Shown piece after piece: positions 1-64,000 of a DNA stretch of 64,000 nt. The DNA comes from Polyangiaceae bacterium (GTDB taxonomy: Bacteria; Myxococcota_A; Polyangia; Polyangiales; Polyangiaceae). The position numbers were made by a program, and so were the translations under genes. Location: positions 128,001 through 192,000 of the forward strand of contig JANRKO010000047.1 in the NCBI GenBank assembly GCA_033763455.1, given 5' to 3'. The stretch's first letter is position 1. Every line of letters starts with the position of its first letter. The notes beneath the pieces were generated by a model. That model made no database searches and had not been told where the DNA came from. It saw nothing but the letters and a program-made list of their open reading frames with translations.

Positions 1-904
1 GCGTCTGTCGAACAAGCCTTAACCGCACTGTCGCTCGTAGCCGCCCCACCTCTCCGAGAGAGCTATTGCGGGGGCCACCCACGCGCAAAGATGCTGCCTT
101 GTCCCCGCCAACATAAACCGAGAGCCTGCCGCCCACCTCAGCGCGCAGAGCGCTTTTTTGGAGACTCGGATGGTTGCGTTCCAGCGCATCGAAAGTTGCT
201 CGAATTGGCGCCGTCTGCCGACACGCGAGGCCTTGGGATACGTTTTTCGGACAGGTGGCAGCCCCGAGTGGCACATCTTCTAACGCGTCGAGGGCATTAC
301 CGTTGGGTCGCAGGGACACTAGCGTAATGAATTTCGGCAACGAAGCTTCACTCCCCACCAAAACCCACCTGAGCGCATCGGGATCTTCGGGTGTGCCAAA
401 GTCCCCATTCTCCAACGATGGCGGCAACCCACGAGAGATCGAGGCATGCGAGGTCGCAAGATCTACTTTCTCACCACGAGCATCTAACGCCATAACCTCG
501 ATGGCGCTCGCTCGAATGGCGACTCCCTCGATCTGTAGCGCAGAATCACCAGGCTTGAGGGCCTGGAGGCCCAACCGCACATGGGGGCCAACGCTTTCGA
601 GCATCGGCAGTGGTCGGTCTCCAGCGATCAACCGTATGCCAGGGTCCAACATTGTCTTGGCAGTGCCGTCGCGACCCGAGAGCCAACGCACATCAGTCGC
701 GGCGCGCAAAGTCAACGTCGAGGAAACGCCATCCGCCACACCGTTGTCGTCGTCATCGTCGTTGTCGACGAACAGCTTGAGCTCCACCGGGGTGCCCCCA
801 TCTGCCAGAACCGAACCTGGGTGCAGAGCCGTAAGAGCGAAGGCTGACACGAACCCGAAGAGGCGACTTCGCAAGAATCGGCCGGGCTCAGGGGGAGCTT
901 TCAT
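1..904 (-). CDS. Putative secreted hypothetical protein, 3'-truncated by the window edge (absent from the ORF track)
   Basis: Manual translation from ATG at 904 is open to the window edge: MKAPPEPGRFLRSRLFGFVSAFALTALHPGSVLA|DGGTPVELKLFVDNDDDDDNGVADG... It has a signal-peptide-like N-terminus and an acidic DNDDDDDNG motif. Confidence 0.75.
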   Translation of the reverse strand, partial: MKAPPEPGRFLRSRLFGFVSAFALTALHPGSVLADGGTPVELKLFVDNDDDDDNGVADGVSSTLTLRAATDVRWLSGRDGTAKTMLDPGIRLIAGDRPLPMLESVGPHVRLGLQALKPGDSALQIEGVAIRASAIEVMALDARGEKVDLATSHASISRGLPPSLENGDFGTPEDPDALRWVLVGSEASLPKFITLVSLRPNGNALDALEDVPLGAATCPKNVSQGLACRQTAPIRATFDALERNHPSLQKSALRAEVGGRLSVYVGGDKAASLRVGGPRNSSLGEVGRLRATVRLRLVRQT

Positions 905-1535
905 GCCGCTCTTTGTTGGTCGATCCATTCAAGCTGAATCCGGCAAAATGGTGGGTGTTAGATTAAGTGTGAACTCGAATGCTCTACTTCGCTAGTAAAC
1001 AGGCCAACTGAAGCAAGGGTGAGGAAGCGCCTACCGCTGAATAGATCTGAAGCAAAGGTGAGAGCTCGCTTCCGCTCACCTACTTCCGGCAATACAACAC
1101 CTGCGAGGCCTTAAAGATCTGCCTCTCAAAGTTCAATTACGGGCGAACAGCGGCAAGGGTTTACAGAATTCGACACTTTCGGATTATTTTTGACTCCGAA
1201 CGCCGTGCTATTTGCGGCTTGCAGCGCCGTTCTCGTTGTCGAAGGAAATCTTCGAGCGAACGGCTCCCCGCCGAAACACGACGCGCACCAATGGGAAACA
1301 AGAACGCTCTATCATCTTTCGAACCCAGTTGATGCCTTGGACCGCAGATCACCTCCAGTGTGGGACGCGAGCGGTGCCGGCCTGGCCTCCCGCGTCGGCG
1401 TGTAGGTGCACCCAAGGGTTGCCTTCACTCGGCGGGCCGAGCTCGATGCAGTGGAGAAGGCCCCGGTTTTAGCTAGGCGAGTTGACCCGGATGCCCAGGG
1501 AAACTACTGAAGGGCGGCTGTCGACGGAGAAATTC

Positions 1536-2015
1536 ATGCACTTCAAAACTTCAATGGTTCTCGCCCTCCTTGCTGCCCTCACGGCTAACGCGTGTAAGAA
1601 GAACGAAGAGCAGCCTCCTCCCCAGCAGGGCGGGTATCAGCAGGGCCAACCTGGTTATGGCCAACAGCCTCAGCCCGGCTACGGCCAGCAGCCCCAGCCT
1701 GGTTATGGCCAGCAACCTCAGCCCGGGTATGGCCAGCAGCCTCAACCTGGCTATGGCCAGCAGCCCCAGCCCGGCTACGGCCAGCAGCCCCAACCTGGTC
1801 CCGTCGCCCCGGCTCCAATGTCAAAGCCTGCCGATGCAGCGCTGGCGTGCCAGTCTGATGCTCAGTGCCTCACGCACCGTTGCAACACCCAATACGGCAA
1901 GTGCGCTTGGCCCTGCCAGAGCAACAACGACTGCATGCCTGGCAATCAGTGTGTAGCAGCAGTTGGCGGCTGCATGCCTCAGATCCCTCAGGTGGCTCCG
2001 CCCCCGCAGCAGTGA
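1536..2015 (+). CDS. Lipoprotein with QPGYGQQP tandem repeats and a C-terminal 8-Cys domain
   Basis: ATG at 1536 follows a [28 protein letters not shown] is lipobox-like. There are six QPGYGQQP repeats, then CQSDAQC..C..C..CQSNNDC..C..C. Confidence 0.8.
1647..1799 (+). repeat. 24-nt coding tandem repeat, 6 full copies plus a partial (QPGYGQQP)
   Basis: Unit CA(A/G)CC(T/C)GG(N)TA(T/C)GGCCA(A/G)CA(A/G)CC(T/C). Variation is confined to synonymous third positions. Confidence 0.9.
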
Positions 2016-2072
2016 ACGAGCGGCTAACCCTTTCAAGGGTGGACGTTCGTGAGCAGCGGCCCTAGGCCAGAG

Positions 2073-2756
2073 TCACGCCCTTCCCCCCATAGCTAGCTCT
2101 TCAAGCAAGGCTTCCGCACCGCCATCCCAGGCTGCACCTTGCACGGCAACACCGTCTGCGCCCGCGTGCAAGCACGCCTGCGCCAAGCCCGCCCGAACAC
2201 CACCCAGCGCGAAAACCAGCGGCCTCTCGCGCGGATCAGGACAGCGTCCTTCTAGGTGCTTCTTTGCGCGAGCTAGCGTCGCAAAGCCAAGCGCCGAGCG
2301 CCCTTTACGCGCCTCAACAACGGGCGACAACAACCAAGCGAACGGACCAGGCCCCAGGCTCGCGACGTTGTGCGCCGCTTGGGTGAAGAACGGACAAGAC
2401 CCGCGGGCAAGGCCGGAAGCAGGCGACACCGACGGACTCTGGGAATAGAGTGCACGAGCAGCATCCAACGTGAAACTCCGCTCACCGAGATGCACACCGT
2501 CAGCGGCAAGAAGCGCGGCAAGGTCGAGCCTGTCGTTCACAATGAAGAGCGCGGAATAGCGGCGCGTAAGGTCGCGAAGGTCTTTGCCAATTTCCAGGCG
2601 GACACGCGCGGGAAGCGAATGGTCTCGAAGCTGGATCGCTACCGCACCAGGCCTGCTGTGGCGAACCAAAAGCTCGCTCTGCTGCAGCGTTTTCTCGACA
2701 CCAAAACGAGCAACATCTGTTATCGCCATTAGGCGGAGCTCACCCCGAGCTTTCAT
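2073..2756 (-). CDS. thiE: Thiamine phosphate synthase family protein (ThiE/TenI-like)
   Basis: Motifs AIQLRD, FIVNDRLDLA..ADGVHLGE, VFALGGV and AGADGVAV. It is in the same operon as thiG. The start at ATG 2756 is inferred. Confidence 0.75.
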   Translation of the reverse strand: MKARGELRLMAITDVARFGVEKTLQQSELLVRHSRPGAVAIQLRDHSLPARVRLEIGKDLRDLTRRYSALFIVNDRLDLAALLAADGVHLGERSFTLDAARALYSQSPSVSPASGLARGSCPFFTQAAHNVASLGPGPFAWLLSPVVEARKGRSALGFATLARAKKHLEGRCPDPRERPLVFALGGVRAGLAQACLHAGADGVAVQGAAWDGGAEALLEELAMGGRA

Positions 2757-3189
2757 GCGCCTTCTGAGCTGGGAATCTGTGGCGCCCAAGTGCCACGATT
2801 AGCCCCGTTCCGAGGAGCACCCCCAAAGCATCCGCGAGCAGATCTGCCCAGTCTCCAGAACGATACGGCAGAGCTGTTTGCCAGAGCTCAATGAAGCCCC
2901 CAAATGCCGTGCACCCCACGCCTGCAACCACAAGATTCATCCGTTCGGTCGCAAAAACGCGCTCATGCAGCAATGCTCGATGCACCAAGAGCTGCATGCC
3001 AAAAAAGGCAAGCGCATGTTGAACTTTATCGATAGAGAGCAGCGGCACGCCCACGCTGGGCACTATCGGAATCGAACAAGCGAAAAACACACCAAAAATG
3101 TAGAGCAGCGGCGGCCCATCAATGAGCAGGCGTTCCTTCCAGCTTCTTGGCACCTCGCTGGGTGGAGGGAGCGTGTCTGGATCGTTCAT
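2740..3189 (-). CDS. VanZ-like family membrane protein
   Basis: DKVQHALAF, IELWQTALPYRSGDWADLLADALG; four hydrophobic segments. Confidence 0.8.
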   Translation of the reverse strand: MNDPDTLPPPSEVPRSWKERLLIDGPPLLYIFGVFFACSIPIVPSVGVPLLSIDKVQHALAFFGMQLLVHRALLHERVFATERMNLVVAGVGCTAFGGFIELWQTALPYRSGDWADLLADALGVLLGTGLIVALGRHRFPAQKAHESSG

Positions 3190-3199
3190 TGAATGGACC

Positions 3200-4420
3200 T
3201 TAACGCTCCAAGGTAGCTGTTTGTTCCAACTCGCGCGCGTTCGTTTCCGGCATCCACACCCAGATCAGGATAACCGCCAATATCGGGAAGATGGCCGTGA
3301 GCCGAATCGCGTTCCCCCAGCCCCACTCGGAGGCCAGTGCACCCAGCGCTGCAGGAGAAAGCACGTAGCCGATACGGCCAAGCAGATTATTGGACCAAGC
3401 AAATGCCGCGCCCCGATGTTCGGTGGGGAACAGCTCGGTAGTGAACGCATTCAACACAGGGAGAACGGCACTTACTCCAAAAATCGACAACGCCACCGCC
3501 ACCGTCAGCGGCCACTGCCCATGGAGCGTGTAGCCGCCGAACACCCCGAGAGAAGTGAGTCCGAAGATGACCAATGCCCCACGGCGACGCCCCACCCTAT
3601 CCAAAAGGTGACCCGCAAAAAATACGAGCGGCATAGCGACCACCGCAGCGATTGTGATCACGGCCCCAACCTGAGCATCCGTCATCGATCGTTCCGCCAG
3701 TGCGAATTCCTTCCAAAAGACCACGGCGTTGTTCGTACAGAGGTAAGACAAGAACCAAATCAAGCCGAGCTTCATGACGCGGCCTCGGTACGGTGTGCGC
3801 CAGATGTCAAATAGCGAATGTGCGCGTTGTTCCGCCGTAGAAGCCGCGAAGCGCTCCGTTTCTTTTAAACCTCGCCGCGCGTACGCAATCAGCAAGAGCG
3901 GCACAATTCCGACGAAGTAGACGCTTCGCCAGCCGTAAGCGGTGTTCAGCAGAAGCGGAGCCACCCCGCCGCACACCACGGAGCCGAGTGACGACATAGC
4001 AACGACGACCCCCATCGCCGTTCCCCGACGCTCGGCGGAGAACTCCTCAGCCGCCACCACCATGCTGGTTGCCCATTCGCCAATAAGAAAGATCCGCCCA
4101 ATCATCTGAAACAGGGCGAACGAATAAACGTCCGGTGAAAGCCCGGATAGTACGGTAAATAACGTGTACCCCAGGATCGTAACCGTGAGCACTCGTTTGC
4201 GCCCCCAGCCGTCCGCGCGCCGCACGAAGAGATACGCGATCACCGTTCCAAGGTTGATGAACGCCGAAAGGAAGCCTCCCCCCGTTTCACCAAGCCCCAT
4301 GTCCGCCCGTAAATTGGGCAACACCATCGCAAACGCGTAGTGATCATACCCTTCAAAGAAGTTGGCAACGCCCAAAAATGCGAGCAGGCGCCGCTGGTAA
4401 GGAGTGAACCTGTTGCTCAT
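3200..4420 (-). CDS. MFS transporter
   Basis: About 12 TM segments; MFS motif A (ADGWGRK, LDRVGRR); ELFPTEHRG and MPETN. It overlaps the thiG stop by 4 nt. Confidence 0.9.
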
Positions 4421-5205
4421 TCGATCAGCCCCACCGTGGGGCTCGAGGCGTTAGCGTAACGCTGAACTTGCATTCTACCGGCCAAAAATGCCTTGCGCCC
4501 CGCAGATATCGCCTCACGCATGGCCTCTGCCATGAGCACCGGCTTCTTCGCATGTGCAACGGCCGTATTGAGCAATACTCCGTGGGCGCCCAGCTCCATG
4601 GCGATGGCGGCGTCACTCGCTGTGCCGACGCCAGCATCGACGATGACGGGCACTTTGGCATTCTCAAGGATTAACTGCAGATTGTGCGGGTTGCGGATCC
4701 CGAGCCCGGAGCCAATGGGAGCAGCGAGCGGCATCACGGCGGCGCATCCAACGTCCTCCAGCTTGCGACACATGATGGGGTCATCGAAGCAATAGGGGAG
4801 CACCATGAAGCCCTCCTTCACCAAAATCTTGGCGGCTTCAAGCGTGGCTTCGTTGTCCGGATACAGTGTCTTCGGATCACCAATCACTTCCAACTTCACC
4901 AAATCCGCAATGCCGAGCTCCCGCGCTAGGCGCAGAGTTCGCACGGCATCGTCGGCGGTGTAACAGCCGGCCGTATTCGGCAAGATGGTCCAGCGCCCAC
5001 TGCGAAGGAGGCCCATCAGGGAGCCCTGCCGTTGATCTTTCAGATCGACACGACGCAGCGCAACCGTGACGACTTCGGCCCCCGAAGCCACTAGCGCCGC
5101 TTCCGTCTCCTCGACGTCTTTATACTTACCCGTGCCGATGAACAGGCGGGAGTGAAACGTGCGACCACCCACGGTGAGCAGATCGTCGAGAGAAGCTGCT
5201 GTCAT
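4417..5205 (-). CDS. thiG: Thiazole synthase
   Basis: [70 protein letters not shown]. The start at ATG 5205 is inferred. Confidence 0.97.
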
Positions 5206-5274
5206 ACCCTCGGGCGTAACCCTTTGGGCCAAGGGGAGCAAGAGATCAGGGTGATTTGGGGCATTCCCCCCAAC

Positions 5275-5553
5275 TCAAACGAACCCAGCTTTACGTGCAC
5301 TTTGCTGCGGAGCATCCACCGAGCCGGCGTAAATGTCCGCGAGGGCTAGGACATAGATCTCGTCCTTAACGGTGCGCAGCCTCACGAGCGGCCCGTCCGC
5401 GCGCAAGGCGCCAATTCGGCTCACCGACATGCCTGTACCGGCTGCCGACACGTACAACGTGATGTGCCGCCCTTCGGGCAACTCCATCCAACCTTCTGCG
5501 GCCTTCTTCGCGCCTGCCTCGGCGATCAACGCCTCCAAATGCTCGTTTGTCAT
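5275..5553 (-). CDS. Small hypothetical protein (92 aa)
   Basis: ATG-initiated ORF with protein-like composition, upstream of thiG. It lacks a C-terminal GG, so it is not ThiS. Confidence 0.65.
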   Translation of the reverse strand: MTNEHLEALIAEAGAKKAAEGWMELPEGRHITLYVSAAGTGMSVSRIGALRADGPLVRLRTVKDEIYVLALADIYAGSVDAPQQSARKAGFV

Positions 5554-5657
5554 GGCGGAAACTTAGCGCACCTTTGAGGCCCGCGAGTCAAGCCTTGGGC
5601 ATTTTTAGCCGTGTTCTTGTGCATTCATGGGGGCGCCCTATGCTCGCTCGCTCTTGC

Positions 5658-6488
5658 ATGGCGGCCTCCCCGGACCCGATCCCCTCGACGAAAGCCTCGC
5701 CCGCACACGCCGGGCCTTCCGGCCCGCATATTGTGATCCAGGGCCTCGGCAAGAAGTTCGGAGACTTCGAAGCGCTTGCGGACGTGAATATGAGCATCGG
5801 CCGCGGCGAAATCGTAGTCGTGATTGGAGGCTCGGGCGCTGGAAAAAGCACGTTGCTGAAAATCCTCATTGGCCTCGATAAGCCAAGCACGGGATCGATT
5901 CTGGTAAACGGCGCGGACATTGTTCCGCTGAAGGAACGCGAGATGAATCGCGTCCGCACCAAATTCGGCATGGTTTTCCAGTATTCCGCCCTGCTCGATT
6001 CGATGAATGTGCTCGACAACGTGGCTTTCCCCCTGCGCGAACACACAAAATTGAGTGAAAAAGAAATCCGAACACGCGTCATCGAAAAGCTAAAGGTCCT
6101 AGATCTAGTGGACATCGAAGAGCGTTTCCCGAGCCAACTCTCAGGCGGCATGCGAAAACGCGTGGGGCTCGCGCGCGCTCTCATGTTGGAGCCCGAAGTC
6201 CTGATGTACGACGAGCCCACGAGCGGCCTCGATCCCATCACAAGCCGCCTCGTGGATCGCCTAATTGTCGAAACGCGCGATCGCTTCGGCGTCACGAGTA
6301 TCGTGATCAGCCACGATATGGCCGGCGCCCTCAGAATCGCAGACCAAATCCATATTCTGTCAAAGGGCCGGCTGGTGGCGAGCGGTACTCCGAAGGAGCT
6401 TGTGGAGGGGGATAACGCGTTGGCTCAGGAGTTCTTTGAGTCGAGCGGGATTGATGCGCGGGGGTTGGCGGGGATGGCGGCGCGCTGA
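5658..6488 (+). CDS. mlaF: ABC transporter ATP-binding protein, MlaF/Mkl family
   Basis: Walker A GGSGAGKS, GMVFQYSALLDSMNV, PSQLSGGMRKRVGLARAL, YDEPTSGLDP, SHD. The start is inferred. Confidence 0.85.
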   Translation: MAASPDPIPSTKASPAHAGPSGPHIVIQGLGKKFGDFEALADVNMSIGRGEIVVVIGGSGAGKSTLLKILIGLDKPSTGSILVNGADIVPLKEREMNRVRTKFGMVFQYSALLDSMNVLDNVAFPLREHTKLSEKEIRTRVIEKLKVLDLVDIEERFPSQLSGGMRKRVGLARALMLEPEVLMYDEPTSGLDPITSRLVDRLIVETRDRFGVTSIVISHDMAGALRIADQIHILSKGRLVASGTPKELVEGDNALAQEFFESSGIDARGLAGMAAR

Positions 6489-6539
6489 GTTGCGTTGGGG
6501 CCGAGCCGAAGTCATTGCGCGCGCGGACGGGCTGAGTCT

Positions 6540-7529
6540 ATGGTTCGGGGAGTGGCAAAATCAATTCTCGTAACAGGCTCGGCAGGCTTCATCGGCTCCC
6601 ACACGGCCGAAGCGCTGCTTCGTCGGGGCGATCAGGTCATCGGGCTCGACAATCTGAACGACTATTACAGCCCAAAGCGCAAGCGCCAGAACCTCGCCGA
6701 AATCGCGGCCACGGCCCGAGCGTCAGGAGGGACCTTCGAGTTCATCGAGGGAGACATTCGGGATCGGGCGCTTTTGGATCAGCTCTTCGCCAAGTACTCC
6801 ATTTCATCGGTTGCTCATCTTGCCGCCATGGCCGGAGTCCGCGTGTCTGTGGAAGATCCTTGGCTTTACTACGACGTGAACCTGACGGGCACACTCAACC
6901 TGTTGGATGCGGCGCTCCGCCACGGGAAGCCTAATTTCGCCTTCGCGGGAACCAGCAGCGCCTATGGGCGCTCAGATGTGGTGCCATTCGTCGAGACGGA
7001 TCCAGCGGATCGCCCCCTCGCACCCTATCCCGCAAGCAAGCGTTCCGCCGAATTGTTGGGCCACGCCTACCACCACTTGCACGGCATCGATTTCACTGCT
7101 TTGCGCTTTTTCACGGTGTATGGCCCGCGCGGTCGCCCGGACATGATGGCCTACAAGGTCCTCGATTCTATTCGTCTGGGTGTTGAAATTCCCCTGTATA
7201 ACGCGGGGAAAATGCACCGAGATTGGACCTACGTGGATGACATCGTAAGTGGCGTGGTAGCCGCGTGCGATACTCGCCTTGGCTACGAAGTGATCAACCT
7301 TGGGCGCGGTGAGCCCGTGTTGCTGGCTGACTTCGTCGAGGGGGTTCAGTCGTTAGCCGGCAAGCCGGCCAAGCTGAAAGATGCGCCCATGATGGATGCT
7401 GACGTCAGCTACACCTATGCTGACATCTCGAAAGCACGCCGGCTCTTGGGCTATCAGCCCAAGACCAGTGTAGAAGTCGGCGTTCGGAATTTTTACAAGT
7501 GGTACCAAGCGGCTGTTGCGTCAGAATAG
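6540..7529 (+). CDS. NAD-dependent epimerase, UDP-glucuronate 4-epimerase-like
   Basis: GSAGFIG, DNLNDYY, HLAAMAGVR, YPASK, LRFFTVYGPRGRPDM. Confidence 0.85.
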   Translation: MVRGVAKSILVTGSAGFIGSHTAEALLRRGDQVIGLDNLNDYYSPKRKRQNLAEIAATARASGGTFEFIEGDIRDRALLDQLFAKYSISSVAHLAAMAGVRVSVEDPWLYYDVNLTGTLNLLDAALRHGKPNFAFAGTSSAYGRSDVVPFVETDPADRPLAPYPASKRSAELLGHAYHHLHGIDFTALRFFTVYGPRGRPDMMAYKVLDSIRLGVEIPLYNAGKMHRDWTYVDDIVSGVVAACDTRLGYEVINLGRGEPVLLADFVEGVQSLAGKPAKLKDAPMMDADVSYTYADISKARRLLGYQPKTSVEVGVRNFYKWYQAAVASE

Positions 7530-7568
7530 CGGCCTAATCGATCGAATTTAGCGGGAAACGAATCTTCT

Positions 7569-8519
7569 ATGGGACTTGGCTCAGCAAGAAAAACTGCACT
7601 GGTGACCGGCGCAGCCGGATTTCTAGGGTCACACCTGGTGGATCGCTTACTCGCCGAAGGTTTTGAGGTGGTGGGCCTCGATAATTTGATGACGGGGGAT
7701 CTTACGAACCTTTCGAGTGCGGCCCGCGATCCACACTTTCATTTCCAGGCGGGTGACGTTCGCGAACCGATGCACGTGTACGCTGAGGTCATCTTCAATT
7801 TCGCTTGTCCTGCCTCACCGGTTCACTACCAACACGATCCTTACGCGACGTTTACGACAAGCGTAATGGGGGCACAGCGGCTGATCGAAATGGCCCGAGG
7901 GCGGCCGTGCACTATCATTCAAGCTTCCACCTCAGAGGTGTACGGAGATCCACTTATCCACCCGCAGCCCGAAAGCTACTGGGGCAATGTGAACCCCATT
8001 GGTGAGCGCGCGTGCTACGACGAAGGTAAGCGCGGCGCCGAAACACTGCTAAATGACGCCCGGCGCCGATGGGGTGTGGACGCACGGTTAGTCCGGATCT
8101 TCAACACGTATGGGCCACGCATGGCCCGCAATGATGGTCGGGTTGTTTCGAATTTCATCATGCAGGCGCTGGAGCAAAAGCCGCTCACAATTTTTGGGAC
8201 GGGCAGCCAATCTCGATCATTCTGTTACGTAGATGACCTGATTGAGGGGTTTTTCCGGGTCTCGCGCTTGGCGGAGCTCAACGGCCCCATGAACTTGGGA
8301 AACCCGAATGAGTTCACAGTGCGGGAGCTCGCGGAAATGGTAATTCGGCTCACTGAATCTAGGTCTCCGCTAGTTGCGGAGCCGCTGCCATCGGACGATC
8401 CAAAACAGCGGCGCCCCGACATCACGACTGCGCAGCGTCTGATCGACTTCGTACCTGCCGTGCCGCTGCAAGAAGGGCTTCGAAAGACCATCGACGACTT
8501 TCGCGGGCGGTTTGCGTGA
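7569..8519 (+). CDS. uxs: UDP-glucuronate decarboxylase (UDP-xylose synthase)
   Basis: GAAGFLG, ACPASPVHY, ASTSEVYGDP, YWGNVNPIG.RACYDEGKR, DGRVVSNF, DDPKQRRPDI. Confidence 0.92.
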   Translation: MGLGSARKTALVTGAAGFLGSHLVDRLLAEGFEVVGLDNLMTGDLTNLSSAARDPHFHFQAGDVREPMHVYAEVIFNFACPASPVHYQHDPYATFTTSVMGAQRLIEMARGRPCTIIQASTSEVYGDPLIHPQPESYWGNVNPIGERACYDEGKRGAETLLNDARRRWGVDARLVRIFNTYGPRMARNDGRVVSNFIMQALEQKPLTIFGTGSQSRSFCYVDDLIEGFFRVSRLAELNGPMNLGNPNEFTVRELAEMVIRLTESRSPLVAEPLPSDDPKQRRPDITTAQRLIDFVPAVPLQEGLRKTIDDFRGRFA

Positions 8520-8580
8520 GAGCCGAGGGCTCGGGCTTCACTGTTTGGTTCACTGGGCTTCCAAATCATGAGCCGCTTGC

Positions 8581-9783
8581 TCACTTAGGCGCGGGACCCG
8601 AGGGCATCAGGCCGGCATAAACACGCTCGTACTTAGCTACTATGTTCCCCGCATCGAACAGTTCGCGAGCGACGACTTCGGCACGGCGCCCGACTTGCTG
8701 CCAATCTTCGGGTGACCTTGCTTGAGCGGCTACGGTGGCAAGGAGTGCTTCATAGTCTCCCTGCTTGATGACCAGTCCGCAGGCGTGCCCATCGAGTATT
8801 TCTTGCGCTGATGCCACGTCGAAAGAGATCACGCCCGTACCGCATGCCAGGCTCTCGATCATCGCGCGTGCCAAACCCTCGTGAGCACTTGCACAGAGGA
8901 CGCAGTCCAAGCTTTGATAAAAACGGGCAACATGCGCCGAAAAGCCGACAAAGCGTACCAGGTCTTCCAACCCGTGCTTCGCCACCGCTTCTTGACAGGA
9001 CCTCGCATACTGGTCCGTATGAGGTACAAAATCGCCGACGAACCAGAATCGAACATTCTGTGGCAACAGGTTTCGATACTTAGCTAACGCCAGAATGAGT
9101 TCGAGTTGTTGTTTTTTGGGTACAATCGCTCCCACAATGCCCACGGCAAATTCACCTGGCCGCATCCCCAACGCATCCCGCATCCGCTCCCGACTCTCCG
9201 CGTCGAGAGCGCACATCACCGTAAAATCAACCACGCTGTAGATGGCTCGTATGGGGGCTACCCAGTGCCCCGGAACGCAACGCGGGAGCGTGGTCTTGGC
9301 CTCAACGAAAAGGCGCATTTCCTCAGACAGTACGATCACCTCGTTGGCAACGAGCCTCGCCGCTGACCATTTGGTTCCCCCGACCCCCAAAGTGTCCCGA
9401 ATGTTGTGCACAATCCCCGCGCCTGCGAGCCGGGCGCCAATGCCGTAGTGGATCATCGCATACAGGTCATTGCAGTGAACCACATGGACCCGCGTTCGGC
9501 TTATGTAGCGATAGGCGTGGATGTTGGAGCGCAGAATGCCCATGGCTCGTTCCAACTTCGACATTCGGCGTGTTTCGGTTGCCGGCGTGGCAATCGGCCA
9601 CACCTCGACGCGGCGTCCCGGTTCGGCCCAACGCGTCGTCGCGTCTGACTGAATCTGAGTCACGAGCAGTGGCGTGAACTCCTTGAGGTTGGAAAGCAGG
9701 TGCAGCAGACTTGAAATCCCCCCATTGGCCTGGTGCGTGCTTTGAAACGCTATCACCAAGAGGGGGGGTCGTAGCTCGGACAT
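8581..9783 (-). CDS. Glycosyltransferase family 4 (GT-B)
   Basis: C-terminal EGLARAMIESLACG (Ex7E) motif; VGIVGAIVPKKQ. Confidence 0.85.
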   Translation of the reverse strand: MSELRPPLLVIAFQSTHQANGGISSLLHLLSNLKEFTPLLVTQIQSDATTRWAEPGRRVEVWPIATPATETRRMSKLERAMGILRSNIHAYRYISRTRVHVVHCNDLYAMIHYGIGARLAGAGIVHNIRDTLGVGGTKWSAARLVANEVIVLSEEMRLFVEAKTTLPRCVPGHWVAPIRAIYSVVDFTVMCALDAESRERMRDALGMRPGEFAVGIVGAIVPKKQQLELILALAKYRNLLPQNVRFWFVGDFVPHTDQYARSCQEAVAKHGLEDLVRFVGFSAHVARFYQSLDCVLCASAHEGLARAMIESLACGTGVISFDVASAQEILDGHACGLVIKQGDYEALLATVAAQARSPEDWQQVGRRAEVVARELFDAGNIVAKYERVYAGLMPSGPAPK

Positions 9784-10028
9784 CAAGGGAATTCTTTACC
9801 TCCTGCCTCGGGGCCCTGCCCACCCCGCAGAAATCTAAGCACTGACATTTCGGGCCATACGGCCGAACTGGGGCGACCGTTGGTTGTGAGTTTCGCAGTG
9901 TGCTGAATCGCGATGAACCAGAACGCCCGAGGGTGCAACCTATTCACACCGGGAAGCCCCAAAATTCGTGGTGATCGGGCTAGGCATTGCTCGCGATTGA
10001 GCGTATTCCGATCCGCATCGCTCCTATC

Positions 10029-12251
10029 ATGACCCCAGCACGTCCAGACCTACTACCCGCAGAAGACGCTATAACCCTCCCTCGCCTCATGGCAGCCGCT
10101 CGAAAGAGCTGGGGGTTAATTCTTCTAATTGGCGCCTCCGTTCTTGTTGCGACAGCCTTTTATACACTGCGACAGAGGCCGATCTATCAGTCGAAAGTTA
10201 CCGTGCAGATCGATCCAAACCCGGTCCGTCCGCTGGGCAAGGACGTTCAAGGAGTCGTAGATATTGGAACTGGCGCCTATTGGAGCAACCAGGAATATTA
10301 CAACACTCAGTACAAGATCATCCAAAGCCGGAAAATAGCTGAACAGACGGTCCAGAAGCTTGGTCTCAACCTCGACGTCAACTTCATGCGCAATCAGCCG
10401 GGGGACGCCCGGGGCGACGGTAAGCCAGCCTCCGTGGAGTTAGCTGGTGAGGTGCTGCGCAGTCGCCTCACTGTGGAGCCAGTGAAGGACTCGCGCCTCG
10501 TAGTGATCAGCCTCGAGGATGCTAGCCCAACCCGAGCACAGCGGATTGTGGCCACGCTCGCAGAAATTTACGTAGAGCAGAACATTGATCGCTTCGTGGA
10601 CTCCACGAACTCAGCGGTCGAATGGCTCGGCGAGCAGCTCGACAAGCTAAAGAAGGAACTCGAGCAATCCGAATTTGCCCTGCATCAATATAAGCAGAAA
10701 AACAGCATACTTTCTCTTTCTCTGGACGATCAATCGAACATGCTGCGGGCAGAGATGACCCAGCTCAACGACCAGCTAACCAACGTGCGAACGCGCATTG
10801 AGCACCTCAGCGCGCGCGCGGCGGAAATTGAAAAGCTGCCGGTTGACGACCTTGACAAACTGGCGGTCACCGAACTCCTTCAAAACGCGGTGGTGAACGA
10901 CCTCCGAAAGTCCTACCTTGATGCAGTCCGCGAGCGCGACAGCCTGCTCAGATCAGGCAAAGGTGAAGAGCATCCCCAGAGCCTCTCGGCGACTTCGCGA
11001 GTCGAAACGGCGAAGGCAGCCCTGCTATCCGAAATTCGCAACGTAAGGCTTGCCCTGAAGAATGACCTGGTCGCGTCACGCCGAGAAGCAGAAGGCCTGC
11101 GTTCCCTGTTCGCAAACTCTGAAAAACGAGCGCTCGATCTCAACCTTTTAGAGATGGAGTACGGGCGGCTCCAACGCAGCAAGAATAACACAGAAAAGCT
11201 GTATTCTGTGGTGCTGGATCGGACCAAAGAAAGCGGCTTGAGCGGCCTCATGCGGTTCAACAACATTATGGTCGTTGACTCTGCGCAGCTACCCAAGGGT
11301 CCCATCAAGCCCAATGTCACCTCCAACCTTGCTATTGGAGCCTTCGCGGGCTTGCTGCTGGGATTCATGGTCGCGCTCGGTCGGGATCTCCTTGATCGAA
11401 GCGTGAAGCACCCCGAACAGCTGGAAACGGATCTTGGGCTCACTTTTCTCGGCACACTGCCCCGCGGTGACGCCGCAGACGGAGGCCGCCACTATGGTCG
11501 CCGAAATAGACGCACCGTTCCCGCTGCCGAAGCTGCCGGAAGGATTGAATTGCTCGGCCACACGGATCCCACGAGCGGCCTTGCTGAGGCAGCCCGGGCA
11601 ATTCGCACCAACATCCTCTTTATGTCGCCGGACAACCCTCATCGACGTCTCCTAATTACAAGCGCCGGTCCATCTGAGGGCAAAACGACGGCGGCGTGCT
11701 GCATCGCTGTCGCCATGGCGCAAGCCGGCCAACGAGTCCTCCTAGTAGATTGCGACCTCCGTCGACCCAGGATCCATCGGGTATTCGGCAAGACGAATGA
11801 CGTCGGAGTTACGACAGCACTTTTAGATCCGGCTTCGCTCGATGCCGCTATCCAGTCAACGCCCGTCCAAGGAATGAGCGTTCTGGTCAGTGGCCCTCAG
11901 GTGCCAAACCCGGCGGAAATTCTGCAGAGTGACGCCTTTGGCCATTTGCTCGACGAGCTCTCCGGACGCTTCGATCGAGTTGTAATCGACAGCCCGCCCA
12001 TTGTGCCTGTCACGGACGCAACGGTGCTGTCGAAGCGTGTTGATGGACTCATTCTGGTTGTCCGCGCCTTTGCAACTAATCGCGAATTGGTGCGCCAAGC
12101 CGTGCGTGTTTTGAGGGACGTTAGCGCTCCGTTGATCGGGGCCCTGCTGAACGGCGTGGACTCGGAACGCTCAGGCTACAGCCAGTACCAGTACTACTAT
12201 TCTCGTGGCTACGGGGATAACCCCACCTCCACCGGGGACCGAACGGCATGA
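10029..12251 (+). CDS. wzc: Polysaccharide co-polymerase / BY-kinase Wzc
   Basis: Two TMs flank a coiled-coil periplasmic domain. Walker A SAGPSEGKTT, A' VLLVDCDLRRP, Walker B VVIDSPP; C-terminal Tyr cluster GYSQYQYYYSRGYG. Confidence 0.93.
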   Translation: MTPARPDLLPAEDAITLPRLMAAARKSWGLILLIGASVLVATAFYTLRQRPIYQSKVTVQIDPNPVRPLGKDVQGVVDIGTGAYWSNQEYYNTQYKIIQSRKIAEQTVQKLGLNLDVNFMRNQPGDARGDGKPASVELAGEVLRSRLTVEPVKDSRLVVISLEDASPTRAQRIVATLAEIYVEQNIDRFVDSTNSAVEWLGEQLDKLKKELEQSEFALHQYKQKNSILSLSLDDQSNMLRAEMTQLNDQLTNVRTRIEHLSARAAEIEKLPVDDLDKLAVTELLQNAVVNDLRKSYLDAVRERDSLLRSGKGEEHPQSLSATSRVETAKAALLSEIRNVRLALKNDLVASRREAEGLRSLFANSEKRALDLNLLEMEYGRLQRSKNNTEKLYSVVLDRTKESGLSGLMRFNNIMVVDSAQLPKGPIKPNVTSNLAIGAFAGLLLGFMVALGRDLLDRSVKHPEQLETDLGLTFLGTLPRGDAADGGRHYGRRNRRTVPAAEAAGRIELLGHTDPTSGLAEAARAIRTNILFMSPDNPHRRLLITSAGPSEGKTTAACCIAVAMAQAGQRVLLVDCDLRRPRIHRVFGKTNDVGVTTALLDPASLDAAIQSTPVQGMSVLVSGPQVPNPAEILQSDAFGHLLDELSGRFDRVVIDSPPIVPVTDATVLSKRVDGLILVVRAFATNRELVRQAVRVLRDVSAPLIGALLNGVDSERSGYSQYQYYYSRGYGDNPTSTGDRTA

Positions 12252-12278
12252 TTTGCAGCTACAGCGGAGGCTCGAACG

Positions 12279-14237
12279 GTGCGTCGTCTCCTCAATAGAA
12301 CTTCCCAAATCCTCCTTGATCTCCTGGCGTTGAGCATTGCCTTCGCCTTAGCGTTCTTCGCCCGCTTTGACTGGGCACCACCGGCGGAAATGGTCACGCG
12401 CGGCGGTCTTTTGTTGCCCTATGTAGTTGCCCTGCAGTACGCAATCCTGACGAGCTTTGGAATCAATCGCTACGTGTGGCGCTACGTGGGGCTGCGCGAG
12501 GCTACCCGCATTTTCATTGCGATCTCGCTTTCCTCGGCTCTCTTGTTGCTCTGCCGGCTGGTGCTGCCGCTGTTCTTCAATTCAAGGCTCGTGACCGTCG
12601 TTTTGCCCCTAGGCGTCATCCTCATCAATTTTCCGCTAGCGTTTCTCTCGACTGCAGGCCTTCGTGTCGCGCGACGCCTTTTCGCAGAGCGGAACCTGCT
12701 GCGGTCTAGGCAAGCCGATACGGCGGAGCCCATTCCCACTATCTTGGTCGGCGCAGGGCAGGTCGGCCTCCTGGTCGCCAAGGAGCTCGAAGCTCGCCCC
12801 GATGTTGGCATTATGCCCATTGCATTCGTCGACGACGACTCACTCAAACACGGCAGCGTACTTCACGGGCTCCCGGTGAGAGGCGGTCCCGACGCAATAT
12901 TAAAAATCGTCAGAGAAACAGGCGCGCAACAGGTGCTCATAACCATCGCTAACCCTTCGGGCGACGTAATCCGTCGCATCAGTGAGTTGAGCGAGTCTAT
13001 TGGTATCTCGGTAAAAATTGTTCCGGGCCTCTACGAGTTGATGACAGGCTCGGTAAACCTTTCGCGTATACGAAGCGTCTCGATCGAAGACCTGCTTCGG
13101 CGCAAACCCGTGATTCTTACCACGGATAAGATTGAGGGGTTTCTCGCTGCGCGAACGGTAGCCGTTACCGGAGCTGGGGGCAGCATCGGCTCCGAGCTGT
13201 GCCGCCAGATCTGTGCGTTCCAGCCCGGATGCTTGGTGCTGGTGGAGCAAGCCGAGAACGCCTTATTTTCAATCCATTGCGAGCTCGCACGGGCATTCCC
13301 CAACCTCGAGATCGTCCCCTGTATCGCGGACGTCTGCGATAGCAAGCGAATTGAGACAATCTTTGCGCAGCACAGGCCTTCGGCGGTGTTCCATGCGGCC
13401 GCGCACAAGCACGTACCGATGATGGAATTGAATGTTGGCGAGGCAATCAAGAACAATATTAACGGAACGCGCATCGTAGCCGACGCCGCGCATGCCGCAG
13501 GTGTTGAGCGCTTTGTGCTTGTTTCCACAGACAAAGCCGTTAACCCCTCGTCGGTGATGGGCGCCACTAAGCGCGCAGCGGAGCTCTACATCCAGTCGCT
13601 TTCCGAACGCAGCGCAACGAGATTTGCGGCTGTGCGCTTTGGTAATGTGCTCGGAAGTGCAGGCAGCGTCGTGCCCATCTTTCAGGCGCAGATTGCCCGG
13701 GGTGGGCCTGTTACGGTGACAGACCCAGAGATGAGGCGCTACTTCATGACCATTCCGGAGGCGTGTCAGCTCGTGCTGCAAGCCGCTTCAATGGGAGAAG
13801 GTGGGGAGATTTTCGTGCTGGATATGGGTCAACCGGTCAAGATTGTGGACCTTGCCCGAGACCTCATTCGCCTAAGCGGCCTTCGACCTGACCTTGACGT
13901 GAAAATCGTTTTCACTGGCGTGAGGCCGGGAGAAAAACTCTTCGAGGAGCTCATCGCCGACGATGAACGCACGATGAAGACAACCCACCCAAGCATTCTG
14001 ATCGGGCGTTTGAAATCACCTCCCTGGGAGTCAACATCAGAGCGAGTCGACTCAATCGTTAATGCAGCGCTTGCGCAACAGCCGGAGGATGCACTCCGAG
14101 AAAGGCTCCTAGCTCTCGTCCCTGAGTACGCAAGGCCGACGGAAGACCACTCCGCCGACCGCCTGGCTCGCTCCATTGATGTCCACCAATCGGCTCACGC
14201 GCCTCACCTCATGCAGAAGGCCGTTCCAACTACCTAA
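12279..14237 (+). CDS. pglF: Membrane-bound UDP-GlcNAc 4,6-dehydratase (PglF/CapD/WbpM/EpsC family)
   Basis: Four N-terminal TMs; SIEDLLRR, VTGAGGSIGSEL, HAAAHKHVP, STDKAVNP..MGATK, RFGNVLGSAGSV, RPGEKLFEEL. Confidence 0.92.
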   Translation: MRRLLNRTSQILLDLLALSIAFALAFFARFDWAPPAEMVTRGGLLLPYVVALQYAILTSFGINRYVWRYVGLREATRIFIAISLSSALLLLCRLVLPLFFNSRLVTVVLPLGVILINFPLAFLSTAGLRVARRLFAERNLLRSRQADTAEPIPTILVGAGQVGLLVAKELEARPDVGIMPIAFVDDDSLKHGSVLHGLPVRGGPDAILKIVRETGAQQVLITIANPSGDVIRRISELSESIGISVKIVPGLYELMTGSVNLSRIRSVSIEDLLRRKPVILTTDKIEGFLAARTVAVTGAGGSIGSELCRQICAFQPGCLVLVEQAENALFSIHCELARAFPNLEIVPCIADVCDSKRIETIFAQHRPSAVFHAAAHKHVPMMELNVGEAIKNNINGTRIVADAAHAAGVERFVLVSTDKAVNPSSVMGATKRAAELYIQSLSERSATRFAAVRFGNVLGSAGSVVPIFQAQIARGGPVTVTDPEMRRYFMTIPEACQLVLQAASMGEGGEIFVLDMGQPVKIVDLARDLIRLSGLRPDLDVKIVFTGVRPGEKLFEELIADDERTMKTTHPSILIGRLKSPPWESTSERVDSIVNAALAQQPEDALRERLLALVPEYARPTEDHSADRLARSIDVHQSAHAPHLMQKAVPTT

Positions 14238-14353
14238 ACTTCATGACCGTTTCTCTTAAAGACTGTGCGGCGCGGAGCTCGTCCACCGGTCCGTCTACCG
14301 ACCATCCAATGCCAGGGCAGCATGCGCCAAGGCGCGTTAGGGTCGGGTAGGCC

Positions 14354-15817
14354 ATGGCCTCGGCGCCAATCACAGCAGTCCCCGGTGCCCGCAACCCTGC
14401 TTGGACGCTCCTTCGAATTTTCCTTTTCGCCGGCGCAGCATGCATCGTTTTCCTATTTGTCACTAACCAGGCGAGCAATGAGGAGATCATAGCTGTTCTC
14501 CCATGGCTTTGCGTTGCGGTGGCGTTGCAGCTCCTTCCCATATTCACAACACGCTCGGGCGACCTATTCAGCCCGCCATCTTGGACTGGGCTCAAGGACG
14601 GTTTCGATCTCATAGTGATCATCGTCGGGGTCTTCGCAGCCCAACGGATCGAGCTGGGCCCGCTGTCGGCCCTGTCCACGGCAACCCGTATTGACCTCAC
14701 CCAGCAAGTGGCGATGCTGCAAATCACCTCGCGCGGCGCGTACCTCCTTGGGTACTTTTGGCCAATTAATCGCGGGCTCGCTACCCGCTTCCCGGACTTA
14801 ACCGCGCGCGCTTGGCGGCCCACTCGCCTCCTCTTCGCTTCGCTAATTCTAGCGAGCATTTTCGTGTTTACGTACGCCCAGTTTCAGTCGCGTTTGGGGG
14901 GCGATCTTTGGGACATCACGCGACTCCGGGAAGGAAAGGCCGTATGGCGCGACGATGTGACGATGACCTGGATGACGCGCGGGGTTCAATTCGGCTTCTT
15001 ACCTGTCATCTTGCTATTTCTGTACTCGGGAACTACGCGTTCGCGGGCAGCCCTAGTCACGAGCGGTCTGCTCTTCCTAGTTGTGGCTTTCTTCGCTAAC
15101 CGCTTGGGGCAGCGGGGCCCGGCTGTTGCGGTGGGCGCTGCCCTGCTGATGCTCTTTCACTATACCTGGCGGCGGGTGCCCCTGGCCTCCTTTGTGGGCT
15201 TACTGCTCATTGCGCTAGTCACAACCAATGTGCTCGGAACCTTTCGCAGCAGTGAACGCGTCGACACCACCTTCGAGGATGAATTTTCTGCTCGTATTTC
15301 CAAACCAGGAGATGCGATGGCCGAGCATGCCACTGATCGAGCCAGGCTAACGGCTCAAGCAGCTGTGCTATATTACTTTCCCGACAAGCGCAGCTATCTT
15401 TTGGGCGAGAGCTGGGAGCCGCTAGCAACGCTGCTCATCCCCAAATGGATTTGGCCGGAAAAGCACGACGGGGAACTCTGGACCGACACGCGTATCGTCC
15501 CAAGGCTCATCGGAGTCCTTGCGCCAGTTTCGTTTCCCACGATGCTTTACGCAAATTTCTCATGGATTGGAGTATTCTTGTGCATGTATCTATGGGGAGT
15601 GTTCCACGCGAACCTGTATGCATGGCACACAAACGCCAGCGTCCCCTCCACCGCAATGCTGTACGTCCTCACTCTCGTGGTGTTCACGCCGACCTTTTTG
15701 GGTATTTCAGGGGCGCTACAATTCGTATTGCCGATGCTTTTATTGCTGCGTTTTGTCACTGTGAAGCGCCACACTACTCCGGCTGAGAACCGTAGGAATA
15801 CGCCTCGAACGTTCTGA
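14354..15817 (+). CDS. wzy: Putative polysaccharide polymerase (Wzy-like polytopic membrane protein)
   Basis: About 11 TMs with two large loops, an LIPKWIWPEK motif and a position after wzc-pglF. The family call is inferred from topology and context. Confidence 0.6.
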   Translation: MASAPITAVPGARNPAWTLLRIFLFAGAACIVFLFVTNQASNEEIIAVLPWLCVAVALQLLPIFTTRSGDLFSPPSWTGLKDGFDLIVIIVGVFAAQRIELGPLSALSTATRIDLTQQVAMLQITSRGAYLLGYFWPINRGLATRFPDLTARAWRPTRLLFASLILASIFVFTYAQFQSRLGGDLWDITRLREGKAVWRDDVTMTWMTRGVQFGFLPVILLFLYSGTTRSRAALVTSGLLFLVVAFFANRLGQRGPAVAVGAALLMLFHYTWRRVPLASFVGLLLIALVTTNVLGTFRSSERVDTTFEDEFSARISKPGDAMAEHATDRARLTAQAAVLYYFPDKRSYLLGESWEPLATLLIPKWIWPEKHDGELWTDTRIVPRLIGVLAPVSFPTMLYANFSWIGVFLCMYLWGVFHANLYAWHTNASVPSTAMLYVLTLVVFTPTFLGISGALQFVLPMLLLLRFVTVKRHTTPAENRRNTPRTF

Positions 15818-17143
15818 AATACTCACAAAGCTAGTAGCCAGCGCCATCAGCGCCCAAACATGGCGGGCCTCTTCGACCGCGGCAAAAAAGCCATGGAAGA
15901 GGAACGCTCCCGTGAAGCACGCGAGCAGTACCACCGCAAGAGCACGAGAGTCCCCTGAAGAAGAACGGGTTAACTCGCCTACAGGTTTCCAAATCACCCA
16001 GAGGAGGACCAGCAACGCAAGCAGACCCAAAACCCCGGATTGACCTGCAACATTTAGCCACACGTTGTGCGCTTCTAGCCATTGGGGAGCCAACTCACTG
16101 CCCAGCAGCTTGTCTAGCTTCGTGGCGGGCACGAATGCCCGTGGGTCACTGACAAGCGCAACGGGGCGGCCGTAGCCGATGCCAGTGATCGGATGCTCTC
16201 TCAGTGTCGTCCAGGCGGCGCGCCAAACGGACGGGCGGGAGGCGCCAGTGATAGCAACACCGTGGTCCCCCCAGGTAAAGTCCCCTTTGCCGGCTGGCAC
16301 CACTGATGCTACAGAGGCAAACACCAAAATCGCCGCGGCAGCGAGCGTTCCAACGCTAGAGGCGAGAAGAACGGCTGGCCGCCACATTGTTCGGTTCGGC
16401 CTCCAACGATTAAACAGTACAGCGAGGGAACCCGCCAAGAGGGCTGGGAAACCATTAGACATGGCCAATGCACCGACCACGAGCGCACCTAACCCGCCGA
16501 GCACAAGGACCGTGGACGAAAGGCGATCCCAGAGCGCAAACAAGCCCAAGGGAACCGCCACGGCGAGGTAGTTTTCCAACATGTTCGAGTTGCGAAACGG
16601 TGCGCACAACCGCGGAAGGTCCCCCGGGGAAAGGCTCCCATACCCGCAGCTTAGCAGCGTATTCACGCCGCCAGGGTCCCAGTAGAAGGCCACTAACCCG
16701 ACGATCCCTGTAACCACCGATGCGGCTGCGCCAAGCGCCCATGCGACAAGCACTTTTTCGACTTTCGCTCTGCTATCAACGACTGTCGGCCAAACTGCAA
16801 CCTGGAGAATGTACCCTCCGTACGCGACCAGCTTAACGAAGCCCCACGGGCTCGCCAGCGTAGAGGCCAGGAGCGACACAGCCAGTGCCGCCAGAAAACT
16901 AAGCGCAGAAAGCACCGGCGCCCGCCACTCGACGCGATGCACGCCCCGAACCGATTGGCACACCCACACGCAATAAAACGCAACCAGAAGCGCATCCGAG
17001 AGGGTTACCGGTGTGGCTCCGATCGTGGCGGAAATTCGAGGTAACGCGAGCGACAGAACTCCGAGGCGAAGGATACAAAAAGACAGACCCCCAGTGCCTT
17101 CGGAGGGCTCAATTGTCAATTCCCTGCCTGGCAAGGGCGTCAT
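15740..17143 (-). CDS. O-antigen ligase (Wzy_C) family protein, paralog 1
   Basis: R...F.NSN..NYL, SR..VW..A....EHPITGIGYG, AHNVWL....QSGVLGL. Confidence 0.8.
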   Translation of the reverse strand: MTPLPGRELTIEPSEGTGGLSFCILRLGVLSLALPRISATIGATPVTLSDALLVAFYCVWVCQSVRGVHRVEWRAPVLSALSFLAALAVSLLASTLASPWGFVKLVAYGGYILQVAVWPTVVDSRAKVEKVLVAWALGAAASVVTGIVGLVAFYWDPGGVNTLLSCGYGSLSPGDLPRLCAPFRNSNMLENYLAVAVPLGLFALWDRLSSTVLVLGGLGALVVGALAMSNGFPALLAGSLAVLFNRWRPNRTMWRPAVLLASSVGTLAAAAILVFASVASVVPAGKGDFTWGDHGVAITGASRPSVWRAAWTTLREHPITGIGYGRPVALVSDPRAFVPATKLDKLLGSELAPQWLEAHNVWLNVAGQSGVLGLLALLVLLWVIWKPVGELTRSSSGDSRALAVVLLACFTGAFLFHGFFAAVEEARHVWALMALATSFVSISERSRRIPTVLSRSSVALHSDKTQQ

Positions 17144-17376
17144 CCTCGATTAGAGGTATGGCACGTTTCGGAGATGCTAATCAACACTCGGGTCCCCGTC
17201 TTCGAGGGCGCATTTGCGAGGGTTACGCGAAGTGGTTGCGGGGCGCGCCAACCCGGGCGAAACAGCCATCCCCCGCCCAACAAACAATCGGCGCGCAACT
17301 TTGCATGCTTTACTTCCCACAATCCTTTTCCGGGGATCCGTTGCACCAGGCGTGGTAGCTTGATATGCGTGGTGTT

Positions 17377-19209
17377 GTGTGTGGTATCGTCGGCATTGTA
17401 TCGAACGAGCGGATAAGCGTCGAAGCCCTCACGACTGCCCGCGACACACTCTCTCATCGCGGGCGTGACGACAGCGGCACATGGTTGTCTCCTTCGGGAC
17501 GGGCGGCATTGGCACACCGGCGTCTCTCGATCCTCGACCTTTCCTCCGCGGGCCGCCAGCCATTATTGAGCGCACAGGGCCGCCTTGCAATCTCGTACAA
17601 TGGCGAGATTTACAATTTTGCTGAATTGCGACGAGACTTGCAGGGTTTCGGTCACTCCTTTCGAACAAATACCGACACAGAGGTGGTGTTAGCTGCTTAC
17701 GACCAGTGGGGCCCAGATTGCGTCCGTCGGTTTCGCGGGATGTTCGCGTTTGCCATTTGGGACGAACGCAAACAAGAATTGTTTATTGCGCGGGATCGGC
17801 TTGGGATCAAACCACTCTACTATTACCACGACGGGACGACGTTTGCGTTCGCATCTGAGCTCAAAGCGATCGAGAGACTATCGTCCTTGACGTTGGTTGT
17901 CGATGAGACAGCCTTGTACGACTTCCTTACGTACATGTATATTCCAGCCCCAAAAACGCCCTATACCAACGTAAGGAAGGTTTTGCCTGCACACACCCTG
18001 ACGCTGAGCGATGGGCGCTTGACTACTCACTGCTATTGGGATGTGGCGTTCGATAGCCACGGGGGACCGAAAAGCGAGAAGGATGCCGTCGAGGGTGTGA
18101 CGAGCCTCTTGCGGGACGCCGTGAGAAGCCACTTGGTGGCCGACGTGCCGGTCGGGTGTCTCCTCTCGGGCGGCGTAGATTCAAGCGGTGTGACGGCCAT
18201 TGCTCAAGAATTTGTTGCACGTCCGCTTCAGACTTTCTCAATTGGATTTGATGTCGCAAGTCAGAATGAAACATTATTCGCGCGGGAGATCGCTAACAAG
18301 TTCAGAACCGAGCACACTGAGTACACGGTTTCAGCGGCGCGAGCGAAGGAGTTACTCGGGCGCCTTCCGGGAATCTACGACGAACCATTTGGCGATAGCT
18401 CGGCAATTCCGACCTTTGCCGTTTGCGAGCTCGCCAAACGTTCAGTTACCGTGGCACTCAGCGGGGATGGAGGCGACGAAGTGTTCGGAGGTTACACCTG
18501 GTACGAAAGGCACCGCACTCTGAGGTCGCTAGCCCACCTCCCCGATGCCTTTCGCGAACTCTTTCCGTTTGCGATCGATCGATCGGCACTTTTACGCCTC
18601 CCTAGGGTCCCTGCGATCCTGAATCGCATCCGTTCTCAGATCGAGCGTCACGTTTTGCTGTTGGGAGGATTTAGCAAGGGACAAAAGGCTACGCTGCTAA
18701 CGCCTGAAATGGCTCGTCGCTATCGAGACTACGACGACTATTGGTATTTTAAGGCCCACTGGCGAGCAGATTTGCCACTCATTTCCCGCCTTCAATACCT
18801 CGATCTCCACACCTATTTGCCCGACGACATCTTGACCAAGGTGGATCGCGCCAGCATGGCGCTCGGGCTTGAGCTGCGTCCCCCACTAATCGACCACCCG
18901 CTGCTGGAATTTGTCGCGTCTGTTCCAGCGAAGATTCGAGTGCCACCGGGACGGCTGAAACATCTTCTTAAGATGGCCCTTCGGGAGGTCCTCCCTCGTT
19001 CTATTCTGGAAAGGCCCAAGCAGGGGTTCAGCGTCCCTTTGGCGGCATGGGCTGCTGAGCTTCGATTGCCGGCACACAGAAGCTGGTCTGGAACTGTTAC
19101 CCAAAGCTGGCTCACGCACGTTTTGGCTACCTGGGAGCGTGCGCATAATTTCGGGGGCCGCACTAAATTGATCAACGAGCGCTTGTTCCAGGGTCCAACC
19201 GCACAATGA
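17377..19209 (+). CDS. asnB: Asparagine synthase (glutamine-hydrolysing)-like amidotransferase 1
   Basis: GTG-CGIVG N-terminal nucleophile, HRGRD, HRRLSILDL, YNGEIYN, LLSGGVDSS, SGDGGDEVFGGY, LTKVDRASMA. Confidence 0.92.
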   Translation: MCGIVGIVSNERISVEALTTARDTLSHRGRDDSGTWLSPSGRAALAHRRLSILDLSSAGRQPLLSAQGRLAISYNGEIYNFAELRRDLQGFGHSFRTNTDTEVVLAAYDQWGPDCVRRFRGMFAFAIWDERKQELFIARDRLGIKPLYYYHDGTTFAFASELKAIERLSSLTLVVDETALYDFLTYMYIPAPKTPYTNVRKVLPAHTLTLSDGRLTTHCYWDVAFDSHGGPKSEKDAVEGVTSLLRDAVRSHLVADVPVGCLLSGGVDSSGVTAIAQEFVARPLQTFSIGFDVASQNETLFAREIANKFRTEHTEYTVSAARAKELLGRLPGIYDEPFGDSSAIPTFAVCELAKRSVTVALSGDGGDEVFGGYTWYERHRTLRSLAHLPDAFRELFPFAIDRSALLRLPRVPAILNRIRSQIERHVLLLGGFSKGQKATLLTPEMARRYRDYDDYWYFKAHWRADLPLISRLQYLDLHTYLPDDILTKVDRASMALGLELRPPLIDHPLLEFVASVPAKIRVPPGRLKHLLKMALREVLPRSILERPKQGFSVPLAAWAAELRLPAHRSWSGTVTQSWLTHVLATWERAHNFGGRTKLINERLFQGPTAQ

Positions 19210-20369
19210 GAATTGCCTATATTTCAGAAAACTATCAGCCCTCCATCGCTGCCAATTCCACACAGACTCTTCAAATGGCCGCCGCGCTGGGAGCGCTCGG
19301 GCACAAGGTCGAGGTTCTCTCACCCAATCATCCGAGTGCAGTTCGAGAAGCTAGGTTTGCTCGCCTCTGCGAAGACTATTCCCTCGAACCGACCTTCTTA
19401 CTACGCTATCTTCCCCATCTAAGGTTAGCCAACGGACGGTTCGGTGGCTCATTTGGGCTCCTGGCGACGTTTCTGGCTCGGGCCGAGAACTTCGATCTTG
19501 TCTTTACGCGAAATGTCCGAATTGCTTCCGCAGCCGCAAGGCTAGGTTGTCGCGTTGTTCAGGAATCGCACTCCCCTCACGGCTCGGCCGAAAGTGAGCG
19601 CCAGCATAAAGCCGCCCTTCGCCTCGCGAGAAGTCCTTCGCTAAAACGCTGGGTCTTTATAAGCAAAAGGCTTATGGATCTCGTCCGTGAAGACGTCCCG
19701 ATCCCTGGCCCGCTCTGTGTGGTTGCCCACGACGCGGTCGACCTCGCTCGGTTCTCACCAGGGATGGCAAGGGATGAGGCGAGAGCGAAACTTGGGCTTG
19801 CCCTGCCACGACCTTTGGTAGTGCATTCCGGGCACCTGTATCCCGGGCGGGGTGCAGACCTTCTTGTCCAAGTCGCTCAGCGCCTTCCGCAGGCTGACTT
19901 TGTGTTTGTCGGCGGCGCCAGCCACGATATTGCCCGCATCCAAGCGGAGGCTAAGAAGCTTAAGCTTTCCAACGTGCGGCTCGTAGGCCACCTTCGGCTA
20001 CCGGACATTCCGCCCTATTTGTTCGCCGCCAATGTCCTCGTTATGCCCTACACCTCTAACACGGTCACGTCTGATCGAAAGACGCATACAATCGAATACG
20101 CTTCGCCCATGAAGCTCTTTGAGTACATGGCCGCTGGCCGCGGGATCGTGGCCACACGGTTCCCGGCCATCCTTGAAGTCCTTAAAGACGGCACCAACGC
20201 ACGTATTGTTGAGGCGGACTCGGTTGAGGCTCTCTACAACGGCATTCTAGACTTGGTGTCAAATCCCAGCGCTTCTGACCTTCTCGGTGCCCAGGCGCGG
20301 GCGGATGTGAGCTCCCATACCTGGGAAGGTCGCGCCAGAACCATCCTGCAAGGTCTGGAGATCTCTTGA
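19206..20369 (+). CDS. Glycosyltransferase family 4
   Basis: SGHLYPGRG, SPMKLFEYMAAG. Confidence 0.88.
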   Translation: MRIAYISENYQPSIAANSTQTLQMAAALGALGHKVEVLSPNHPSAVREARFARLCEDYSLEPTFLLRYLPHLRLANGRFGGSFGLLATFLARAENFDLVFTRNVRIASAAARLGCRVVQESHSPHGSAESERQHKAALRLARSPSLKRWVFISKRLMDLVREDVPIPGPLCVVAHDAVDLARFSPGMARDEARAKLGLALPRPLVVHSGHLYPGRGADLLVQVAQRLPQADFVFVGGASHDIARIQAEAKKLKLSNVRLVGHLRLPDIPPYLFAANVLVMPYTSNTVTSDRKTHTIEYASPMKLFEYMAAGRGIVATRFPAILEVLKDGTNARIVEADSVEALYNGILDLVSNPSASDLLGAQARADVSSHTWEGRARTILQGLEIS

Positions 20370-21247
20370 TGCTTCCAAAACCGGCATGCGCGTGCGGCGC
20401 CGTTCTCGAATGGCGGGTAATGATCGGTATCGGCGCCGACGGTACCCCTCGTTCGATCCTCCGGTGCCGCCGCTGCGACTTATTGTCACCCCATCCGCTG
20501 CCCTCAGCAGAGGAACTGCGTGCCCAGTATAATGGATATGGAACCTATGCCATGCGTGCACAGCTTTCAGACGACGTGGCACTCAAACGTTCGCAAGCCC
20601 AGGATGTAGCGGCGAAGCTCAAAAAGCGCCTGGGGAAGAGTATCCAAGGCCTTAAGCTGGTTGAAGTGGGATGCGCCGCCGGAGCCCTTCTCGTCGGATT
20701 GGCAGACGCGGGGTTCGACGTCCGGGGTGTCGAGGTGGACCAGGTGAACGGCCAAGTGGCGCTCCAGCGAATGGGTACTGGAAAGGTTCACATCGGATCA
20801 TTGGAAACGGCTGCCTTCGCCGATGAGTCGTTTGATGTTGTTTTCTCAGACCAGGTTATCGAACACGTTGCAGACACTCGACCATTCGTGAACGAGTGTT
20901 TTCGAATTCTGAAGCCCGGGGGGCTGATGTGGGTTGGAACCCCAAACTTTGGAGGCCTCTCAGCAAGACTGCTAAAGCACCGGTGGAAGGAATGCGTTCC
21001 GACAGAACACATACGTATGTTTACGCCTGAGTCGATGAGATACTACCTGATGGGCGGTGGGTTCTCTAGGGTGGAGGTTTGGACTCACGGTCTCTCACTC
21101 GTCCGGCGCGTTGGCCATGCGGAATCGGAGTATCGTCAGAACCTCTTGCCTCTACGTCGCGAAGGGTTGGCTAGGCGCACTCTCTCTAAGTTAGCTTCCT
21201 TGGCGTCGATGGGTGATGGTCTTTCAGCCTTTGCTCTGCGATCCTAG
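20366..21247 (+). CDS. Class I SAM-dependent methyltransferase with N-terminal Cys motif
   Basis: CACG...CRRC, VEVGCAAG, FDVV..QVIEHV, LKPGG. Confidence 0.85.
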   Translation: MMLPKPACACGAVLEWRVMIGIGADGTPRSILRCRRCDLLSPHPLPSAEELRAQYNGYGTYAMRAQLSDDVALKRSQAQDVAAKLKKRLGKSIQGLKLVEVGCAAGALLVGLADAGFDVRGVEVDQVNGQVALQRMGTGKVHIGSLETAAFADESFDVVFSDQVIEHVADTRPFVNECFRILKPGGLMWVGTPNFGGLSARLLKHRWKECVPTEHIRMFTPESMRYYLMGGGFSRVEVWTHGLSLVRRVGHAESEYRQNLLPLRREGLARRTLSKLASLASMGDGLSAFALRS

Positions 21248-21335
21248 CTGGCCTTTGCTGCTCACCCGCAATGTCGTCGAGCGAATGTCAAAGCTTCACG
21301 AGGCTAAACCTCTCTGACAGCACGCAAAGGGCGAA

Positions 21336-22703
21336 ATGCCAACTCGCGCCTCTCCGCCTATGAATTCGAGCACTGAAAAGTCGATACTTCAACGGTCTCT
21401 CAACGGCCTCGCTGGTCAGGGACTCTGGACTGCGGCCGGAACTGTAACGAGTTCCGCAATTGGGTTGGCTCAAGTTGTCATAGTGACGAGGCTGCTCGGC
21501 GTGGAAACGTTTGGACAAATCGCACTAATAATGGCGGTTACCTTGACCGTGCGTCAAGTCGTCGGCGTGCGTGTGTGGGAGTGGGCCATGCGCGAATTCT
21601 CCGGTGCGTACGTTAGGCGAGATGCTGCCGCGGGCGGAACGGTGATTCGAACGGGGTTCGCCTTGAGTATAGGGGTTAATCTTGTGTCTTTTTTGATCGT
21701 GCTGGGAGTGAGTCGCTTCTCGGCTCAGAACTTCCTCCACGCTGAGAACCTAACCGTATGGATAGCAATATACGGCATGTCACTCCTCGTCAGCTGGATT
21801 CCCGACACCGCTTACGGCGTGATGCGTGTTTCGGAGCGATTCCGCTTTTTGGCGGTCCAATCGGTCGTGTTGAGTTTGCTGCGGTTTTCAATTCTTTCTG
21901 GTGCAGCTTGGTTCAGGCCGACTGTGGGAAGCGCGGTCGTAGCTTATCTTGCGGTCGAGTCTTTGTCTGCAGCGTGGATGCTCGCCTCCACTGGGCGCAT
22001 TTTCAGGAAGGACTTCGGGATATCCTGGTGGCAAGCCTCAAGGTCGCGCCGCTTGCTTTTTGATCGTTCGATGCGAAAGCTGCTTCTCATCGGGAGCTTG
22101 ACAGACCTTCTAAAGATTGCGGGCGGGCGGGCTGACCTTCTCGTCCTCGGCTGGTTTAGCCCTCCAAGCGACGTGGGGTTGTATCGGGCTGCGTGGAATC
22201 TCGTCGAGATCTTTGATAGGTTGTCCAGCCCACTGTCAATGATCGTTTTCTCACGCCTTGCCAAGCTTGCGACGCTTAAGGCCCGTTCTGAGTATCTGGC
22301 GCTCCTAAGAAACATCTCCTTAGGGGCGGCTGCCTTGGTGATTCCTGGGTGTTTGAGCTTGTTTTTTCTTGCCCCATGGCTTGTTGCGACTCTGTATGGT
22401 CCAAGCTACGCTCCCGCGACTCGGATTGTGCAAACAGTCGCCTGGTGTCCTCTTTGGCTGGTGGGTATTTGGATGCAGCCCAACTCCGTGAGTGTTGGGC
22501 GGGCCGAATGGGGGCTAAAGTTAGTTACCGGCGTGACGATCTGGAAATTGGCCTTGTTGGCTGCATTTGTTCCAACGCTCGGCGCTCAGGGATTGGCGAG
22601 CGCAAACTTGCTTTACAATCTGGCCATTCCACTTTTCCTACCGTGGATGTACGTGCAGACGAAAAAACTCACAAAACTTTGGGTCGCTATACCCACCGAA
22701 TAG
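21336..22703 (+). CDS. wzx: Polysaccharide flippase Wzx (copy 1)
   Basis: 12 or more TMs; TRLLGVETFG, DLLVLG....SDVGLYRAA, LYGPSY, LGAQGLA. Confidence 0.85.
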   Translation: MPTRASPPMNSSTEKSILQRSLNGLAGQGLWTAAGTVTSSAIGLAQVVIVTRLLGVETFGQIALIMAVTLTVRQVVGVRVWEWAMREFSGAYVRRDAAAGGTVIRTGFALSIGVNLVSFLIVLGVSRFSAQNFLHAENLTVWIAIYGMSLLVSWIPDTAYGVMRVSERFRFLAVQSVVLSLLRFSILSGAAWFRPTVGSAVVAYLAVESLSAAWMLASTGRIFRKDFGISWWQASRSRRLLFDRSMRKLLLIGSLTDLLKIAGGRADLLVLGWFSPPSDVGLYRAAWNLVEIFDRLSSPLSMIVFSRLAKLATLKARSEYLALLRNISLGAAALVIPGCLSLFFLAPWLVATLYGPSYAPATRIVQTVAWCPLWLVGIWMQPNSVSVGRAEWGLKLVTGVTIWKLALLAAFVPTLGAQGLASANLLYNLAIPLFLPWMYVQTKKLTKLWVAIPTE

Positions 22704-22715
22704 AGGACAGGCAAA

Positions 22716-23453
22716 ATGGTTAGCAAGGAGGAGCTGTTACGGCGCAACTTCGGTATCCCCGCTGGTTACGAGGTGAATTCGATCCCCGTCACGTTGGATT
22801 CCAGGTCGGAGTCTGTCTACTGGAACGAAAATAGAGTAGCGGCCGCCCAGAGTTTCCAATTTCCCGTCTATCGATACGCGGCTGGGCTCGTTAGGAAGCA
22901 CGGATTCCAGACGATTCTCGACATCGGTTGCGGTGTGGGTGTCAAACTCGCACTGCTTCACAAGGAAAATGCGGGCGGACGAATTGTCGGGATAGATCAA
23001 CCAAGGGCGGTTGAGTACTGCCAGAAACACTTGGCTTTTGGCGAATGGTACAGCGATGACTTCGAGAACCCTCGCCTCGACTTGAATGTAGACGCAGATC
23101 TTGTCATTGCCGCCGATGTTATCGAGCACCTTGTCGACCCCAACTGCTTACTAGACTACGCACGACGCCGAATGAAACCCGACGGATTAATGCTCTTGTC
23201 TACGCCCGATCGGGAACGCCTCTGGGGGCGCGGGATGATGAGGAGTCCAAACCCATCACATGTTCGCGAATGGACTGCCCAGGAATTTGGGGGTTACCTT
23301 CGCAGTCGCGGATTTTTCGTGGTTGAACATTTTCATCAACTTCCTGTAAAAACGGAGATCTCTCGAATGTTCTTCCGGGAAGTGGTGCGACGCGTGCTAC
23401 GGGGCCAATCGCCAGCGTACAATCAGGTTTGTTTGGTCAAAGCGCTCCCGTGA
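22716..23453 (+). CDS. Class I SAM-dependent methyltransferase
   Basis: ILDIGCGVG, ADVIEHLVDP, LLSTPDR, HVREW; GAGGA RBS upstream. Confidence 0.88.
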   Translation: MVSKEELLRRNFGIPAGYEVNSIPVTLDSRSESVYWNENRVAAAQSFQFPVYRYAAGLVRKHGFQTILDIGCGVGVKLALLHKENAGGRIVGIDQPRAVEYCQKHLAFGEWYSDDFENPRLDLNVDADLVIAADVIEHLVDPNCLLDYARRRMKPDGLMLLSTPDRERLWGRGMMRSPNPSHVREWTAQEFGGYLRSRGFFVVEHFHQLPVKTEISRMFFREVVRRVLRGQSPAYNQVCLVKALP

Positions 23454-23624
23454 GAGCCTGCAGGGCCTGCTCCTCCAGGCGAACTCCTCGCAGGGGACAT
23501 GCAGGGGCGAGCATCCCTTGACCGAAGTGTTCGATATCCACTACAACCATCCTGAACCGGTGGCAGGGAAGAAAGCGCATCCACCCAGAAGCCCAGGCGC
23601 ACCGAGGCGGGAGGCTCCACCGAG

Positions 23625-24599
23625 ATGGGCGCTGTAGTAGGCACTGCGAAAGGGTCGGTCTGCGTGCTCATGCCAGTCTACGACGATTGGCAGTCGGCCC
23701 AAGTGCTCGCCCGCGAGCTTCTATCCAAGCTCACGCCCCACGTTGGAATTCCTCGAGTGGTCTTTGTGGATGATGGATCGCAAGAGCCCTTTCTGAACCC
23801 AGCACCAGGTCCGGGCGAAGATCAGGTGGAGGTGCTTCATTTGCGCCGCAACGTTGGGCACCAACGAGCAATTGCCATCGGCTTGGCCCACGTTCAGGCA
23901 ACTGGTGGCTACCGTGCCCTCGTTGTGATGGATGCAGACGGTGAGGATACCGTGGAAGGCGCACTCGCACTCCTCCAAAGGTTCGACGAATTAGAGGGGA
24001 GGCATACCGTTTTTGGTGCGCGCAGACGGCGAACTGAAAACTTCACGTTTCGCTTCTCCTACCGCGCGTACCGCGTGCTCCATGCTTTGCTCACGGGCCG
24101 TGAGGCACGGGAAGGGAACTTCTGTGTGCTCCCCCGCCACCACGTAGACCGCATGGCTGCTGTTTCCGAGCTCTGGAATCATTTCGCGGCCTCTATCTTT
24201 AAAGCACGTTTACCGATTGATCGGATCTTCATTGATCGCGGTGTGCGCATCGCAGGCAAATCGAAAATGAACTTCCTTTCGCTCATCACGCACGGCTTGA
24301 GCGCGATATCCGTTTTCGCAGACATCGTGGGTTTGAGGCTGCTGATAGCCACTTTCTTCCTGGCACTCGTGGTGGGGCTCTCACTGCTTGGCGTCATTTT
24401 AGTGCGGCTCACTACCGGGCTGGCCGTGCCAGGTTGGGCCACCGCAGCTACCGGTTTACTGCTCATCCTCCTAAGCCAAGCCGGCTTGTTGGCGTTCGTG
24501 TTCGTATTCATCGTCCTACAATCTAGGAACATGGCCTCGTTTATTCCCCTGCGTGACTACTCCTTTTTCGTCGAACGAGTTGCCTGCCACAAGATATGA
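23625..24599 (+). CDS. Glycosyltransferase family 2 with two C-terminal TMs (GtrB/bactoprenol glycosyltransferase-like)
   Basis: MPVYD, VDDGS, LRRNVGHQRAIAIGL, VMDADGED, R.AGKSKM; two C-terminal TMs. Confidence 0.85.
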   Translation: MGAVVGTAKGSVCVLMPVYDDWQSAQVLARELLSKLTPHVGIPRVVFVDDGSQEPFLNPAPGPGEDQVEVLHLRRNVGHQRAIAIGLAHVQATGGYRALVVMDADGEDTVEGALALLQRFDELEGRHTVFGARRRRTENFTFRFSYRAYRVLHALLTGREAREGNFCVLPRHHVDRMAAVSELWNHFAASIFKARLPIDRIFIDRGVRIAGKSKMNFLSLITHGLSAISVFADIVGLRLLIATFFLALVVGLSLLGVILVRLTTGLAVPGWATAATGLLLILLSQAGLLAFVFVFIVLQSRNMASFIPLRDYSFFVERVACHKI

Positions 24600-25309
24600 T
24601 TCACACTGATAAATATGCTGGGTCTGAGCTGGAATTGTTCGCCCAAGCTCACAATTGGAAGGCTTACTTCCGAAAAATCTTGGCACCGCACATTCGTGGC
24701 AAGATCCTGGAAGTGGGGGCCGGCATCGGAGGCACCACACGCGTTCTCCGAGGGCTTACCCAGGGCCCGTGGACCTGCCTGGAGCCCGATAAAGAGCTCG
24801 TGGAACAGCTCAGGGTCACCATTGCGACTGAGTTGCTCCGCGCGGACGCCGAGGTAGGAACCCTGCGTTCACTCCCAGAAGTGCCAACTTTCGATACCAT
24901 CTTATACATCGATGTGCTCGAACACATCGAACACGATGCCGAGGAGCTGGCGGAAGCAGCGAAGCGCTTGAATCCCGGAGGAACGATTGTCGTGCTTTCA
25001 CCCGCCCACGGCTGGCTCTTTACACCGTTCGATAGCGCTATCGGCCATTTCCGACGCTACAATAAGGAGGGGCTCCGCGCTCTCTGCCCTGCCACGTGCT
25101 TGAATCGAGACCTCTTCTATCTCGATTCGGTTGGCATGTTAGCATCAGGCGCGAACCGCCTTTTGCTCAAGAGCGCCATGCCTTCAAAGGCTCAAATTGC
25201 CGTATGGGATCGTATCATGATCCCGGCCACCGTCGTGGTTGACAGGTTAACGGGCCACCGATTGGGCAAGTCGATCGTCGCGACCTACGAGTTGCGTTCG
25301 GCGCCATGA
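24596..25309 (+). CDS. Class I SAM-dependent methyltransferase
   Basis: ILEVGAGIG, DVLEHIEHD, D.AIGHFRRY. Confidence 0.88.
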   Translation: MIHTDKYAGSELELFAQAHNWKAYFRKILAPHIRGKILEVGAGIGGTTRVLRGLTQGPWTCLEPDKELVEQLRVTIATELLRADAEVGTLRSLPEVPTFDTILYIDVLEHIEHDAEELAEAAKRLNPGGTIVVLSPAHGWLFTPFDSAIGHFRRYNKEGLRALCPATCLNRDLFYLDSVGMLASGANRLLLKSAMPSKAQIAVWDRIMIPATVVVDRLTGHRLGKSIVATYELRSAP

Positions 25310-27270
25310 CTTTCTGCCCTCCACAAAAGGGCCCGCCACTCCGGCAGTTAGTACGCGCTGCACTCTGGCCCGCTTCTACCTATGCCCGAGGTTTGCTTGT
25401 CTTGGTCGCCTGCCGGCCGCTCATCATCTGGGCCGCGAGCCGCCTGCTCCGAGTAGAGCCTCTAGGAGTTACCGCGCTGTATCGCCCCGGGGGGGATGTT
25501 CAATATTACGAACTGGTCGCAGCCCTTGCGCGCGGAACCTTAGGGGAATCAAACTTGTGGGAAACCTACGGTGAAGGGCTGCACCCCTTTCCGCTCGCCG
25601 GAATCGCGCTGCACGCGCTCGGGTTTGCCTTGGCGGGGGCCTATGGCCTGCTCTTGGCCGATACGCTGGTTGCTTACGCGTTCTTCGTACTCTACAGCCT
25701 GCTGGCGCGGCTACTGGGAGCACGAGAGAACACCGCCTCGACGCTCGCCGGGTTTGCGGCAAGTTATCTGTTCGCAGCCGCTTGGCCCATAACGGATAGC
25801 CTGGGTTTTTGGCGAGACCTCTACTGGGGTGATCGTTTTCCGCGCCCCTACGTGACTTCTGTGTTTGTCTATTTGGCTCTCAGCGTGCTTGCGGTGCTTT
25901 GGACGCGCCCGCGCGAACCTCGAAGTATCACGTTCTTCAGCGTCGCGGGCGTGTCCGCTGCTTTGTTGGTGCAGTCTGACATCTATTCGGCGTTTATCGT
26001 GAGCCTCGCGACTTTACCGGTATTGCTTAACCTCTGGCGAACCAGAAGCTCCGGCAGCCTTGGCCCACTCTCTTTGCGGCTGGCGTTCTTTCTCTCCTCG
26101 TTCGCGCTCGTCGTATGGCCATTCGTGCTGCAGAAGCACAGCACCACGGCGGCGCTCTTGGTGCGCTGGGGGGCGTATCCTGTTTCTCGCCTTCACGCCC
26201 TCACCTGGATCCGCGAAGTGCCTCCTGCTGGGTTCCTGGTGCTGGCGGGCTTCGCGGCACTTACCTGGCTCGCGCTTCGCCGCTCTTTGCCCGAGCGGCG
26301 CGCGCTCGCGCTCTCTCACGCCGCCTTTTGGCTCACCCTCGTAGTGGGCGCTAGCGTTAGCCTGCCACTCTTTTCGGCTGTTTTAGGTCAAGGGCTCTAC
26401 CCCTACATGTTCCCCGACCGAATTCGCCGATTCGCGCTGGATGGCGCGCTGTTCTTGTTTGCTATTGCTATCGTGCCAGCGGCCCTGGCGCGCTTCCGCG
26501 AAGTTACGCACAACAACAAGAGCGGGGAGAGTTCTGGGAGGTTCTGGCCACGCATGCTAGGCGCTGGCTTTACGCTTGCTGTAGCGCTCTCCATCGTCGG
26601 GCGCGGAGTTCAAAATGCCCGGCGAGAAACCCACACCCGTGTCAGTTGGTACAACTTTGAGTCCCTTGGCTCGTACCGTCACAATTTTTCTGAGCTCGCT
26701 TATGAGCTCAAGAACGCCCGCTATTCAAACCTGGCAGTGCTTGGCACTCTCGATCAACAGGTGCATGTTTATTGGCAAGCATTCCACGGGGGGTACGCTT
26801 TCGTACCCGATGCTTGGGTGTCAATAGCAAATGAAGCTGAGCTTGAGCACCGTTTCGCGAGCTTTGCGCACCTTTTGGGCGCTACCGAGGCCCAGTACGC
26901 CGGGCTCCTCGGCACGAGTGGGCTCCAGATCGTGTTCATGAGCGTCTCCAAGTACGCCGCTAACCGCGAGCACACCTACGCTCCGCTCTCGGACTACACG
27001 CCCGAACAGCGCGCGCGCATCGCCAGAAGGGGTCTCTTCGTGGCCTTCCAGCCCGAGCTTCCCGAGTCGGAATTACGGCGCCTGACGGCGAAGTACCGGG
27101 CACGCGCCCAGCACCCTGAAACGCGGAGGTTGGATCTTGTTGTGTTGACCAACGATGCCCCATTCCGTGACCTCGCACCGCCTGCGGACCGCTTCCAGAG
27201 AACCTTCGAAAATGAGATCTTTCGAGTTTACGTCCGGAATGAGCGTCAGCTACGAACGAACACCAACTGA
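25306..27270 (+). CDS. Large polytopic membrane protein, possible GT-C-type periplasmic glycosyltransferase
   Basis: About 11-12 TMs followed by a soluble C-terminal domain. It is translationally coupled to the GT2/methyltransferase genes. Function is inferred only. Confidence 0.6.
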   Translation: MTFCPPQKGPPLRQLVRAALWPASTYARGLLVLVACRPLIIWAASRLLRVEPLGVTALYRPGGDVQYYELVAALARGTLGESNLWETYGEGLHPFPLAGIALHALGFALAGAYGLLLADTLVAYAFFVLYSLLARLLGARENTASTLAGFAASYLFAAAWPITDSLGFWRDLYWGDRFPRPYVTSVFVYLALSVLAVLWTRPREPRSITFFSVAGVSAALLVQSDIYSAFIVSLATLPVLLNLWRTRSSGSLGPLSLRLAFFLSSFALVVWPFVLQKHSTTAALLVRWGAYPVSRLHALTWIREVPPAGFLVLAGFAALTWLALRRSLPERRALALSHAAFWLTLVVGASVSLPLFSAVLGQGLYPYMFPDRIRRFALDGALFLFAIAIVPAALARFREVTHNNKSGESSGRFWPRMLGAGFTLAVALSIVGRGVQNARRETHTRVSWYNFESLGSYRHNFSELAYELKNARYSNLAVLGTLDQQVHVYWQAFHGGYAFVPDAWVSIANEAELEHRFASFAHLLGATEAQYAGLLGTSGLQIVFMSVSKYAANREHTYAPLSDYTPEQRARIARRGLFVAFQPELPESELRRLTAKYRARAQHPETRRLDLVVLTNDAPFRDLAPPADRFQRTFENEIFRVYVRNERQLRTNTN

Positions 27271-28046
27271 ACCTGGGAAGCAAATACCTTCGGCAGCTTC
27301 TGCGTGAGGACACTGTCGGCCCGCTCGACCCACTTCGCCAGGCCCAAGGGGAGCGGCACATAGGCAGTGGTCGCGATGACGCCCCCCGAGTTCAGTAACG
27401 TGAGAAACTCGGAGTACGAGCGGTGCATTAACGCCAACTCTGGAACACGTCGAGCGAGCTCATCCTCGCGCGCTAGGAGCAAATCCACCACGGCGTTGTT
27501 GCCCGCCCAGGGATTATCTGGGTTCGTACAAGGCGCACTCTCATCGTACACATCCACCCCGAAATCATAGCCCTCATGCCGCTGCAAGCGCAGCGCCGCC
27601 CGCAAGAACAAGGAACACCGGACATCTTGGACGATGAGGCGACCGCCAGGGCGCAGAATACGCACCATCTCACGAAAGAAGCGGAGCGGGTACGCCAGGT
27701 GGTGAATCATGTTCACAGAAATGGCGAAGTCAAACTCCCCATTTTCGAACGGGGTGGCCATTGCATCCACGTTCTTTACGTCGAGCCAGTCGCTCTCAGC
27801 ATAGTCCGTGATCAAGAGTTCCTTGGCTTGCACCAATTCCCTGGAGAATCCGGGGCCGGCACCCAACTCCACCCCGCGATCGTTCGGCCCTATGAAGCTA
27901 TTCATCCAGCGATATCTATTCTCTACCAAGAGCTTCAGGTTAGCGCTTGGATGCCCGTAGTAGCGTTTCCTGGCTGCCACCGTATCATTAGGACCCTTCA
28001 TACGGTTATCCGCAGCCTGCGGAACATATCGAGACAACGCGCTCAT
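27246..28046 (-). CDS. Class I SAM-dependent methyltransferase
   Basis: VELGAGPG, PFENGEFD, NMIHHL, RILRPGG. Confidence 0.88.
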   Translation of the reverse strand: MSALSRYVPQAADNRMKGPNDTVAARKRYYGHPSANLKLLVENRYRWMNSFIGPNDRGVELGAGPGFSRELVQAKELLITDYAESDWLDVKNVDAMATPFENGEFDFAISVNMIHHLAYPLRFFREMVRILRPGGRLIVQDVRCSLFLRAALRLQRHEGYDFGVDVYDESAPCTNPDNPWAGNNAVVDLLLAREDELARRVPELALMHRSYSEFLTLLNSGGVIATTAYVPLPLGLAKWVERADSVLTQKLPKVFASQVQLVFVRS

Positions 28047-29356
28047 TAGTGGCTCTCGCTTGCCGCTGTAGGGAGCGAACCCGCCGGTGAACTGCTCGGG
28101 ACCGTGCCTTTACTTGTAGGAAAATGAAGCGCGGCCACCAAGAGACCGATTAGCACCCAAATATGCCTGGCATCCTCAAAGGCACCGCTTAAGCCTTGAT
28201 ACCCCAGGCTACCCACAAGCGCACAGCCAAGCGCGCGCGGCCAAACGCCCGCTTCGCCCGTGTTCCAGCTTCGTAAGCGCCACGAGCGAAGCAAGTGCAC
28301 CATGAGCCAGCCAAACGCCGAAAGCCCGACGATCCCCTCTTGCGCGGCGACACTCAGGACCACGTTGTGCGCTTCGGTGAGGTTCTCCTGAATGCCGGAA
28401 GGCACGACCCAGGAAACGTTCACCGGATCGGTGCCCACGCCTTTTCCGAGCACAGGATGCTGCAAGAACGTCCGAAGGGCATCCTTCCAAACCAAGATCC
28501 TGACACTCGGGGCGAAGCTCCCAGAGAGCGACACCGTTGTGGCGGCGAACAAGGCTGTTGCCAGAAGTGCTCCCGTGCCGAGCGCTAGCCGACCCAGCCT
28601 AGCATTGGAGGTGCCTCGCGTCTCTAGCCAGAGCCACAGCCCCGCGCCGAGCGCGATGCCTCCAATGCCTGTGGAAAAGGTGAACGCCGCTGCAGCAGCG
28701 GTTAGCAGAAGCAAACACGCGGCGGCTAGGCGAGAGATGAATCTTCGATAAAGAGCTGCGAGCGTTATCAACACGCTCACTATGAGGTAATTGCAGAACA
28801 TGTTCCCGTTGGTGAAAAATCCATAGAGGCGCGGGTAATTCCCAGGTGGAAGGGAGCCGTAGTTCCAGAGCACCAAGTTCACGGCACGTTCGCGAACTCC
28901 TAGATAAAAAATCGCAACACCGAGAGCACACGCCACAACGCTGAGGCCTGTTACCGAGAGCCACACGCGCACCACGCTTCTGAGCCTGGCTTCGGTGGTT
29001 ATCAGATTCATACCCAAGAAAGCCAACGCGAGTAGATAAATCTCCCCAGCAAACTTGATAAGGCTTCGCTTCGGTTCTGCGGACACCAAAATGGACAAGC
29101 CCATGGCCGCCGCGTACGCCAACATGGGCCAGTACACCGAGAGGCTCCGGACCTTCACGCCTCTGAGCAGGCTGGCGCCACCGAACAGCGTTGCGGCCAC
29201 AAGGAAAGCCAAATCCGACAGGCCAACGACCTGCCCAGCGATGCGGATCGAACCGAAGCGGAACGCGAGCACTCCGACTATCAGGAGGTACACGGCCCAT
29301 GCTCCGCGTCCGAGTAGGATCCCCACTGGCGAAGCTGCTCGGACGGAGGCACTCAT
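28046..29356 (-). CDS. O-antigen ligase (Wzy_C) family protein, paralog 2
   Basis: [21 protein letters not shown]...[27 protein letters not shown]. The start at ATG 29356 is inferred. Confidence 0.8.
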
Positions 29357-29474
29357 CGGTCGTACGCCTTCTTGCCTTGTTCGCGTGCGTAAGGCAATGT
29401 TAGAAGCAGTAAGATTGTCCAAAAGCGCGGTCATGCGGCCGATAACCCCGCAGCACCAGCAGCGAAAGCCACGG

Positions 29475-30212
29475 ATGCCAAAACTGTCAGTCGTAGTCCC
29501 CGTCTACAATGAAGAACCTCAGTTAGCAGAGGTGATTGCCCTCTTGTTTGCGTCACCCTGCCCCATCGAACGCGAATGGATATTCATTGACGATTGCTCG
29601 ACGGATCGAAGCCTTGAGATCTTGAAGAGAGAGTCTGAGCGCTACGGCTTCAAGCTTCTGGCCCAGGCGCGCAACCAGGGAAAAGGGGCAGCGGTAATCC
29701 GCGGCATTCGCGAGGCCACGGGCGATTTTATCGTTATCCAAGATGCAGATCGCGAGTACGATCCGGCGGATATTCCCGCGCTTTTGCAGCCCCTTCTCGA
29801 TGGGAAAGCTGATGTCGTTTATGGCAGCCGATTCAAGAAGAGCGGTAATCAAGTCCATCGAACGTATCACTACTTCGTCAATCGCTCGCTAACGATCGCG
29901 AGCAATCTGCTCTCTGGCTGTTACCTCACAGACATGGAAACTTGCTACAAGGTCTTCCGCGCGGATCTCTTGAAAGCGATGAAGCTGGAGTCCCAGCGCT
30001 TCGGCATTGAGGTCGAGCTCACCGCCAAAATCGCCAAGGTTCGAGCACGCGTCTACGAGCTTCCGATTTCCTACTACCCGCGCACGCGGCTACAGGGCAA
30101 GAAAATCGGGTGGAAAGACGGCGCGGCGGCGCTCGCCCATTTAGTGCGTTACAACCTCCTCACGTCGGTTGAGGATTCCTTCGATCACGTCGACGAGCGC
30201 TACCGTCGATAA
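29475..30212 (+). CDS. Glycosyltransferase family 2 (polyprenol-phosphate glycosyl synthase-like)
   Basis: [49 protein letters not shown]. The start at ATG 29475 is inferred. Confidence 0.9.
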
Positions 30213-30234
30213 TGAACGAGCTTCACGGTCATCG

Positions 30235-31317
30235 ATGAAGGAAGCGCTCACACGCGAGAATGCGAACGGTACCAAAGGGCCGAAGCTCGCTGAGCTAGAG
30301 TGCCTGCGGGGGCTCGCAGCATTCTACGTATTTCTGCACCACTACGTGCGCCGCGGCGTGCCCGAGTTGCCGATCTTGGTGCGTTTCTTCAGCTTCGGCC
30401 AAGTGGCAGTCATGCTCTTTTTCTTGGTGTCCGGGTTCGTGATTCACCTGGCTACACGCTCAGCCACCGGTCCGTTTCAATTTTTCCCGTACCTCTTGAG
30501 ACGCATCCGTCGCATCTATCCGCCCTACTTGATCGCGCTGCTATTGACGTGGGTTTGCTGGTGGGTGGTGCCCATCAACCTGCCTTTCAGCTTCAAAGAG
30601 TTGGCCGGCAACGCCCTGATGCTCCAAGGCGAATCTGGGACCTCCTCCATCAAACATTTTCTCGACAACTATCCGCTGTGGTCTCTGAGCTACGAGTTTT
30701 GGTTTTATGTGCTGTATGGGCTCCTGGTAAGCTCCGGCCTTAGCTTCGAGCAACAGCGCAGGGTCACGCTCGTGGTCACCGCCCTGGCCACGATCGTGGA
30801 TCTAACGATCCCCAATCAGGCTGCACGCTTCATCTCCTACTTTCCGCTTTGGTGGGTCGGCGTTGAGCTCGCCGAACTGTACGAGCAGAGCAAGAGGATC
30901 CGGCTTCGCTCTTTGCTTCCGGCGCTCTCCGTGCTCGCCCTCCCCTTTTTGGCCCGCGCTTTAGACCTCTTATGGCGCTCCGGCTTGGAGATTTCGGTCT
31001 ATGGCGCGCGCGAAACCACGGTGCGGCGCTTTGTAACGGTGGCACTCTTGCTGAGCGTTGGTCTTGTTTGGCAGCGCTTCAGCTTTCGAGGCTTCTGGCC
31101 GATTCTTGGGGTATTTCGCTGGCTTGCCCCCATCTCTTACGCGCTCTACGTCACCCACGCTCCGGTGTTGCGCATTGCCGTGATGAGCTCACCCATCCGT
31201 TCGGGGCTGCTAAATTTTCTGTGGATTTGCCCGCTCGTGCTGGCTGTAGCCTGGGTGATTGAGGTACCCATCCAGAACGCCGTGAACCGCGCTTTTCCTC
31301 TCAGGCCTCGAAAGTAA
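30235..31317 (+). CDS. Acyltransferase family 3 (OafA-like O-acyltransferase)
   Basis: LECLRGLAAFYVFLHH, AVMLFFLVSGFVI, RRIRRIYP, WSLSYEFWFY, ISYALYVTH. Confidence 0.9.
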   Translation: MKEALTRENANGTKGPKLAELECLRGLAAFYVFLHHYVRRGVPELPILVRFFSFGQVAVMLFFLVSGFVIHLATRSATGPFQFFPYLLRRIRRIYPPYLIALLLTWVCWWVVPINLPFSFKELAGNALMLQGESGTSSIKHFLDNYPLWSLSYEFWFYVLYGLLVSSGLSFEQQRRVTLVVTALATIVDLTIPNQAARFISYFPLWWVGVELAELYEQSKRIRLRSLLPALSVLALPFLARALDLLWRSGLEISVYGARETTVRRFVTVALLLSVGLVWQRFSFRGFWPILGVFRWLAPISYALYVTHAPVLRIAVMSSPIRSGLLNFLWICPLVLAVAWVIEVPIQNAVNRAFPLRPRK

Positions 31318-32137
31318 AGGGGAGCACTCGCGTCAGGTGCGCATTAGGCAGCGCCGCCACGCGCTCGAAGTGGGTGGCCCGCCCCGTATAGGGGAACGGC
31401 TCCCCCAGCCAGTTCGAAAGCTTGCCCCCAGCCTCAGAGAGGATCACCTCGCCCGGCGCGATATCCCACAACTTCAGCTTAAATTCTTTGAAATAAACGT
31501 TCCCACTGCCGTCGGCAATGCGACAAATCTTTAGGCCGGCACTGCCGCATTCGAGAAGCTCCGCATTCAGACGTTCAAACAGCACGCCGGCCGGCCCTTT
31601 AGGGTGCGTGCTATCGACAAACTTTGGCCGCTCGGGCCAGGCTACGCTGGGATCGAGGTGGAGTCGCTCCGAGCGATCTTCGGCGTCTATAAGGTAAGAG
31701 CCCTCGCCTCGGATGCCGACGTAACACCTCGATGCTGCGGGTTCAGCGATGGCTCCCAGCTGAACAACTCCGGACTCGATGTACGCGACCTGCACGCAAT
31801 AGCCGTCGAACCCTTCCACGTAGCTGCGGGTGCCATCGAGTGCGTCCACCGTCCAAAATGGGCGGGTGGTATCGAGAGGCTTGGAATTTCCTCCGTCAAA
31901 GCGCTCCTCGCTCAAGAATTGGTCATCCGGGAAGCTCCCCTCCAGCAAGCCGAGCACCCAGCCTTCGGCCGCGATGTCGACGTTGGTCTTGAGTTGCGTT
32001 CCGTCGTCCGAGGCCATCACGCCAAACCCACGGAGCTCCTGAAGCGCTGCACCGCACGACGTGACAGAAGCCACGGCCACCTCCATGCGCCTTCGGAAGC
32101 CGGATGCGTTCCACTCTTCTGGCAGACGATAGGTCAC
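31301..32137 (-). CDS. Inositol monophosphatase / CysQ family phosphatase
   Basis: KT.VD, FLSEE, WTVDALDGT, GSAGLK, WDIAPG...EAGG. Confidence 0.85.
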   Translation of the reverse strand: MTYRLPEEWNASGFRRRMEVAVASVTSCGAALQELRGFGVMASDDGTQLKTNVDIAAEGWVLGLLEGSFPDDQFLSEERFDGGNSKPLDTTRPFWTVDALDGTRSYVEGFDGYCVQVAYIESGVVQLGAIAEPAASRCYVGIRGEGSYLIDAEDRSERLHLDPSVAWPERPKFVDSTHPKGPAGVLFERLNAELLECGSAGLKICRIADGSGNVYFKEFKLKLWDIAPGEVILSEAGGKLSNWLGEPFPYTGRATHFERVAALPNAHLTRVLPFTFEA

Positions 32138-33024
32138 GATTCACCGTAGGCTGCGAACAGCTCCCGAAGACGCGCGTTGAGCGAAGGCGGGCTCCAGCCC
32201 AAAAGGGTGCGCGCTTTGGCAATCGACATCTGAAAGACGGGATGCATGATGGGCGGCTCCACTTCGATGTTCGAGGAGGTGCCCGCGATTTCGAGAATGC
32301 GTGCTGCTATAACGCGCATCTCCACGCCTTCGCCGTAGCTCACATTCAATGCGCCGGCGTTTGTTGATGGAGCGCCCAAGGCAGCTTGAATGGCCCATGC
32401 GGCATCCCGAACGTCCAATACATCCCATGGTGTGGGCTCCGGGGCAGTGATCCGAATAGGACGCCCTTGCCGCGCGGCCTGCATGAAGTGAAAGAGCGCG
32501 CCGCCGCGGCGTGTCGCCGAAAAGAGACCGGGAAGCCTGAGACACCAAAGATCGCGCTCGGCGTTGGCGAGCCAAACATCTTCTGCAAGCAGCTTTCCGA
32601 GCCCATACATATGCCGAGGCTGGCGGGGATGAGTTTCTTCAATCGGGAGCGACTCGGGTGTTCCGTACACCGTCATCGAGGAGGTGTGCAACACACGCCC
32701 ATCCCACTGGCGCGGAAGAGACGCCGCGACCTGGAGCGCCATCCGAACGTGGGTCGTGACTAACGAACGTTCGCCTGCCCAATCAAGCGCACTGTGAGCC
32801 ACGGGCCCAGCAAGGTGTACCACGGCATCCCACCGCCACGTGCCAAAGGCAGCGTGGAGGGCCTGGGGGGCAAGCAGATCCAGCGACTGATATTCAATGT
32901 CTCTTTCAAACGGCGATACCTGGGTGCGGCCACCCACTGCCGTCACCGAGTGCCCAGCGTCTCGCAAGAGGGGTGTTAGCACTCGGCCGAGAAAACCTGT
33001 GGCTCCGGTGACAAGGACCTTCAC
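32134..33024 (-). CDS. NAD-dependent epimerase/dehydratase (extended SDR)
   Basis: VLVTGATGFLG, VVHLAG, SSMTVYG, YGLGK. The GTG start overlaps the upstream stop (GTGA). Confidence 0.85.
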   Translation of the reverse strand: MKVLVTGATGFLGRVLTPLLRDAGHSVTAVGGRTQVSPFERDIEYQSLDLLAPQALHAAFGTWRWDAVVHLAGPVAHSALDWAGERSLVTTHVRMALQVAASLPRQWDGRVLHTSSMTVYGTPESLPIEETHPRQPRHMYGLGKLLAEDVWLANAERDLWCLRLPGLFSATRRGGALFHFMQAARQGRPIRITAPEPTPWDVLDVRDAAWAIQAALGAPSTNAGALNVSYGEGVEMRVIAARILEIAGTSSNIEVEPPIMHPVFQMSIAKARTLLGWSPPSLNARLRELFAAYGES

Positions 33025-34022
33025 GCTCCGGACTCCGTGCCCAAAAATCGCCGATTCCACTCAGCTTCTGGAACGTAGAGCTGAGTTTGATAACGAATCA
33101 TGAGTAGATCCGGCTGAAACCGCTGCGGTTCATTCGGCAGACCGTCCGCTGCCCGCAGCACACAGTCCACTTCATCGATGCCAGCGGCCAGGGTAAGGGC
33201 CACGGTGGTGGAATAGCGTGGGTTGACTTCAAAAACCCAGGGAATGCCGGCCTTGTCGAGAACAAGCTGAACATTGAATGGGCCGTCTGCACGCAGCTTG
33301 CTTTGGATATCTCGCCCCAGGCGCTCAATTGCAGGCACGGCGCGTGTTGCGCCGAGCTGGGTGATGCCGCGCTTTGAGAGCACTTCTTTCGGAACCACTG
33401 CGAGTGTTTCCCCGGCGAGCGTAACAACGACGCTTGTTGTGTACTCCGCGCCCAAAAGGCGTTCTTGGACAATGTAGCGATCTTCTGGGAGGTTGGCTTC
33501 GGCTAGGTACGCGTTCAAATCCTTTTCGGAATCGATGTAGGCAAAGCCGCGGCTCCCGCGCCCCTCGCGCGGCTTGATAATCGCTGGGAATTCGCACTTG
33601 CCTTTAGCTTCGCTGGCCAGCCAGGTACGCGCCACTGAGAGCCCCTGCGCGCTCAGGCGCTGGTACATTTGCCACTTGTCGAGCATCGACGTGCAGAACT
33701 CGAGGCGCGGCGCGACTACCGTAACTTTGCCTCTAAACTCGCTTGCAACCAGCTCATGCACGATGGGGATTTCTTCGTCGACCAGGGGGATCATGAACGC
33801 GGGCCGTTCACGCTCCAAAAGCTCCCGCATGTGCCCTCTGAACTCTGGGCTGCTCCCGAAAGGTATCACGTAGCCGCGGTCAGCCAGAGGAAGGCCGGCA
33901 GAGTACGGCGAGGCATCAGCAACGACGATTTCGTACCTTCCCTTAGCTCTGAGCGCGCGGATAATTTCAATCGTGCCTGCGCCGCCCGCCCCTGTAATGA
34001 AGACTCGCCGAGTGTTAGACAT
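33021..34022 (-). CDS. ATP-grasp domain protein (carbamoyl-phosphate-synthase-like ligase)
   Basis: IPLVDEE, DKW, PAIIKPREGRGSRG, IVQERL.GAEYT, FNVQ, FEVNPR. Confidence 0.85.
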   Translation of the reverse strand: MSNTRRVFITGAGGAGTIEIIRALRAKGRYEIVVADASPYSAGLPLADRGYVIPFGSSPEFRGHMRELLERERPAFMIPLVDEEIPIVHELVASEFRGKVTVVAPRLEFCTSMLDKWQMYQRLSAQGLSVARTWLASEAKGKCEFPAIIKPREGRGSRGFAYIDSEKDLNAYLAEANLPEDRYIVQERLLGAEYTTSVVVTLAGETLAVVPKEVLSKRGITQLGATRAVPAIERLGRDIQSKLRADGPFNVQLVLDKAGIPWVFEVNPRYSTTVALTLAAGIDEVDCVLRAADGLPNEPQRFQPDLLMIRYQTQLYVPEAEWNRRFLGTESGA

Positions 34023-34087
34023 AGGCCGCGATTTATCGCACCCCAAGCGGCCGTCGTAAACATCCCTTCCGACTTACCCCCCGAACC

Positions 34088-34741
34088 ATGAGCACGAACT
34101 CCTTCTATTGTCGTTACACCAAACGCTGGCTGGACATAGCTATTGCTGGCGGCGGGCTCGCATTGGCTTCACCAGTGCTCTTGGGGCTCGGCGCTTTGGT
34201 GCGGGTGCTCCATGGCTCACCGGTTGTTTTCCGCCAGGTACGCACCGGGAAGGACGGGATCCCATTTCGCATCTCCAAGTTTCGGACCATGACCGACGAA
34301 CGAGATGCACATGGCGCCCTGCTACCCGACTCAGCCCGCCTCACAAGTTTTGGGAAGTTCCTGCGAAAATCGAGTTTGGATGAGCTCCCCGAGCTTTGGA
34401 ACGTACTCACCGGGGATATGAGCTTGGTTGGGCCTCGGCCGCTGCTTCATCAATATATGGAACATTACACCCCCGAACAGCATCGGCGTCACGAACTGCG
34501 TCCAGGCATCACGGGCTGGGCGGCGGTGAACGGCCGCAACACAACAACGTGGGAGCAACGCTTTGACCTCGATCTCTGGTATGTGAATCACGTGAGCTTC
34601 GCTGTAGATTTGGCGATCCTCGCCAAGACGGTAGCCATCGCACTCTCCATGAAGGGCGTGGATCCCGTGGGTGTCGATCGGATGCCCGAATACCGAGGAA
34701 CGGGGGAGTCGCCCGGCGCACCCGGCTCAGTTTCGGGGTAA
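34088..34741 (+). CDS. pglC: Initiating phosphoglycosyl transferase (PglC/EpsL-type)
   Basis: KRWLDI, FRQ.R.G, KFRTM, LRKSSLDELP, GDMSLVGPRP, PGITGWA; small monotopic form. Confidence 0.9.
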   Translation: MSTNSFYCRYTKRWLDIAIAGGGLALASPVLLGLGALVRVLHGSPVVFRQVRTGKDGIPFRISKFRTMTDERDAHGALLPDSARLTSFGKFLRKSSLDELPELWNVLTGDMSLVGPRPLLHQYMEHYTPEQHRRHELRPGITGWAAVNGRNTTTWEQRFDLDLWYVNHVSFAVDLAILAKTVAIALSMKGVDPVGVDRMPEYRGTGESPGAPGSVSG

Positions 34742-35905
34742 CCTCAGCCCGCGCTTAGCAAGTAGCTCGGTATATTCTGCAAGCCAAAGGCCCCAGATTC
34801 GACGTCGATCAAACAGAGCCCGCGCGCGTGTTTGCGCTTCTTTTCCGTGGGCGACGCGTTCAGCAGCGTCCCTCACGTAACGCTCCAACGAAGCTGCCAG
34901 CCCTTTACCGTCCCCTACCGGCACCAGTAGCCCCGTCTGTCCGTCAACGATGACATCACGGGTTCCGGTAGCGCTAAATCCTATCGTGGGAACTCCCATT
35001 GCCGCAGCTTCGAGCGGTGCATTGGGAAACCCCTCGCGGTACGAGGGAAAAAGCAACACGCTCATGAGCGCATAATATGGCGCGGGCTCTGACACTTCAC
35101 CCGCTGCGATAATGTCGTCGCGCCCGCGCATCCATTGAGCCAGCGCTTGGTCCACCGTGTCCCCGGCAAACCCCGCACCAACGATCAGGAGCCTGGCGGA
35201 GGGATTCACTTTGCGTGCCTTCTCCCAAGCAAAAATGAGTTCCCGAATGCCTTTGTCAGCCACTGGCCGGCCCACAAATCCAAAAACCATCGCGTCAGAT
35301 GAAATGCCGAATTTTGCTCTCAGAGCTTCCGCCATAGGTTTTGCTCTTTCGGGATCGAACCGGTCCAGATCCACGCCGTTCGAAGAACCGGACCCAAGCA
35401 CCGTGCACTTGGCTAGGGACGTCAAACCACGCTCCAAGTAGCCCGCACGAACTGACTCACTGACACAAACCACGCGGTTAGCACAACCTGCGGCGACCCT
35501 TTCCGTGCCCTCAAGAATCCAACGTTTAGCACCACGGGTGCCTTCAAATCGAAGCCCACGCAGCAGGTAGATCCGCACCGGTACGCGGCAAAGCGAGGCA
35601 CTCATCATGCCCAAAAGGCCGGCTTTGGGGGTACTCGCATTCACAATGTCTGGAGCTAGCCGCGCAATGGTCGCTCGCAGCTCAGAAAATGCGCGCGCAT
35701 CCCGCACGACATCAATTTCACGAGCCATCTGTACCCCCACTGTGCGAACTCCCTCCCGCTCCCCCACTTCCTCCAATTCTGGCCCGGGTGACGACACCAC
35801 CGTAACGTCGAACCCCGCCTCCCTCATGAACGCGAGCTGACCACGCAACAGCACCCGCGCTGTGGTCGGCACGGTCACAATGTAGACGAGCTTCGGGCGT
35901 ACCAT
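34727..35905 (-). CDS. Glycosyltransferase family 4 (CapM-like)
   Basis: LRGQL, STPKAGLLG, GSSNGVD, DKGIREL, PSYREGFPNAPLEAAAMG. The start at ATG 35905 is inferred. Confidence 0.88.
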   Translation of the reverse strand: MVRPKLVYIVTVPTTARVLLRGQLAFMREAGFDVTVVSSPGPELEEVGEREGVRTVGVQMAREIDVVRDARAFSELRATIARLAPDIVNASTPKAGLLGMMSASLCRVPVRIYLLRGLRFEGTRGAKRWILEGTERVAAGCANRVVCVSESVRAGYLERGLTSLAKCTVLGSGSSNGVDLDRFDPERAKPMAEALRAKFGISSDAMVFGFVGRPVADKGIRELIFAWEKARKVNPSARLLIVGAGFAGDTVDQALAQWMRGRDDIIAAGEVSEPAPYYALMSVLLFPSYREGFPNAPLEAAAMGVPTIGFSATGTRDVIVDGQTGLLVPVGDGKGLAASLERYVRDAAERVAHGKEAQTRARALFDRRRIWGLWLAEYTELLAKRGLRLPRN

Positions 35906-35912
35906 CAGCAAG

Positions 35913-36890
35913 CTATGCGGGCTGGGCAGCAACCTCTCGCACACGTGTGGAAACCTCACCCATGGTTGCCCACCACAGACTCTCCCCGTATTCACGCGCA
36001 AGAACGGTAAACAAAGCGTCCAAGTAATTCATGTAGGTTGCATCCACACCGTCTAATGCGACAAACCCCATGGCGTTCTTGATGATGTGGGCCTTGATGG
36101 ACAGTAAGCCTCCCTGATTCAGGATCGCGCGCGCACGTTCGAGCGTGGACGTTGCCTGAAAATTAACCGGAATATGCGCCATTCGCGGCTCCCGCCAAAG
36201 GCCTGGCTCAAACAGCGGAACCCCGCGCAAGCCGGACATTTTGGCGCGGGCCTTCGTTAGTGGCGCACTCAGAATGTCCCGAGCGGAAGCCACAAATTCC
36301 AAACCCGCCGCCGCCATGGCACGCAGAAGGTTATCCGGTGCATTCCACCCCGGAGGGCACATGCCCATTTCCCGAGGCAGCCCAGCCCGTTCGAACACCG
36401 CAACCATTTTTGCCAGCATTAGGGCGCACTCCTCCATGGATTCGGACTGGAACTCCACATGTACCTGCTGGCCGCGGTGGATGTGGTGAAGGCCGTGAAA
36501 GGCAATGGCTGTTCGCGGCAGGCTCTTCAAGTAGCTCACAAACTCCGGGTGGCGATCGAGTGCGCGTGCGCCTTCGGGCAAAATGCGCGTTAAGAATGTG
36601 TGGTCCTTAATCCACGGGATGCGGCTTAGAACCCGCGACGGAGCCGGAGAAATCTCTCGCCAATCCGCAGTTGTAAACAGGGTAACACGTAACGCCGGAT
36701 GTTTTTCCAAAAGACGCTCAACGAGGCCTAAAGCCCCTTTACCCAAATCGCCGCCGCCGTCGTAGTGGTCCTCGGAGCGGCCTGGGTGAACATCGTCAAT
36801 TGAGAAACAAACGGCTGCTTTTTTCCCCTGTGGTAGCCAGCCCTCGACAAAATCAAAGGCTATCGGCAGAGGCTCGACAACTTCCTTCAC
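35913..36890 (-). CDS. Polysaccharide deacetylase-like protein (NodB/CE4-type)
   Basis: FSIDDVHP, AFHGLHH, CPPGW metal-site-like motifs; GTGA coupling to the upstream GT. Confidence 0.65.
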   Translation of the reverse strand: MKEVVEPLPIAFDFVEGWLPQGKKAAVCFSIDDVHPGRSEDHYDGGGDLGKGALGLVERLLEKHPALRVTLFTTADWREISPAPSRVLSRIPWIKDHTFLTRILPEGARALDRHPEFVSYLKSLPRTAIAFHGLHHIHRGQQVHVEFQSESMEECALMLAKMVAVFERAGLPREMGMCPPGWNAPDNLLRAMAAAGLEFVASARDILSAPLTKARAKMSGLRGVPLFEPGLWREPRMAHIPVNFQATSTLERARAILNQGGLLSIKAHIIKNAMGFVALDGVDATYMNYLDALFTVLAREYGESLWWATMGEVSTRVREVAAQPA

Positions 36891-38161
36891 GCGACCGCCT
36901 CCTCGCAACCGCAGGGAGATGGTGGCACGGAGAGCACCGTGCCAAGACTCAAGTGGAGGAGCTCTTCGTAGACCTTCAGAACGCCCGCGACATACGCGCG
37001 CGTTGAAAAAACTGCCCGCACACGCTGCTTGCCTGCAATTCCCATCTGACGGCGTTTGTCTTCGCTCATTACCAGCTCGCTCAGCGCAGCAGCTAGCGCA
37101 ACCGGATCGCTCGGCTCCACCACCAGTCCCGTTTGGCCGTGCACGATTTGCTCAGGTACACCTGCTAAGCGTGTACCCACCGTTGGAAGCCCATAACACA
37201 TGGCCTCCAAGTTAGTTCGCGGGAAACCCTCATTTCCAACAATCCGCACGTAGCTGCCGGCATACCGCAGAAACTCATTGGCTGCCGTCGGGAGCACCGA
37301 AATGTCCGTGTAATTGTAGAAAGTGAACGGCTCCGATTGCCAGCCGACGAACGTCCAGTTGCTGACACCAAGCCGCGTACATTCATCCAGCAACCACTGA
37401 AAATAACGACTATCTTGGCTCGGGATGTCACCGATACATAACACCGCAAAGCGCTGGCCAAGACCCGTGGCATTGAGGAGCGCAGTGGCACCCAGCAGGT
37501 GATGGATCCCCTTGAACGGCGTAACCGATGCAAAGCAAGAAACAACCACTACACCTTGCTCCCGAAGGGACCGAAGCCACGGCATTGGCCTCGCCTTTGG
37601 ATATTCACAACGGGTTCCGTTGTACACGGTGACGGCCTTTGCACGACCCACGGGGGAGAAATCCGAATGAATAGCGTCGCAAACAGTGATGATGCGATCG
37701 CATAAGCGTTCAAAGGCCTCCCAATATATCCCTCCGACTGCTTTGGTTCCGCGCAGGTGCCCAATCAACGGGATCCGTAAGGATTTGGTTGCTGGCCCTG
37801 CCAGGATCGCGCCCCGCGGATCGTTCACGTGCACAAGATCGATCTGGTGCTTTTTGAGCCACTTTCTGAAAGCCCAAGTGTATGGCAGAAGCTCGGTAAC
37901 GCTCACCTGAAGGCGCTTGGCGCGCCCCCACTTCAGGCTCGCTTTGCCAAATTCGCCGAGTGCCCCAGCAGGGCGCAAAATGTGAGGCTCGATGCCCACT
38001 TCGCGATAGGCATCTGCCACCAAACCTTCATCTACAATGACCACTTCCGGCCGCACTGATGGAGGGAGATTAACGATTAACTCCATCAAGCTGCGATTGG
38101 CTCCCGCCATACGCTGCGGATAGGCGATCACATAGGCAATTTTTTGCTGCCTCGGGCTCAT
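36887..38161 (-). CDS. Glycosyltransferase family 4
   Basis: PFKGIHHL, EGFPRTNLEAMCYG, GVPEQIVHG. Confidence 0.88.
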   Translation of the reverse strand: MSPRQQKIAYVIAYPQRMAGANRSLMELIVNLPPSVRPEVVIVDEGLVADAYREVGIEPHILRPAGALGEFGKASLKWGRAKRLQVSVTELLPYTWAFRKWLKKHQIDLVHVNDPRGAILAGPATKSLRIPLIGHLRGTKAVGGIYWEAFERLCDRIITVCDAIHSDFSPVGRAKAVTVYNGTRCEYPKARPMPWLRSLREQGVVVVSCFASVTPFKGIHHLLGATALLNATGLGQRFAVLCIGDIPSQDSRYFQWLLDECTRLGVSNWTFVGWQSEPFTFYNYTDISVLPTAANEFLRYAGSYVRIVGNEGFPRTNLEAMCYGLPTVGTRLAGVPEQIVHGQTGLVVEPSDPVALAAALSELVMSEDKRRQMGIAGKQRVRAVFSTRAYVAGVLKVYEELLHLSLGTVLSVPPSPCGCEEAVA

Positions 38162-38164
38162 GGC

Positions 38165-39379
38165 CTAGCCGTTCACCGAGAGAGGATTCGCAACTACCCC
38201 GGCAGCTGCCTCAGGAAGCTTCGTACGGGCGATGGTCGCCAGAAACACTTCCTCGTGACGCCGCGCAATCTGTGATGGCTCAAAATCTCGCGCGCGTTCA
38301 CGCCCGCCCTGTCGGAGGCGTGCGCTCAATTCGGGATCCGTGAGGACCCGCTCCAATGCAGCGCTCAAAGCAGTCGGATCCGCCACCGGTACCAAGAGCC
38401 CACTCTTTTCGGCTACGATGATCTCCGTTGGACCGAAATCACACGCTGTGGAAACCACAGGCGCGCCGGCGGCCATAGCTTCTACGATGACGTTCCCAAA
38501 GCCTTCAAAGGTTGAGGAAAGTACAAATACGTCCGCTGCCGCCATGTAGCGAAACGGATTGTCCTGGAACCCAAGAAAACGCACCTTCTCAGACAAGCCA
38601 AGCGACTGAACCTGGCGCGTGAGCGCTGCCCTATCGGGACCCTCGCCCAAGATCCACAATTTAACAGGTTGGTGAAGCTTCGATAGGGCTTCCAGGAGAT
38701 AGGGATAACCTTTCTGTGCAGCCAAGCGACCACACGCGACTATCAGCTTTTCATCGCTCGCCACCCCTTCGCGCGGAACGGGATCTTGTGCGGCTTGCCA
38801 CACCCGCGCATCTACAGCGGCATTCGGGATAACGTGCACGCGCCCTGAAAGCCGGGCATCTACCTGCAACAAATAATCCGCGACCCCCTGCGAAAGGGCG
38901 ATGACCCCCGCCGCGCGATGGTACCCAAAGCGCTGAGTGCCCTTGAGCAAGTGATGCATCGCCGAAAATGGGTCGTTGTAGGCCAACGCGGGATTTACTT
39001 GAACCCCTAAGATGAGCGGAGGCTTGTGGCGCGCGACTTTTGAGGCCAAGAGCGCCGCGGCGTTGCCGTGGTCCATAATAGCGAAGACCAAATCCGGACG
39101 ACGTTGATCGATCAGCCGTGCCAGCGGCAACACGGTCGAAACGACATCAAAGGTGCTGGAACGAGAGCGATTGCCGCGCAGGTGCACGACCTCCACAGAC
39201 TCAGAAAGTTCGGCTTCATAGCCACCGCCCGGCCGTGAGATAGCAAGTATGGGGCGCAACAAATCTTGGTTGAGTTCGTTCAAGACGCGGAGCAAATGCA
39301 TCTCAGCGCCACCACCACCGAGGTAGGGGGAATAGAAGAGGACCGTCGGCACTCGCGCTTGGGGCATGCTATCTGTCAC
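38165..39379 (-). CDS. Glycosyltransferase family 4 (WabH/PglJ-like)
   Basis: GGGAE, GRLAAQKGY, GFQDNPF, SSTFEGFGNVIVEAMAAG. Confidence 0.9.
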   Translation of the reverse strand: MTDSMPQARVPTVLFYSPYLGGGGAEMHLLRVLNELNQDLLRPILAISRPGGGYEAELSESVEVVHLRGNRSRSSTFDVVSTVLPLARLIDQRRPDLVFAIMDHGNAAALLASKVARHKPPLILGVQVNPALAYNDPFSAMHHLLKGTQRFGYHRAAGVIALSQGVADYLLQVDARLSGRVHVIPNAAVDARVWQAAQDPVPREGVASDEKLIVACGRLAAQKGYPYLLEALSKLHQPVKLWILGEGPDRAALTRQVQSLGLSEKVRFLGFQDNPFRYMAAADVFVLSSTFEGFGNVIVEAMAAGAPVVSTACDFGPTEIIVAEKSGLLVPVADPTALSAALERVLTDPELSARLRQGGRERARDFEPSQIARRHEEVFLATIARTKLPEAAAGVVANPLSVNG

Positions 39380-40508
39380 CCGAAATGGCGCGCTTTAATG
39401 CCTCCCCCACCCGCTCCAAATCACTGTCTTCCAGGCTCGACCCACTCGGTAGGCACAGCCCCGTCGCAAACAGACGAGCCGCCACCCCACGCTCTATGAC
39501 TTCGGCATCCCGGAACACCGGCTGCAAGTGCATTGGCTTCCACACCGGACGAGTCTCAATGTTTTGCGCCTCGAGCGCGACCCGGACTTGCTCAGGGCTC
39601 ACCTTGATTACCCGCGGATCCAGCGTCAGACATGAAAGCCAACGCGTGCACCTCCCGTAGCTTGCCTCCGGCATAAAGCTCACGCCCTCAAACCCACTGA
39701 GTAGGGCGCTGTAATAAGCAAAGATGGCGCGGCGCCGGGCCACACGTGCATCGAGCGACTCCAACTGCGCCCGACCAACTGCCGCCAGGAGATTACTCAT
39801 CCGGTAATTGTAGCCAACCTCCACGTGCTCGTAGTGCGGAGCCGGTTCCCTCGCCTGCGTTGCGAGATACCGGGCACGAGCCACCCAGGAAGCCTGGCTC
39901 GACAGAAGCGCGCCACCGCCGCTGGTGGTGATGATCTTGTTGCCGTTGAAGGAAAACACTCCGATATCAGCTAAGCCCCCGGCGGCTCTGTCGCGGTAAG
40001 TGGCGCCCAGCGCTTCAGCAGCGTCTTCGATACACGGCACTCCGTACTCCGCACAAGCTTTGCGAATGCGGTCCCAATCAGCGCACTGACCGTACAGATC
40101 CACGCCGACGAAAGCTCTTGGCAGATTTCCAGCTCGGGCACTTCTTGCCAATTCCTCTTCCAAAAGGCTTGGGTCGACGTTCCAAGTGTCGCTATCGCAA
40201 TCGATGAGCACGGGCTCCGCGCCAACATACCGGATGGCGTTTACGGGTGCCGAAAAAGTGAGGTCGGAAACAAATACGCGATCGCCCCTTTGGACGCCAA
40301 TGAGGATCAGCGCGAGGTGCAGTGCGGCGGTACCACTGCTGAGCGCGGCAACCTGCACACCGCCCGCGCGTGCACCTAGCTCAAGTTCAAAGCCGTCCAC
40401 GTGGGGGCCGAGCGGAGCCACCCAATTGGAGCGAATCGCATCCAGCACGTACGCTTCTTCATTGCCAGCAACATGCGGTGGGGAAAGGTAGATCCGAGAA
40501 TTTCCCAT
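39369..40508 (-). CDS. pglE: DegT/DnrJ/EryC1/StrS sugar aminotransferase (PglE/EpsN-like)
   Basis: IYLSPPH, SNWVAPLGP, SSGTAALHLAL, IEDAAEALG, FSFNGNKIITTSGGG, GYNYRMSN, RPVWKPMH. The start at ATG 40508 is inferred. Confidence 0.9.
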   Translation of the reverse strand: MGNSRIYLSPPHVAGNEEAYVLDAIRSNWVAPLGPHVDGFELELGARAGGVQVAALSSGTAALHLALILIGVQRGDRVFVSDLTFSAPVNAIRYVGAEPVLIDCDSDTWNVDPSLLEEELARSARAGNLPRAFVGVDLYGQCADWDRIRKACAEYGVPCIEDAAEALGATYRDRAAGGLADIGVFSFNGNKIITTSGGGALLSSQASWVARARYLATQAREPAPHYEHVEVGYNYRMSNLLAAVGRAQLESLDARVARRRAIFAYYSALLSGFEGVSFMPEASYGRCTRWLSCLTLDPRVIKVSPEQVRVALEAQNIETRPVWKPMHLQPVFRDAEVIERGVAARLFATGLCLPSGSSLEDSDLERVGEALKRAISGDR

Positions 40509-40510
40509 AC

Positions 40511-41167
40511 TTAGCCTGCCTTTACCACAAGTGGCCGCGCTGGAACTCCTACCACCGTTTGCCCCGGCGCCACGTTCTTGGTGACCACAGCACCTGCGCC
40601 CACCGTGGCACCTCGGCCTACCGTGAGGTACTGAAGGACGCGCGCACCGGTTCCAACCAGCACGCCTTCCTCCAAAAGCACACCACCCGAAATGCTGGCG
40701 CCATGGTTCACCACAACGCCCGAGCCCAGAGTGGCCTCGTGCCCTAGCGTGCAACCTAAATTAACAAGAGCAAAATCACCAAGCTCGACGCTCACACTCC
40801 CCACAACCCCCGCGCCTATCATTGCCCCCTGGCCAAGCCGCAAGGTCTTCCGATCGATTTCCACACGGGGGTGAACCAGCGCCGGCCACTCCGCGCGGGG
40901 TGCTAGCCGACGAGCTTCCTCGGCCAAGCGCAAGCGAACTGCTGGGGAACCAACGCCTAGCGCCAAGGCCTGAAAGGCGCCCCCATGCGCCTCCAACCAA
41001 GACAGATCACCCAGAACCTGCGCGCGGCTATCCCGCTCCCCAAGCCTTTGAAGGTCGGACACCACAAACCCAACGAACTCAATATCCGCTCCGGCCGCAG
41101 CAATTTCCTGGATGAGCCAGGCGGTGTCTCGCGCCTGACCACCTGCGCCTAGCACCACAACTTTCAT
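40511..41167 (-). CDS. pglD: Sugar N/O-acetyltransferase, PglD/NeuD/EpsM family (left-handed beta-helix)
   Basis: VVLGAGG, LVHP, hexapeptide repeats, TLGHE, VGAGAVVTK.V....VVGVPAR. The start at ATG 41167 is inferred. Confidence 0.85.
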   Translation of the reverse strand: MKVVVLGAGGQARDTAWLIQEIAAAGADIEFVGFVVSDLQRLGERDSRAQVLGDLSWLEAHGGAFQALALGVGSPAVRLRLAEEARRLAPRAEWPALVHPRVEIDRKTLRLGQGAMIGAGVVGSVSVELGDFALVNLGCTLGHEATLGSGVVVNHGASISGGVLLEEGVLVGTGARVLQYLTVGRGATVGAGAVVTKNVAPGQTVVGVPARPLVVKAG

Positions 41168-41198
41168 GGCCAGCTTGCCCCGACGCACTCCGAAGGGC

Positions 41199-42890
41199 TC
41201 ACGCCGCCGACTCCAACACAAAGGGCCCCAGAGCCAACACTTCGAGGCGGCCATCTTGAAACGCCCGGAGCGCATCTGCTGGCGAGCAAACAATGGGTTC
41301 CTCGTGCATGTTGTAACTGGTGTTGATCAACGTGGGGATGCCGGAAAGCGCGTGATAGCGAGTGAGCACGTCGTAGAGCGACGGGTTGGTGGGCTGCCGC
41401 AAGAGCTGGGGCCGCGCCGTACCATCCACGTGTACAGCAGCGGGTGATTGACGCTTCATGAGCTCGGTACAATCAGCGGTGATCGTCATGAATTCAGCTG
41501 CGTAGCGAGCACCTCCAATGTTTTGGTAAAGAGAATCAGCGTGTTCGGCCAGGGTGATGGGAGCAAACGGCATAAATTCCGTGCGATTTAGGCGCTCATT
41601 CAACCACTTGTTCACCGAAGGCTCAGTGGCTGGATAAAGAATGGACCGATTCCCTAATGAGCGGGGCCCAAACTCCATAGCGCCGTCGAAGCGAGCCACC
41701 ACCTTGTTGCGAAACAAGTGCTCTGCAATCTCTTGCTCAACGCAGGCCGCGCGATGATACGGCAATTGCGAACTTGCAAGCGTCTTCTCTAGTTCCGATT
41801 CGGTATAGCTCGGCCCAAGGTAGACGTGATCAAGCCGCGCCGGCTCAAGGCCTTCAAGATCTGCGGTGAGTGCGAGACCCGCTCCAACCCCCACGCCATT
41901 ATCCCCCATCGCCGGGAAAATGAAGACTTGCTCAACCTCGGGGATTTCTAAGATGCGTTGATTCATCTTGACGTTAGCGAAGACGCCGCCTGCGCAAGCG
42001 ACGTGCCGAACACCCGTGCGCTTCACCCAGCGGGTAACGTACTCGACCGCTACCCGCTCCAGCACTCGCTGGTACGCAGCCGCGATATCTTCTCGCCGAT
42101 ACTTGTTAACGAGTGTGCGTTCAAAATAAGGATCTTGCCCTGATTTGAAGCGAAAATAGTCGCCGTGCGAAAAATCAAACCGTTGAAAAATTTCTTCTTC
42201 AAGGATGCTTGGGTCACCAAATGCCGCCAAACCGACGATCTTGCCCTCGTGGCGATTGGGCTTAAATCCTAGAGCCTGGGTTACGCGCCGATAGAACGTT
42301 CCAAGGGAGTGTGGGTATGGGATAGGAGCGAGGCACGTCAGCCGCCCGCCTTCGCACAGATAAAAGGACCCGGCTTGGCCGCTCCCATAGCCATCTAGCG
42401 AAACAGCCAAGCAGCGATCGAAGCCCGAGGTGTAATAAGCCGAGGCGCAGTGGGCGCGGTGGTGGTCCACATACACAAGCTTCTCGCCAAGCCCGTAACC
42501 TTTAAGCGCCGTTAAGATCTCATGTTGCCCGGACGTGTACGGCAACCATTCACTGCGCAGCAACAGGCTGCGACCATAATTGGCCAAGTGGCGAAGCTTG
42601 TGTGCGGCTGTATCGCTACCCAGCGCGACGTACGCCACGTTGGTCGCGAAAGCCGACAAGTCCCGAAGCCGCTCCTCGGATATCGGAAGAGCTGCATACG
42701 CGACGTGATCCACCTCCGACGCATTCACCCCGGCCTGCTTCATTACATACTCAAGCGCCCGGTGTGGAAACCCAGCCTGATTTTTGACGCGACTGAAGCG
42801 CTCCTCAGAGGCCGCTGCGACAAGCTTACCGTTAACAATGATGCCAACAGCGCTCTCGTGCGCAATCGGAGAAAGACCAATGACAACCAT
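41199..42890 (-). CDS. Carbamoyltransferase (NodU/CmcH family)
   Basis: HESA, EERFSRVK, HHRAH..SAY, DGYG, EGKIVGLAA, GGVFANV, EFGPRSLGNRS, FMPFAP, HVDGTARPQ, NTSYN..EPIV. Confidence 0.93.
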   Translation of the reverse strand: MVVIGLSPIAHESAVGIIVNGKLVAAASEERFSRVKNQAGFPHRALEYVMKQAGVNASEVDHVAYAALPISEERLRDLSAFATNVAYVALGSDTAAHKLRHLANYGRSLLLRSEWLPYTSGQHEILTALKGYGLGEKLVYVDHHRAHCASAYYTSGFDRCLAVSLDGYGSGQAGSFYLCEGGRLTCLAPIPYPHSLGTFYRRVTQALGFKPNRHEGKIVGLAAFGDPSILEEEIFQRFDFSHGDYFRFKSGQDPYFERTLVNKYRREDIAAAYQRVLERVAVEYVTRWVKRTGVRHVACAGGVFANVKMNQRILEIPEVEQVFIFPAMGDNGVGVGAGLALTADLEGLEPARLDHVYLGPSYTESELEKTLASSQLPYHRAACVEQEIAEHLFRNKVVARFDGAMEFGPRSLGNRSILYPATEPSVNKWLNERLNRTEFMPFAPITLAEHADSLYQNIGGARYAAEFMTITADCTELMKRQSPAAVHVDGTARPQLLRQPTNPSLYDVLTRYHALSGIPTLINTSYNMHEEPIVCSPADALRAFQDGRLEVLALGPFVLESAA

Positions 42891-42984
42891 TCAACTCCCG
42901 CTTTTCCGCTGACCCATGGGTTTGTAGCCTACCCTCATACCGAGGCGCGTCGCGTCTGTAAACCTGGCCCCACCCGAGATCAGG

Positions 42985-45612
42985 CTACGGAGTATTTAAG
43001 ACTTCGCCCATTATGGCGCGGTATTTTTCGGCGATCTCGTCTTTGCGGCGAGGATCAGCTTCGGCCTCCCGCGCCGCATTGCGGAGCGCCCGGGCGATAA
43101 CGTGAGTTGCACCCATTTGTTCGGCTGCCGAGACAACCCTAAGCCATGCGTCGACGCTCGGCTGCAACCGAGCCGCGGCTTCGTAGTGGCGCAGCGCATT
43201 CGCCGGGCGACCTCTGGAAACGAAGGTTGCTGCCACCTGGACCTCTCCCTCCGCACAGCTCGGCGCCTCCACGCAGCTGGCCGTTAGAAAAGCTGTAGCC
43301 GCGCGATCCAGACGCGTCTCATCCTCTTGTTGGCTGGCGACACTCAACCATCGGGAGTAACAGCTGAGGGAGGCAGTAGCTCCACAACCTTCCTCGAGAA
43401 TCGCAACGCCTTCTTCCGGTCGGCCGAGCGCGGCCAGCATTAAAGCGCGAACCTCTAGTGCTGCTGACTTGTGCGGTGCCAGTTCCCTCATGATCTTAGC
43501 GTCGTGCTCGATGATTCGGCGCGTGGGCTTGATATCCGCCTGCCGGACCAAGCCAGCTGATAGCTCCCCGACAAGCAGCCATGCCCGCATTTCGCGAGCA
43601 TCGTATAGCTCGGGATCGCGCGAAACTGCGTCGTTGATCAGGCGGAGCTTCTCGCGCTCAAACTTGCCCCCAGTTGATAGACGAGCTAGGTGTAGCAGCG
43701 ACAGCGCGCCGGCGGGTCCCTCGGGAACGATGCGTAGTAGCTGCGACACATCCGCGCTCCATCGCAAAGCGTGCATAGCGGCAAGGTGGGCGGCTCCAGG
43801 ATCGTATTCTGCGGCCAGCCGCAAGTGAAGAAACGCCTGCTCATTGGCGCGACGGCCGCGTAAGAGTTCAGCAACAAAGAGGTGCGCATGCGAGTCACGC
43901 GGGTCGCGCTCCAGCGCCCTTGAGGCCCATACTAGGGGAACCCCCACGTGACCCCTGCGCGCTGCCAAGCCCCCGAGGAGTGGCAAGTACGCATCCCCTG
44001 GGTGACTGACCATGGCGCCCCGGAGCTCGGCCATGAACTTTTCCACTTCTTTCGGGTCTGACCAGGCTACGGATTCGTAGGACTCACGTAACTGCTCGCG
44101 GTGGGCTTGAGCGGAAGGCCCCGCCATGGCCGTCCCGAGTAGCGACGCTGCAAAAATTCCTCCAATTGAGCTAAGCCACACGCGGTGTTTTGTACGACTC
44201 GTCACAGGTTGGATGTCTGGAGCGGCTCGTGCGGAAAGACTTCCAAGTAACGCGAAGAGGGCGATGCTCACTGCAGGCACCTCAAGCGCCAAATCAACCA
44301 TGTTGTGGAGCAACAATACAGCAACGGCGAGAGCTGCCGCGGCGGATGCAGAGCGTTCGCCAATTCGCGTGCGAGCGGGGCGAAGTATCCAGAAGACCGC
44401 GCCGACCGTACCCAATGTAACGGGAATGCCCCATTCAGCCGCCCACTGCATCAGAAAGTTCTCTGCATGAGCATAAATGAGATGCCCCCGCCCTCCGTGG
44501 TAGGGAGGAAAGGCGGTTTCAAACGCACCGCGCCCCACACCAAACCAGGCGTTATCAAGAATCAGTGCAGGGGTCCAGGACAAGAGATCAATTTTCTCGG
44601 TCCCCTCGTTCAGGAGCCGCGTAATGACACCTGGCTCTACGGAAAGCCAAAGCAGGGCGCCCCCAGCAGCAATACTCGTGAGTATTACCAAAGGGGCATC
44701 GGAGGCTCCCATCCTGCGCCGCTGGCGGGAGTAGCGAACGACCATACCCACAGAAAACGCGACTAGTCCAAGCGCCAGGCTGATGAGCCCACCACGCGAC
44801 GCAAGGAGCGCGCTCACTGCCATAACCAGCGCGCCCGAGGCCGCCAATAGCCAGCGCGGGGCCGCGCTTTCCCGGACGAGCATGCAGGCCAGCCCGCAAA
44901 ACAAGCCGAAATTTAGATACCCCGCTAGATTGTTTGCGTTAACGAACGGCGAGATGATCCCCCCACCATGTGGACGATAGAGCCCGTAGACAATCTCGGC
45001 GCCGACGAGCCAGTGCACAAACGTAACCGCGGCAATGATCCCAGCACTCACCGTGAGGATCAGTGGAACCACTTGACGATGACCCCGCCGCTCCACCGTA
45101 CCGGCCACCGACGCAATCAGGCCGTAAATAACCCACTTTAAACCTTCAGCGCGCGACGCACCTGGATCCAGAGACAGACTCCCCATCTGTAGCAACTCGC
45201 CGCTAAAGGGGATCAATGCTCGCCGCCACACATCCGCCACTCCCGGGCTCAGGTGAACAAGCCAGGTGATGGGCATAGGCACTGACTGAAGCAGCGAGTA
45301 CGCTGCCAATGTGAACGCCGCCAAGCTTATTGGTGCCACGCTCCAGTAGGTTGAACGCATGGCAAGGAGCGTGACTGCGAGCGCACCCAGACTCACGGCC
45401 AATAGTACAGGGCGGTGTACGCTTCCAAGTGCGAGTGCGGACCCAAGCACCACCAGCGATAAGCCCACCGCTGCGCCGCGGTCTGCATGCCTATCGACAA
45501 CGGTGAGCATCTGCTGGAGCGGCCCATACGGCTCGCCCTCGCTCGCCTGTCGCTGACGCGATCGTCGGCGGCGCCCGACGTGCTCATAGCTCGGCGTTGT
45601 GCCCGCATCCAT
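42985..45612 (-). CDS. O-antigen ligase/O-oligosaccharyltransferase-like protein fused to a TPR-like helical C-terminus
   Basis: PFVNANNLAGYL, ASRGG, WFGVGRGAF, HAENFLMQ..EWG, LHNMVD; long Ala/Leu/Arg/Glu helical-repeat tail. The start at ATG 45612 is inferred to avoid overlap with asnB. Confidence 0.75.
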   Translation of the reverse strand: MDAGTTPSYEHVGRRRRSRQRQASEGEPYGPLQQMLTVVDRHADRGAAVGLSLVVLGSALALGSVHRPVLLAVSLGALAVTLLAMRSTYWSVAPISLAAFTLAAYSLLQSVPMPITWLVHLSPGVADVWRRALIPFSGELLQMGSLSLDPGASRAEGLKWVIYGLIASVAGTVERRGHRQVVPLILTVSAGIIAAVTFVHWLVGAEIVYGLYRPHGGGIISPFVNANNLAGYLNFGLFCGLACMLVRESAAPRWLLAASGALVMAVSALLASRGGLISLALGLVAFSVGMVVRYSRQRRRMGASDAPLVILTSIAAGGALLWLSVEPGVITRLLNEGTEKIDLLSWTPALILDNAWFGVGRGAFETAFPPYHGGRGHLIYAHAENFLMQWAAEWGIPVTLGTVGAVFWILRPARTRIGERSASAAAALAVAVLLLHNMVDLALEVPAVSIALFALLGSLSARAAPDIQPVTSRTKHRVWLSSIGGIFAASLLGTAMAGPSAQAHREQLRESYESVAWSDPKEVEKFMAELRGAMVSHPGDAYLPLLGGLAARRGHVGVPLVWASRALERDPRDSHAHLFVAELLRGRRANEQAFLHLRLAAEYDPGAAHLAAMHALRWSADVSQLLRIVPEGPAGALSLLHLARLSTGGKFEREKLRLINDAVSRDPELYDAREMRAWLLVGELSAGLVRQADIKPTRRIIEHDAKIMRELAPHKSAALEVRALMLAALGRPEEGVAILEEGCGATASLSCYSRWLSVASQQEDETRLDRAATAFLTASCVEAPSCAEGEVQVAATFVSRGRPANALRHYEAAARLQPSVDAWLRVVSAAEQMGATHVIARALRNAAREAEADPRRKDEIAEKYRAIMGEVLNTP

Positions 45613-45720
45613 GAAAGTGAAAATGTATCGTACAATTCGCGCTGGGTCTGCCCCCTGCCTCGATGACCCACTGCGGCACGCTTCAGTAAGCCGGGCGAAC
45701 GAGCGGCACTTCTGCCGCTC

Positions 45721-45735
45721 GCTATTTGTGTGCCA
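45721..45735 (-). promoter_or_regulatory. Putative sigma-54 (-24/-12) promoter for the ligase-TPR gene
   Basis: The minus strand reads TGGCACACAAATAGC, i.e. GG-N10-GC with one mismatch to TGGCAC-N5-TTGC. It lies about 110 nt upstream of ATG 45612 in a divergent intergenic region. Confidence 0.35.
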
Positions 45736-45745
45736 TAACGCCGCC

Positions 45746-47734
45746 ATGTGTGGCATCGCCGGTATTCTCTGGTCTGGGCACCAGGAGCTCGGCAACTCCG
45801 TCGCAACCGTCCGCCGGATGACCGACGCGCTCAGCCACCGTGGCCCCGATGGCGCAGGTGTCTTTGCGCGCAGTGCAACCGGCGCCTTGCTTGAGAACAC
45901 AGGTACCGCCCGACCACCAACTTCCCAGCAATTGTCGGTGAAAAGTGCGGGCCAATCCCTCGCGCTTGGCCACCGTCGCCTTTCCATTATCGACCTCGAA
46001 GGGGGCGCCCAGCCCATGTCCGAAGCTAGCGGTCGCATATGGGTAACCTTCAATGGCGAAATTTATAACTATCCCGAGCTCCGCGCGCAGTTGGAGGCAG
46101 AAGGCTGCGTTTTTCGCACCCAGAGTGACACCGAATCTATCCTGCACGCGTACCAGCGTTGGGGGCATAGCTGCGTGGAGCACCTGCACGGAATGTTCGC
46201 CTTCGCGCTCTGGGACGAAGCCGATCAGAGCCTATTTCTTGCCCGTGATCGCCTGGGCATCAAGCCGCTGCTTTTCGCACACACCGCCGAAGGTTTTCTA
46301 TTTGCCTCCGAACTCAAAGGCCTACTCGCCTCTGGCTTACTCAACGCCCAGGTTCGGCCAAGTGGCATAAAACGCTTCCTCCACAATCTGTATATCCCCG
46401 CTCCCGAAGGGCCGCTTGAAGGTGTGGGGCTGCTTGAGCCCGGCCACACGCTGCTGCTCCGCAATGGGCAAGAACGCAAAGAACGTTACTGGAAGCTGGA
46501 TTTTAGCCCCGGAATTCGACGCTCTGATACGGATTGGCTTGCGGATTTTGACCGGACTCTGCGTGATGCTGTGCGCTCACACCGCCTCGCCGACGTGCCT
46601 TTGGGAGCATTCTTAAGCGGTGGCCTTGATTCAAGCGCGGTCACAGCACTTTTGTCGGCGCCAGGCCAGGCCCCCGTTCTTACAACAACAGTAGGTTTTG
46701 ACGACGTCGCGTTCGACGAATCCGAGGACGCCCAGCGAGTCGCCAACCACTTGGGCACAGACCACGCCGTAGTTCGCGTTACAAACCCCGACATTGAGGC
46801 CGCACTAGAGCGCGTATTGAGCGCTTACGACCAACCCTTCGCCGACCAATCCGCCATTGCCACGTTTCTACTCTGTCAGGGTGCGCGCCAACGCATGAAA
46901 GTAGCGTTAGCTGGTGACGGTGCTGATGAGCTACTCGCCGGATACCCGCGCCACCGGCACTACCTGGCTCTGGAAGCGTTACGCACCATAAGCGGGCCTT
47001 TGAGCGCTGCCGCGGGTAAAGTTCTTGTTGAAGCAGGTTCGCGCTTGCAGGGGCGCGGAAGGCGCGTGGCCGACCAAACCGGAGCCTTCCTGGGATCGGC
47101 GCCTCGCAAACCCGACACCACTTTCTCCTACGGCTATCTCCGCAACGCCTTCCGCGGCGGCCTCTTCGAACGTTTGGCCACTGAGGAATTTCAGCAAGAA
47201 ACCGCGGCCGTGGATCCTTGGGAACACCTGCACAGGATCGTGGCGCAATCGCACGCGCCCAACCGCATGCAGGGGCTCCTCGAAATGGAGATCCACAGCT
47301 ACTTGCCGAACGATATCCTGCACAAGGTGGACATCGCGAGCATGGCCTTTGGCTTGGAGGTTCGCGTGCCCTTTCTCGATCACCGCCTGGTGGAATTGGC
47401 CGCGAAGATGCCGCTTCATCTAAAGTGGAATGGGCGACAAACGAAGGTGGCTCTCAGGCGCAGTGTGGCAGCTTTACTGCCCAGTTCGACCTTCAAGAAA
47501 ACGAAGCAAGGTTTTCATCCGCCCATTGCCTCGTGGTTTCGAACTTCCGGGCGCACCATTGTGCAAGAAACCCTCCTTTCCCAGCGTGCGCTTGAACGTG
47601 GCTACTTTCGCCGCCACGTTCTAGAAGCCCTCATCTCAGATCACTTGAGCAGCCAGCACAACCACGGCCCTCAACTCTGGGCACTTCTTCAGCTCGAATT
47701 TTGGCACCGAAATTTCGTCGACACGCACCCGTAA
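45746..47734 (+). CDS. asnB: Asparagine synthase (glutamine-hydrolysing)-like amidotransferase 2
   Basis: MCGIAG, HRGPD, GHRRLSIIDL, FNGEIYN, FLSGGLDSS, GDGADELLAGY, LHKVDIASMA..LEVRVPFLD. Confidence 0.92.
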   Translation: MCGIAGILWSGHQELGNSVATVRRMTDALSHRGPDGAGVFARSATGALLENTGTARPPTSQQLSVKSAGQSLALGHRRLSIIDLEGGAQPMSEASGRIWVTFNGEIYNYPELRAQLEAEGCVFRTQSDTESILHAYQRWGHSCVEHLHGMFAFALWDEADQSLFLARDRLGIKPLLFAHTAEGFLFASELKGLLASGLLNAQVRPSGIKRFLHNLYIPAPEGPLEGVGLLEPGHTLLLRNGQERKERYWKLDFSPGIRRSDTDWLADFDRTLRDAVRSHRLADVPLGAFLSGGLDSSAVTALLSAPGQAPVLTTTVGFDDVAFDESEDAQRVANHLGTDHAVVRVTNPDIEAALERVLSAYDQPFADQSAIATFLLCQGARQRMKVALAGDGADELLAGYPRHRHYLALEALRTISGPLSAAAGKVLVEAGSRLQGRGRRVADQTGAFLGSAPRKPDTTFSYGYLRNAFRGGLFERLATEEFQQETAAVDPWEHLHRIVAQSHAPNRMQGLLEMEIHSYLPNDILHKVDIASMAFGLEVRVPFLDHRLVELAAKMPLHLKWNGRQTKVALRRSVAALLPSSTFKKTKQGFHPPIASWFRTSGRTIVQETLLSQRALERGYFRRHVLEALISDHLSSQHNHGPQLWALLQLEFWHRNFVDTHP

Positions 47735-47744
47735 AAACAGCGCA

Positions 47745-48509
47745 GTGAGCATGACGCGAAGCGAACCCCACTACCCCATGGCATCTTCGAACCTTTCCGA
47801 GAAACTTGAGCGAGCCAAGCAAACGTTCGCTCAACCCACCGCCTATCTCCGCCAATTCGCAGCCATAGAATTGCGCGTCCGCGCCATGCGCGAGCTACTC
47901 GGCAATTGGCGCCCGAAGAGGCTCATCGACATTGGCTGCGGGGATGCGAGGATCTCGCTCCAGTTCCTAAAGTCCGACACGCACATCACCTTGGTGGATT
48001 ACTCCCCAGGCATGCTGGAGATGGCGCGCCAACGCGTCCCGCTCGACCTCACGGGCAACGTCCGCTTTATCCATGAGTCCCTCGATGGACTCCAGCTGGA
48101 CGAAACCTTCGACACAGTTTTCGCGATCGGTGTGCTTTCGCACATCCCTGATCTCGAAGGGGCCCTCAAGCGCCTGCACCAATTCCTCAGCCCCGGTGGG
48201 CGCTGCGTGGTGCAAATCACCGATGATGCAACGATCGGCGCCCAGCTTCACGGCAAGCTGAAGCAGGTGAGAAATGTCCTCATGCGACGCGAATCGCTGG
48301 AAGTTCGGCTGATTACTGGAACGGAGTTGGAGCAGACCGCAGCTAAGGTTGGCTTAACCTTCCTCAAAGCCAAGAGCTATTGGGTCCCCCTGCCCGGCAT
48401 GGGAGCTCTGCCACCGGAACTCGTGAGCCGAGTAATGTTACGAGTGAACCGCGCCGAGCTTCTCAGGAACACAGGTCCTGAGAAGCTGTTCTTGTTTACG
48501 CGGGAGTAG
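47745..48509 (+). CDS. Class I SAM-dependent methyltransferase
   Basis: LIDIGCGD, VDYSPGML, FDTV..GVLSHI, LSPGG. Confidence 0.85.
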   Translation: MSMTRSEPHYPMASSNLSEKLERAKQTFAQPTAYLRQFAAIELRVRAMRELLGNWRPKRLIDIGCGDARISLQFLKSDTHITLVDYSPGMLEMARQRVPLDLTGNVRFIHESLDGLQLDETFDTVFAIGVLSHIPDLEGALKRLHQFLSPGGRCVVQITDDATIGAQLHGKLKQVRNVLMRRESLEVRLITGTELEQTAAKVGLTFLKAKSYWVPLPGMGALPPELVSRVMLRVNRAELLRNTGPEKLFLFTRE

Positions 48510-48518
48510 GCGTTACTT

Positions 48519-48546
48519 CGGAGAGCTGAGCGAACTCAACTCCCCG
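48519..48546. terminator. Imperfect hairpin between convergent genes (possible bidirectional terminator)
   Basis: CGG-A-GAG-C-TGAG-CGAA-CTCA-A-CTC-C-CCG in the 46-nt gap between convergent stops; no clear U-tract. Confidence 0.3.
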
Positions 48547-48555
48547 ACTGCAGTA

Positions 48556-51500
48556 TCACCAGAGGACCAGGACTTTCCCTCGATACGTCGTCGCCGCACT
48601 CCTGGTCTCACCGATGGCGATGTCGCCGTAACCGTCGCCGTTCAGATCGTTAATGGCGCCGCTCCTCGAACTGCCGCCACCGAAACCAACCGGGAGCGTG
48701 TAGGTGACGTCTGCGACACCAACGATATCCCCGCCGGCTGTCGCGGCTGACCCGCGAAGGATGTACAGCTTAGGCGGGGCAACTCCGCCTTCGGACTTGC
48801 TAGTAAAGACCACATCCGGCTCATTATTGTCCCCGATGAACGAAACCTGAGTGCTTGTCCCAGAAAATCCACCACCGACGATGACGCTACCGAACGCATC
48901 CGCTGTAAGGGTAGCTGCTGAATTGGTGAAGTGGGCGACGGTTCCCCCGAAGGGACCAACAGCGGCGTTGCCAAAAAACAGATCGGGCTTGTTGTTAGCA
49001 CCACCGACACCTACTGCTGGGTTACCAGACAGCTGTCCTACCAGGGCTAAGGTCTGGCTACCGTTCGATCCTGCCACACCTGCGGAATGCGTTGCGGCAG
49101 CTGCCGACAAGGCAGTCTTATTCGCCGTGCCTTGGAATGAGTACACCTTGTTCAGCCCAGGCGCAGAAACGATGAGATCGGCCTTATTGGGGTCGTAGAG
49201 ATTCCCTATCCCGAGAACTGCGCTACCAAAGGCCCCGCTAAGACCGAAAAAATCTTCATTCCGAACCTCGATCGCGTCCGTCCCGTAGGCCTGAGGGATG
49301 GAGAGTGTGCCCGGGTACGGCTTCTTGCCCAGGAAGATAACAGCCAACCCTTTGGCCCTGATCGAACCATTTTCGGACACGGAATTATACCGGTTCGCAC
49401 CGACTACAAAATCCGCGACACCGTCGCCGTTAAAGTCGCCTAGCCGTGCGATAGAAACACCAAAGGCGCAGCCGCTGAGCTTGCTGTCCGCAACCGTGTC
49501 GACGGACAGTACGTAGCTTGCGTCAATATTGGTGAGCGTCGTTACCGTCGCCCAGTCAATCCGGCTAAAGATGTACACCTTGTTCTCACTCGGGGAACCA
49601 ACGCCAACGTCGAGGGCTCCGTCGCCGTCTATATCCCCGAGAACTGCGACTGCTTGCCCGAACCCGTTTGGACCGGTGATCGTGACGTTCGGCGTTGACG
49701 GGTATCCGTTGGCCGAGCCCCGATAAATTTCTACGTCGTTGACAACGGAGACAGGGGTGAGCGGCCATCCCTGCGCACCCACAAGAAGGTCAGCAAACGC
49801 GTCGCCATCGATACTTGCAGATCCGTCCACTCGGCGCTCCTTCGCGTTCGTGTCGCCGTTATCCAGCAGGGTCACGTTGAATGTCGCCCGGGTTGGTCCG
49901 GCGTTTGTAATGTCACTCACGTTCCCACCGGCGTCTGCCGAAGTGATCGCGAAGTAGTAATCAGTCTCGATGAATAGGCCTGAAGCCAGTACACTCTCGC
50001 TTGCGCCTGGGGACTGTGGCAGGCCCGAAATCGCAACGGGTGTCGCCGCCAAGAATTGCGTCATGTTGGTGATTGGAGACTTGGAACGACGTAGGTCGTA
50101 GCTAGCCACCGCCGCGCCTGAATCTGCGGGTGCAAGCCAATCAACTTTCATCTTGGTGGCTCGACGCTCAAGAGCGGGAACGCTCACCGTGAGGCTTGCG
50201 ATGGCACTCGGTTTGACCGTGTCGATACTCAGCGGCGCGATGCTCGCCGACCCAACACCGAAGCTTGGAACCGATTCCGTCTGCGCCAAGAGGGTTGCAC
50301 CTTGAGCGTCAGTCAGAGTGGCAGAAGCCACGGTAGCAAAACCGCTCCCGTCCGTAGTAGCTTCCACCACCATATTGCCATTCAGCTTAAAGGTGACCTT
50401 TACCCCAGATGCTGGCACTCGGCCTGAGCCTGGGTCCGTTTCAACCTTGACCTGCAGTTGGCCCTGCCAACCTGCCGCAACATCAGTATCCGAAGCAAGG
50501 TTGAGCTTTGTCGTGCCAGGAGCTGGCGAGATCCAAGTAACAACTGGTGTATTCCCCACCGTGACGGTGCATGGTTGTGCGAGCGACCCCGTATTTCCCG
50601 ACGGCTCCACAAACACGGCTGATAAGGCATTGCTCCCGAGGGCGAACGGCAAAGAACCAAAACTCGCATTTCCTGCCCCATCAGCCGTGGTTACGTAGTC
50701 CGTCGCGCCACCATTCGTCACCTTCAAGGTTAGAGGCTGGCCGGGCGGCGACTTTAAGGTGACTGGAACCAATGCAGGCGGCGAGGGTGTATTCTCCTGT
50801 CTCGTGCAAAGGTTGTTGGGAATGTACGGCGTAACAGTGGGAACCGTTGAATCCACCCAAACTAGTGTCGCACCGCTGGTGTTCGTGGCCGTCGACGGAG
50901 CCGTGACAGCTACGCGCAGCTCGGTAGCCTTGTCGAGCGTACCGTTCGCTAGAACGCTGCTTTCCGTGAGCCTCGCGTTGGTAAAGCGGATAACATTGCC
51001 CAGGTTATTCGGGCAGCCATCAGACACCTGCGCGGGCGTAGCGGTTGCCGAGCCGATCACCGCCAGGGTGCCACCAGCTAGCCCGGAAAGAAGCTGCGCA
51101 GAACCACCCGCAGTGTCCGTGCAAGCGACCACCGTGAACTGCGCACCCAACGTGCCCCCATCGGCATCCTTCAGGGACTGCGCGGCGGTGGCCGCTAGGA
51201 TGTTCGTCGACGGATCATTGGTGACGCTCGGAGTGGGAGTGATGATCTGGACGCTTGGAAGTGTGGACGCGCATTTTACGTTCTGGAGCGTCTGAGAGAC
51301 GAGGTTCCCCGCTTCGTCCGAAAGAGTTAGGTTGAGATCAAAACCAGCACCGCCCGGGCACGTGACATTGACACAACCGCCGTTAGTACCGTTGGCTACT
51401 CCGTTGGTGGTAGCTGCCACACATGCCGGCGAACCCGTGCCCACGGCGACGCAGAAGTTATTCTGGCCAGCACCGAGCGTGGCTGCGAGATCGACTGCAT

Positions 51501-52503
51501 CGGGCGACGTGGTGCTCCCACAGACTTTGAACTGAACCTCAGGTGCGTTGAGGTCTACATCATCCGAGGGGCCGAAATACTGCCCTCCCGCAATTCCAGA
51601 CGGCGCAAGCACGGGGCCAGCCGTATCCACGTGGAACGTGGGTTTCGAGGATTTCGTGGTTTGACCTGCCTGCGAGGTACACGTGGCTTCCGCGGTGAAA
51701 TCACCGTCTGGAACAAGCGTGACACCGGCAAAGGTAGCTACCCCGCCTGACGCAGGCGCAGCCAAGGACTGTGCCCCATCATTAATGCTGAGGAGAACCT
51801 GACGCCCATCTTCGACGTTAGTGGTGACCTCAAATGTTACCTGGTAGGGAGAGCCATTCTGGCTCACGCGATCACCAGCAGGCGCTGCCTCGCCGTTGAG
51901 GCTCGGATGCATGGCACTGATCACGGGCTTAGCTATGGTGCACACGACCGGCGAGCAAGCAACGGTTACGGGGATTTCCGCGCTACATTCTGGCGCCGCA
52001 CCCACCTGCACCTTAAGATTCACTGTCGCGTTCGAGTCCAGCTGAACGCCGGTAAAGACAGCGGCGTTTCCGCTGACCGTTGCGGTGCCGACTTGCACGT
52101 TGCTGGCAAACAGCGTTGCGGCGGTGCCCTCAGCCGCGGAAGTCGCAACGCTTACTGTAGTCTGAAAGCCATTCGAACAATCGGTCGTTGCATCCGCCGC
52201 GGCTGTGAGCGTTGCGCCCGAAACCGGCGTCAAGAAAGAGGCCGATGGACACATAACGCCGGGTGTTCCAGCCACTCCACCGCCGCCAGCCATCCCGCCC
52301 ATTGGCATACCGGGGGCGCCGCCAACTCCTGCCCCCGCAGCACCGCCGGTGGCCTTGGCGCCGCCCGTCTTCCCACCGCCGGTACCCGCCGCTCCGCCTA
52401 GCGCTGTGTTTGGCGAGAATTTCGGCTTCTCCTCAGAACCACAGCCCACAAGGCTCATGAACGTAATAATACCTACCCCAATTAGAGAAGAAGTCCCGCG
52501 CAT
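48556..52503 (-). CDS. Large surface lipoprotein: Gly-rich linker, Ig-like repeats, FN3-like domain and C-terminal FG-GAP/VCBS beta-propeller
   Basis: MRGTSSLIGVGIITFMSLVG-C lipobox; VDWLAPADSG..YDLR..YYFAITSADAGGNVS (FN3-like); GDIDGDGALDVGVG, GDFNGDGVADFVVG and NDLNGDGYGDIAIG repeats. Confidence 0.85.
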   Translation of the reverse strand: MRGTSSLIGVGIITFMSLVGCGSEEKPKFSPNTALGGAAGTGGGKTGGAKATGGAAGAGVGGAPGMPMGGMAGGGGVAGTPGVMCPSASFLTPVSGATLTAAADATTDCSNGFQTTVSVATSAAEGTAATLFASNVQVGTATVSGNAAVFTGVQLDSNATVNLKVQVGAAPECSAEIPVTVACSPVVCTIAKPVISAMHPSLNGEAAPAGDRVSQNGSPYQVTFEVTTNVEDGRQVLLSINDGAQSLAAPASGGVATFAGVTLVPDGDFTAEATCTSQAGQTTKSSKPTFHVDTAGPVLAPSGIAGGQYFGPSDDVDLNAPEVQFKVCGSTTSPDAVDLAATLGAGQNNFCVAVGTGSPACVAATTNGVANGTNGGCVNVTCPGGAGFDLNLTLSDEAGNLVSQTLQNVKCASTLPSVQIITPTPSVTNDPSTNILAATAAQSLKDADGGTLGAQFTVVACTDTAGGSAQLLSGLAGGTLAVIGSATATPAQVSDGCPNNLGNVIRFTNARLTESSVLANGTLDKATELRVAVTAPSTATNTSGATLVWVDSTVPTVTPYIPNNLCTRQENTPSPPALVPVTLKSPPGQPLTLKVTNGGATDYVTTADGAGNASFGSLPFALGSNALSAVFVEPSGNTGSLAQPCTVTVGNTPVVTWISPAPGTTKLNLASDTDVAAGWQGQLQVKVETDPGSGRVPASGVKVTFKLNGNMVVEATTDGSGFATVASATLTDAQGATLLAQTESVPSFGVGSASIAPLSIDTVKPSAIASLTVSVPALERRATKMKVDWLAPADSGAAVASYDLRRSKSPITNMTQFLAATPVAISGLPQSPGASESVLASGLFIETDYYFAITSADAGGNVSDITNAGPTRATFNVTLLDNGDTNAKERRVDGSASIDGDAFADLLVGAQGWPLTPVSVVNDVEIYRGSANGYPSTPNVTITGPNGFGQAVAVLGDIDGDGALDVGVGSPSENKVYIFSRIDWATVTTLTNIDASYVLSVDTVADSKLSGCAFGVSIARLGDFNGDGVADFVVGANRYNSVSENGSIRAKGLAVIFLGKKPYPGTLSIPQAYGTDAIEVRNEDFFGLSGAFGSAVLGIGNLYDPNKADLIVSAPGLNKVYSFQGTANKTALSAAAATHSAGVAGSNGSQTLALVGQLSGNPAVGVGGANNKPDLFFGNAAVGPFGGTVAHFTNSAATLTADAFGSVIVGGGFSGTSTQVSFIGDNNEPDVVFTSKSEGGVAPPKLYILRGSAATAGGDIVGVADVTYTLPVGFGGGSSRSGAINDLNGDGYGDIAIGETRSAATTYRGKVLVLW

Positions 52504-52718
52504 TGATCCACTCCGGTGATGCCAAACCATAATGTCAGCCAAAAACTCTAGCAGGCTGACTAGGAGATGAAACCCCTAATTTTTTTCGCGAAACGTCCGT
52601 TTGGAGGTCGAGTGATCCCGGCCTTTGGTTCGGTGCCACAGTGGCAGCCTGCTTGGACGTTGCGAAATAGTGCACTACGAGAAGTGGTTTGCCGTATCCA
52701 ACGAGGCTCGTGCTCCAA

Positions 52719-52997
52719 ATGAAACGCTCGTTTACCATTCCTTCCGACGTTGTGAGCGAAGTCATCAACGGCGAGGCAATGCTGCTTAACCTCAGTACTG
52801 GGCGCTACTTCAGCCTCAATTCCACTGGTGCTTTTATCTGGCGGCAGCTCGAAACGCACGGCGACGTTGGCCGGATTGTCGGCGAGCTCGCAGCGACCTA
52901 TTCGCTCGACGAACGCAAAGCTGTGGAGGACGTAAACGCGTTGCTCTCGGAACTTACCGCACAGGCTCTGATCACCCCTTATGTCGGCACGGGATAA
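52719..52997 (+). CDS. Lasso peptide RiPP recognition element (B1, PqqD family)
   Basis: GEAMLLNLSTGRYFSLNSTGAFIWRQL...IVGELAATY....A.EDV..LL.EL matches the PqqD/RRE pattern. ATG 52719 follows GAGG. Confidence 0.92.
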   Translation: MKRSFTIPSDVVSEVINGEAMLLNLSTGRYFSLNSTGAFIWRQLETHGDVGRIVGELAATYSLDERKAVEDVNALLSELTAQALITPYVGTG

Positions 52998-53433
52998 GCT
53001 GATTCGCCGACTTCAGCTCGGGCTTGCGCTGACCAAGGGGGTCTTTGGTTGCGCTGTCATTCAACGCGGCTTGGCTAATTCTGACTTGCCGGCGCTCTGC
53101 GCACGCTTAGGTATACAGTTAGGACGGGATCGAACGGAGCCGAAGCTGGAGCTGGTAAGCGAGCAAGATCCAGCTGTTCGGCTTGCCGTTCGAGCGACCC
53201 TCCGTCTTTCACGCACCGTATGGCGCAAGCCAACGTGCCTCCAGCAATCCCTTCTAGCCGGTTTCTTGCTCCGCTCTAGAGAACCAGTGCTGCGCATCGG
53301 CTGGTGGAAAACTCCCGAATCGCAATCAGGCCATGCGTGGATCGAGGTCGGCGGTAAGGCGATAGCGGGGCTGTCGGGTGGGGACCCTCGCTGGGCCGAA
53401 AAGATAGGTGTACTTGGTAGAAGTGATGTCTAA
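52981..53433 (+). CDS. Lasso peptide leader peptidase (B2, transglutaminase-like)
   Basis: TCLQQSL (catalytic Cys), LRIG, GHAWIE (catalytic His). It overlaps B1. Confidence 0.9.
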   Translation: MSARDKLIRRLQLGLALTKGVFGCAVIQRGLANSDLPALCARLGIQLGRDRTEPKLELVSEQDPAVRLAVRATLRLSRTVWRKPTCLQQSLLAGFLLRSREPVLRIGWWKTPESQSGHAWIEVGGKAIAGLSGGDPRWAEKIGVLGRSDV

Positions 53434-53445
53434 TGTCCCAGCCGC

Positions 53446-54378
53446 GTGCCCTCGAGCTTCAAAAAATTCCAACTAAACGGGCACGTGCTCCATACCCAAT
53501 TGCCCCTGCCAGCTGCCACTGCGTCTGAAGGGGCTCGTACCCCAACCAGACTCGACGTGAACCGGCTTTCGCGCAACATACCCTCGACCCCTCCAGAGGG
53601 AATGGTTTTAGCCGAGTATCGTCGCGGAGCGATCGGGCACTGCGTTGCGCAGAATGAAGATCACTACGTGCTGCGCCTATTTGGGGCATGTGATTTCGTA
53701 ATATCCAGAGATCTGAGAGCTGTCGAAATTCGGCCCGCACCGGAAATCACCGACGACCATTTGGTAACTTGGTGCTGCGGTATCTTCTCTGCCTCTCTCG
53801 CTATTCTGTCGGGTGCCTGGCCGCTTCATGCAAGCGCCGTGAACCTACCTGAGGGCGACGGACTCGCCTTTGTAGGGGGCTCGGGCGCTGGAAAAACCAC
53901 GCTCGCCGCAGCTTGTTGCATGTTGGGAGCCCAACTTGTAACCGACGACGTCTTAGTGACTCAAACGGACACGACGGGGGTGGTAAGCTGTTACGCGGGC
54001 TCGACTGAGCTCCGGCTTAGGGCCCACGCGCTTGATCCGTCGAACGTGCCAAGTGAGTGGGCGCGGCGTAAGACGGCAGATGGCAGGCTCGCCGTGAGAC
54101 CCAACTTGGTCGTGAGCGATCAGACGACGCTTCGTACCGTCGTGGTTCCGACGCGAACGGGGACAAGCTCCTTCAAGCTTACTCAGCTTAATGGACCGGA
54201 AGCTGTGCTCGAGTTGGCAAAGTTCCCCCGCGTCGCCGGGTGGCTTGAAGCGGGTAGGCATGCCGAACGCTTCTCTAGGCTCGCAGCGATCGCGCGCGGG
54301 GCTGCCGTCTTTCGCTTAGAAATGCCCAGCGATTCCGCCGAGCAAACAGTTTCCACCCTCCTGACGCAACTTGTTTAA
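53446..54378 (+). CDS. HPr-kinase-like lasso peptide kinase (K)
   Basis: PLHASAV, GGSGAGKTTLAA (P-loop), LVTDD; located between B2 and the cyclase. Confidence 0.88.
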   Translation: MPSSFKKFQLNGHVLHTQLPLPAATASEGARTPTRLDVNRLSRNIPSTPPEGMVLAEYRRGAIGHCVAQNEDHYVLRLFGACDFVISRDLRAVEIRPAPEITDDHLVTWCCGIFSASLAILSGAWPLHASAVNLPEGDGLAFVGGSGAGKTTLAAACCMLGAQLVTDDVLVTQTDTTGVVSCYAGSTELRLRAHALDPSNVPSEWARRKTADGRLAVRPNLVVSDQTTLRTVVVPTRTGTSSFKLTQLNGPEAVLELAKFPRVAGWLEAGRHAERFSRLAAIARGAAVFRLEMPSDSAEQTVSTLLTQLV

Positions 54379-54385
54379 GGTGCAG

Positions 54386-56149
54386 ATGCTTCCCTATTTG
54401 GCAAACTTGACCGCCTTTTATTCAGAGAACCCGGCGCGCCTGGAGGAGCTGGCCCGCAGGTTGACTGAGCAGACTCCCGAGTTCAGGGTGCAACGGCCCC
54501 ACCCCTATTGGGTCGTGCAAATGCGCCCTCTGCCGCACTCACCAGACCTGACCGCAGAACTGGCCCGGCGCGGGCTGTTCTTCCTCGAAGGGCCTGAGTA
54601 TTTTCAGACATTAAATGCTGAATTCCTCCCGGATCCCTTGCTCGAAGAGTTGCGGAAAGACATCCCGCTGCTAGCTAAATTCGAAACGGATCTGGGCTTG
54701 CTTCACATCAACAACGAGGGAACGGCAACGTTGGTTCGGTCCTGTGCCGGGGGTGTCCCTCTCTACTATTGGCAGGTGCGGGACGTGTTTGCCATTTCGT
54801 CCACTCTTCACCAACGAGTGCACTGCTTTCCAGAGGAACCTGCGAACATCGACCCACTAGTTTGTGCGATGCATGCGAGCGGCGTCGGCGTGTTCCCCGA
54901 AGGGCGAACGACCGTGAAGGGAGTGCGCATTCTGGAGATAGGCCACCTCCTGAAGGTGTCGCGGCGTCTTCACCAGCCCTTGATGTATTGGCCAATTCCG
55001 CGATTCGAAGTTTCTCCGATGGATCCGGAAGCTTGGCTGGCCAGTGCAGAAATGTTGAAAAAGACGCTCCTCAAGAAAATGGATCGAGAGATGTCTTCCA
55101 GTGGCAACAACCTGGTCTCATTCTCGGGCGGAGTGGACTCATCATGTGTGGTGGCCTTAGCAGGCGCACTCAGCAAACCGACTGCGACGATTTCGTTCAT
55201 CACTCCACATCGCGGAGACCAAGCCGAGCAGCAGCGGCAGATCCAGATTGGCCTCGCCCATGCCGGCATAGGTCAACACCTCAGCGAAGTGCTCTCGAAT
55301 TCGTTGAGGGCAAGGTTGGCAGTGCAGGCCCCCCCACTTCCACAGATCCAGCTCCATCCCGTACTCAATTTCCTCCCCCGGCTGGTTGACTTGTGGGGGC
55401 CGGTGACGCTCGGCGGTGGGGAATTTGCTGACCGCCTGCTTGGCGGACGCACTCAAACGATTTGGGATCTGGCTCGTGATTCAAGCCTCGCAGGGCTTCG
55501 GCGATACACAACTCCGCGCGACTTCCTAGGCCTGAGCAAGGCTCGAGCTCTTTGGTTGGTAACGCCGATGGGGAAATTCCGAGGCAGCCCGTTTCCCGTT
55601 CGCTTGCGCCCATGGGCTCGAAATGACTTGAACAACGAATACACAGCCTGGCTTGAGCAGACTATCGGTCGAAATGACGTCCTTCCGCGCTGGCATCTCC
55701 GTCGCCGGCTCATGATGAATAGAGCGATTCCGATGAACTGGGAAGCCTGCAGCCGGTTGGGCGTTCGCCGGGTGTACCCATTTCTTTGCCGAACGATTTT
55801 GGACCTGGCGCTCAATTCGCACCCTTCCGACCACTTTGGTGTTCTGCCTTCCGGGGCACGTAGCGGACCCAAGCGGATGCTGAGAAGGTCCCTAAGCGAA
55901 ATTGTCCCAAGAGAGGCCCTCTACCAGGCTGATAAGCCGCGGCCGCGGCACCCTCACGCGCCCGACCCTCTCCCCACGGAATTTTTCTCCGCCGCCCGGT
56001 CCCAGGCTGGGGAGTTGGGGGACGTAATTGCCTCCGAGGCCCTTGCAACGGTATGGACGGCACACTTCCCAGAACACGACGGATTGCAAGTCCTCGGGCT
56101 TCTGAATATAGTCAACGCCCTTCGCACCCGACCGCTAGGGTCAACTTGA
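54386..56149 (+). CDS. Lasso cyclase (C; asparagine-synthetase-like, no N-terminal Cys glutaminase site)
   Basis: SFSGGVDSS PP-loop, GGEFADRLLG, YPFL, PKRMLRRSL...VP. It lacks the MCG N-terminus of the two true AsnBs in this window. Start ATG 54386 (alternative TTG 54371). Confidence 0.88.
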   Translation: MLPYLANLTAFYSENPARLEELARRLTEQTPEFRVQRPHPYWVVQMRPLPHSPDLTAELARRGLFFLEGPEYFQTLNAEFLPDPLLEELRKDIPLLAKFETDLGLLHINNEGTATLVRSCAGGVPLYYWQVRDVFAISSTLHQRVHCFPEEPANIDPLVCAMHASGVGVFPEGRTTVKGVRILEIGHLLKVSRRLHQPLMYWPIPRFEVSPMDPEAWLASAEMLKKTLLKKMDREMSSSGNNLVSFSGGVDSSCVVALAGALSKPTATISFITPHRGDQAEQQRQIQIGLAHAGIGQHLSEVLSNSLRARLAVQAPPLPQIQLHPVLNFLPRLVDLWGPVTLGGGEFADRLLGGRTQTIWDLARDSSLAGLRRYTTPRDFLGLSKARALWLVTPMGKFRGSPFPVRLRPWARNDLNNEYTAWLEQTIGRNDVLPRWHLRRRLMMNRAIPMNWEACSRLGVRRVYPFLCRTILDLALNSHPSDHFGVLPSGARSGPKRMLRRSLSEIVPREALYQADKPRPRHPHAPDPLPTEFFSAARSQAGELGDVIASEALATVWTAHFPEHDGLQVLGLLNIVNALRTRPLGST

Positions 56150-56170
56150 TTACAGATTGGATTGGCTCTT

Positions 56171-56326
56171 ATGGAATCGCAAGCAATGAATGAAGACGAT
56201 GTGACGGCTCAGAACCTAGCTAGCTACACCCCACCTCGACTCTTGGAGCTAGGTTCGGTTCAAGAGATAACGCTTGGTGTACCAAGCGCCGCCCCCGATA
56301 TCGACGACCTCGGGGACATGTCCTAA
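56171..56326 (+). CDS. Lasso peptide precursor (A), 51 aa; leader ...YTPPRLLELGSVQEITL, core GVPSAAPDIDDLGDMS
   Basis: Manual translation gives MESQAMNEDDVTAQNLASYTPPRLLELGSVQEITL-GVPSAAPDIDDLGDMS*. Leader has Y-17, P-14, L-12, G-8, T-2; core has Gly1, Asp8 and C-terminal Ser. It starts 21 nt after the cyclase stop (alternative start ATG 56186). Confidence 0.92.
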   Translation: MESQAMNEDDVTAQNLASYTPPRLLELGSVQEITLGVPSAAPDIDDLGDMS

Positions 56327-56379
56327 TGGCGAGGCGACCGTTGTAGCAGACGCGGTAACCCCATGAGTAACTTCATTCC

Positions 56380-57672
56380 ATGACCCCCTCCGTCTCCCCC
56401 ACCCAAATCCACGTCGTTGTAATGGGCATCGGCTACGTCGGCCTGCCCCTCGCTGTTGAGTTTGCCAAGGCGGGCTTCCAAACTGTCGGGCTCGATTACG
56501 ATCTCAACAAGGTCAACGAGCTCAACGCGGGCCGTTCATACATCGGCGATGTTGCAACAGCGGATCTTGCGCCGCTCGTAGCTAGCGGCAAACTGAAGGG
56601 CACCAATCAAACTTCGGTTATCCGCGAGGCTGATGCCGTCATCGTGTGCGTGCCAACGCCGCTCAATAAGACGAAAGACCCGGATATGCGGTTCATCGTC
56701 GCCGCAGCCAATCAGATTGCAGAGCATCAGCACCCGGGGATGATCATTGTCCTTGAGTCGACGACGTACCCTGGCACCACGAGCGAAGTTCTGGTGCCCA
56801 CGCTCACGGAAAAGGGCTTCACCGTCGGGAAGGATGTCTTCATTGCGTTTTCGCCCGAACGCGTAGATCCGGGGAACGAAAAGTTCCAAACGAGGAACAC
56901 GCCCAAGGTTATCGGCGGCGTAACGCCCGAGTGCTTGCGCAAAGCAATGGCGCTTTACGAGCATGTTATCGACACGCTTGTACCCGTCTCTTCCACCGAG
57001 ACGGCGGAGATGGTGAAGTTGCTCGAAAATACTTTTCGGGCCGTCAACATCGGCCTGGTAAATGAAGTGGCCATGATGAGCCGGAGGCTGGGTGTAGATC
57101 CCTTTGAGGTGATCCGAGCGTGCGCCACCAAGCCCTTTGGCTTCATGCCGTTCTATCCAGGGCCCGGCCTAGGCGGCCACTGTATCCCGATCGATCCGCT
57201 TTATCTCTCCTGGAAGCTGCGCTCGCTGAAGTACCAAGCGCGATTTATTGAGCTCGCCGACACGATCAATAGTGCGATGCCGGAATACGTTGTTGAGCGC
57301 GTAACGGACGCTTTGAACGCAAAGAAGAAGCCGATCAATGGCTCCAAGATCCTTATCTACGGCGTGGCTTACAAGCGGGACGTTGATGACGTCCGTGAAT
57401 CCCCTGCGTTTACGATCATGCACGATTTACGTGAACGCGGCGCAGTCCTAAGCTACATGGATCCCCACGCTCTGCACGTGAATGAGGATGGTTTCGACAT
57501 GACGAGCGTGCCCCAGTCCACGAGCTTTGCGGAGTTCGACGTGGTGGTTATAGTCACTGACCATAAGTTGCTGGAGCGCGAACGCCTCTTGCGCGAGGCT
57601 ACGCTCATTGTCGATACGCGCGACGCACTGCGCGGGATTGATGGGGATCGGGCCAAGATCTACGGGCTTTAG
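56380..57672 (+). CDS. wbpA: UDP-N-acetylhexosamine 6-dehydrogenase (WbpA/WecC family)
   Basis: GIGYVGLP, CVPTP, LESTTYPGTT, FSPERVDPG, KLLENTFR.VNI, GPGLGGHCIPIDP, YKRDVDDVRESP. Confidence 0.9.
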   Translation: MTPSVSPTQIHVVVMGIGYVGLPLAVEFAKAGFQTVGLDYDLNKVNELNAGRSYIGDVATADLAPLVASGKLKGTNQTSVIREADAVIVCVPTPLNKTKDPDMRFIVAAANQIAEHQHPGMIIVLESTTYPGTTSEVLVPTLTEKGFTVGKDVFIAFSPERVDPGNEKFQTRNTPKVIGGVTPECLRKAMALYEHVIDTLVPVSSTETAEMVKLLENTFRAVNIGLVNEVAMMSRRLGVDPFEVIRACATKPFGFMPFYPGPGLGGHCIPIDPLYLSWKLRSLKYQARFIELADTINSAMPEYVVERVTDALNAKKKPINGSKILIYGVAYKRDVDDVRESPAFTIMHDLRERGAVLSYMDPHALHVNEDGFDMTSVPQSTSFAEFDVVVIVTDHKLLERERLLREATLIVDTRDALRGIDGDRAKIYGL

Positions 57673-57689
57673 GCCGTAGGCTCGGTTGG

Positions 57690-59219
57690 ATGGGTACTCC
57701 ACAAGCTCGGCGAATTCGGGAGCTCAGTCACAGAACAGTCCGGGGTGGGTTGTGGCTATTTGGCGGCACCGTTGGCACCAATGTCGCACGCCTGGGTGTC
57801 ACTGCTGCCTTAGCGCGCCTGGTGCTCCCGGAGGAGTATGGGCTCAACGTCGAAGCCTCGGTCTTGCTCGGTCTGCTTGCAGTGGCGGTTGAAGTGGGCC
57901 TGGGCCAGGCCATGATCCAGCGCAAGGATCTACTACCTCAGCACGAAAGCACTTCACTCACCATCACACTCTTGGTCGGCGCAGCTTCAGCTCTCTTGCT
58001 CGCCGGAGGGGCGAGCAGCTGGGCGGCCTTTCGCGGCATCCCAGCACTGACCGCACTGCTCCAGATCCTCGCTATTTCCCTGATCTTTCGCGCAACAAGC
58101 AGCGTGCCGCGCATGCTTATGATGCGCGAATTGCGATTTAAAGAGGTCTCCGTTGTACAATTTGCGGCCTTTATTGCCCAATCTATCACCAGCGTCGCTC
58201 TTGCCGCGGCCGGCTACGGGGCGCTCGCTCTGGCGTGGGGCGCAGTTGCAGGTTCATTGGTAGACGCGAGCTTGACGTTTCAGCGACGGCCCATTGCCCG
58301 TCCCCTGGACTTTCACTGGGCCCGAGGGCGCGAGCTTCTCTCCTTTGGTGGGGGCCTTACAGTTGCCCGCATGGCCAATACCGTCGCGCTCCAGAGCGAC
58401 AACCTGGTTGTCGGAATGGCACTTGGCCCCGCGGCGCTTGGCCTCTACAGCAGAGCCTACAGTGTGCTCGCCATCCCGGCAGGCCTTCTCCAGAGCATTG
58501 ACGGTGCACTCTTCACTGCGCTTGCCCGGCTGCAGGATGACGTCCCCCAGCTGCGCTCGGCCTTCCGCTCGGGAATTTCGCTCACGGCGGCTCTGGTAAT
58601 CCCAATCTCAGCATTCATCACGGTGATGGCGCCGGAGCTCGTAAGATGCCTGATGGGGCCCAATTGGGACGGGGCCGTGTTGCCCCTTCAAATCTTGGCG
58701 CCTACGATGTTCTTTCGAACAGCCTACAAGATTGCGGCCGTAAGCGTTAGAGCGCAGGGGGCTGTGAACCTGTTGGCCATTACTCAGGTTAGCTATGCAC
58801 TCAGCGTCGTGGCTGGAGCTTTTTTAGGATGCCGCTTTGGCCTCGCGGGCGCAGCGGTGGGCGTTGGGTGCGCCGTCTTTTTTCAGTATCTATTTCTCGT
58901 CGGCGCGGGGGCTCGGCTTCTTGGGCTGCCCGTTATTCGTACTCTCCTCCCAAGTTATCAACCGCTGCTCCTCGGCGGGACGGCGGCAGCCCTAACCTGG
59001 GGTATTTCCCGCCTGTGCGGACTTGCCGCCGTGTCTTCTCCTCTTCGTTTGTTGTTCAGCGGCATGGCGTTCCTCGGTTTGGTCGGTGTTGCACGGCGAG
59101 TCGCCCCCAACAAGGCACTCGGGCCAGAACTCGTACGAGTGCTTGACGCCGCCTGGCGCCGCGTGGCGTTGGTTTGGGGATCCCGGCCTGCCGCCCCCGA
59201 GCCGAATAGCGGCCACTAA
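57690..59219 (+). CDS. wzx: Polysaccharide flippase Wzx (WzxC-like, copy 2)
   Basis: LARLVLPEEYG, GLGQAMIQRK, MRELRFK, SDNLVVG..LG...LGLYSRA; about 12-14 TMs. Confidence 0.88.
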   Translation: MGTPQARRIRELSHRTVRGGLWLFGGTVGTNVARLGVTAALARLVLPEEYGLNVEASVLLGLLAVAVEVGLGQAMIQRKDLLPQHESTSLTITLLVGAASALLLAGGASSWAAFRGIPALTALLQILAISLIFRATSSVPRMLMMRELRFKEVSVVQFAAFIAQSITSVALAAAGYGALALAWGAVAGSLVDASLTFQRRPIARPLDFHWARGRELLSFGGGLTVARMANTVALQSDNLVVGMALGPAALGLYSRAYSVLAIPAGLLQSIDGALFTALARLQDDVPQLRSAFRSGISLTAALVIPISAFITVMAPELVRCLMGPNWDGAVLPLQILAPTMFFRTAYKIAAVSVRAQGAVNLLAITQVSYALSVVAGAFLGCRFGLAGAAVGVGCAVFFQYLFLVGAGARLLGLPVIRTLLPSYQPLLLGGTAAALTWGISRLCGLAAVSSPLRLLFSGMAFLGLVGVARRVAPNKALGPELVRVLDAAWRRVALVWGSRPAAPEPNSGH

Positions 59220-59292
59220 GAGATCATTGGCCCCCCTAGCAATAGCGTCTTTGCGGGTCGAGCTTCGCGCTTTTTCGTACTAGGGTTCGGCC

Positions 59293-60321
59293 ATGCCTCG
59301 CGCATTGATCACAGGAATCACAGGTCAAGACGGCTCCTACCTCGCTGAACTCCTTCTCGGCAAAGGCTACGAGGTTTGGGGGATGGTGCGGCGCTCTTCG
59401 AGCTTCAACACTCAGCGCATCGATCACCTGTACCGCGACCCTCATGAATCCGGAGTGCGCTTACGGTTAGTCTACGGAGACCTGAACGATGCGTCTTCCT
59501 GCGCCAGCATTTTGGAGGAGGTGCGGCCCGACGAAGTCTACAATCTCGGCGCCCAAAGCCACGTGCGCGTAAGCTTCGACGTTCCTGAGTACACGGCTGA
59601 AATCACGGCCCTCGGAACCATTCGCCTGCTCGAAGCCATCCGCCGCTTGAAAGTCCAAACCCGATTCTACCAAGCCTCTTCGAGTGAACTTTACGGCAAA
59701 GTCATCGAAACCCCTCAATCCGAAAAGACGCCTTTTTACCCCCGCAGCCCGTATGCTGCCGCCAAAGCTTACGCGTTCTACATCACTCAGAATTACCGCG
59801 AAGCCTACAGCCTGTTCGCGGTTAACGGCTTGCTCTTCAACCATGAAAGCCCGCGTCGCGGCGAAACCTTCGTGACGCGCAAAATCACTCGCGCCGCCAC
59901 ACGCATCAAGCTCGGCCTTCAAGATAAGCTATACCTCGGCAATATCGAGGCCAAGCGCGACTGGGGCTTCGCTGGCGACTACGTGGATGCGATGTGGCGC
60001 ATGCTCCAAGCCGACACACCTAGCGACTACGTGATAGCAACCGGAGAAACCCACAGCGTTCGCGAATTCCTGGGAGAAGCCTTCGGACTACTTGACCTCG
60101 ACTACCGAGACTATGTGGCGCACGATCCTCGTTACGAACGGCCCGCCGAAGTCGATCTACTTCTTGGCGACGCTAGCAAGGCAAGGCGCGAGCTCGGCTG
60201 GGAGCCAAAAGTGAGCTTCAAAGCGCTCACCAAGATGATGGTGGACGCAGATATGGTGTTAGCCAAAGAAGAAAAGGTGCTCGGGGCTCACCGAACGAGC
60301 GTAGCGGCGGGGCCGGGGTGA
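59293..60321 (+). CDS. gmd: GDP-mannose 4,6-dehydratase
   Basis: [67 protein letters not shown]. Confidence 0.97.
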
Positions 60322-60451
60322 ATGGGAACTGCCGGCTCGCCTAGCCGGGAAAGACCGGGCGCCAGCTACCCAAGCGATTACCATTGACCTGGCGCAACCC
60401 CTGGAACTAGGGTCCGATAGGAAGATGGTTGAAGCGAGCTAGGCGGGATGG

Positions 60452-61195
60452 ATGTCGAGTCATCGGGGCGGATCCAAAGTTGCATCGGCCGTAAGTTCTT
60501 CCGCGAACGAAGCTGAGCCAAGCACACCGCCTGCGCCGCGCGTGCTGCTCGAGCAAGTGTCTCAGGAATCGCTCCTGCTCAACAGCCGAGCCAACCTCCA
60601 GGTTGCGCTGCGTATCGGTGAAATCCTGGACCGCTACCTGCGTGAAATTCATGGCACGCCGCGAGAGCCCAAGCGAAGCCAAAGTTACCGTGAGATTGCG
60701 GAAGCCGCAAAGCTTGGGCGTAGTCCCTGTGTCCTGTGGCGCTGCGTTCAGATCCACGCTCTTGCCCAGAAGCTTCCCGAAATCCGAACGTTTGTGCATC
60801 TCAGCACTACCCACGTGAGGGCGGTAGTGAATCTGCCGCTGGAGGCGCAACGGCTCCTGCTCACGCAAGCTGAAGGCGAACGGTGGACGTGTGTTCGGCT
60901 GGAGAAAGCAGCCAGTGAGCTTCGCCGCGGCCCGCTGCGCGTGGTCGATGCTCCGGAAAAAGGCCGCCAATCGGGGTTCTTCGCATCACCCGGGGCGGAT
61001 GTCCTGAGAGGTGTGAATACGGCTTTGAGGCACCTCCGTCGGGCGCAGCAGCATGCAGGAGGGCCCCTCCCCGCGCACATTAAGCAGGACATCGAGCAAA
61101 AGTTGCAGCAGCTCGAGCAAGCTTGCGCCGAGGTCAAGGAGGCATGCACTTTTTCGAGTGCCCGTGCCTCCCAAAAGCCTCACGAGAGCTCCTAA
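60452..61195 (+). CDS. Hypothetical protein, possibly helix-turn-helix DNA-binding
   Basis: 247-aa helical ORF with SYREIAEAAKLG and LSTTHVRAV...ERWT..RLE segments. Confidence 0.6.
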   Translation: MSSHRGGSKVASAVSSSANEAEPSTPPAPRVLLEQVSQESLLLNSRANLQVALRIGEILDRYLREIHGTPREPKRSQSYREIAEAAKLGRSPCVLWRCVQIHALAQKLPEIRTFVHLSTTHVRAVVNLPLEAQRLLLTQAEGERWTCVRLEKAASELRRGPLRVVDAPEKGRQSGFFASPGADVLRGVNTALRHLRRAQQHAGGPLPAHIKQDIEQKLQQLEQACAEVKEACTFSSARASQKPHESS

Positions 61196-62802
61196 TTCGC
61201 TGGGGCGGAGCCCGGCACCAAAAACGGAACTGGCTTGAGCGCCACAACAAGCTCCGCACGCGACCCGACACCGTTCTCGAACGCGGAAATAAGTGCCCCG
61301 TTCGAAAGCAGCGGTGCAGCTCCGATCGAGGGCTCCTGCTGAGAGCCCAAACGCGAGGCGATGCCGCCAAGCGGCACCTCGGGCTCTCGAACCAGCATCG
61401 TAGGGCCCACGCTCGACCAAGCGAGCTCCTGAATCCAGACTTCCCCGCTCAGCGGATCGCACGGAGGGCTCCCGGATTGCCATGACAGGTAGATCCTGTC
61501 GCCCACCCGCGCGAGTGTAGGCCGCTGTTGACTAATCGTCGCATCCGAAAAAGGGGCAACGAGCGGCGGCAACGGGAAGCTCTGAACTGGCCCCGGCGCT
61601 GCGTTGTCGAGAATTGCTCCGCGCAAGCGAGCGACCGTTGGAATGCCCAGATTGATAGGATCAGTGGTCTCCGTGAAGACCAAAAGGATATGCGTGGCGT
61701 CAAGCTGAACGAGAGCTGGGCGATTGTGAATGGGCCCCGCGTCAACTTCCTCAGTTGCCCACAACGAACCGTTCGTGTGCACAAAAATTGACTCACGCCC
61801 GCTCCGCCCACTTCGCCATGCCTGGGCATAACCCGACGCCAACGGCGCTAGAACCACCGTGGATTCGCTAGCGGACGAAGCCGCGAGCATCTCCTCTCCC
61901 GCCAAGGGGGCACCGTTCGCATCGAAGCGACGCAGATTAACATCGAGATTATTCTCCCAAGCTACTATCAGTTCACCCCCAACCCACAGCAGATCAACAT
62001 CCCGCCCGTTGGCGCTACCACTCGAAGGCGCGTAAACAACGGTGCCAAGCCCCCCATCGGCTTCCACCATTCGAAACGCCGCACGCGGCCCACCGTTGTT
62101 ATCGGTCCAAGCCACAGCATAACGCCCACTGGGCAGAGCCGCGACACCTGGATTGGGATCGCCCGCAGGCATGGCGCCAAGCGAAACTTCGATATCAACC
62201 CCAACTTTGCTCCCGCCGGCGTCAAATCGGGACAGGAAAACTCGAAGGGGTGAGCTAAGCGTGTACACCACCGCGAAGCCCTCCGCCCCAGCAGAGCTCA
62301 CATGCCGGCTGGGCTCCAGATGGCGCCAAACCGGGCCACCTGGAGCTGGATAAATGATCGCACGCGCGTGACAATCCGGCGTACACAGGTCCTCGGCGGC
62401 GCCAGGCCCATCGTCGCATTCTTCGCTGAGCGGGTCGCGAATGCCATCCCCACACATCGTTGAAACCGGTGGGCTTCCGGCGAAGCCGCCAGTGTTCGCG
62501 ACACCGCCGCTCATACCGACCACGCCGCCCAGGCTTCCGGCATCCGCTCCGCCACTTCCGAGCGTGCGCCCCCCCGCCCCGCCACCGGGCGTAGGCACCA
62601 CCTCGCCGCCACCAGTTCCCAACAAGTCAGGCCGAAACGGCTTGAGAGGAGGCGGCGCAGCGTTCGAGCGTCCAGCGAAACCAGCAGCGGCCTCGGGCTC
62701 CGTGCCTTCAGGAGCATTGAGGCCTTGGGAGTGGCAGGCTTCAACAACCACGAGACCAACGGCTATAGCTGCAAGGATCTGATAATGACGCTTTGGAAAC
62801 AC
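61192..62802 (-). CDS. Lipoprotein with Gly-rich linker, myxobacterial cysteine-rich repeat and beta-rich C-terminal domain
   Basis: AVGLVVVEA-C lipobox-like; CGDGIRDPLSEECDDGPGAAEDLCTPDC repeat; repeated YAVAW/LIVAW/YAQAW/YLSW strands. Confidence 0.75.
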   Translation of the reverse strand: MFPKRHYQILAAIAVGLVVVEACHSQGLNAPEGTEPEAAAGFAGRSNAAPPPLKPFRPDLLGTGGGEVVPTPGGGAGGRTLGSGGADAGSLGGVVGMSGGVANTGGFAGSPPVSTMCGDGIRDPLSEECDDGPGAAEDLCTPDCHARAIIYPAPGGPVWRHLEPSRHVSSAGAEGFAVVYTLSSPLRVFLSRFDAGGSKVGVDIEVSLGAMPAGDPNPGVAALPSGRYAVAWTDNNGGPRAAFRMVEADGGLGTVVYAPSSGSANGRDVDLLWVGGELIVAWENNLDVNLRRFDANGAPLAGEEMLAASSASESTVVLAPLASGYAQAWRSGRSGRESIFVHTNGSLWATEEVDAGPIHNRPALVQLDATHILLVFTETTDPINLGIPTVARLRGAILDNAAPGPVQSFPLPPLVAPFSDATISQQRPTLARVGDRIYLSWQSGSPPCDPLSGEVWIQELAWSSVGPTMLVREPEVPLGGIASRLGSQQEPSIGAAPLLSNGALISAFENGVGSRAELVVALKPVPFLVPGSAPAN

Positions 62803-62849
62803 GCTTGCACCCTAGCAAAGTGTTCGCGTGGCCGCATCCGGCTTCCGCT

Positions 62850-64000
62850 TCAACGCCGCCCTATGACCTCGTACACCTCGGCTTCCGAATCCGAGTAGAC
62901 ACAGCGTAACCCTTCAGACCTTCGCAAGAGTTCGAGGTAGCGTCGCTCGCCCTTGGTGGCCAAGGCGTATCGGGCGTGAAAACGGTTCGTGAGGAGCCCC
63001 GCTACACTCTGTTGCGTGCGCCCTTCAACCAGCGCTATCCATTCCCGATAGAGCTTTTTGTCTTCCCGAAACAGGAAGGTGGCATCCAACCCCGCAACGT
63101 ACGTATTGCTGTCGTTGTGCAGAAAAAGCGAGGGAAAATCTGCCCAGTTCGCATGCACGACGAGCGCCCTTGGCGGCGTGTTGTTGCGCAGCCAGGTCGA
63201 AACCTTTTCGTAGGCTGTCCACGGCATCCCACCGCGGAGACTCTGCGCCACTTCACGCGCTCCTCCCCACGCCGCCGCAGCAAGCAGAGCTGCCGTCAAA
63301 AGGGCGCTCCTAACAAACCGCGCCGCTCCCTTCGAGCATCGTTCTGACAGGGCCTCAACATCCCCAAAAAGATACTGCCAAAAGAGCGCGCTAGCGGCGA
63401 GACCCAAGGGTGCGAAGTACTCAACGTTTCTTCGGCTCTTCATCGCCAACACCATGAAGAGTAGCGCAAGGGCGCTCAGCGAAAGCATGCAGCTGTTCGG
63501 AGCCTCAAGCGAGCGCGAGGCTGAGAGCCCGACGCGCGTAAGCTGCCGGGCGCCAGCAAGCGCCAACGCGACTAGAATCACGGCAAATATGGGCCAGGCC
63601 TTGGCCACGAGCTCCCACCAGCCCAAGGGCGCCCACTCCCCACCCACGCTAACCTGTTTGCCGTAGTTGATCAGCGCGATGTGCACGGTTTGCTCCCAGT
63701 AGAAGCGGAGATTCCCTGGGAAATAGGGGTTTAGGAGCACTCCTAGCGCATTGCCGGCTAGGACCACCTGGAGGTTGCGAGCCTCTCGCCAAGCCCAGAG
63801 TTCGCGCAGTGTCGTGTTAGAAGTTCGTTCACCCTCCGACAGCCAATGCCACAGGAGGCGACCGCTGAGCTCTGCCGCGCACGCTACCGCCAGAAGTGGC
63901 CAGGCACCGTAGGCCCAAACATAGGCCCACGCCCAGAAGAACAGGGAACGCGAACGCCCCCTCTGCATGAGCCACAAGCCCACGAATAACATCGCAACCG
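62850..64000 (-). CDS. Polytopic membrane protein, 5'-truncated (possible GT-C-like)
   Basis: The frame is open to the window edge. Multiple TMs, LNPYFP, GGEW and RRNVEYF, then a soluble W.DFP.LF..N...Y..GLD.TF domain. Confidence 0.65.
   Translation of the reverse strand, partial: VAMLFVGLWLMQRGRSRSLFFWAWAYVWAYGAWPLLAVACAAELSGRLLWHWLSEGERTSNTTLRELWAWREARNLQVVLAGNALGVLLNPYFPGNLRFYWEQTVHIALINYGKQVSVGGEWAPLGWWELVAKAWPIFAVILVALALAGARQLTRVGLSASRSLEAPNSCMLSLSALALLFMVLAMKSRRNVEYFAPLGLAASALFWQYLFGDVEALSERCSKGAARFVRSALLTAALLAAAAWGGAREVAQSLRGGMPWTAYEKVSTWLRNNTPPRALVVHANWADFPSLFLHNDSNTYVAGLDATFLFREDKKLYREWIALVEGRTQQSVAGLLTNRFHARYALATKGERRYLELLRRSEGLRCVYSDSEAEVYEVIGRR

Follow-up and report, generated by a model that had tools for sequence, protein, structure and literature searches.

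The window, i.e. the whole stretch of 64,000 nucleotides from a Polyangiaceae bacterium analysed here, contains at 56171..56326 (+) an open reading frame for a lasso peptide precursor (A) of 51 residues, consisting of a 35-residue leader and the 16-residue core GVPSAAPDIDDLGDMS. Translation gives the residues claimed in an earlier note on this DNA, followed by a stop codon. Numbered from the proposed cleavage site, the leader holds Tyr-17, Pro-14, Leu-12, Gly-8 and Thr-2, i.e. the YxxPxL motif and the Thr-2 expected of class II lasso precursors. The spacing given in the earlier note was reproduced on recount, and the precursor passes the NCBIfam lasso leader model NF033521 (25.7 bits versus a cut-off of 19). 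The core is acidic and ends in Ser as first described, with four Asp, no basic or aromatic residues, and a net charge of -4 before any phosphate. It lacks Cys, starts with the small residue Gly1, and has an acid in the 7-9 region, Asp8. Computed monoisotopic masses of 1540.6715 (cyclised) and 1620.6378 (with one phosphate) match the values of about 1540.67 and 1620.64 Da that had been calculated by hand.

The full leader and core pattern had one match in the window and one in the 6.56-Mb genome as a whole, with none in 200 base shuffles of the window, the latter being only a rough control because the pattern was composed with this peptide in view. A second NF033521 match in the genome (contig C16, 19.4 bits) was rejected, as neither lasso genes nor the precursor pattern occurred within 10 kb of it. 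Judged from these sequence features, the precursor frame is a real lasso peptide gene and not a chance occurrence. The earlier note called it unannotated, which is true of the ORF track available to that reader, where the frame fell below the length cut-off, but not of the databases, since the exact 51-residue protein is already recorded in NCBI and in NCBI nr. A promoter scan returned one sigma-70-like site (56084-56112) at a chance expectation of 1.3 and was given no weight.

Four genes on the same strand precede the precursor. B1 (52719..52997, 92 residues from the ATG) is a RiPP recognition element (RRE) of the PqqD family (PF05402, 65 bits versus 23.4, scored on the frame starting at 52689). 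Its nearest solved relative is TbiB1 (5v1u, E 6e-9), and on the lasso-specific PqqD models it stays under the cut-offs (55.4 versus 70, and 50.9 versus 80). B2 (52981..53433, 150 residues), the only B2 of the genome, is a transglutaminase-like leader peptidase (NF033537, 47.5 bits versus 33; PF13471), so that the cluster has both peptidase and RRE. Cys86 and His118, which we take to be the catalytic residues of B2, are found in the usual motifs. The third gene (K, 53446..54378, 310 residues) encodes a predicted HprK-like peptide kinase, assigned by weak HprK-related matches below cut-off and by motif columns; against solved structures it gave only P-loop-level and weak HprK matches. The motif residues of K are His128, Gly144/147/149, Lys150, Thr151, Asp167 and Asp168, among which the catalytic set His128, Lys150, Asp167 and Asp168 is invariant across five kinases. 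The invariant columns agree with the BsfK motif as described in PMC10368454.

The fourth gene (C, 54386..56149, 587 residues from the ATG) encodes a putative macrolactam synthetase of the asparagine synthetase fold with an intact PP-loop (PF00733, 30.6 bits versus 21). On the curated lasso cyclase model NF033535 it scores 29.1 bits versus a cut-off of 525. Its profile search matched AsnB and beta-lactam synthetase, with no lasso cyclase among the matches listed, and a single-sequence search of solved structures found no relative. By sequence, cyclase C is strongly divergent from the curated lasso cyclases. The window also encodes two ordinary AsnB-type amidotransferases (17365-19209 and 45599-47734), distinct from the lasso cyclase; the one at 45599-47734 reaches 238 bits on the lasso cyclase model, above the true gene of the cluster, and is a trap for automatic annotation.

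The gaps within B1-B2-K-C-A are -17, 12, 7 and 21 bp, and as far as sequence can tell every part of this RRE-protease-kinase-cyclase-precursor operon is present and intact. It contains no dedicated exporter, immunity gene or nucleotidyltransferase. No ABC exporter (D) was found among the genes from 42985 to 64000, the one ABC ATPase of the window lying about 46 kb off, and both NTP_transf_5 genes of the genome are on other contigs, one of them within another peptide cluster. The genome has two loci with RRE plus kinase in its 6.56 Mb. A second peptide cluster on contig C6 (L194:6468-10745) comprises an NTP transferase, an RRE, a radical SAM/SPASM protein, a weakly ScmC-like kinase, and a precursor that contains three Cys and ends in Ser; the likeness of the cluster to the SynChlorMet cassette is below cut-off only.

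On the 3' side of the precursor, a nucleotide-sugar dehydrogenase, a Wzx-type flippase and a GDP-mannose 4,6-dehydratase (56380..60321, +) follow with gaps of 53, 17 and 73 bp, and they likely share a transcript with the lasso operon. Polysaccharide genes fill most of the window, the families having been checked for part of them, and they are likewise neighbours of the cassettes in relatives. Paeninodins and the linear polyphosphorylated peptides (LPPs) of Bacillota are often located near capsular polysaccharide loci, and a paper from 2026 calls their roles unknown (PMC13381572). On the minus strand, at 42985-46053, lies a gene for a large membrane protein with Wzy_C (O-antigen ligase-like) and TPR regions, which is a candidate for the step that would join polysaccharide to the peptide. 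At least seven relatives have genes for similar Wzy_C proteins of 800-850 residues close to the cassette. A gene for 247 residues directly after the dehydratase gene gmd (60452-61195, +) shows weak matches to ParB-HTH/LmbU-like regulators (E 0.015 and 0.005) and is a possible regulator of the locus. In the same-genus relative G001, the Wzx flippase between dehydrogenase and gmd (L024:15207-15890) appears to be internally deleted and frameshifted, and the lipoprotein described below and the lasso operon are intact beside the apparently broken gene.

The precursor is conserved beside homologous cyclases, both in G001, where the gene order is identical, and in other relatives. The G001 precursor passes NF033521 with 24.1 bits, and its core of 14 residues keeps Gly1, Val2, Pro3, Pro7, Asp8, Asp11, Leu12, Gly13 and the terminal Ser; Gln replaces Ser4, and Ile9 and Met15 are missing. 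Over the 25 codons from Tyr-17 to Asp8, 11 are synonymous, 8 non-synonymous and 6 identical, an excess of synonymous change. The cyclase gene of G001 is intact, the TGA within the match being upstream of its start. At E 1e-40, 16 of the 383 family genomes searched contained this cyclase type, with three candidates scored per genome and five of the 16 having seeded the profile. Among 401 genomes of the phylum it was found nowhere outside the family (5/401 matched, all within the family).

Cyclase and precursor remain neighbours in the relatives, and from 29 lasso loci we obtained 26 precursors (none in G102, G105 and G374) with a filter that demanded the leader and an acid at positions 7-9 and made no requirement for Ser. 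Ser is the last residue in 15 of these 26 cores and lies within the last three residues in 25; at each of the positions -4 to -8 it is present in only one or two. Among the 25 cores with Ser near the end, 10 carry it solely at -2 or -3, so that the rule for site selection may differ in this lineage; we know of no characterised kinase that accepts Ser at these positions. Thr-2 is present in 24 of the 26, 22 are net negative, 12 are free of aromatic residues, and several consist mostly of Gly with little bulk. Acidic, aromatic-free cores are thus usual in this group, and these traits of the present peptide are not surprising. At L053 in G274 the precursor is about 5 kb from the cyclase, with genes for a glycosyltransferase, a Wzy_C protein and an epimerase in between. 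Three metagenome contigs (L060, L066, L071) carry relatives of the kinase next to precursors whose aromatic-rich tails end in Ser, ordered B1-C-A or with A upstream of B2, and represent a different subtype.

The earlier note proposed a Gly1-Asp8 macrolactam with Ser16 as the kinase target, and both proposals gained support. Asp8 is the only acid at core positions 7-9 and is conserved in G001, terminal Ser recurs among the relatives, and the kinase keeps its catalytic set. The characterised kinases PadeK, ThcoK, SyanK and PsmK modify the linear precursor at its C-terminal Ser and are able to attach several phosphates (PMC9266682, PMC8498205). By sequence and by analogy, the product is likely to have a Gly1-Asp8 ring and to be (poly)phosphorylated on its terminal Ser as in paeninodin, SyanA and pseudomycoidin, a reading that we consider the best one because G001 keeps both features and loses Ser4, and because Ser is near the end in 25 of 26 cores.

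The kinase could instead target Ser4 in the ring, as BsfK of Bradymonas modifies Ser3 in the ring, and the bsf cluster adjoins an FG-GAP gene according to PMC10368454. A precursor in a lipoprotein-linked cluster of a relative (G183, L141:7967-8152) is Bsf-like too, with Leu-2, Ser3 and no terminal Ser; in that genome the kinase is fused to a second RRE. In G001, however, Ser4 is Gln although the kinase is 69% identical to K. Among the 26 cores Ser4 is unique to the present peptide and Ser3 likewise occurs only once, and the present precursor has Thr-2 in its leader and Pro at core position 3, unlike Bsf. We regard modification of Ser4 as most improbable and retain Ser16 as the predicted site.

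Ile9, Leu12 and Met15 had been suggested to hold the tail in the ring. For Leu12 this is consistent with G001, which has no other bulky tail residue in common with the present core; Ile9 and Met15 are absent there. The residue right after the ring-forming Asp is an unlikely plug in lasso geometry, and Ile9 occupies that position. As an unlikely alternative, the product would be a branched cycle or a linear phosphopeptide, either because the divergent cyclase no longer threads its substrate or because the tail slips out. The cyclase scores far under the cut-off of the curated model, no aromatic plug is present, and several related cores are rich in Gly. Unmodified pseudomycoidin was isolated as a branched cycle (PMC6993621), and phosphopeptide families that lack a cyclase exist (LPP; PMC13381572). 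On the other hand, the PP-loop and the other motif columns are invariant in seven cyclase homologues, the adjacency of cyclase and precursor is maintained, and Leu12 is kept in G001. An acid at 7-9 recurs in the related cores as well, though the precursor filter demanded it. A threaded lasso is the preferred, predicted structure.

The note also held that so acidic a core argues against a typical antibacterial role. The many lasso peptides with antibacterial activity, the predatory habit of the host lineage and the patchy distribution of this cyclase type (16/383 family genomes) would suit an antibacterial that is exported for predation or for competition. The operon, however, has neither ABC exporter nor immunity gene, and the peptide carries four negative charges even before phosphorylation. 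Paeninodin and pseudomycoidin did not inhibit the strains tested (PMC6993621). The conclusion of the note is consistent with these inactive peptides and with the missing exporter. An antibacterial function is highly unlikely in our opinion, and most likely, by analogy, the product is an anionic phosphopeptide of a cell-surface polysaccharide system and not an antibiotic. The genes of that system share its operon.

Among known systems the closest counterparts are paeninodin (PadeK, ThcoK), SyanA/SyanK of Sphingobium, and pseudomycoidin (PsmK, PsmN), which like the present cluster have split B1/B2 and an HprK-like kinase. These terminal-Ser lassos also share with it the His-Lys-Asp-Asp kinase, a class II core ending in Ser, and polysaccharide neighbours. 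The present cluster differs from them in its B1-B2-K-C-A order, its strongly divergent cyclase, its Myxococcota host, the absence of exporter and nucleotidyltransferase from the operon, and a head-to-head gene for an integrin-like lipoprotein; many of its relatives, in contrast to these lassos, have Ser at -2 or -3. Its leader has YxxP (Tyr-17) in place of the WxxP of Bacillota paeninodins (PMC13381572). Lasso clusters with a kinase have been described in Bacillota, Proteobacteria and Bradymonadales according to the same paper.

The Bsf cluster of Bradymonas sediminis, from the class Bradymonadia, which is placed in Myxococcota, has a YxxPxL leader, a Gly1-Asp8 ring, a discrete RRE and the kinase motif in common with the present one (PMC10368454). 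It adjoins an FG-GAP-labelled gene and ribosomal protein genes, as several relatives of the present locus do, and the FG-GAP gene at its border was set aside by the authors of that study. Bsf differs in its Ile-2, Ser3 in the ring as the modified site, C-terminal Asp, ABC transporter and nucleotidyltransferase (PMC10368454). Its subfamily has Ile or Val at -2 and a Ser/Thr acceptor at core position 3, in contrast to Thr-2 and Pro3 here and in G001. The LPP clusters of Bacillota (PMC13381572) combine RRE, HprK-like kinase and a polysaccharide locus as here, and the cyclase-free relatives of the present locus resemble them, but LPP clusters have no cyclase, a signal-peptidase-like protease and Ser3, in contrast to the cyclase-like gene and B2 found here. 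By sequence, we predict the peptide to be a new member of the lassos phosphorylated on a terminal Ser, and neither a strict paeninodin nor a Bsf peptide.

Head-to-head with B1, 215 bp apart, lies a gene for a predicted lipoprotein of 1315 residues (48556..52503, -) with a lipobox Cys and matches to FG-GAP and Big_13. It consists of an Ig-like/Fn3-like stalk followed by a C-terminal FG-GAP propeller with three DxDGDG-type motifs. The lipobox was matched in 27 of 32 frames, by a loose pattern with at least two matches off the N-terminus. When the last 443 residues were modeled with an alignment of 27 rows, the pLDDT was 90 and the pTM 0.92; a single-sequence model of the last 547 residues reached a pLDDT of 30.9. 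Integrin alpha heads ranked at the top for the propeller model both in Foldseek (E 1.5e-11) and in VIA-align (Z 32.0, rmsd 3.1 over 354 residues), with other propellers in VIA-align at Z 29 and below and generic WD40 at Z 27-29. The identity to integrins is 12-22%. On this model the lipoprotein ends in a beta-propeller like that of the integrin alpha subunit; it differs from integrins in having no beta-subunit partner that could be seen, and an N-terminal lipid anchor in place of a C-terminal helix. The shared fold by itself shows no function. Complex prediction that paired the propeller, again from 27 aligned rows, with residues 22-51 of the precursor gave 0.01 versus a mark of 0.32, in a setting where the controls were unfolded and where ring, threading and phosphate are outside the model.

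Full-length homologues of the lipoprotein were found in at least 33 of the 383 family genomes, from 18 genera, at 30-50% identity outside the genus. In 29 of the 33 genomes an RRE and an HprK-like kinase are encoded within 5 kb, some of the linkage profiles having been built from the same loci after labelling by window-seeded profiles and Pfam. In G245 a cyclase and a precursor are near the lipoprotein in a region reaching the contig end; no peptide genes were seen in G083, G163 and G248, where the flank stops at a contig edge on one side. The spacing between lipoprotein and RRE has a median of 45 bp between open frames and is at most 2 kb in 29 of 31 cases. The maturing enzyme varies, being the present cyclase type in 12 genomes (in two of which cyclase and precursor are on another contig), a GATase-type lasso cyclase in 12, a radical SAM protein without cyclase in 4, and neither cyclase nor radical SAM at the thresholds used in G064 and G197. 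At the GATase-type loci the lipoprotein runs in the same direction as the cassette. A held-out phylum search matched 7 of 351 genomes, and two genomes from another family contributed three loci. In two of these loci, genes for kinase, RRE and radical SAM immediately precede the lipoprotein and a precursor lies on its downstream side; the third has none of them.

The cyclase-free clusters (L136:5230-14751 in G071, L137, L138, L139, L204 and L206) combine kinase, RRE, radical SAM and the same lipoprotein with a short, Cys-containing precursor that has a YxxP leader. Several of them add a signal-peptidase-like gene, an NTP transferase and an ABC transporter, and the one in G071 has a NusG paralogue upstream. 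They look like an unstudied family of radical-SAM phosphopeptides. G064 has the same layout without a radical SAM match. In G014 (L026, L155) the lasso cluster is split between contigs, at contig ends.

The lipoprotein could be a mere neighbour, i.e. a polysaccharide-binding adhesin that was placed once with the cassette and has been co-inherited since, and we regard this as a serious possibility, somewhat short of even. Most lipoprotein loci are among polysaccharide genes, several of them by rpsB/tsf, which makes shared ancestry plausible, and related genomes are not independent observations. Bap1/RbmC of Vibrio cholerae are a precedent from bacteria, in that their propellers bind exopolysaccharide directly, although these are eight-bladed and are not among the fold matches listed for the lipoprotein (PMC10102183). 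The link is also one-way and purely genomic. B2-like genes are present in 155 of the 383 family genomes, a tally that includes the unpublished genome G307, and by hand count 26 of these genomes are on the lipoprotein list of at least 33 genomes; most genomes with B2 lack this lipoprotein. Four of the 16 genomes that carry this cyclase type likewise gave no match to it, among them G274, which was searched over a flank of 36 kb. The second copy in G366 and one of the two in G052 have no peptide genes in the flank seen.

Against mere co-inheritance, the lipoprotein keeps its place beside the RRE across 18 genera although orientation, gene order and maturing enzyme vary. In G016 it stays with B1, B2 and kinase by rpsB/tsf, even though cyclase and precursor stand alone on another contig (L028/L154). 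Other neighbours are rarer than RRE plus kinase, with rpsB in only 7 and the dehydrogenase in 9 of the 33 lipoprotein-bearing stretches, a comparison that is biased as the stretches were picked around the lipoprotein. A control with the Wzy_C gene (1/33) was too insensitive and was given no weight, and no co-evolution is claimed from the lipoprotein tree, a quick tree with weak support. We somewhat favour the reading, based on gene neighbourhood, that the head-to-head lipoprotein is a working part of the same system, where it would bind the peptide, its sugar-carrying form, or the polysaccharide.

Taken as a whole, our explanation, which we consider probable, is that the frame encodes the precursor of a class II lasso peptide, that the four upstream genes make the product and phosphorylate it on Ser16, and that it belongs to a surface polysaccharide system of which, less surely, the lipoprotein is a working part. 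The chemical steps are deduced from characterised pathways. B1 would bind the YxxPxL leader, and kinase K would add one or more phosphates to Ser16 of the linear precursor. B2 would then cleave after Leu-1 and cyclase C would join Gly1 to Asp8 to give 1540.67 Da, corresponding to 1620.64, 1700.60 and 1780.57 Da with one to three phosphates. Leu12 would hold the tail, probably together with the bulky phosphoserine end. When its terminal modifications are missing, pseudomycoidin is unthreaded, and its authors propose that the modifications lock the tail (PMC6993621).

A bolder version, which we find doubtful, makes the propeller lipoprotein the dedicated surface receptor of the acidic, Ser-phosphorylated and perhaps sugar-bearing peptide. 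In that case its ligand would serve as a surface tag, a matrix linker or a strain-specific ligand of the polysaccharide coat, variable cores would be matched to variable propellers, and one scaffold would serve both lasso and radical-SAM peptides.

Article listings and the openings of abstracts, outside subscription journals and large lasso datasets, showed no paper on the lipoprotein linkage or on Polyangiaceae lasso clusters; the precursor may already stand in mining tables. The main text of PMC13381572 does not contain the words lipoprotein, integrin or radical SAM. The peptide alone is one further predicted member of a group described since 2016. What is new is the conserved integrin-like lipoprotein, which keeps its place beside RRE and kinase even where gene order and maturing enzyme differ. 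We set the cluster apart as a variant because of this lipoprotein partner, the divergent cyclase and the missing exporter, and if the propeller does not bind, the finding reduces to an ordinary cluster. The lipoprotein is a concrete candidate partner, and thereby a lead to what phosphorylated lasso peptides do, and the FG-GAP gene beside the characterised bsf cluster deserves a second look. If the lipoprotein is indeed the receptor, this would be the first assigned partner and role for phosphorylated lasso peptides.
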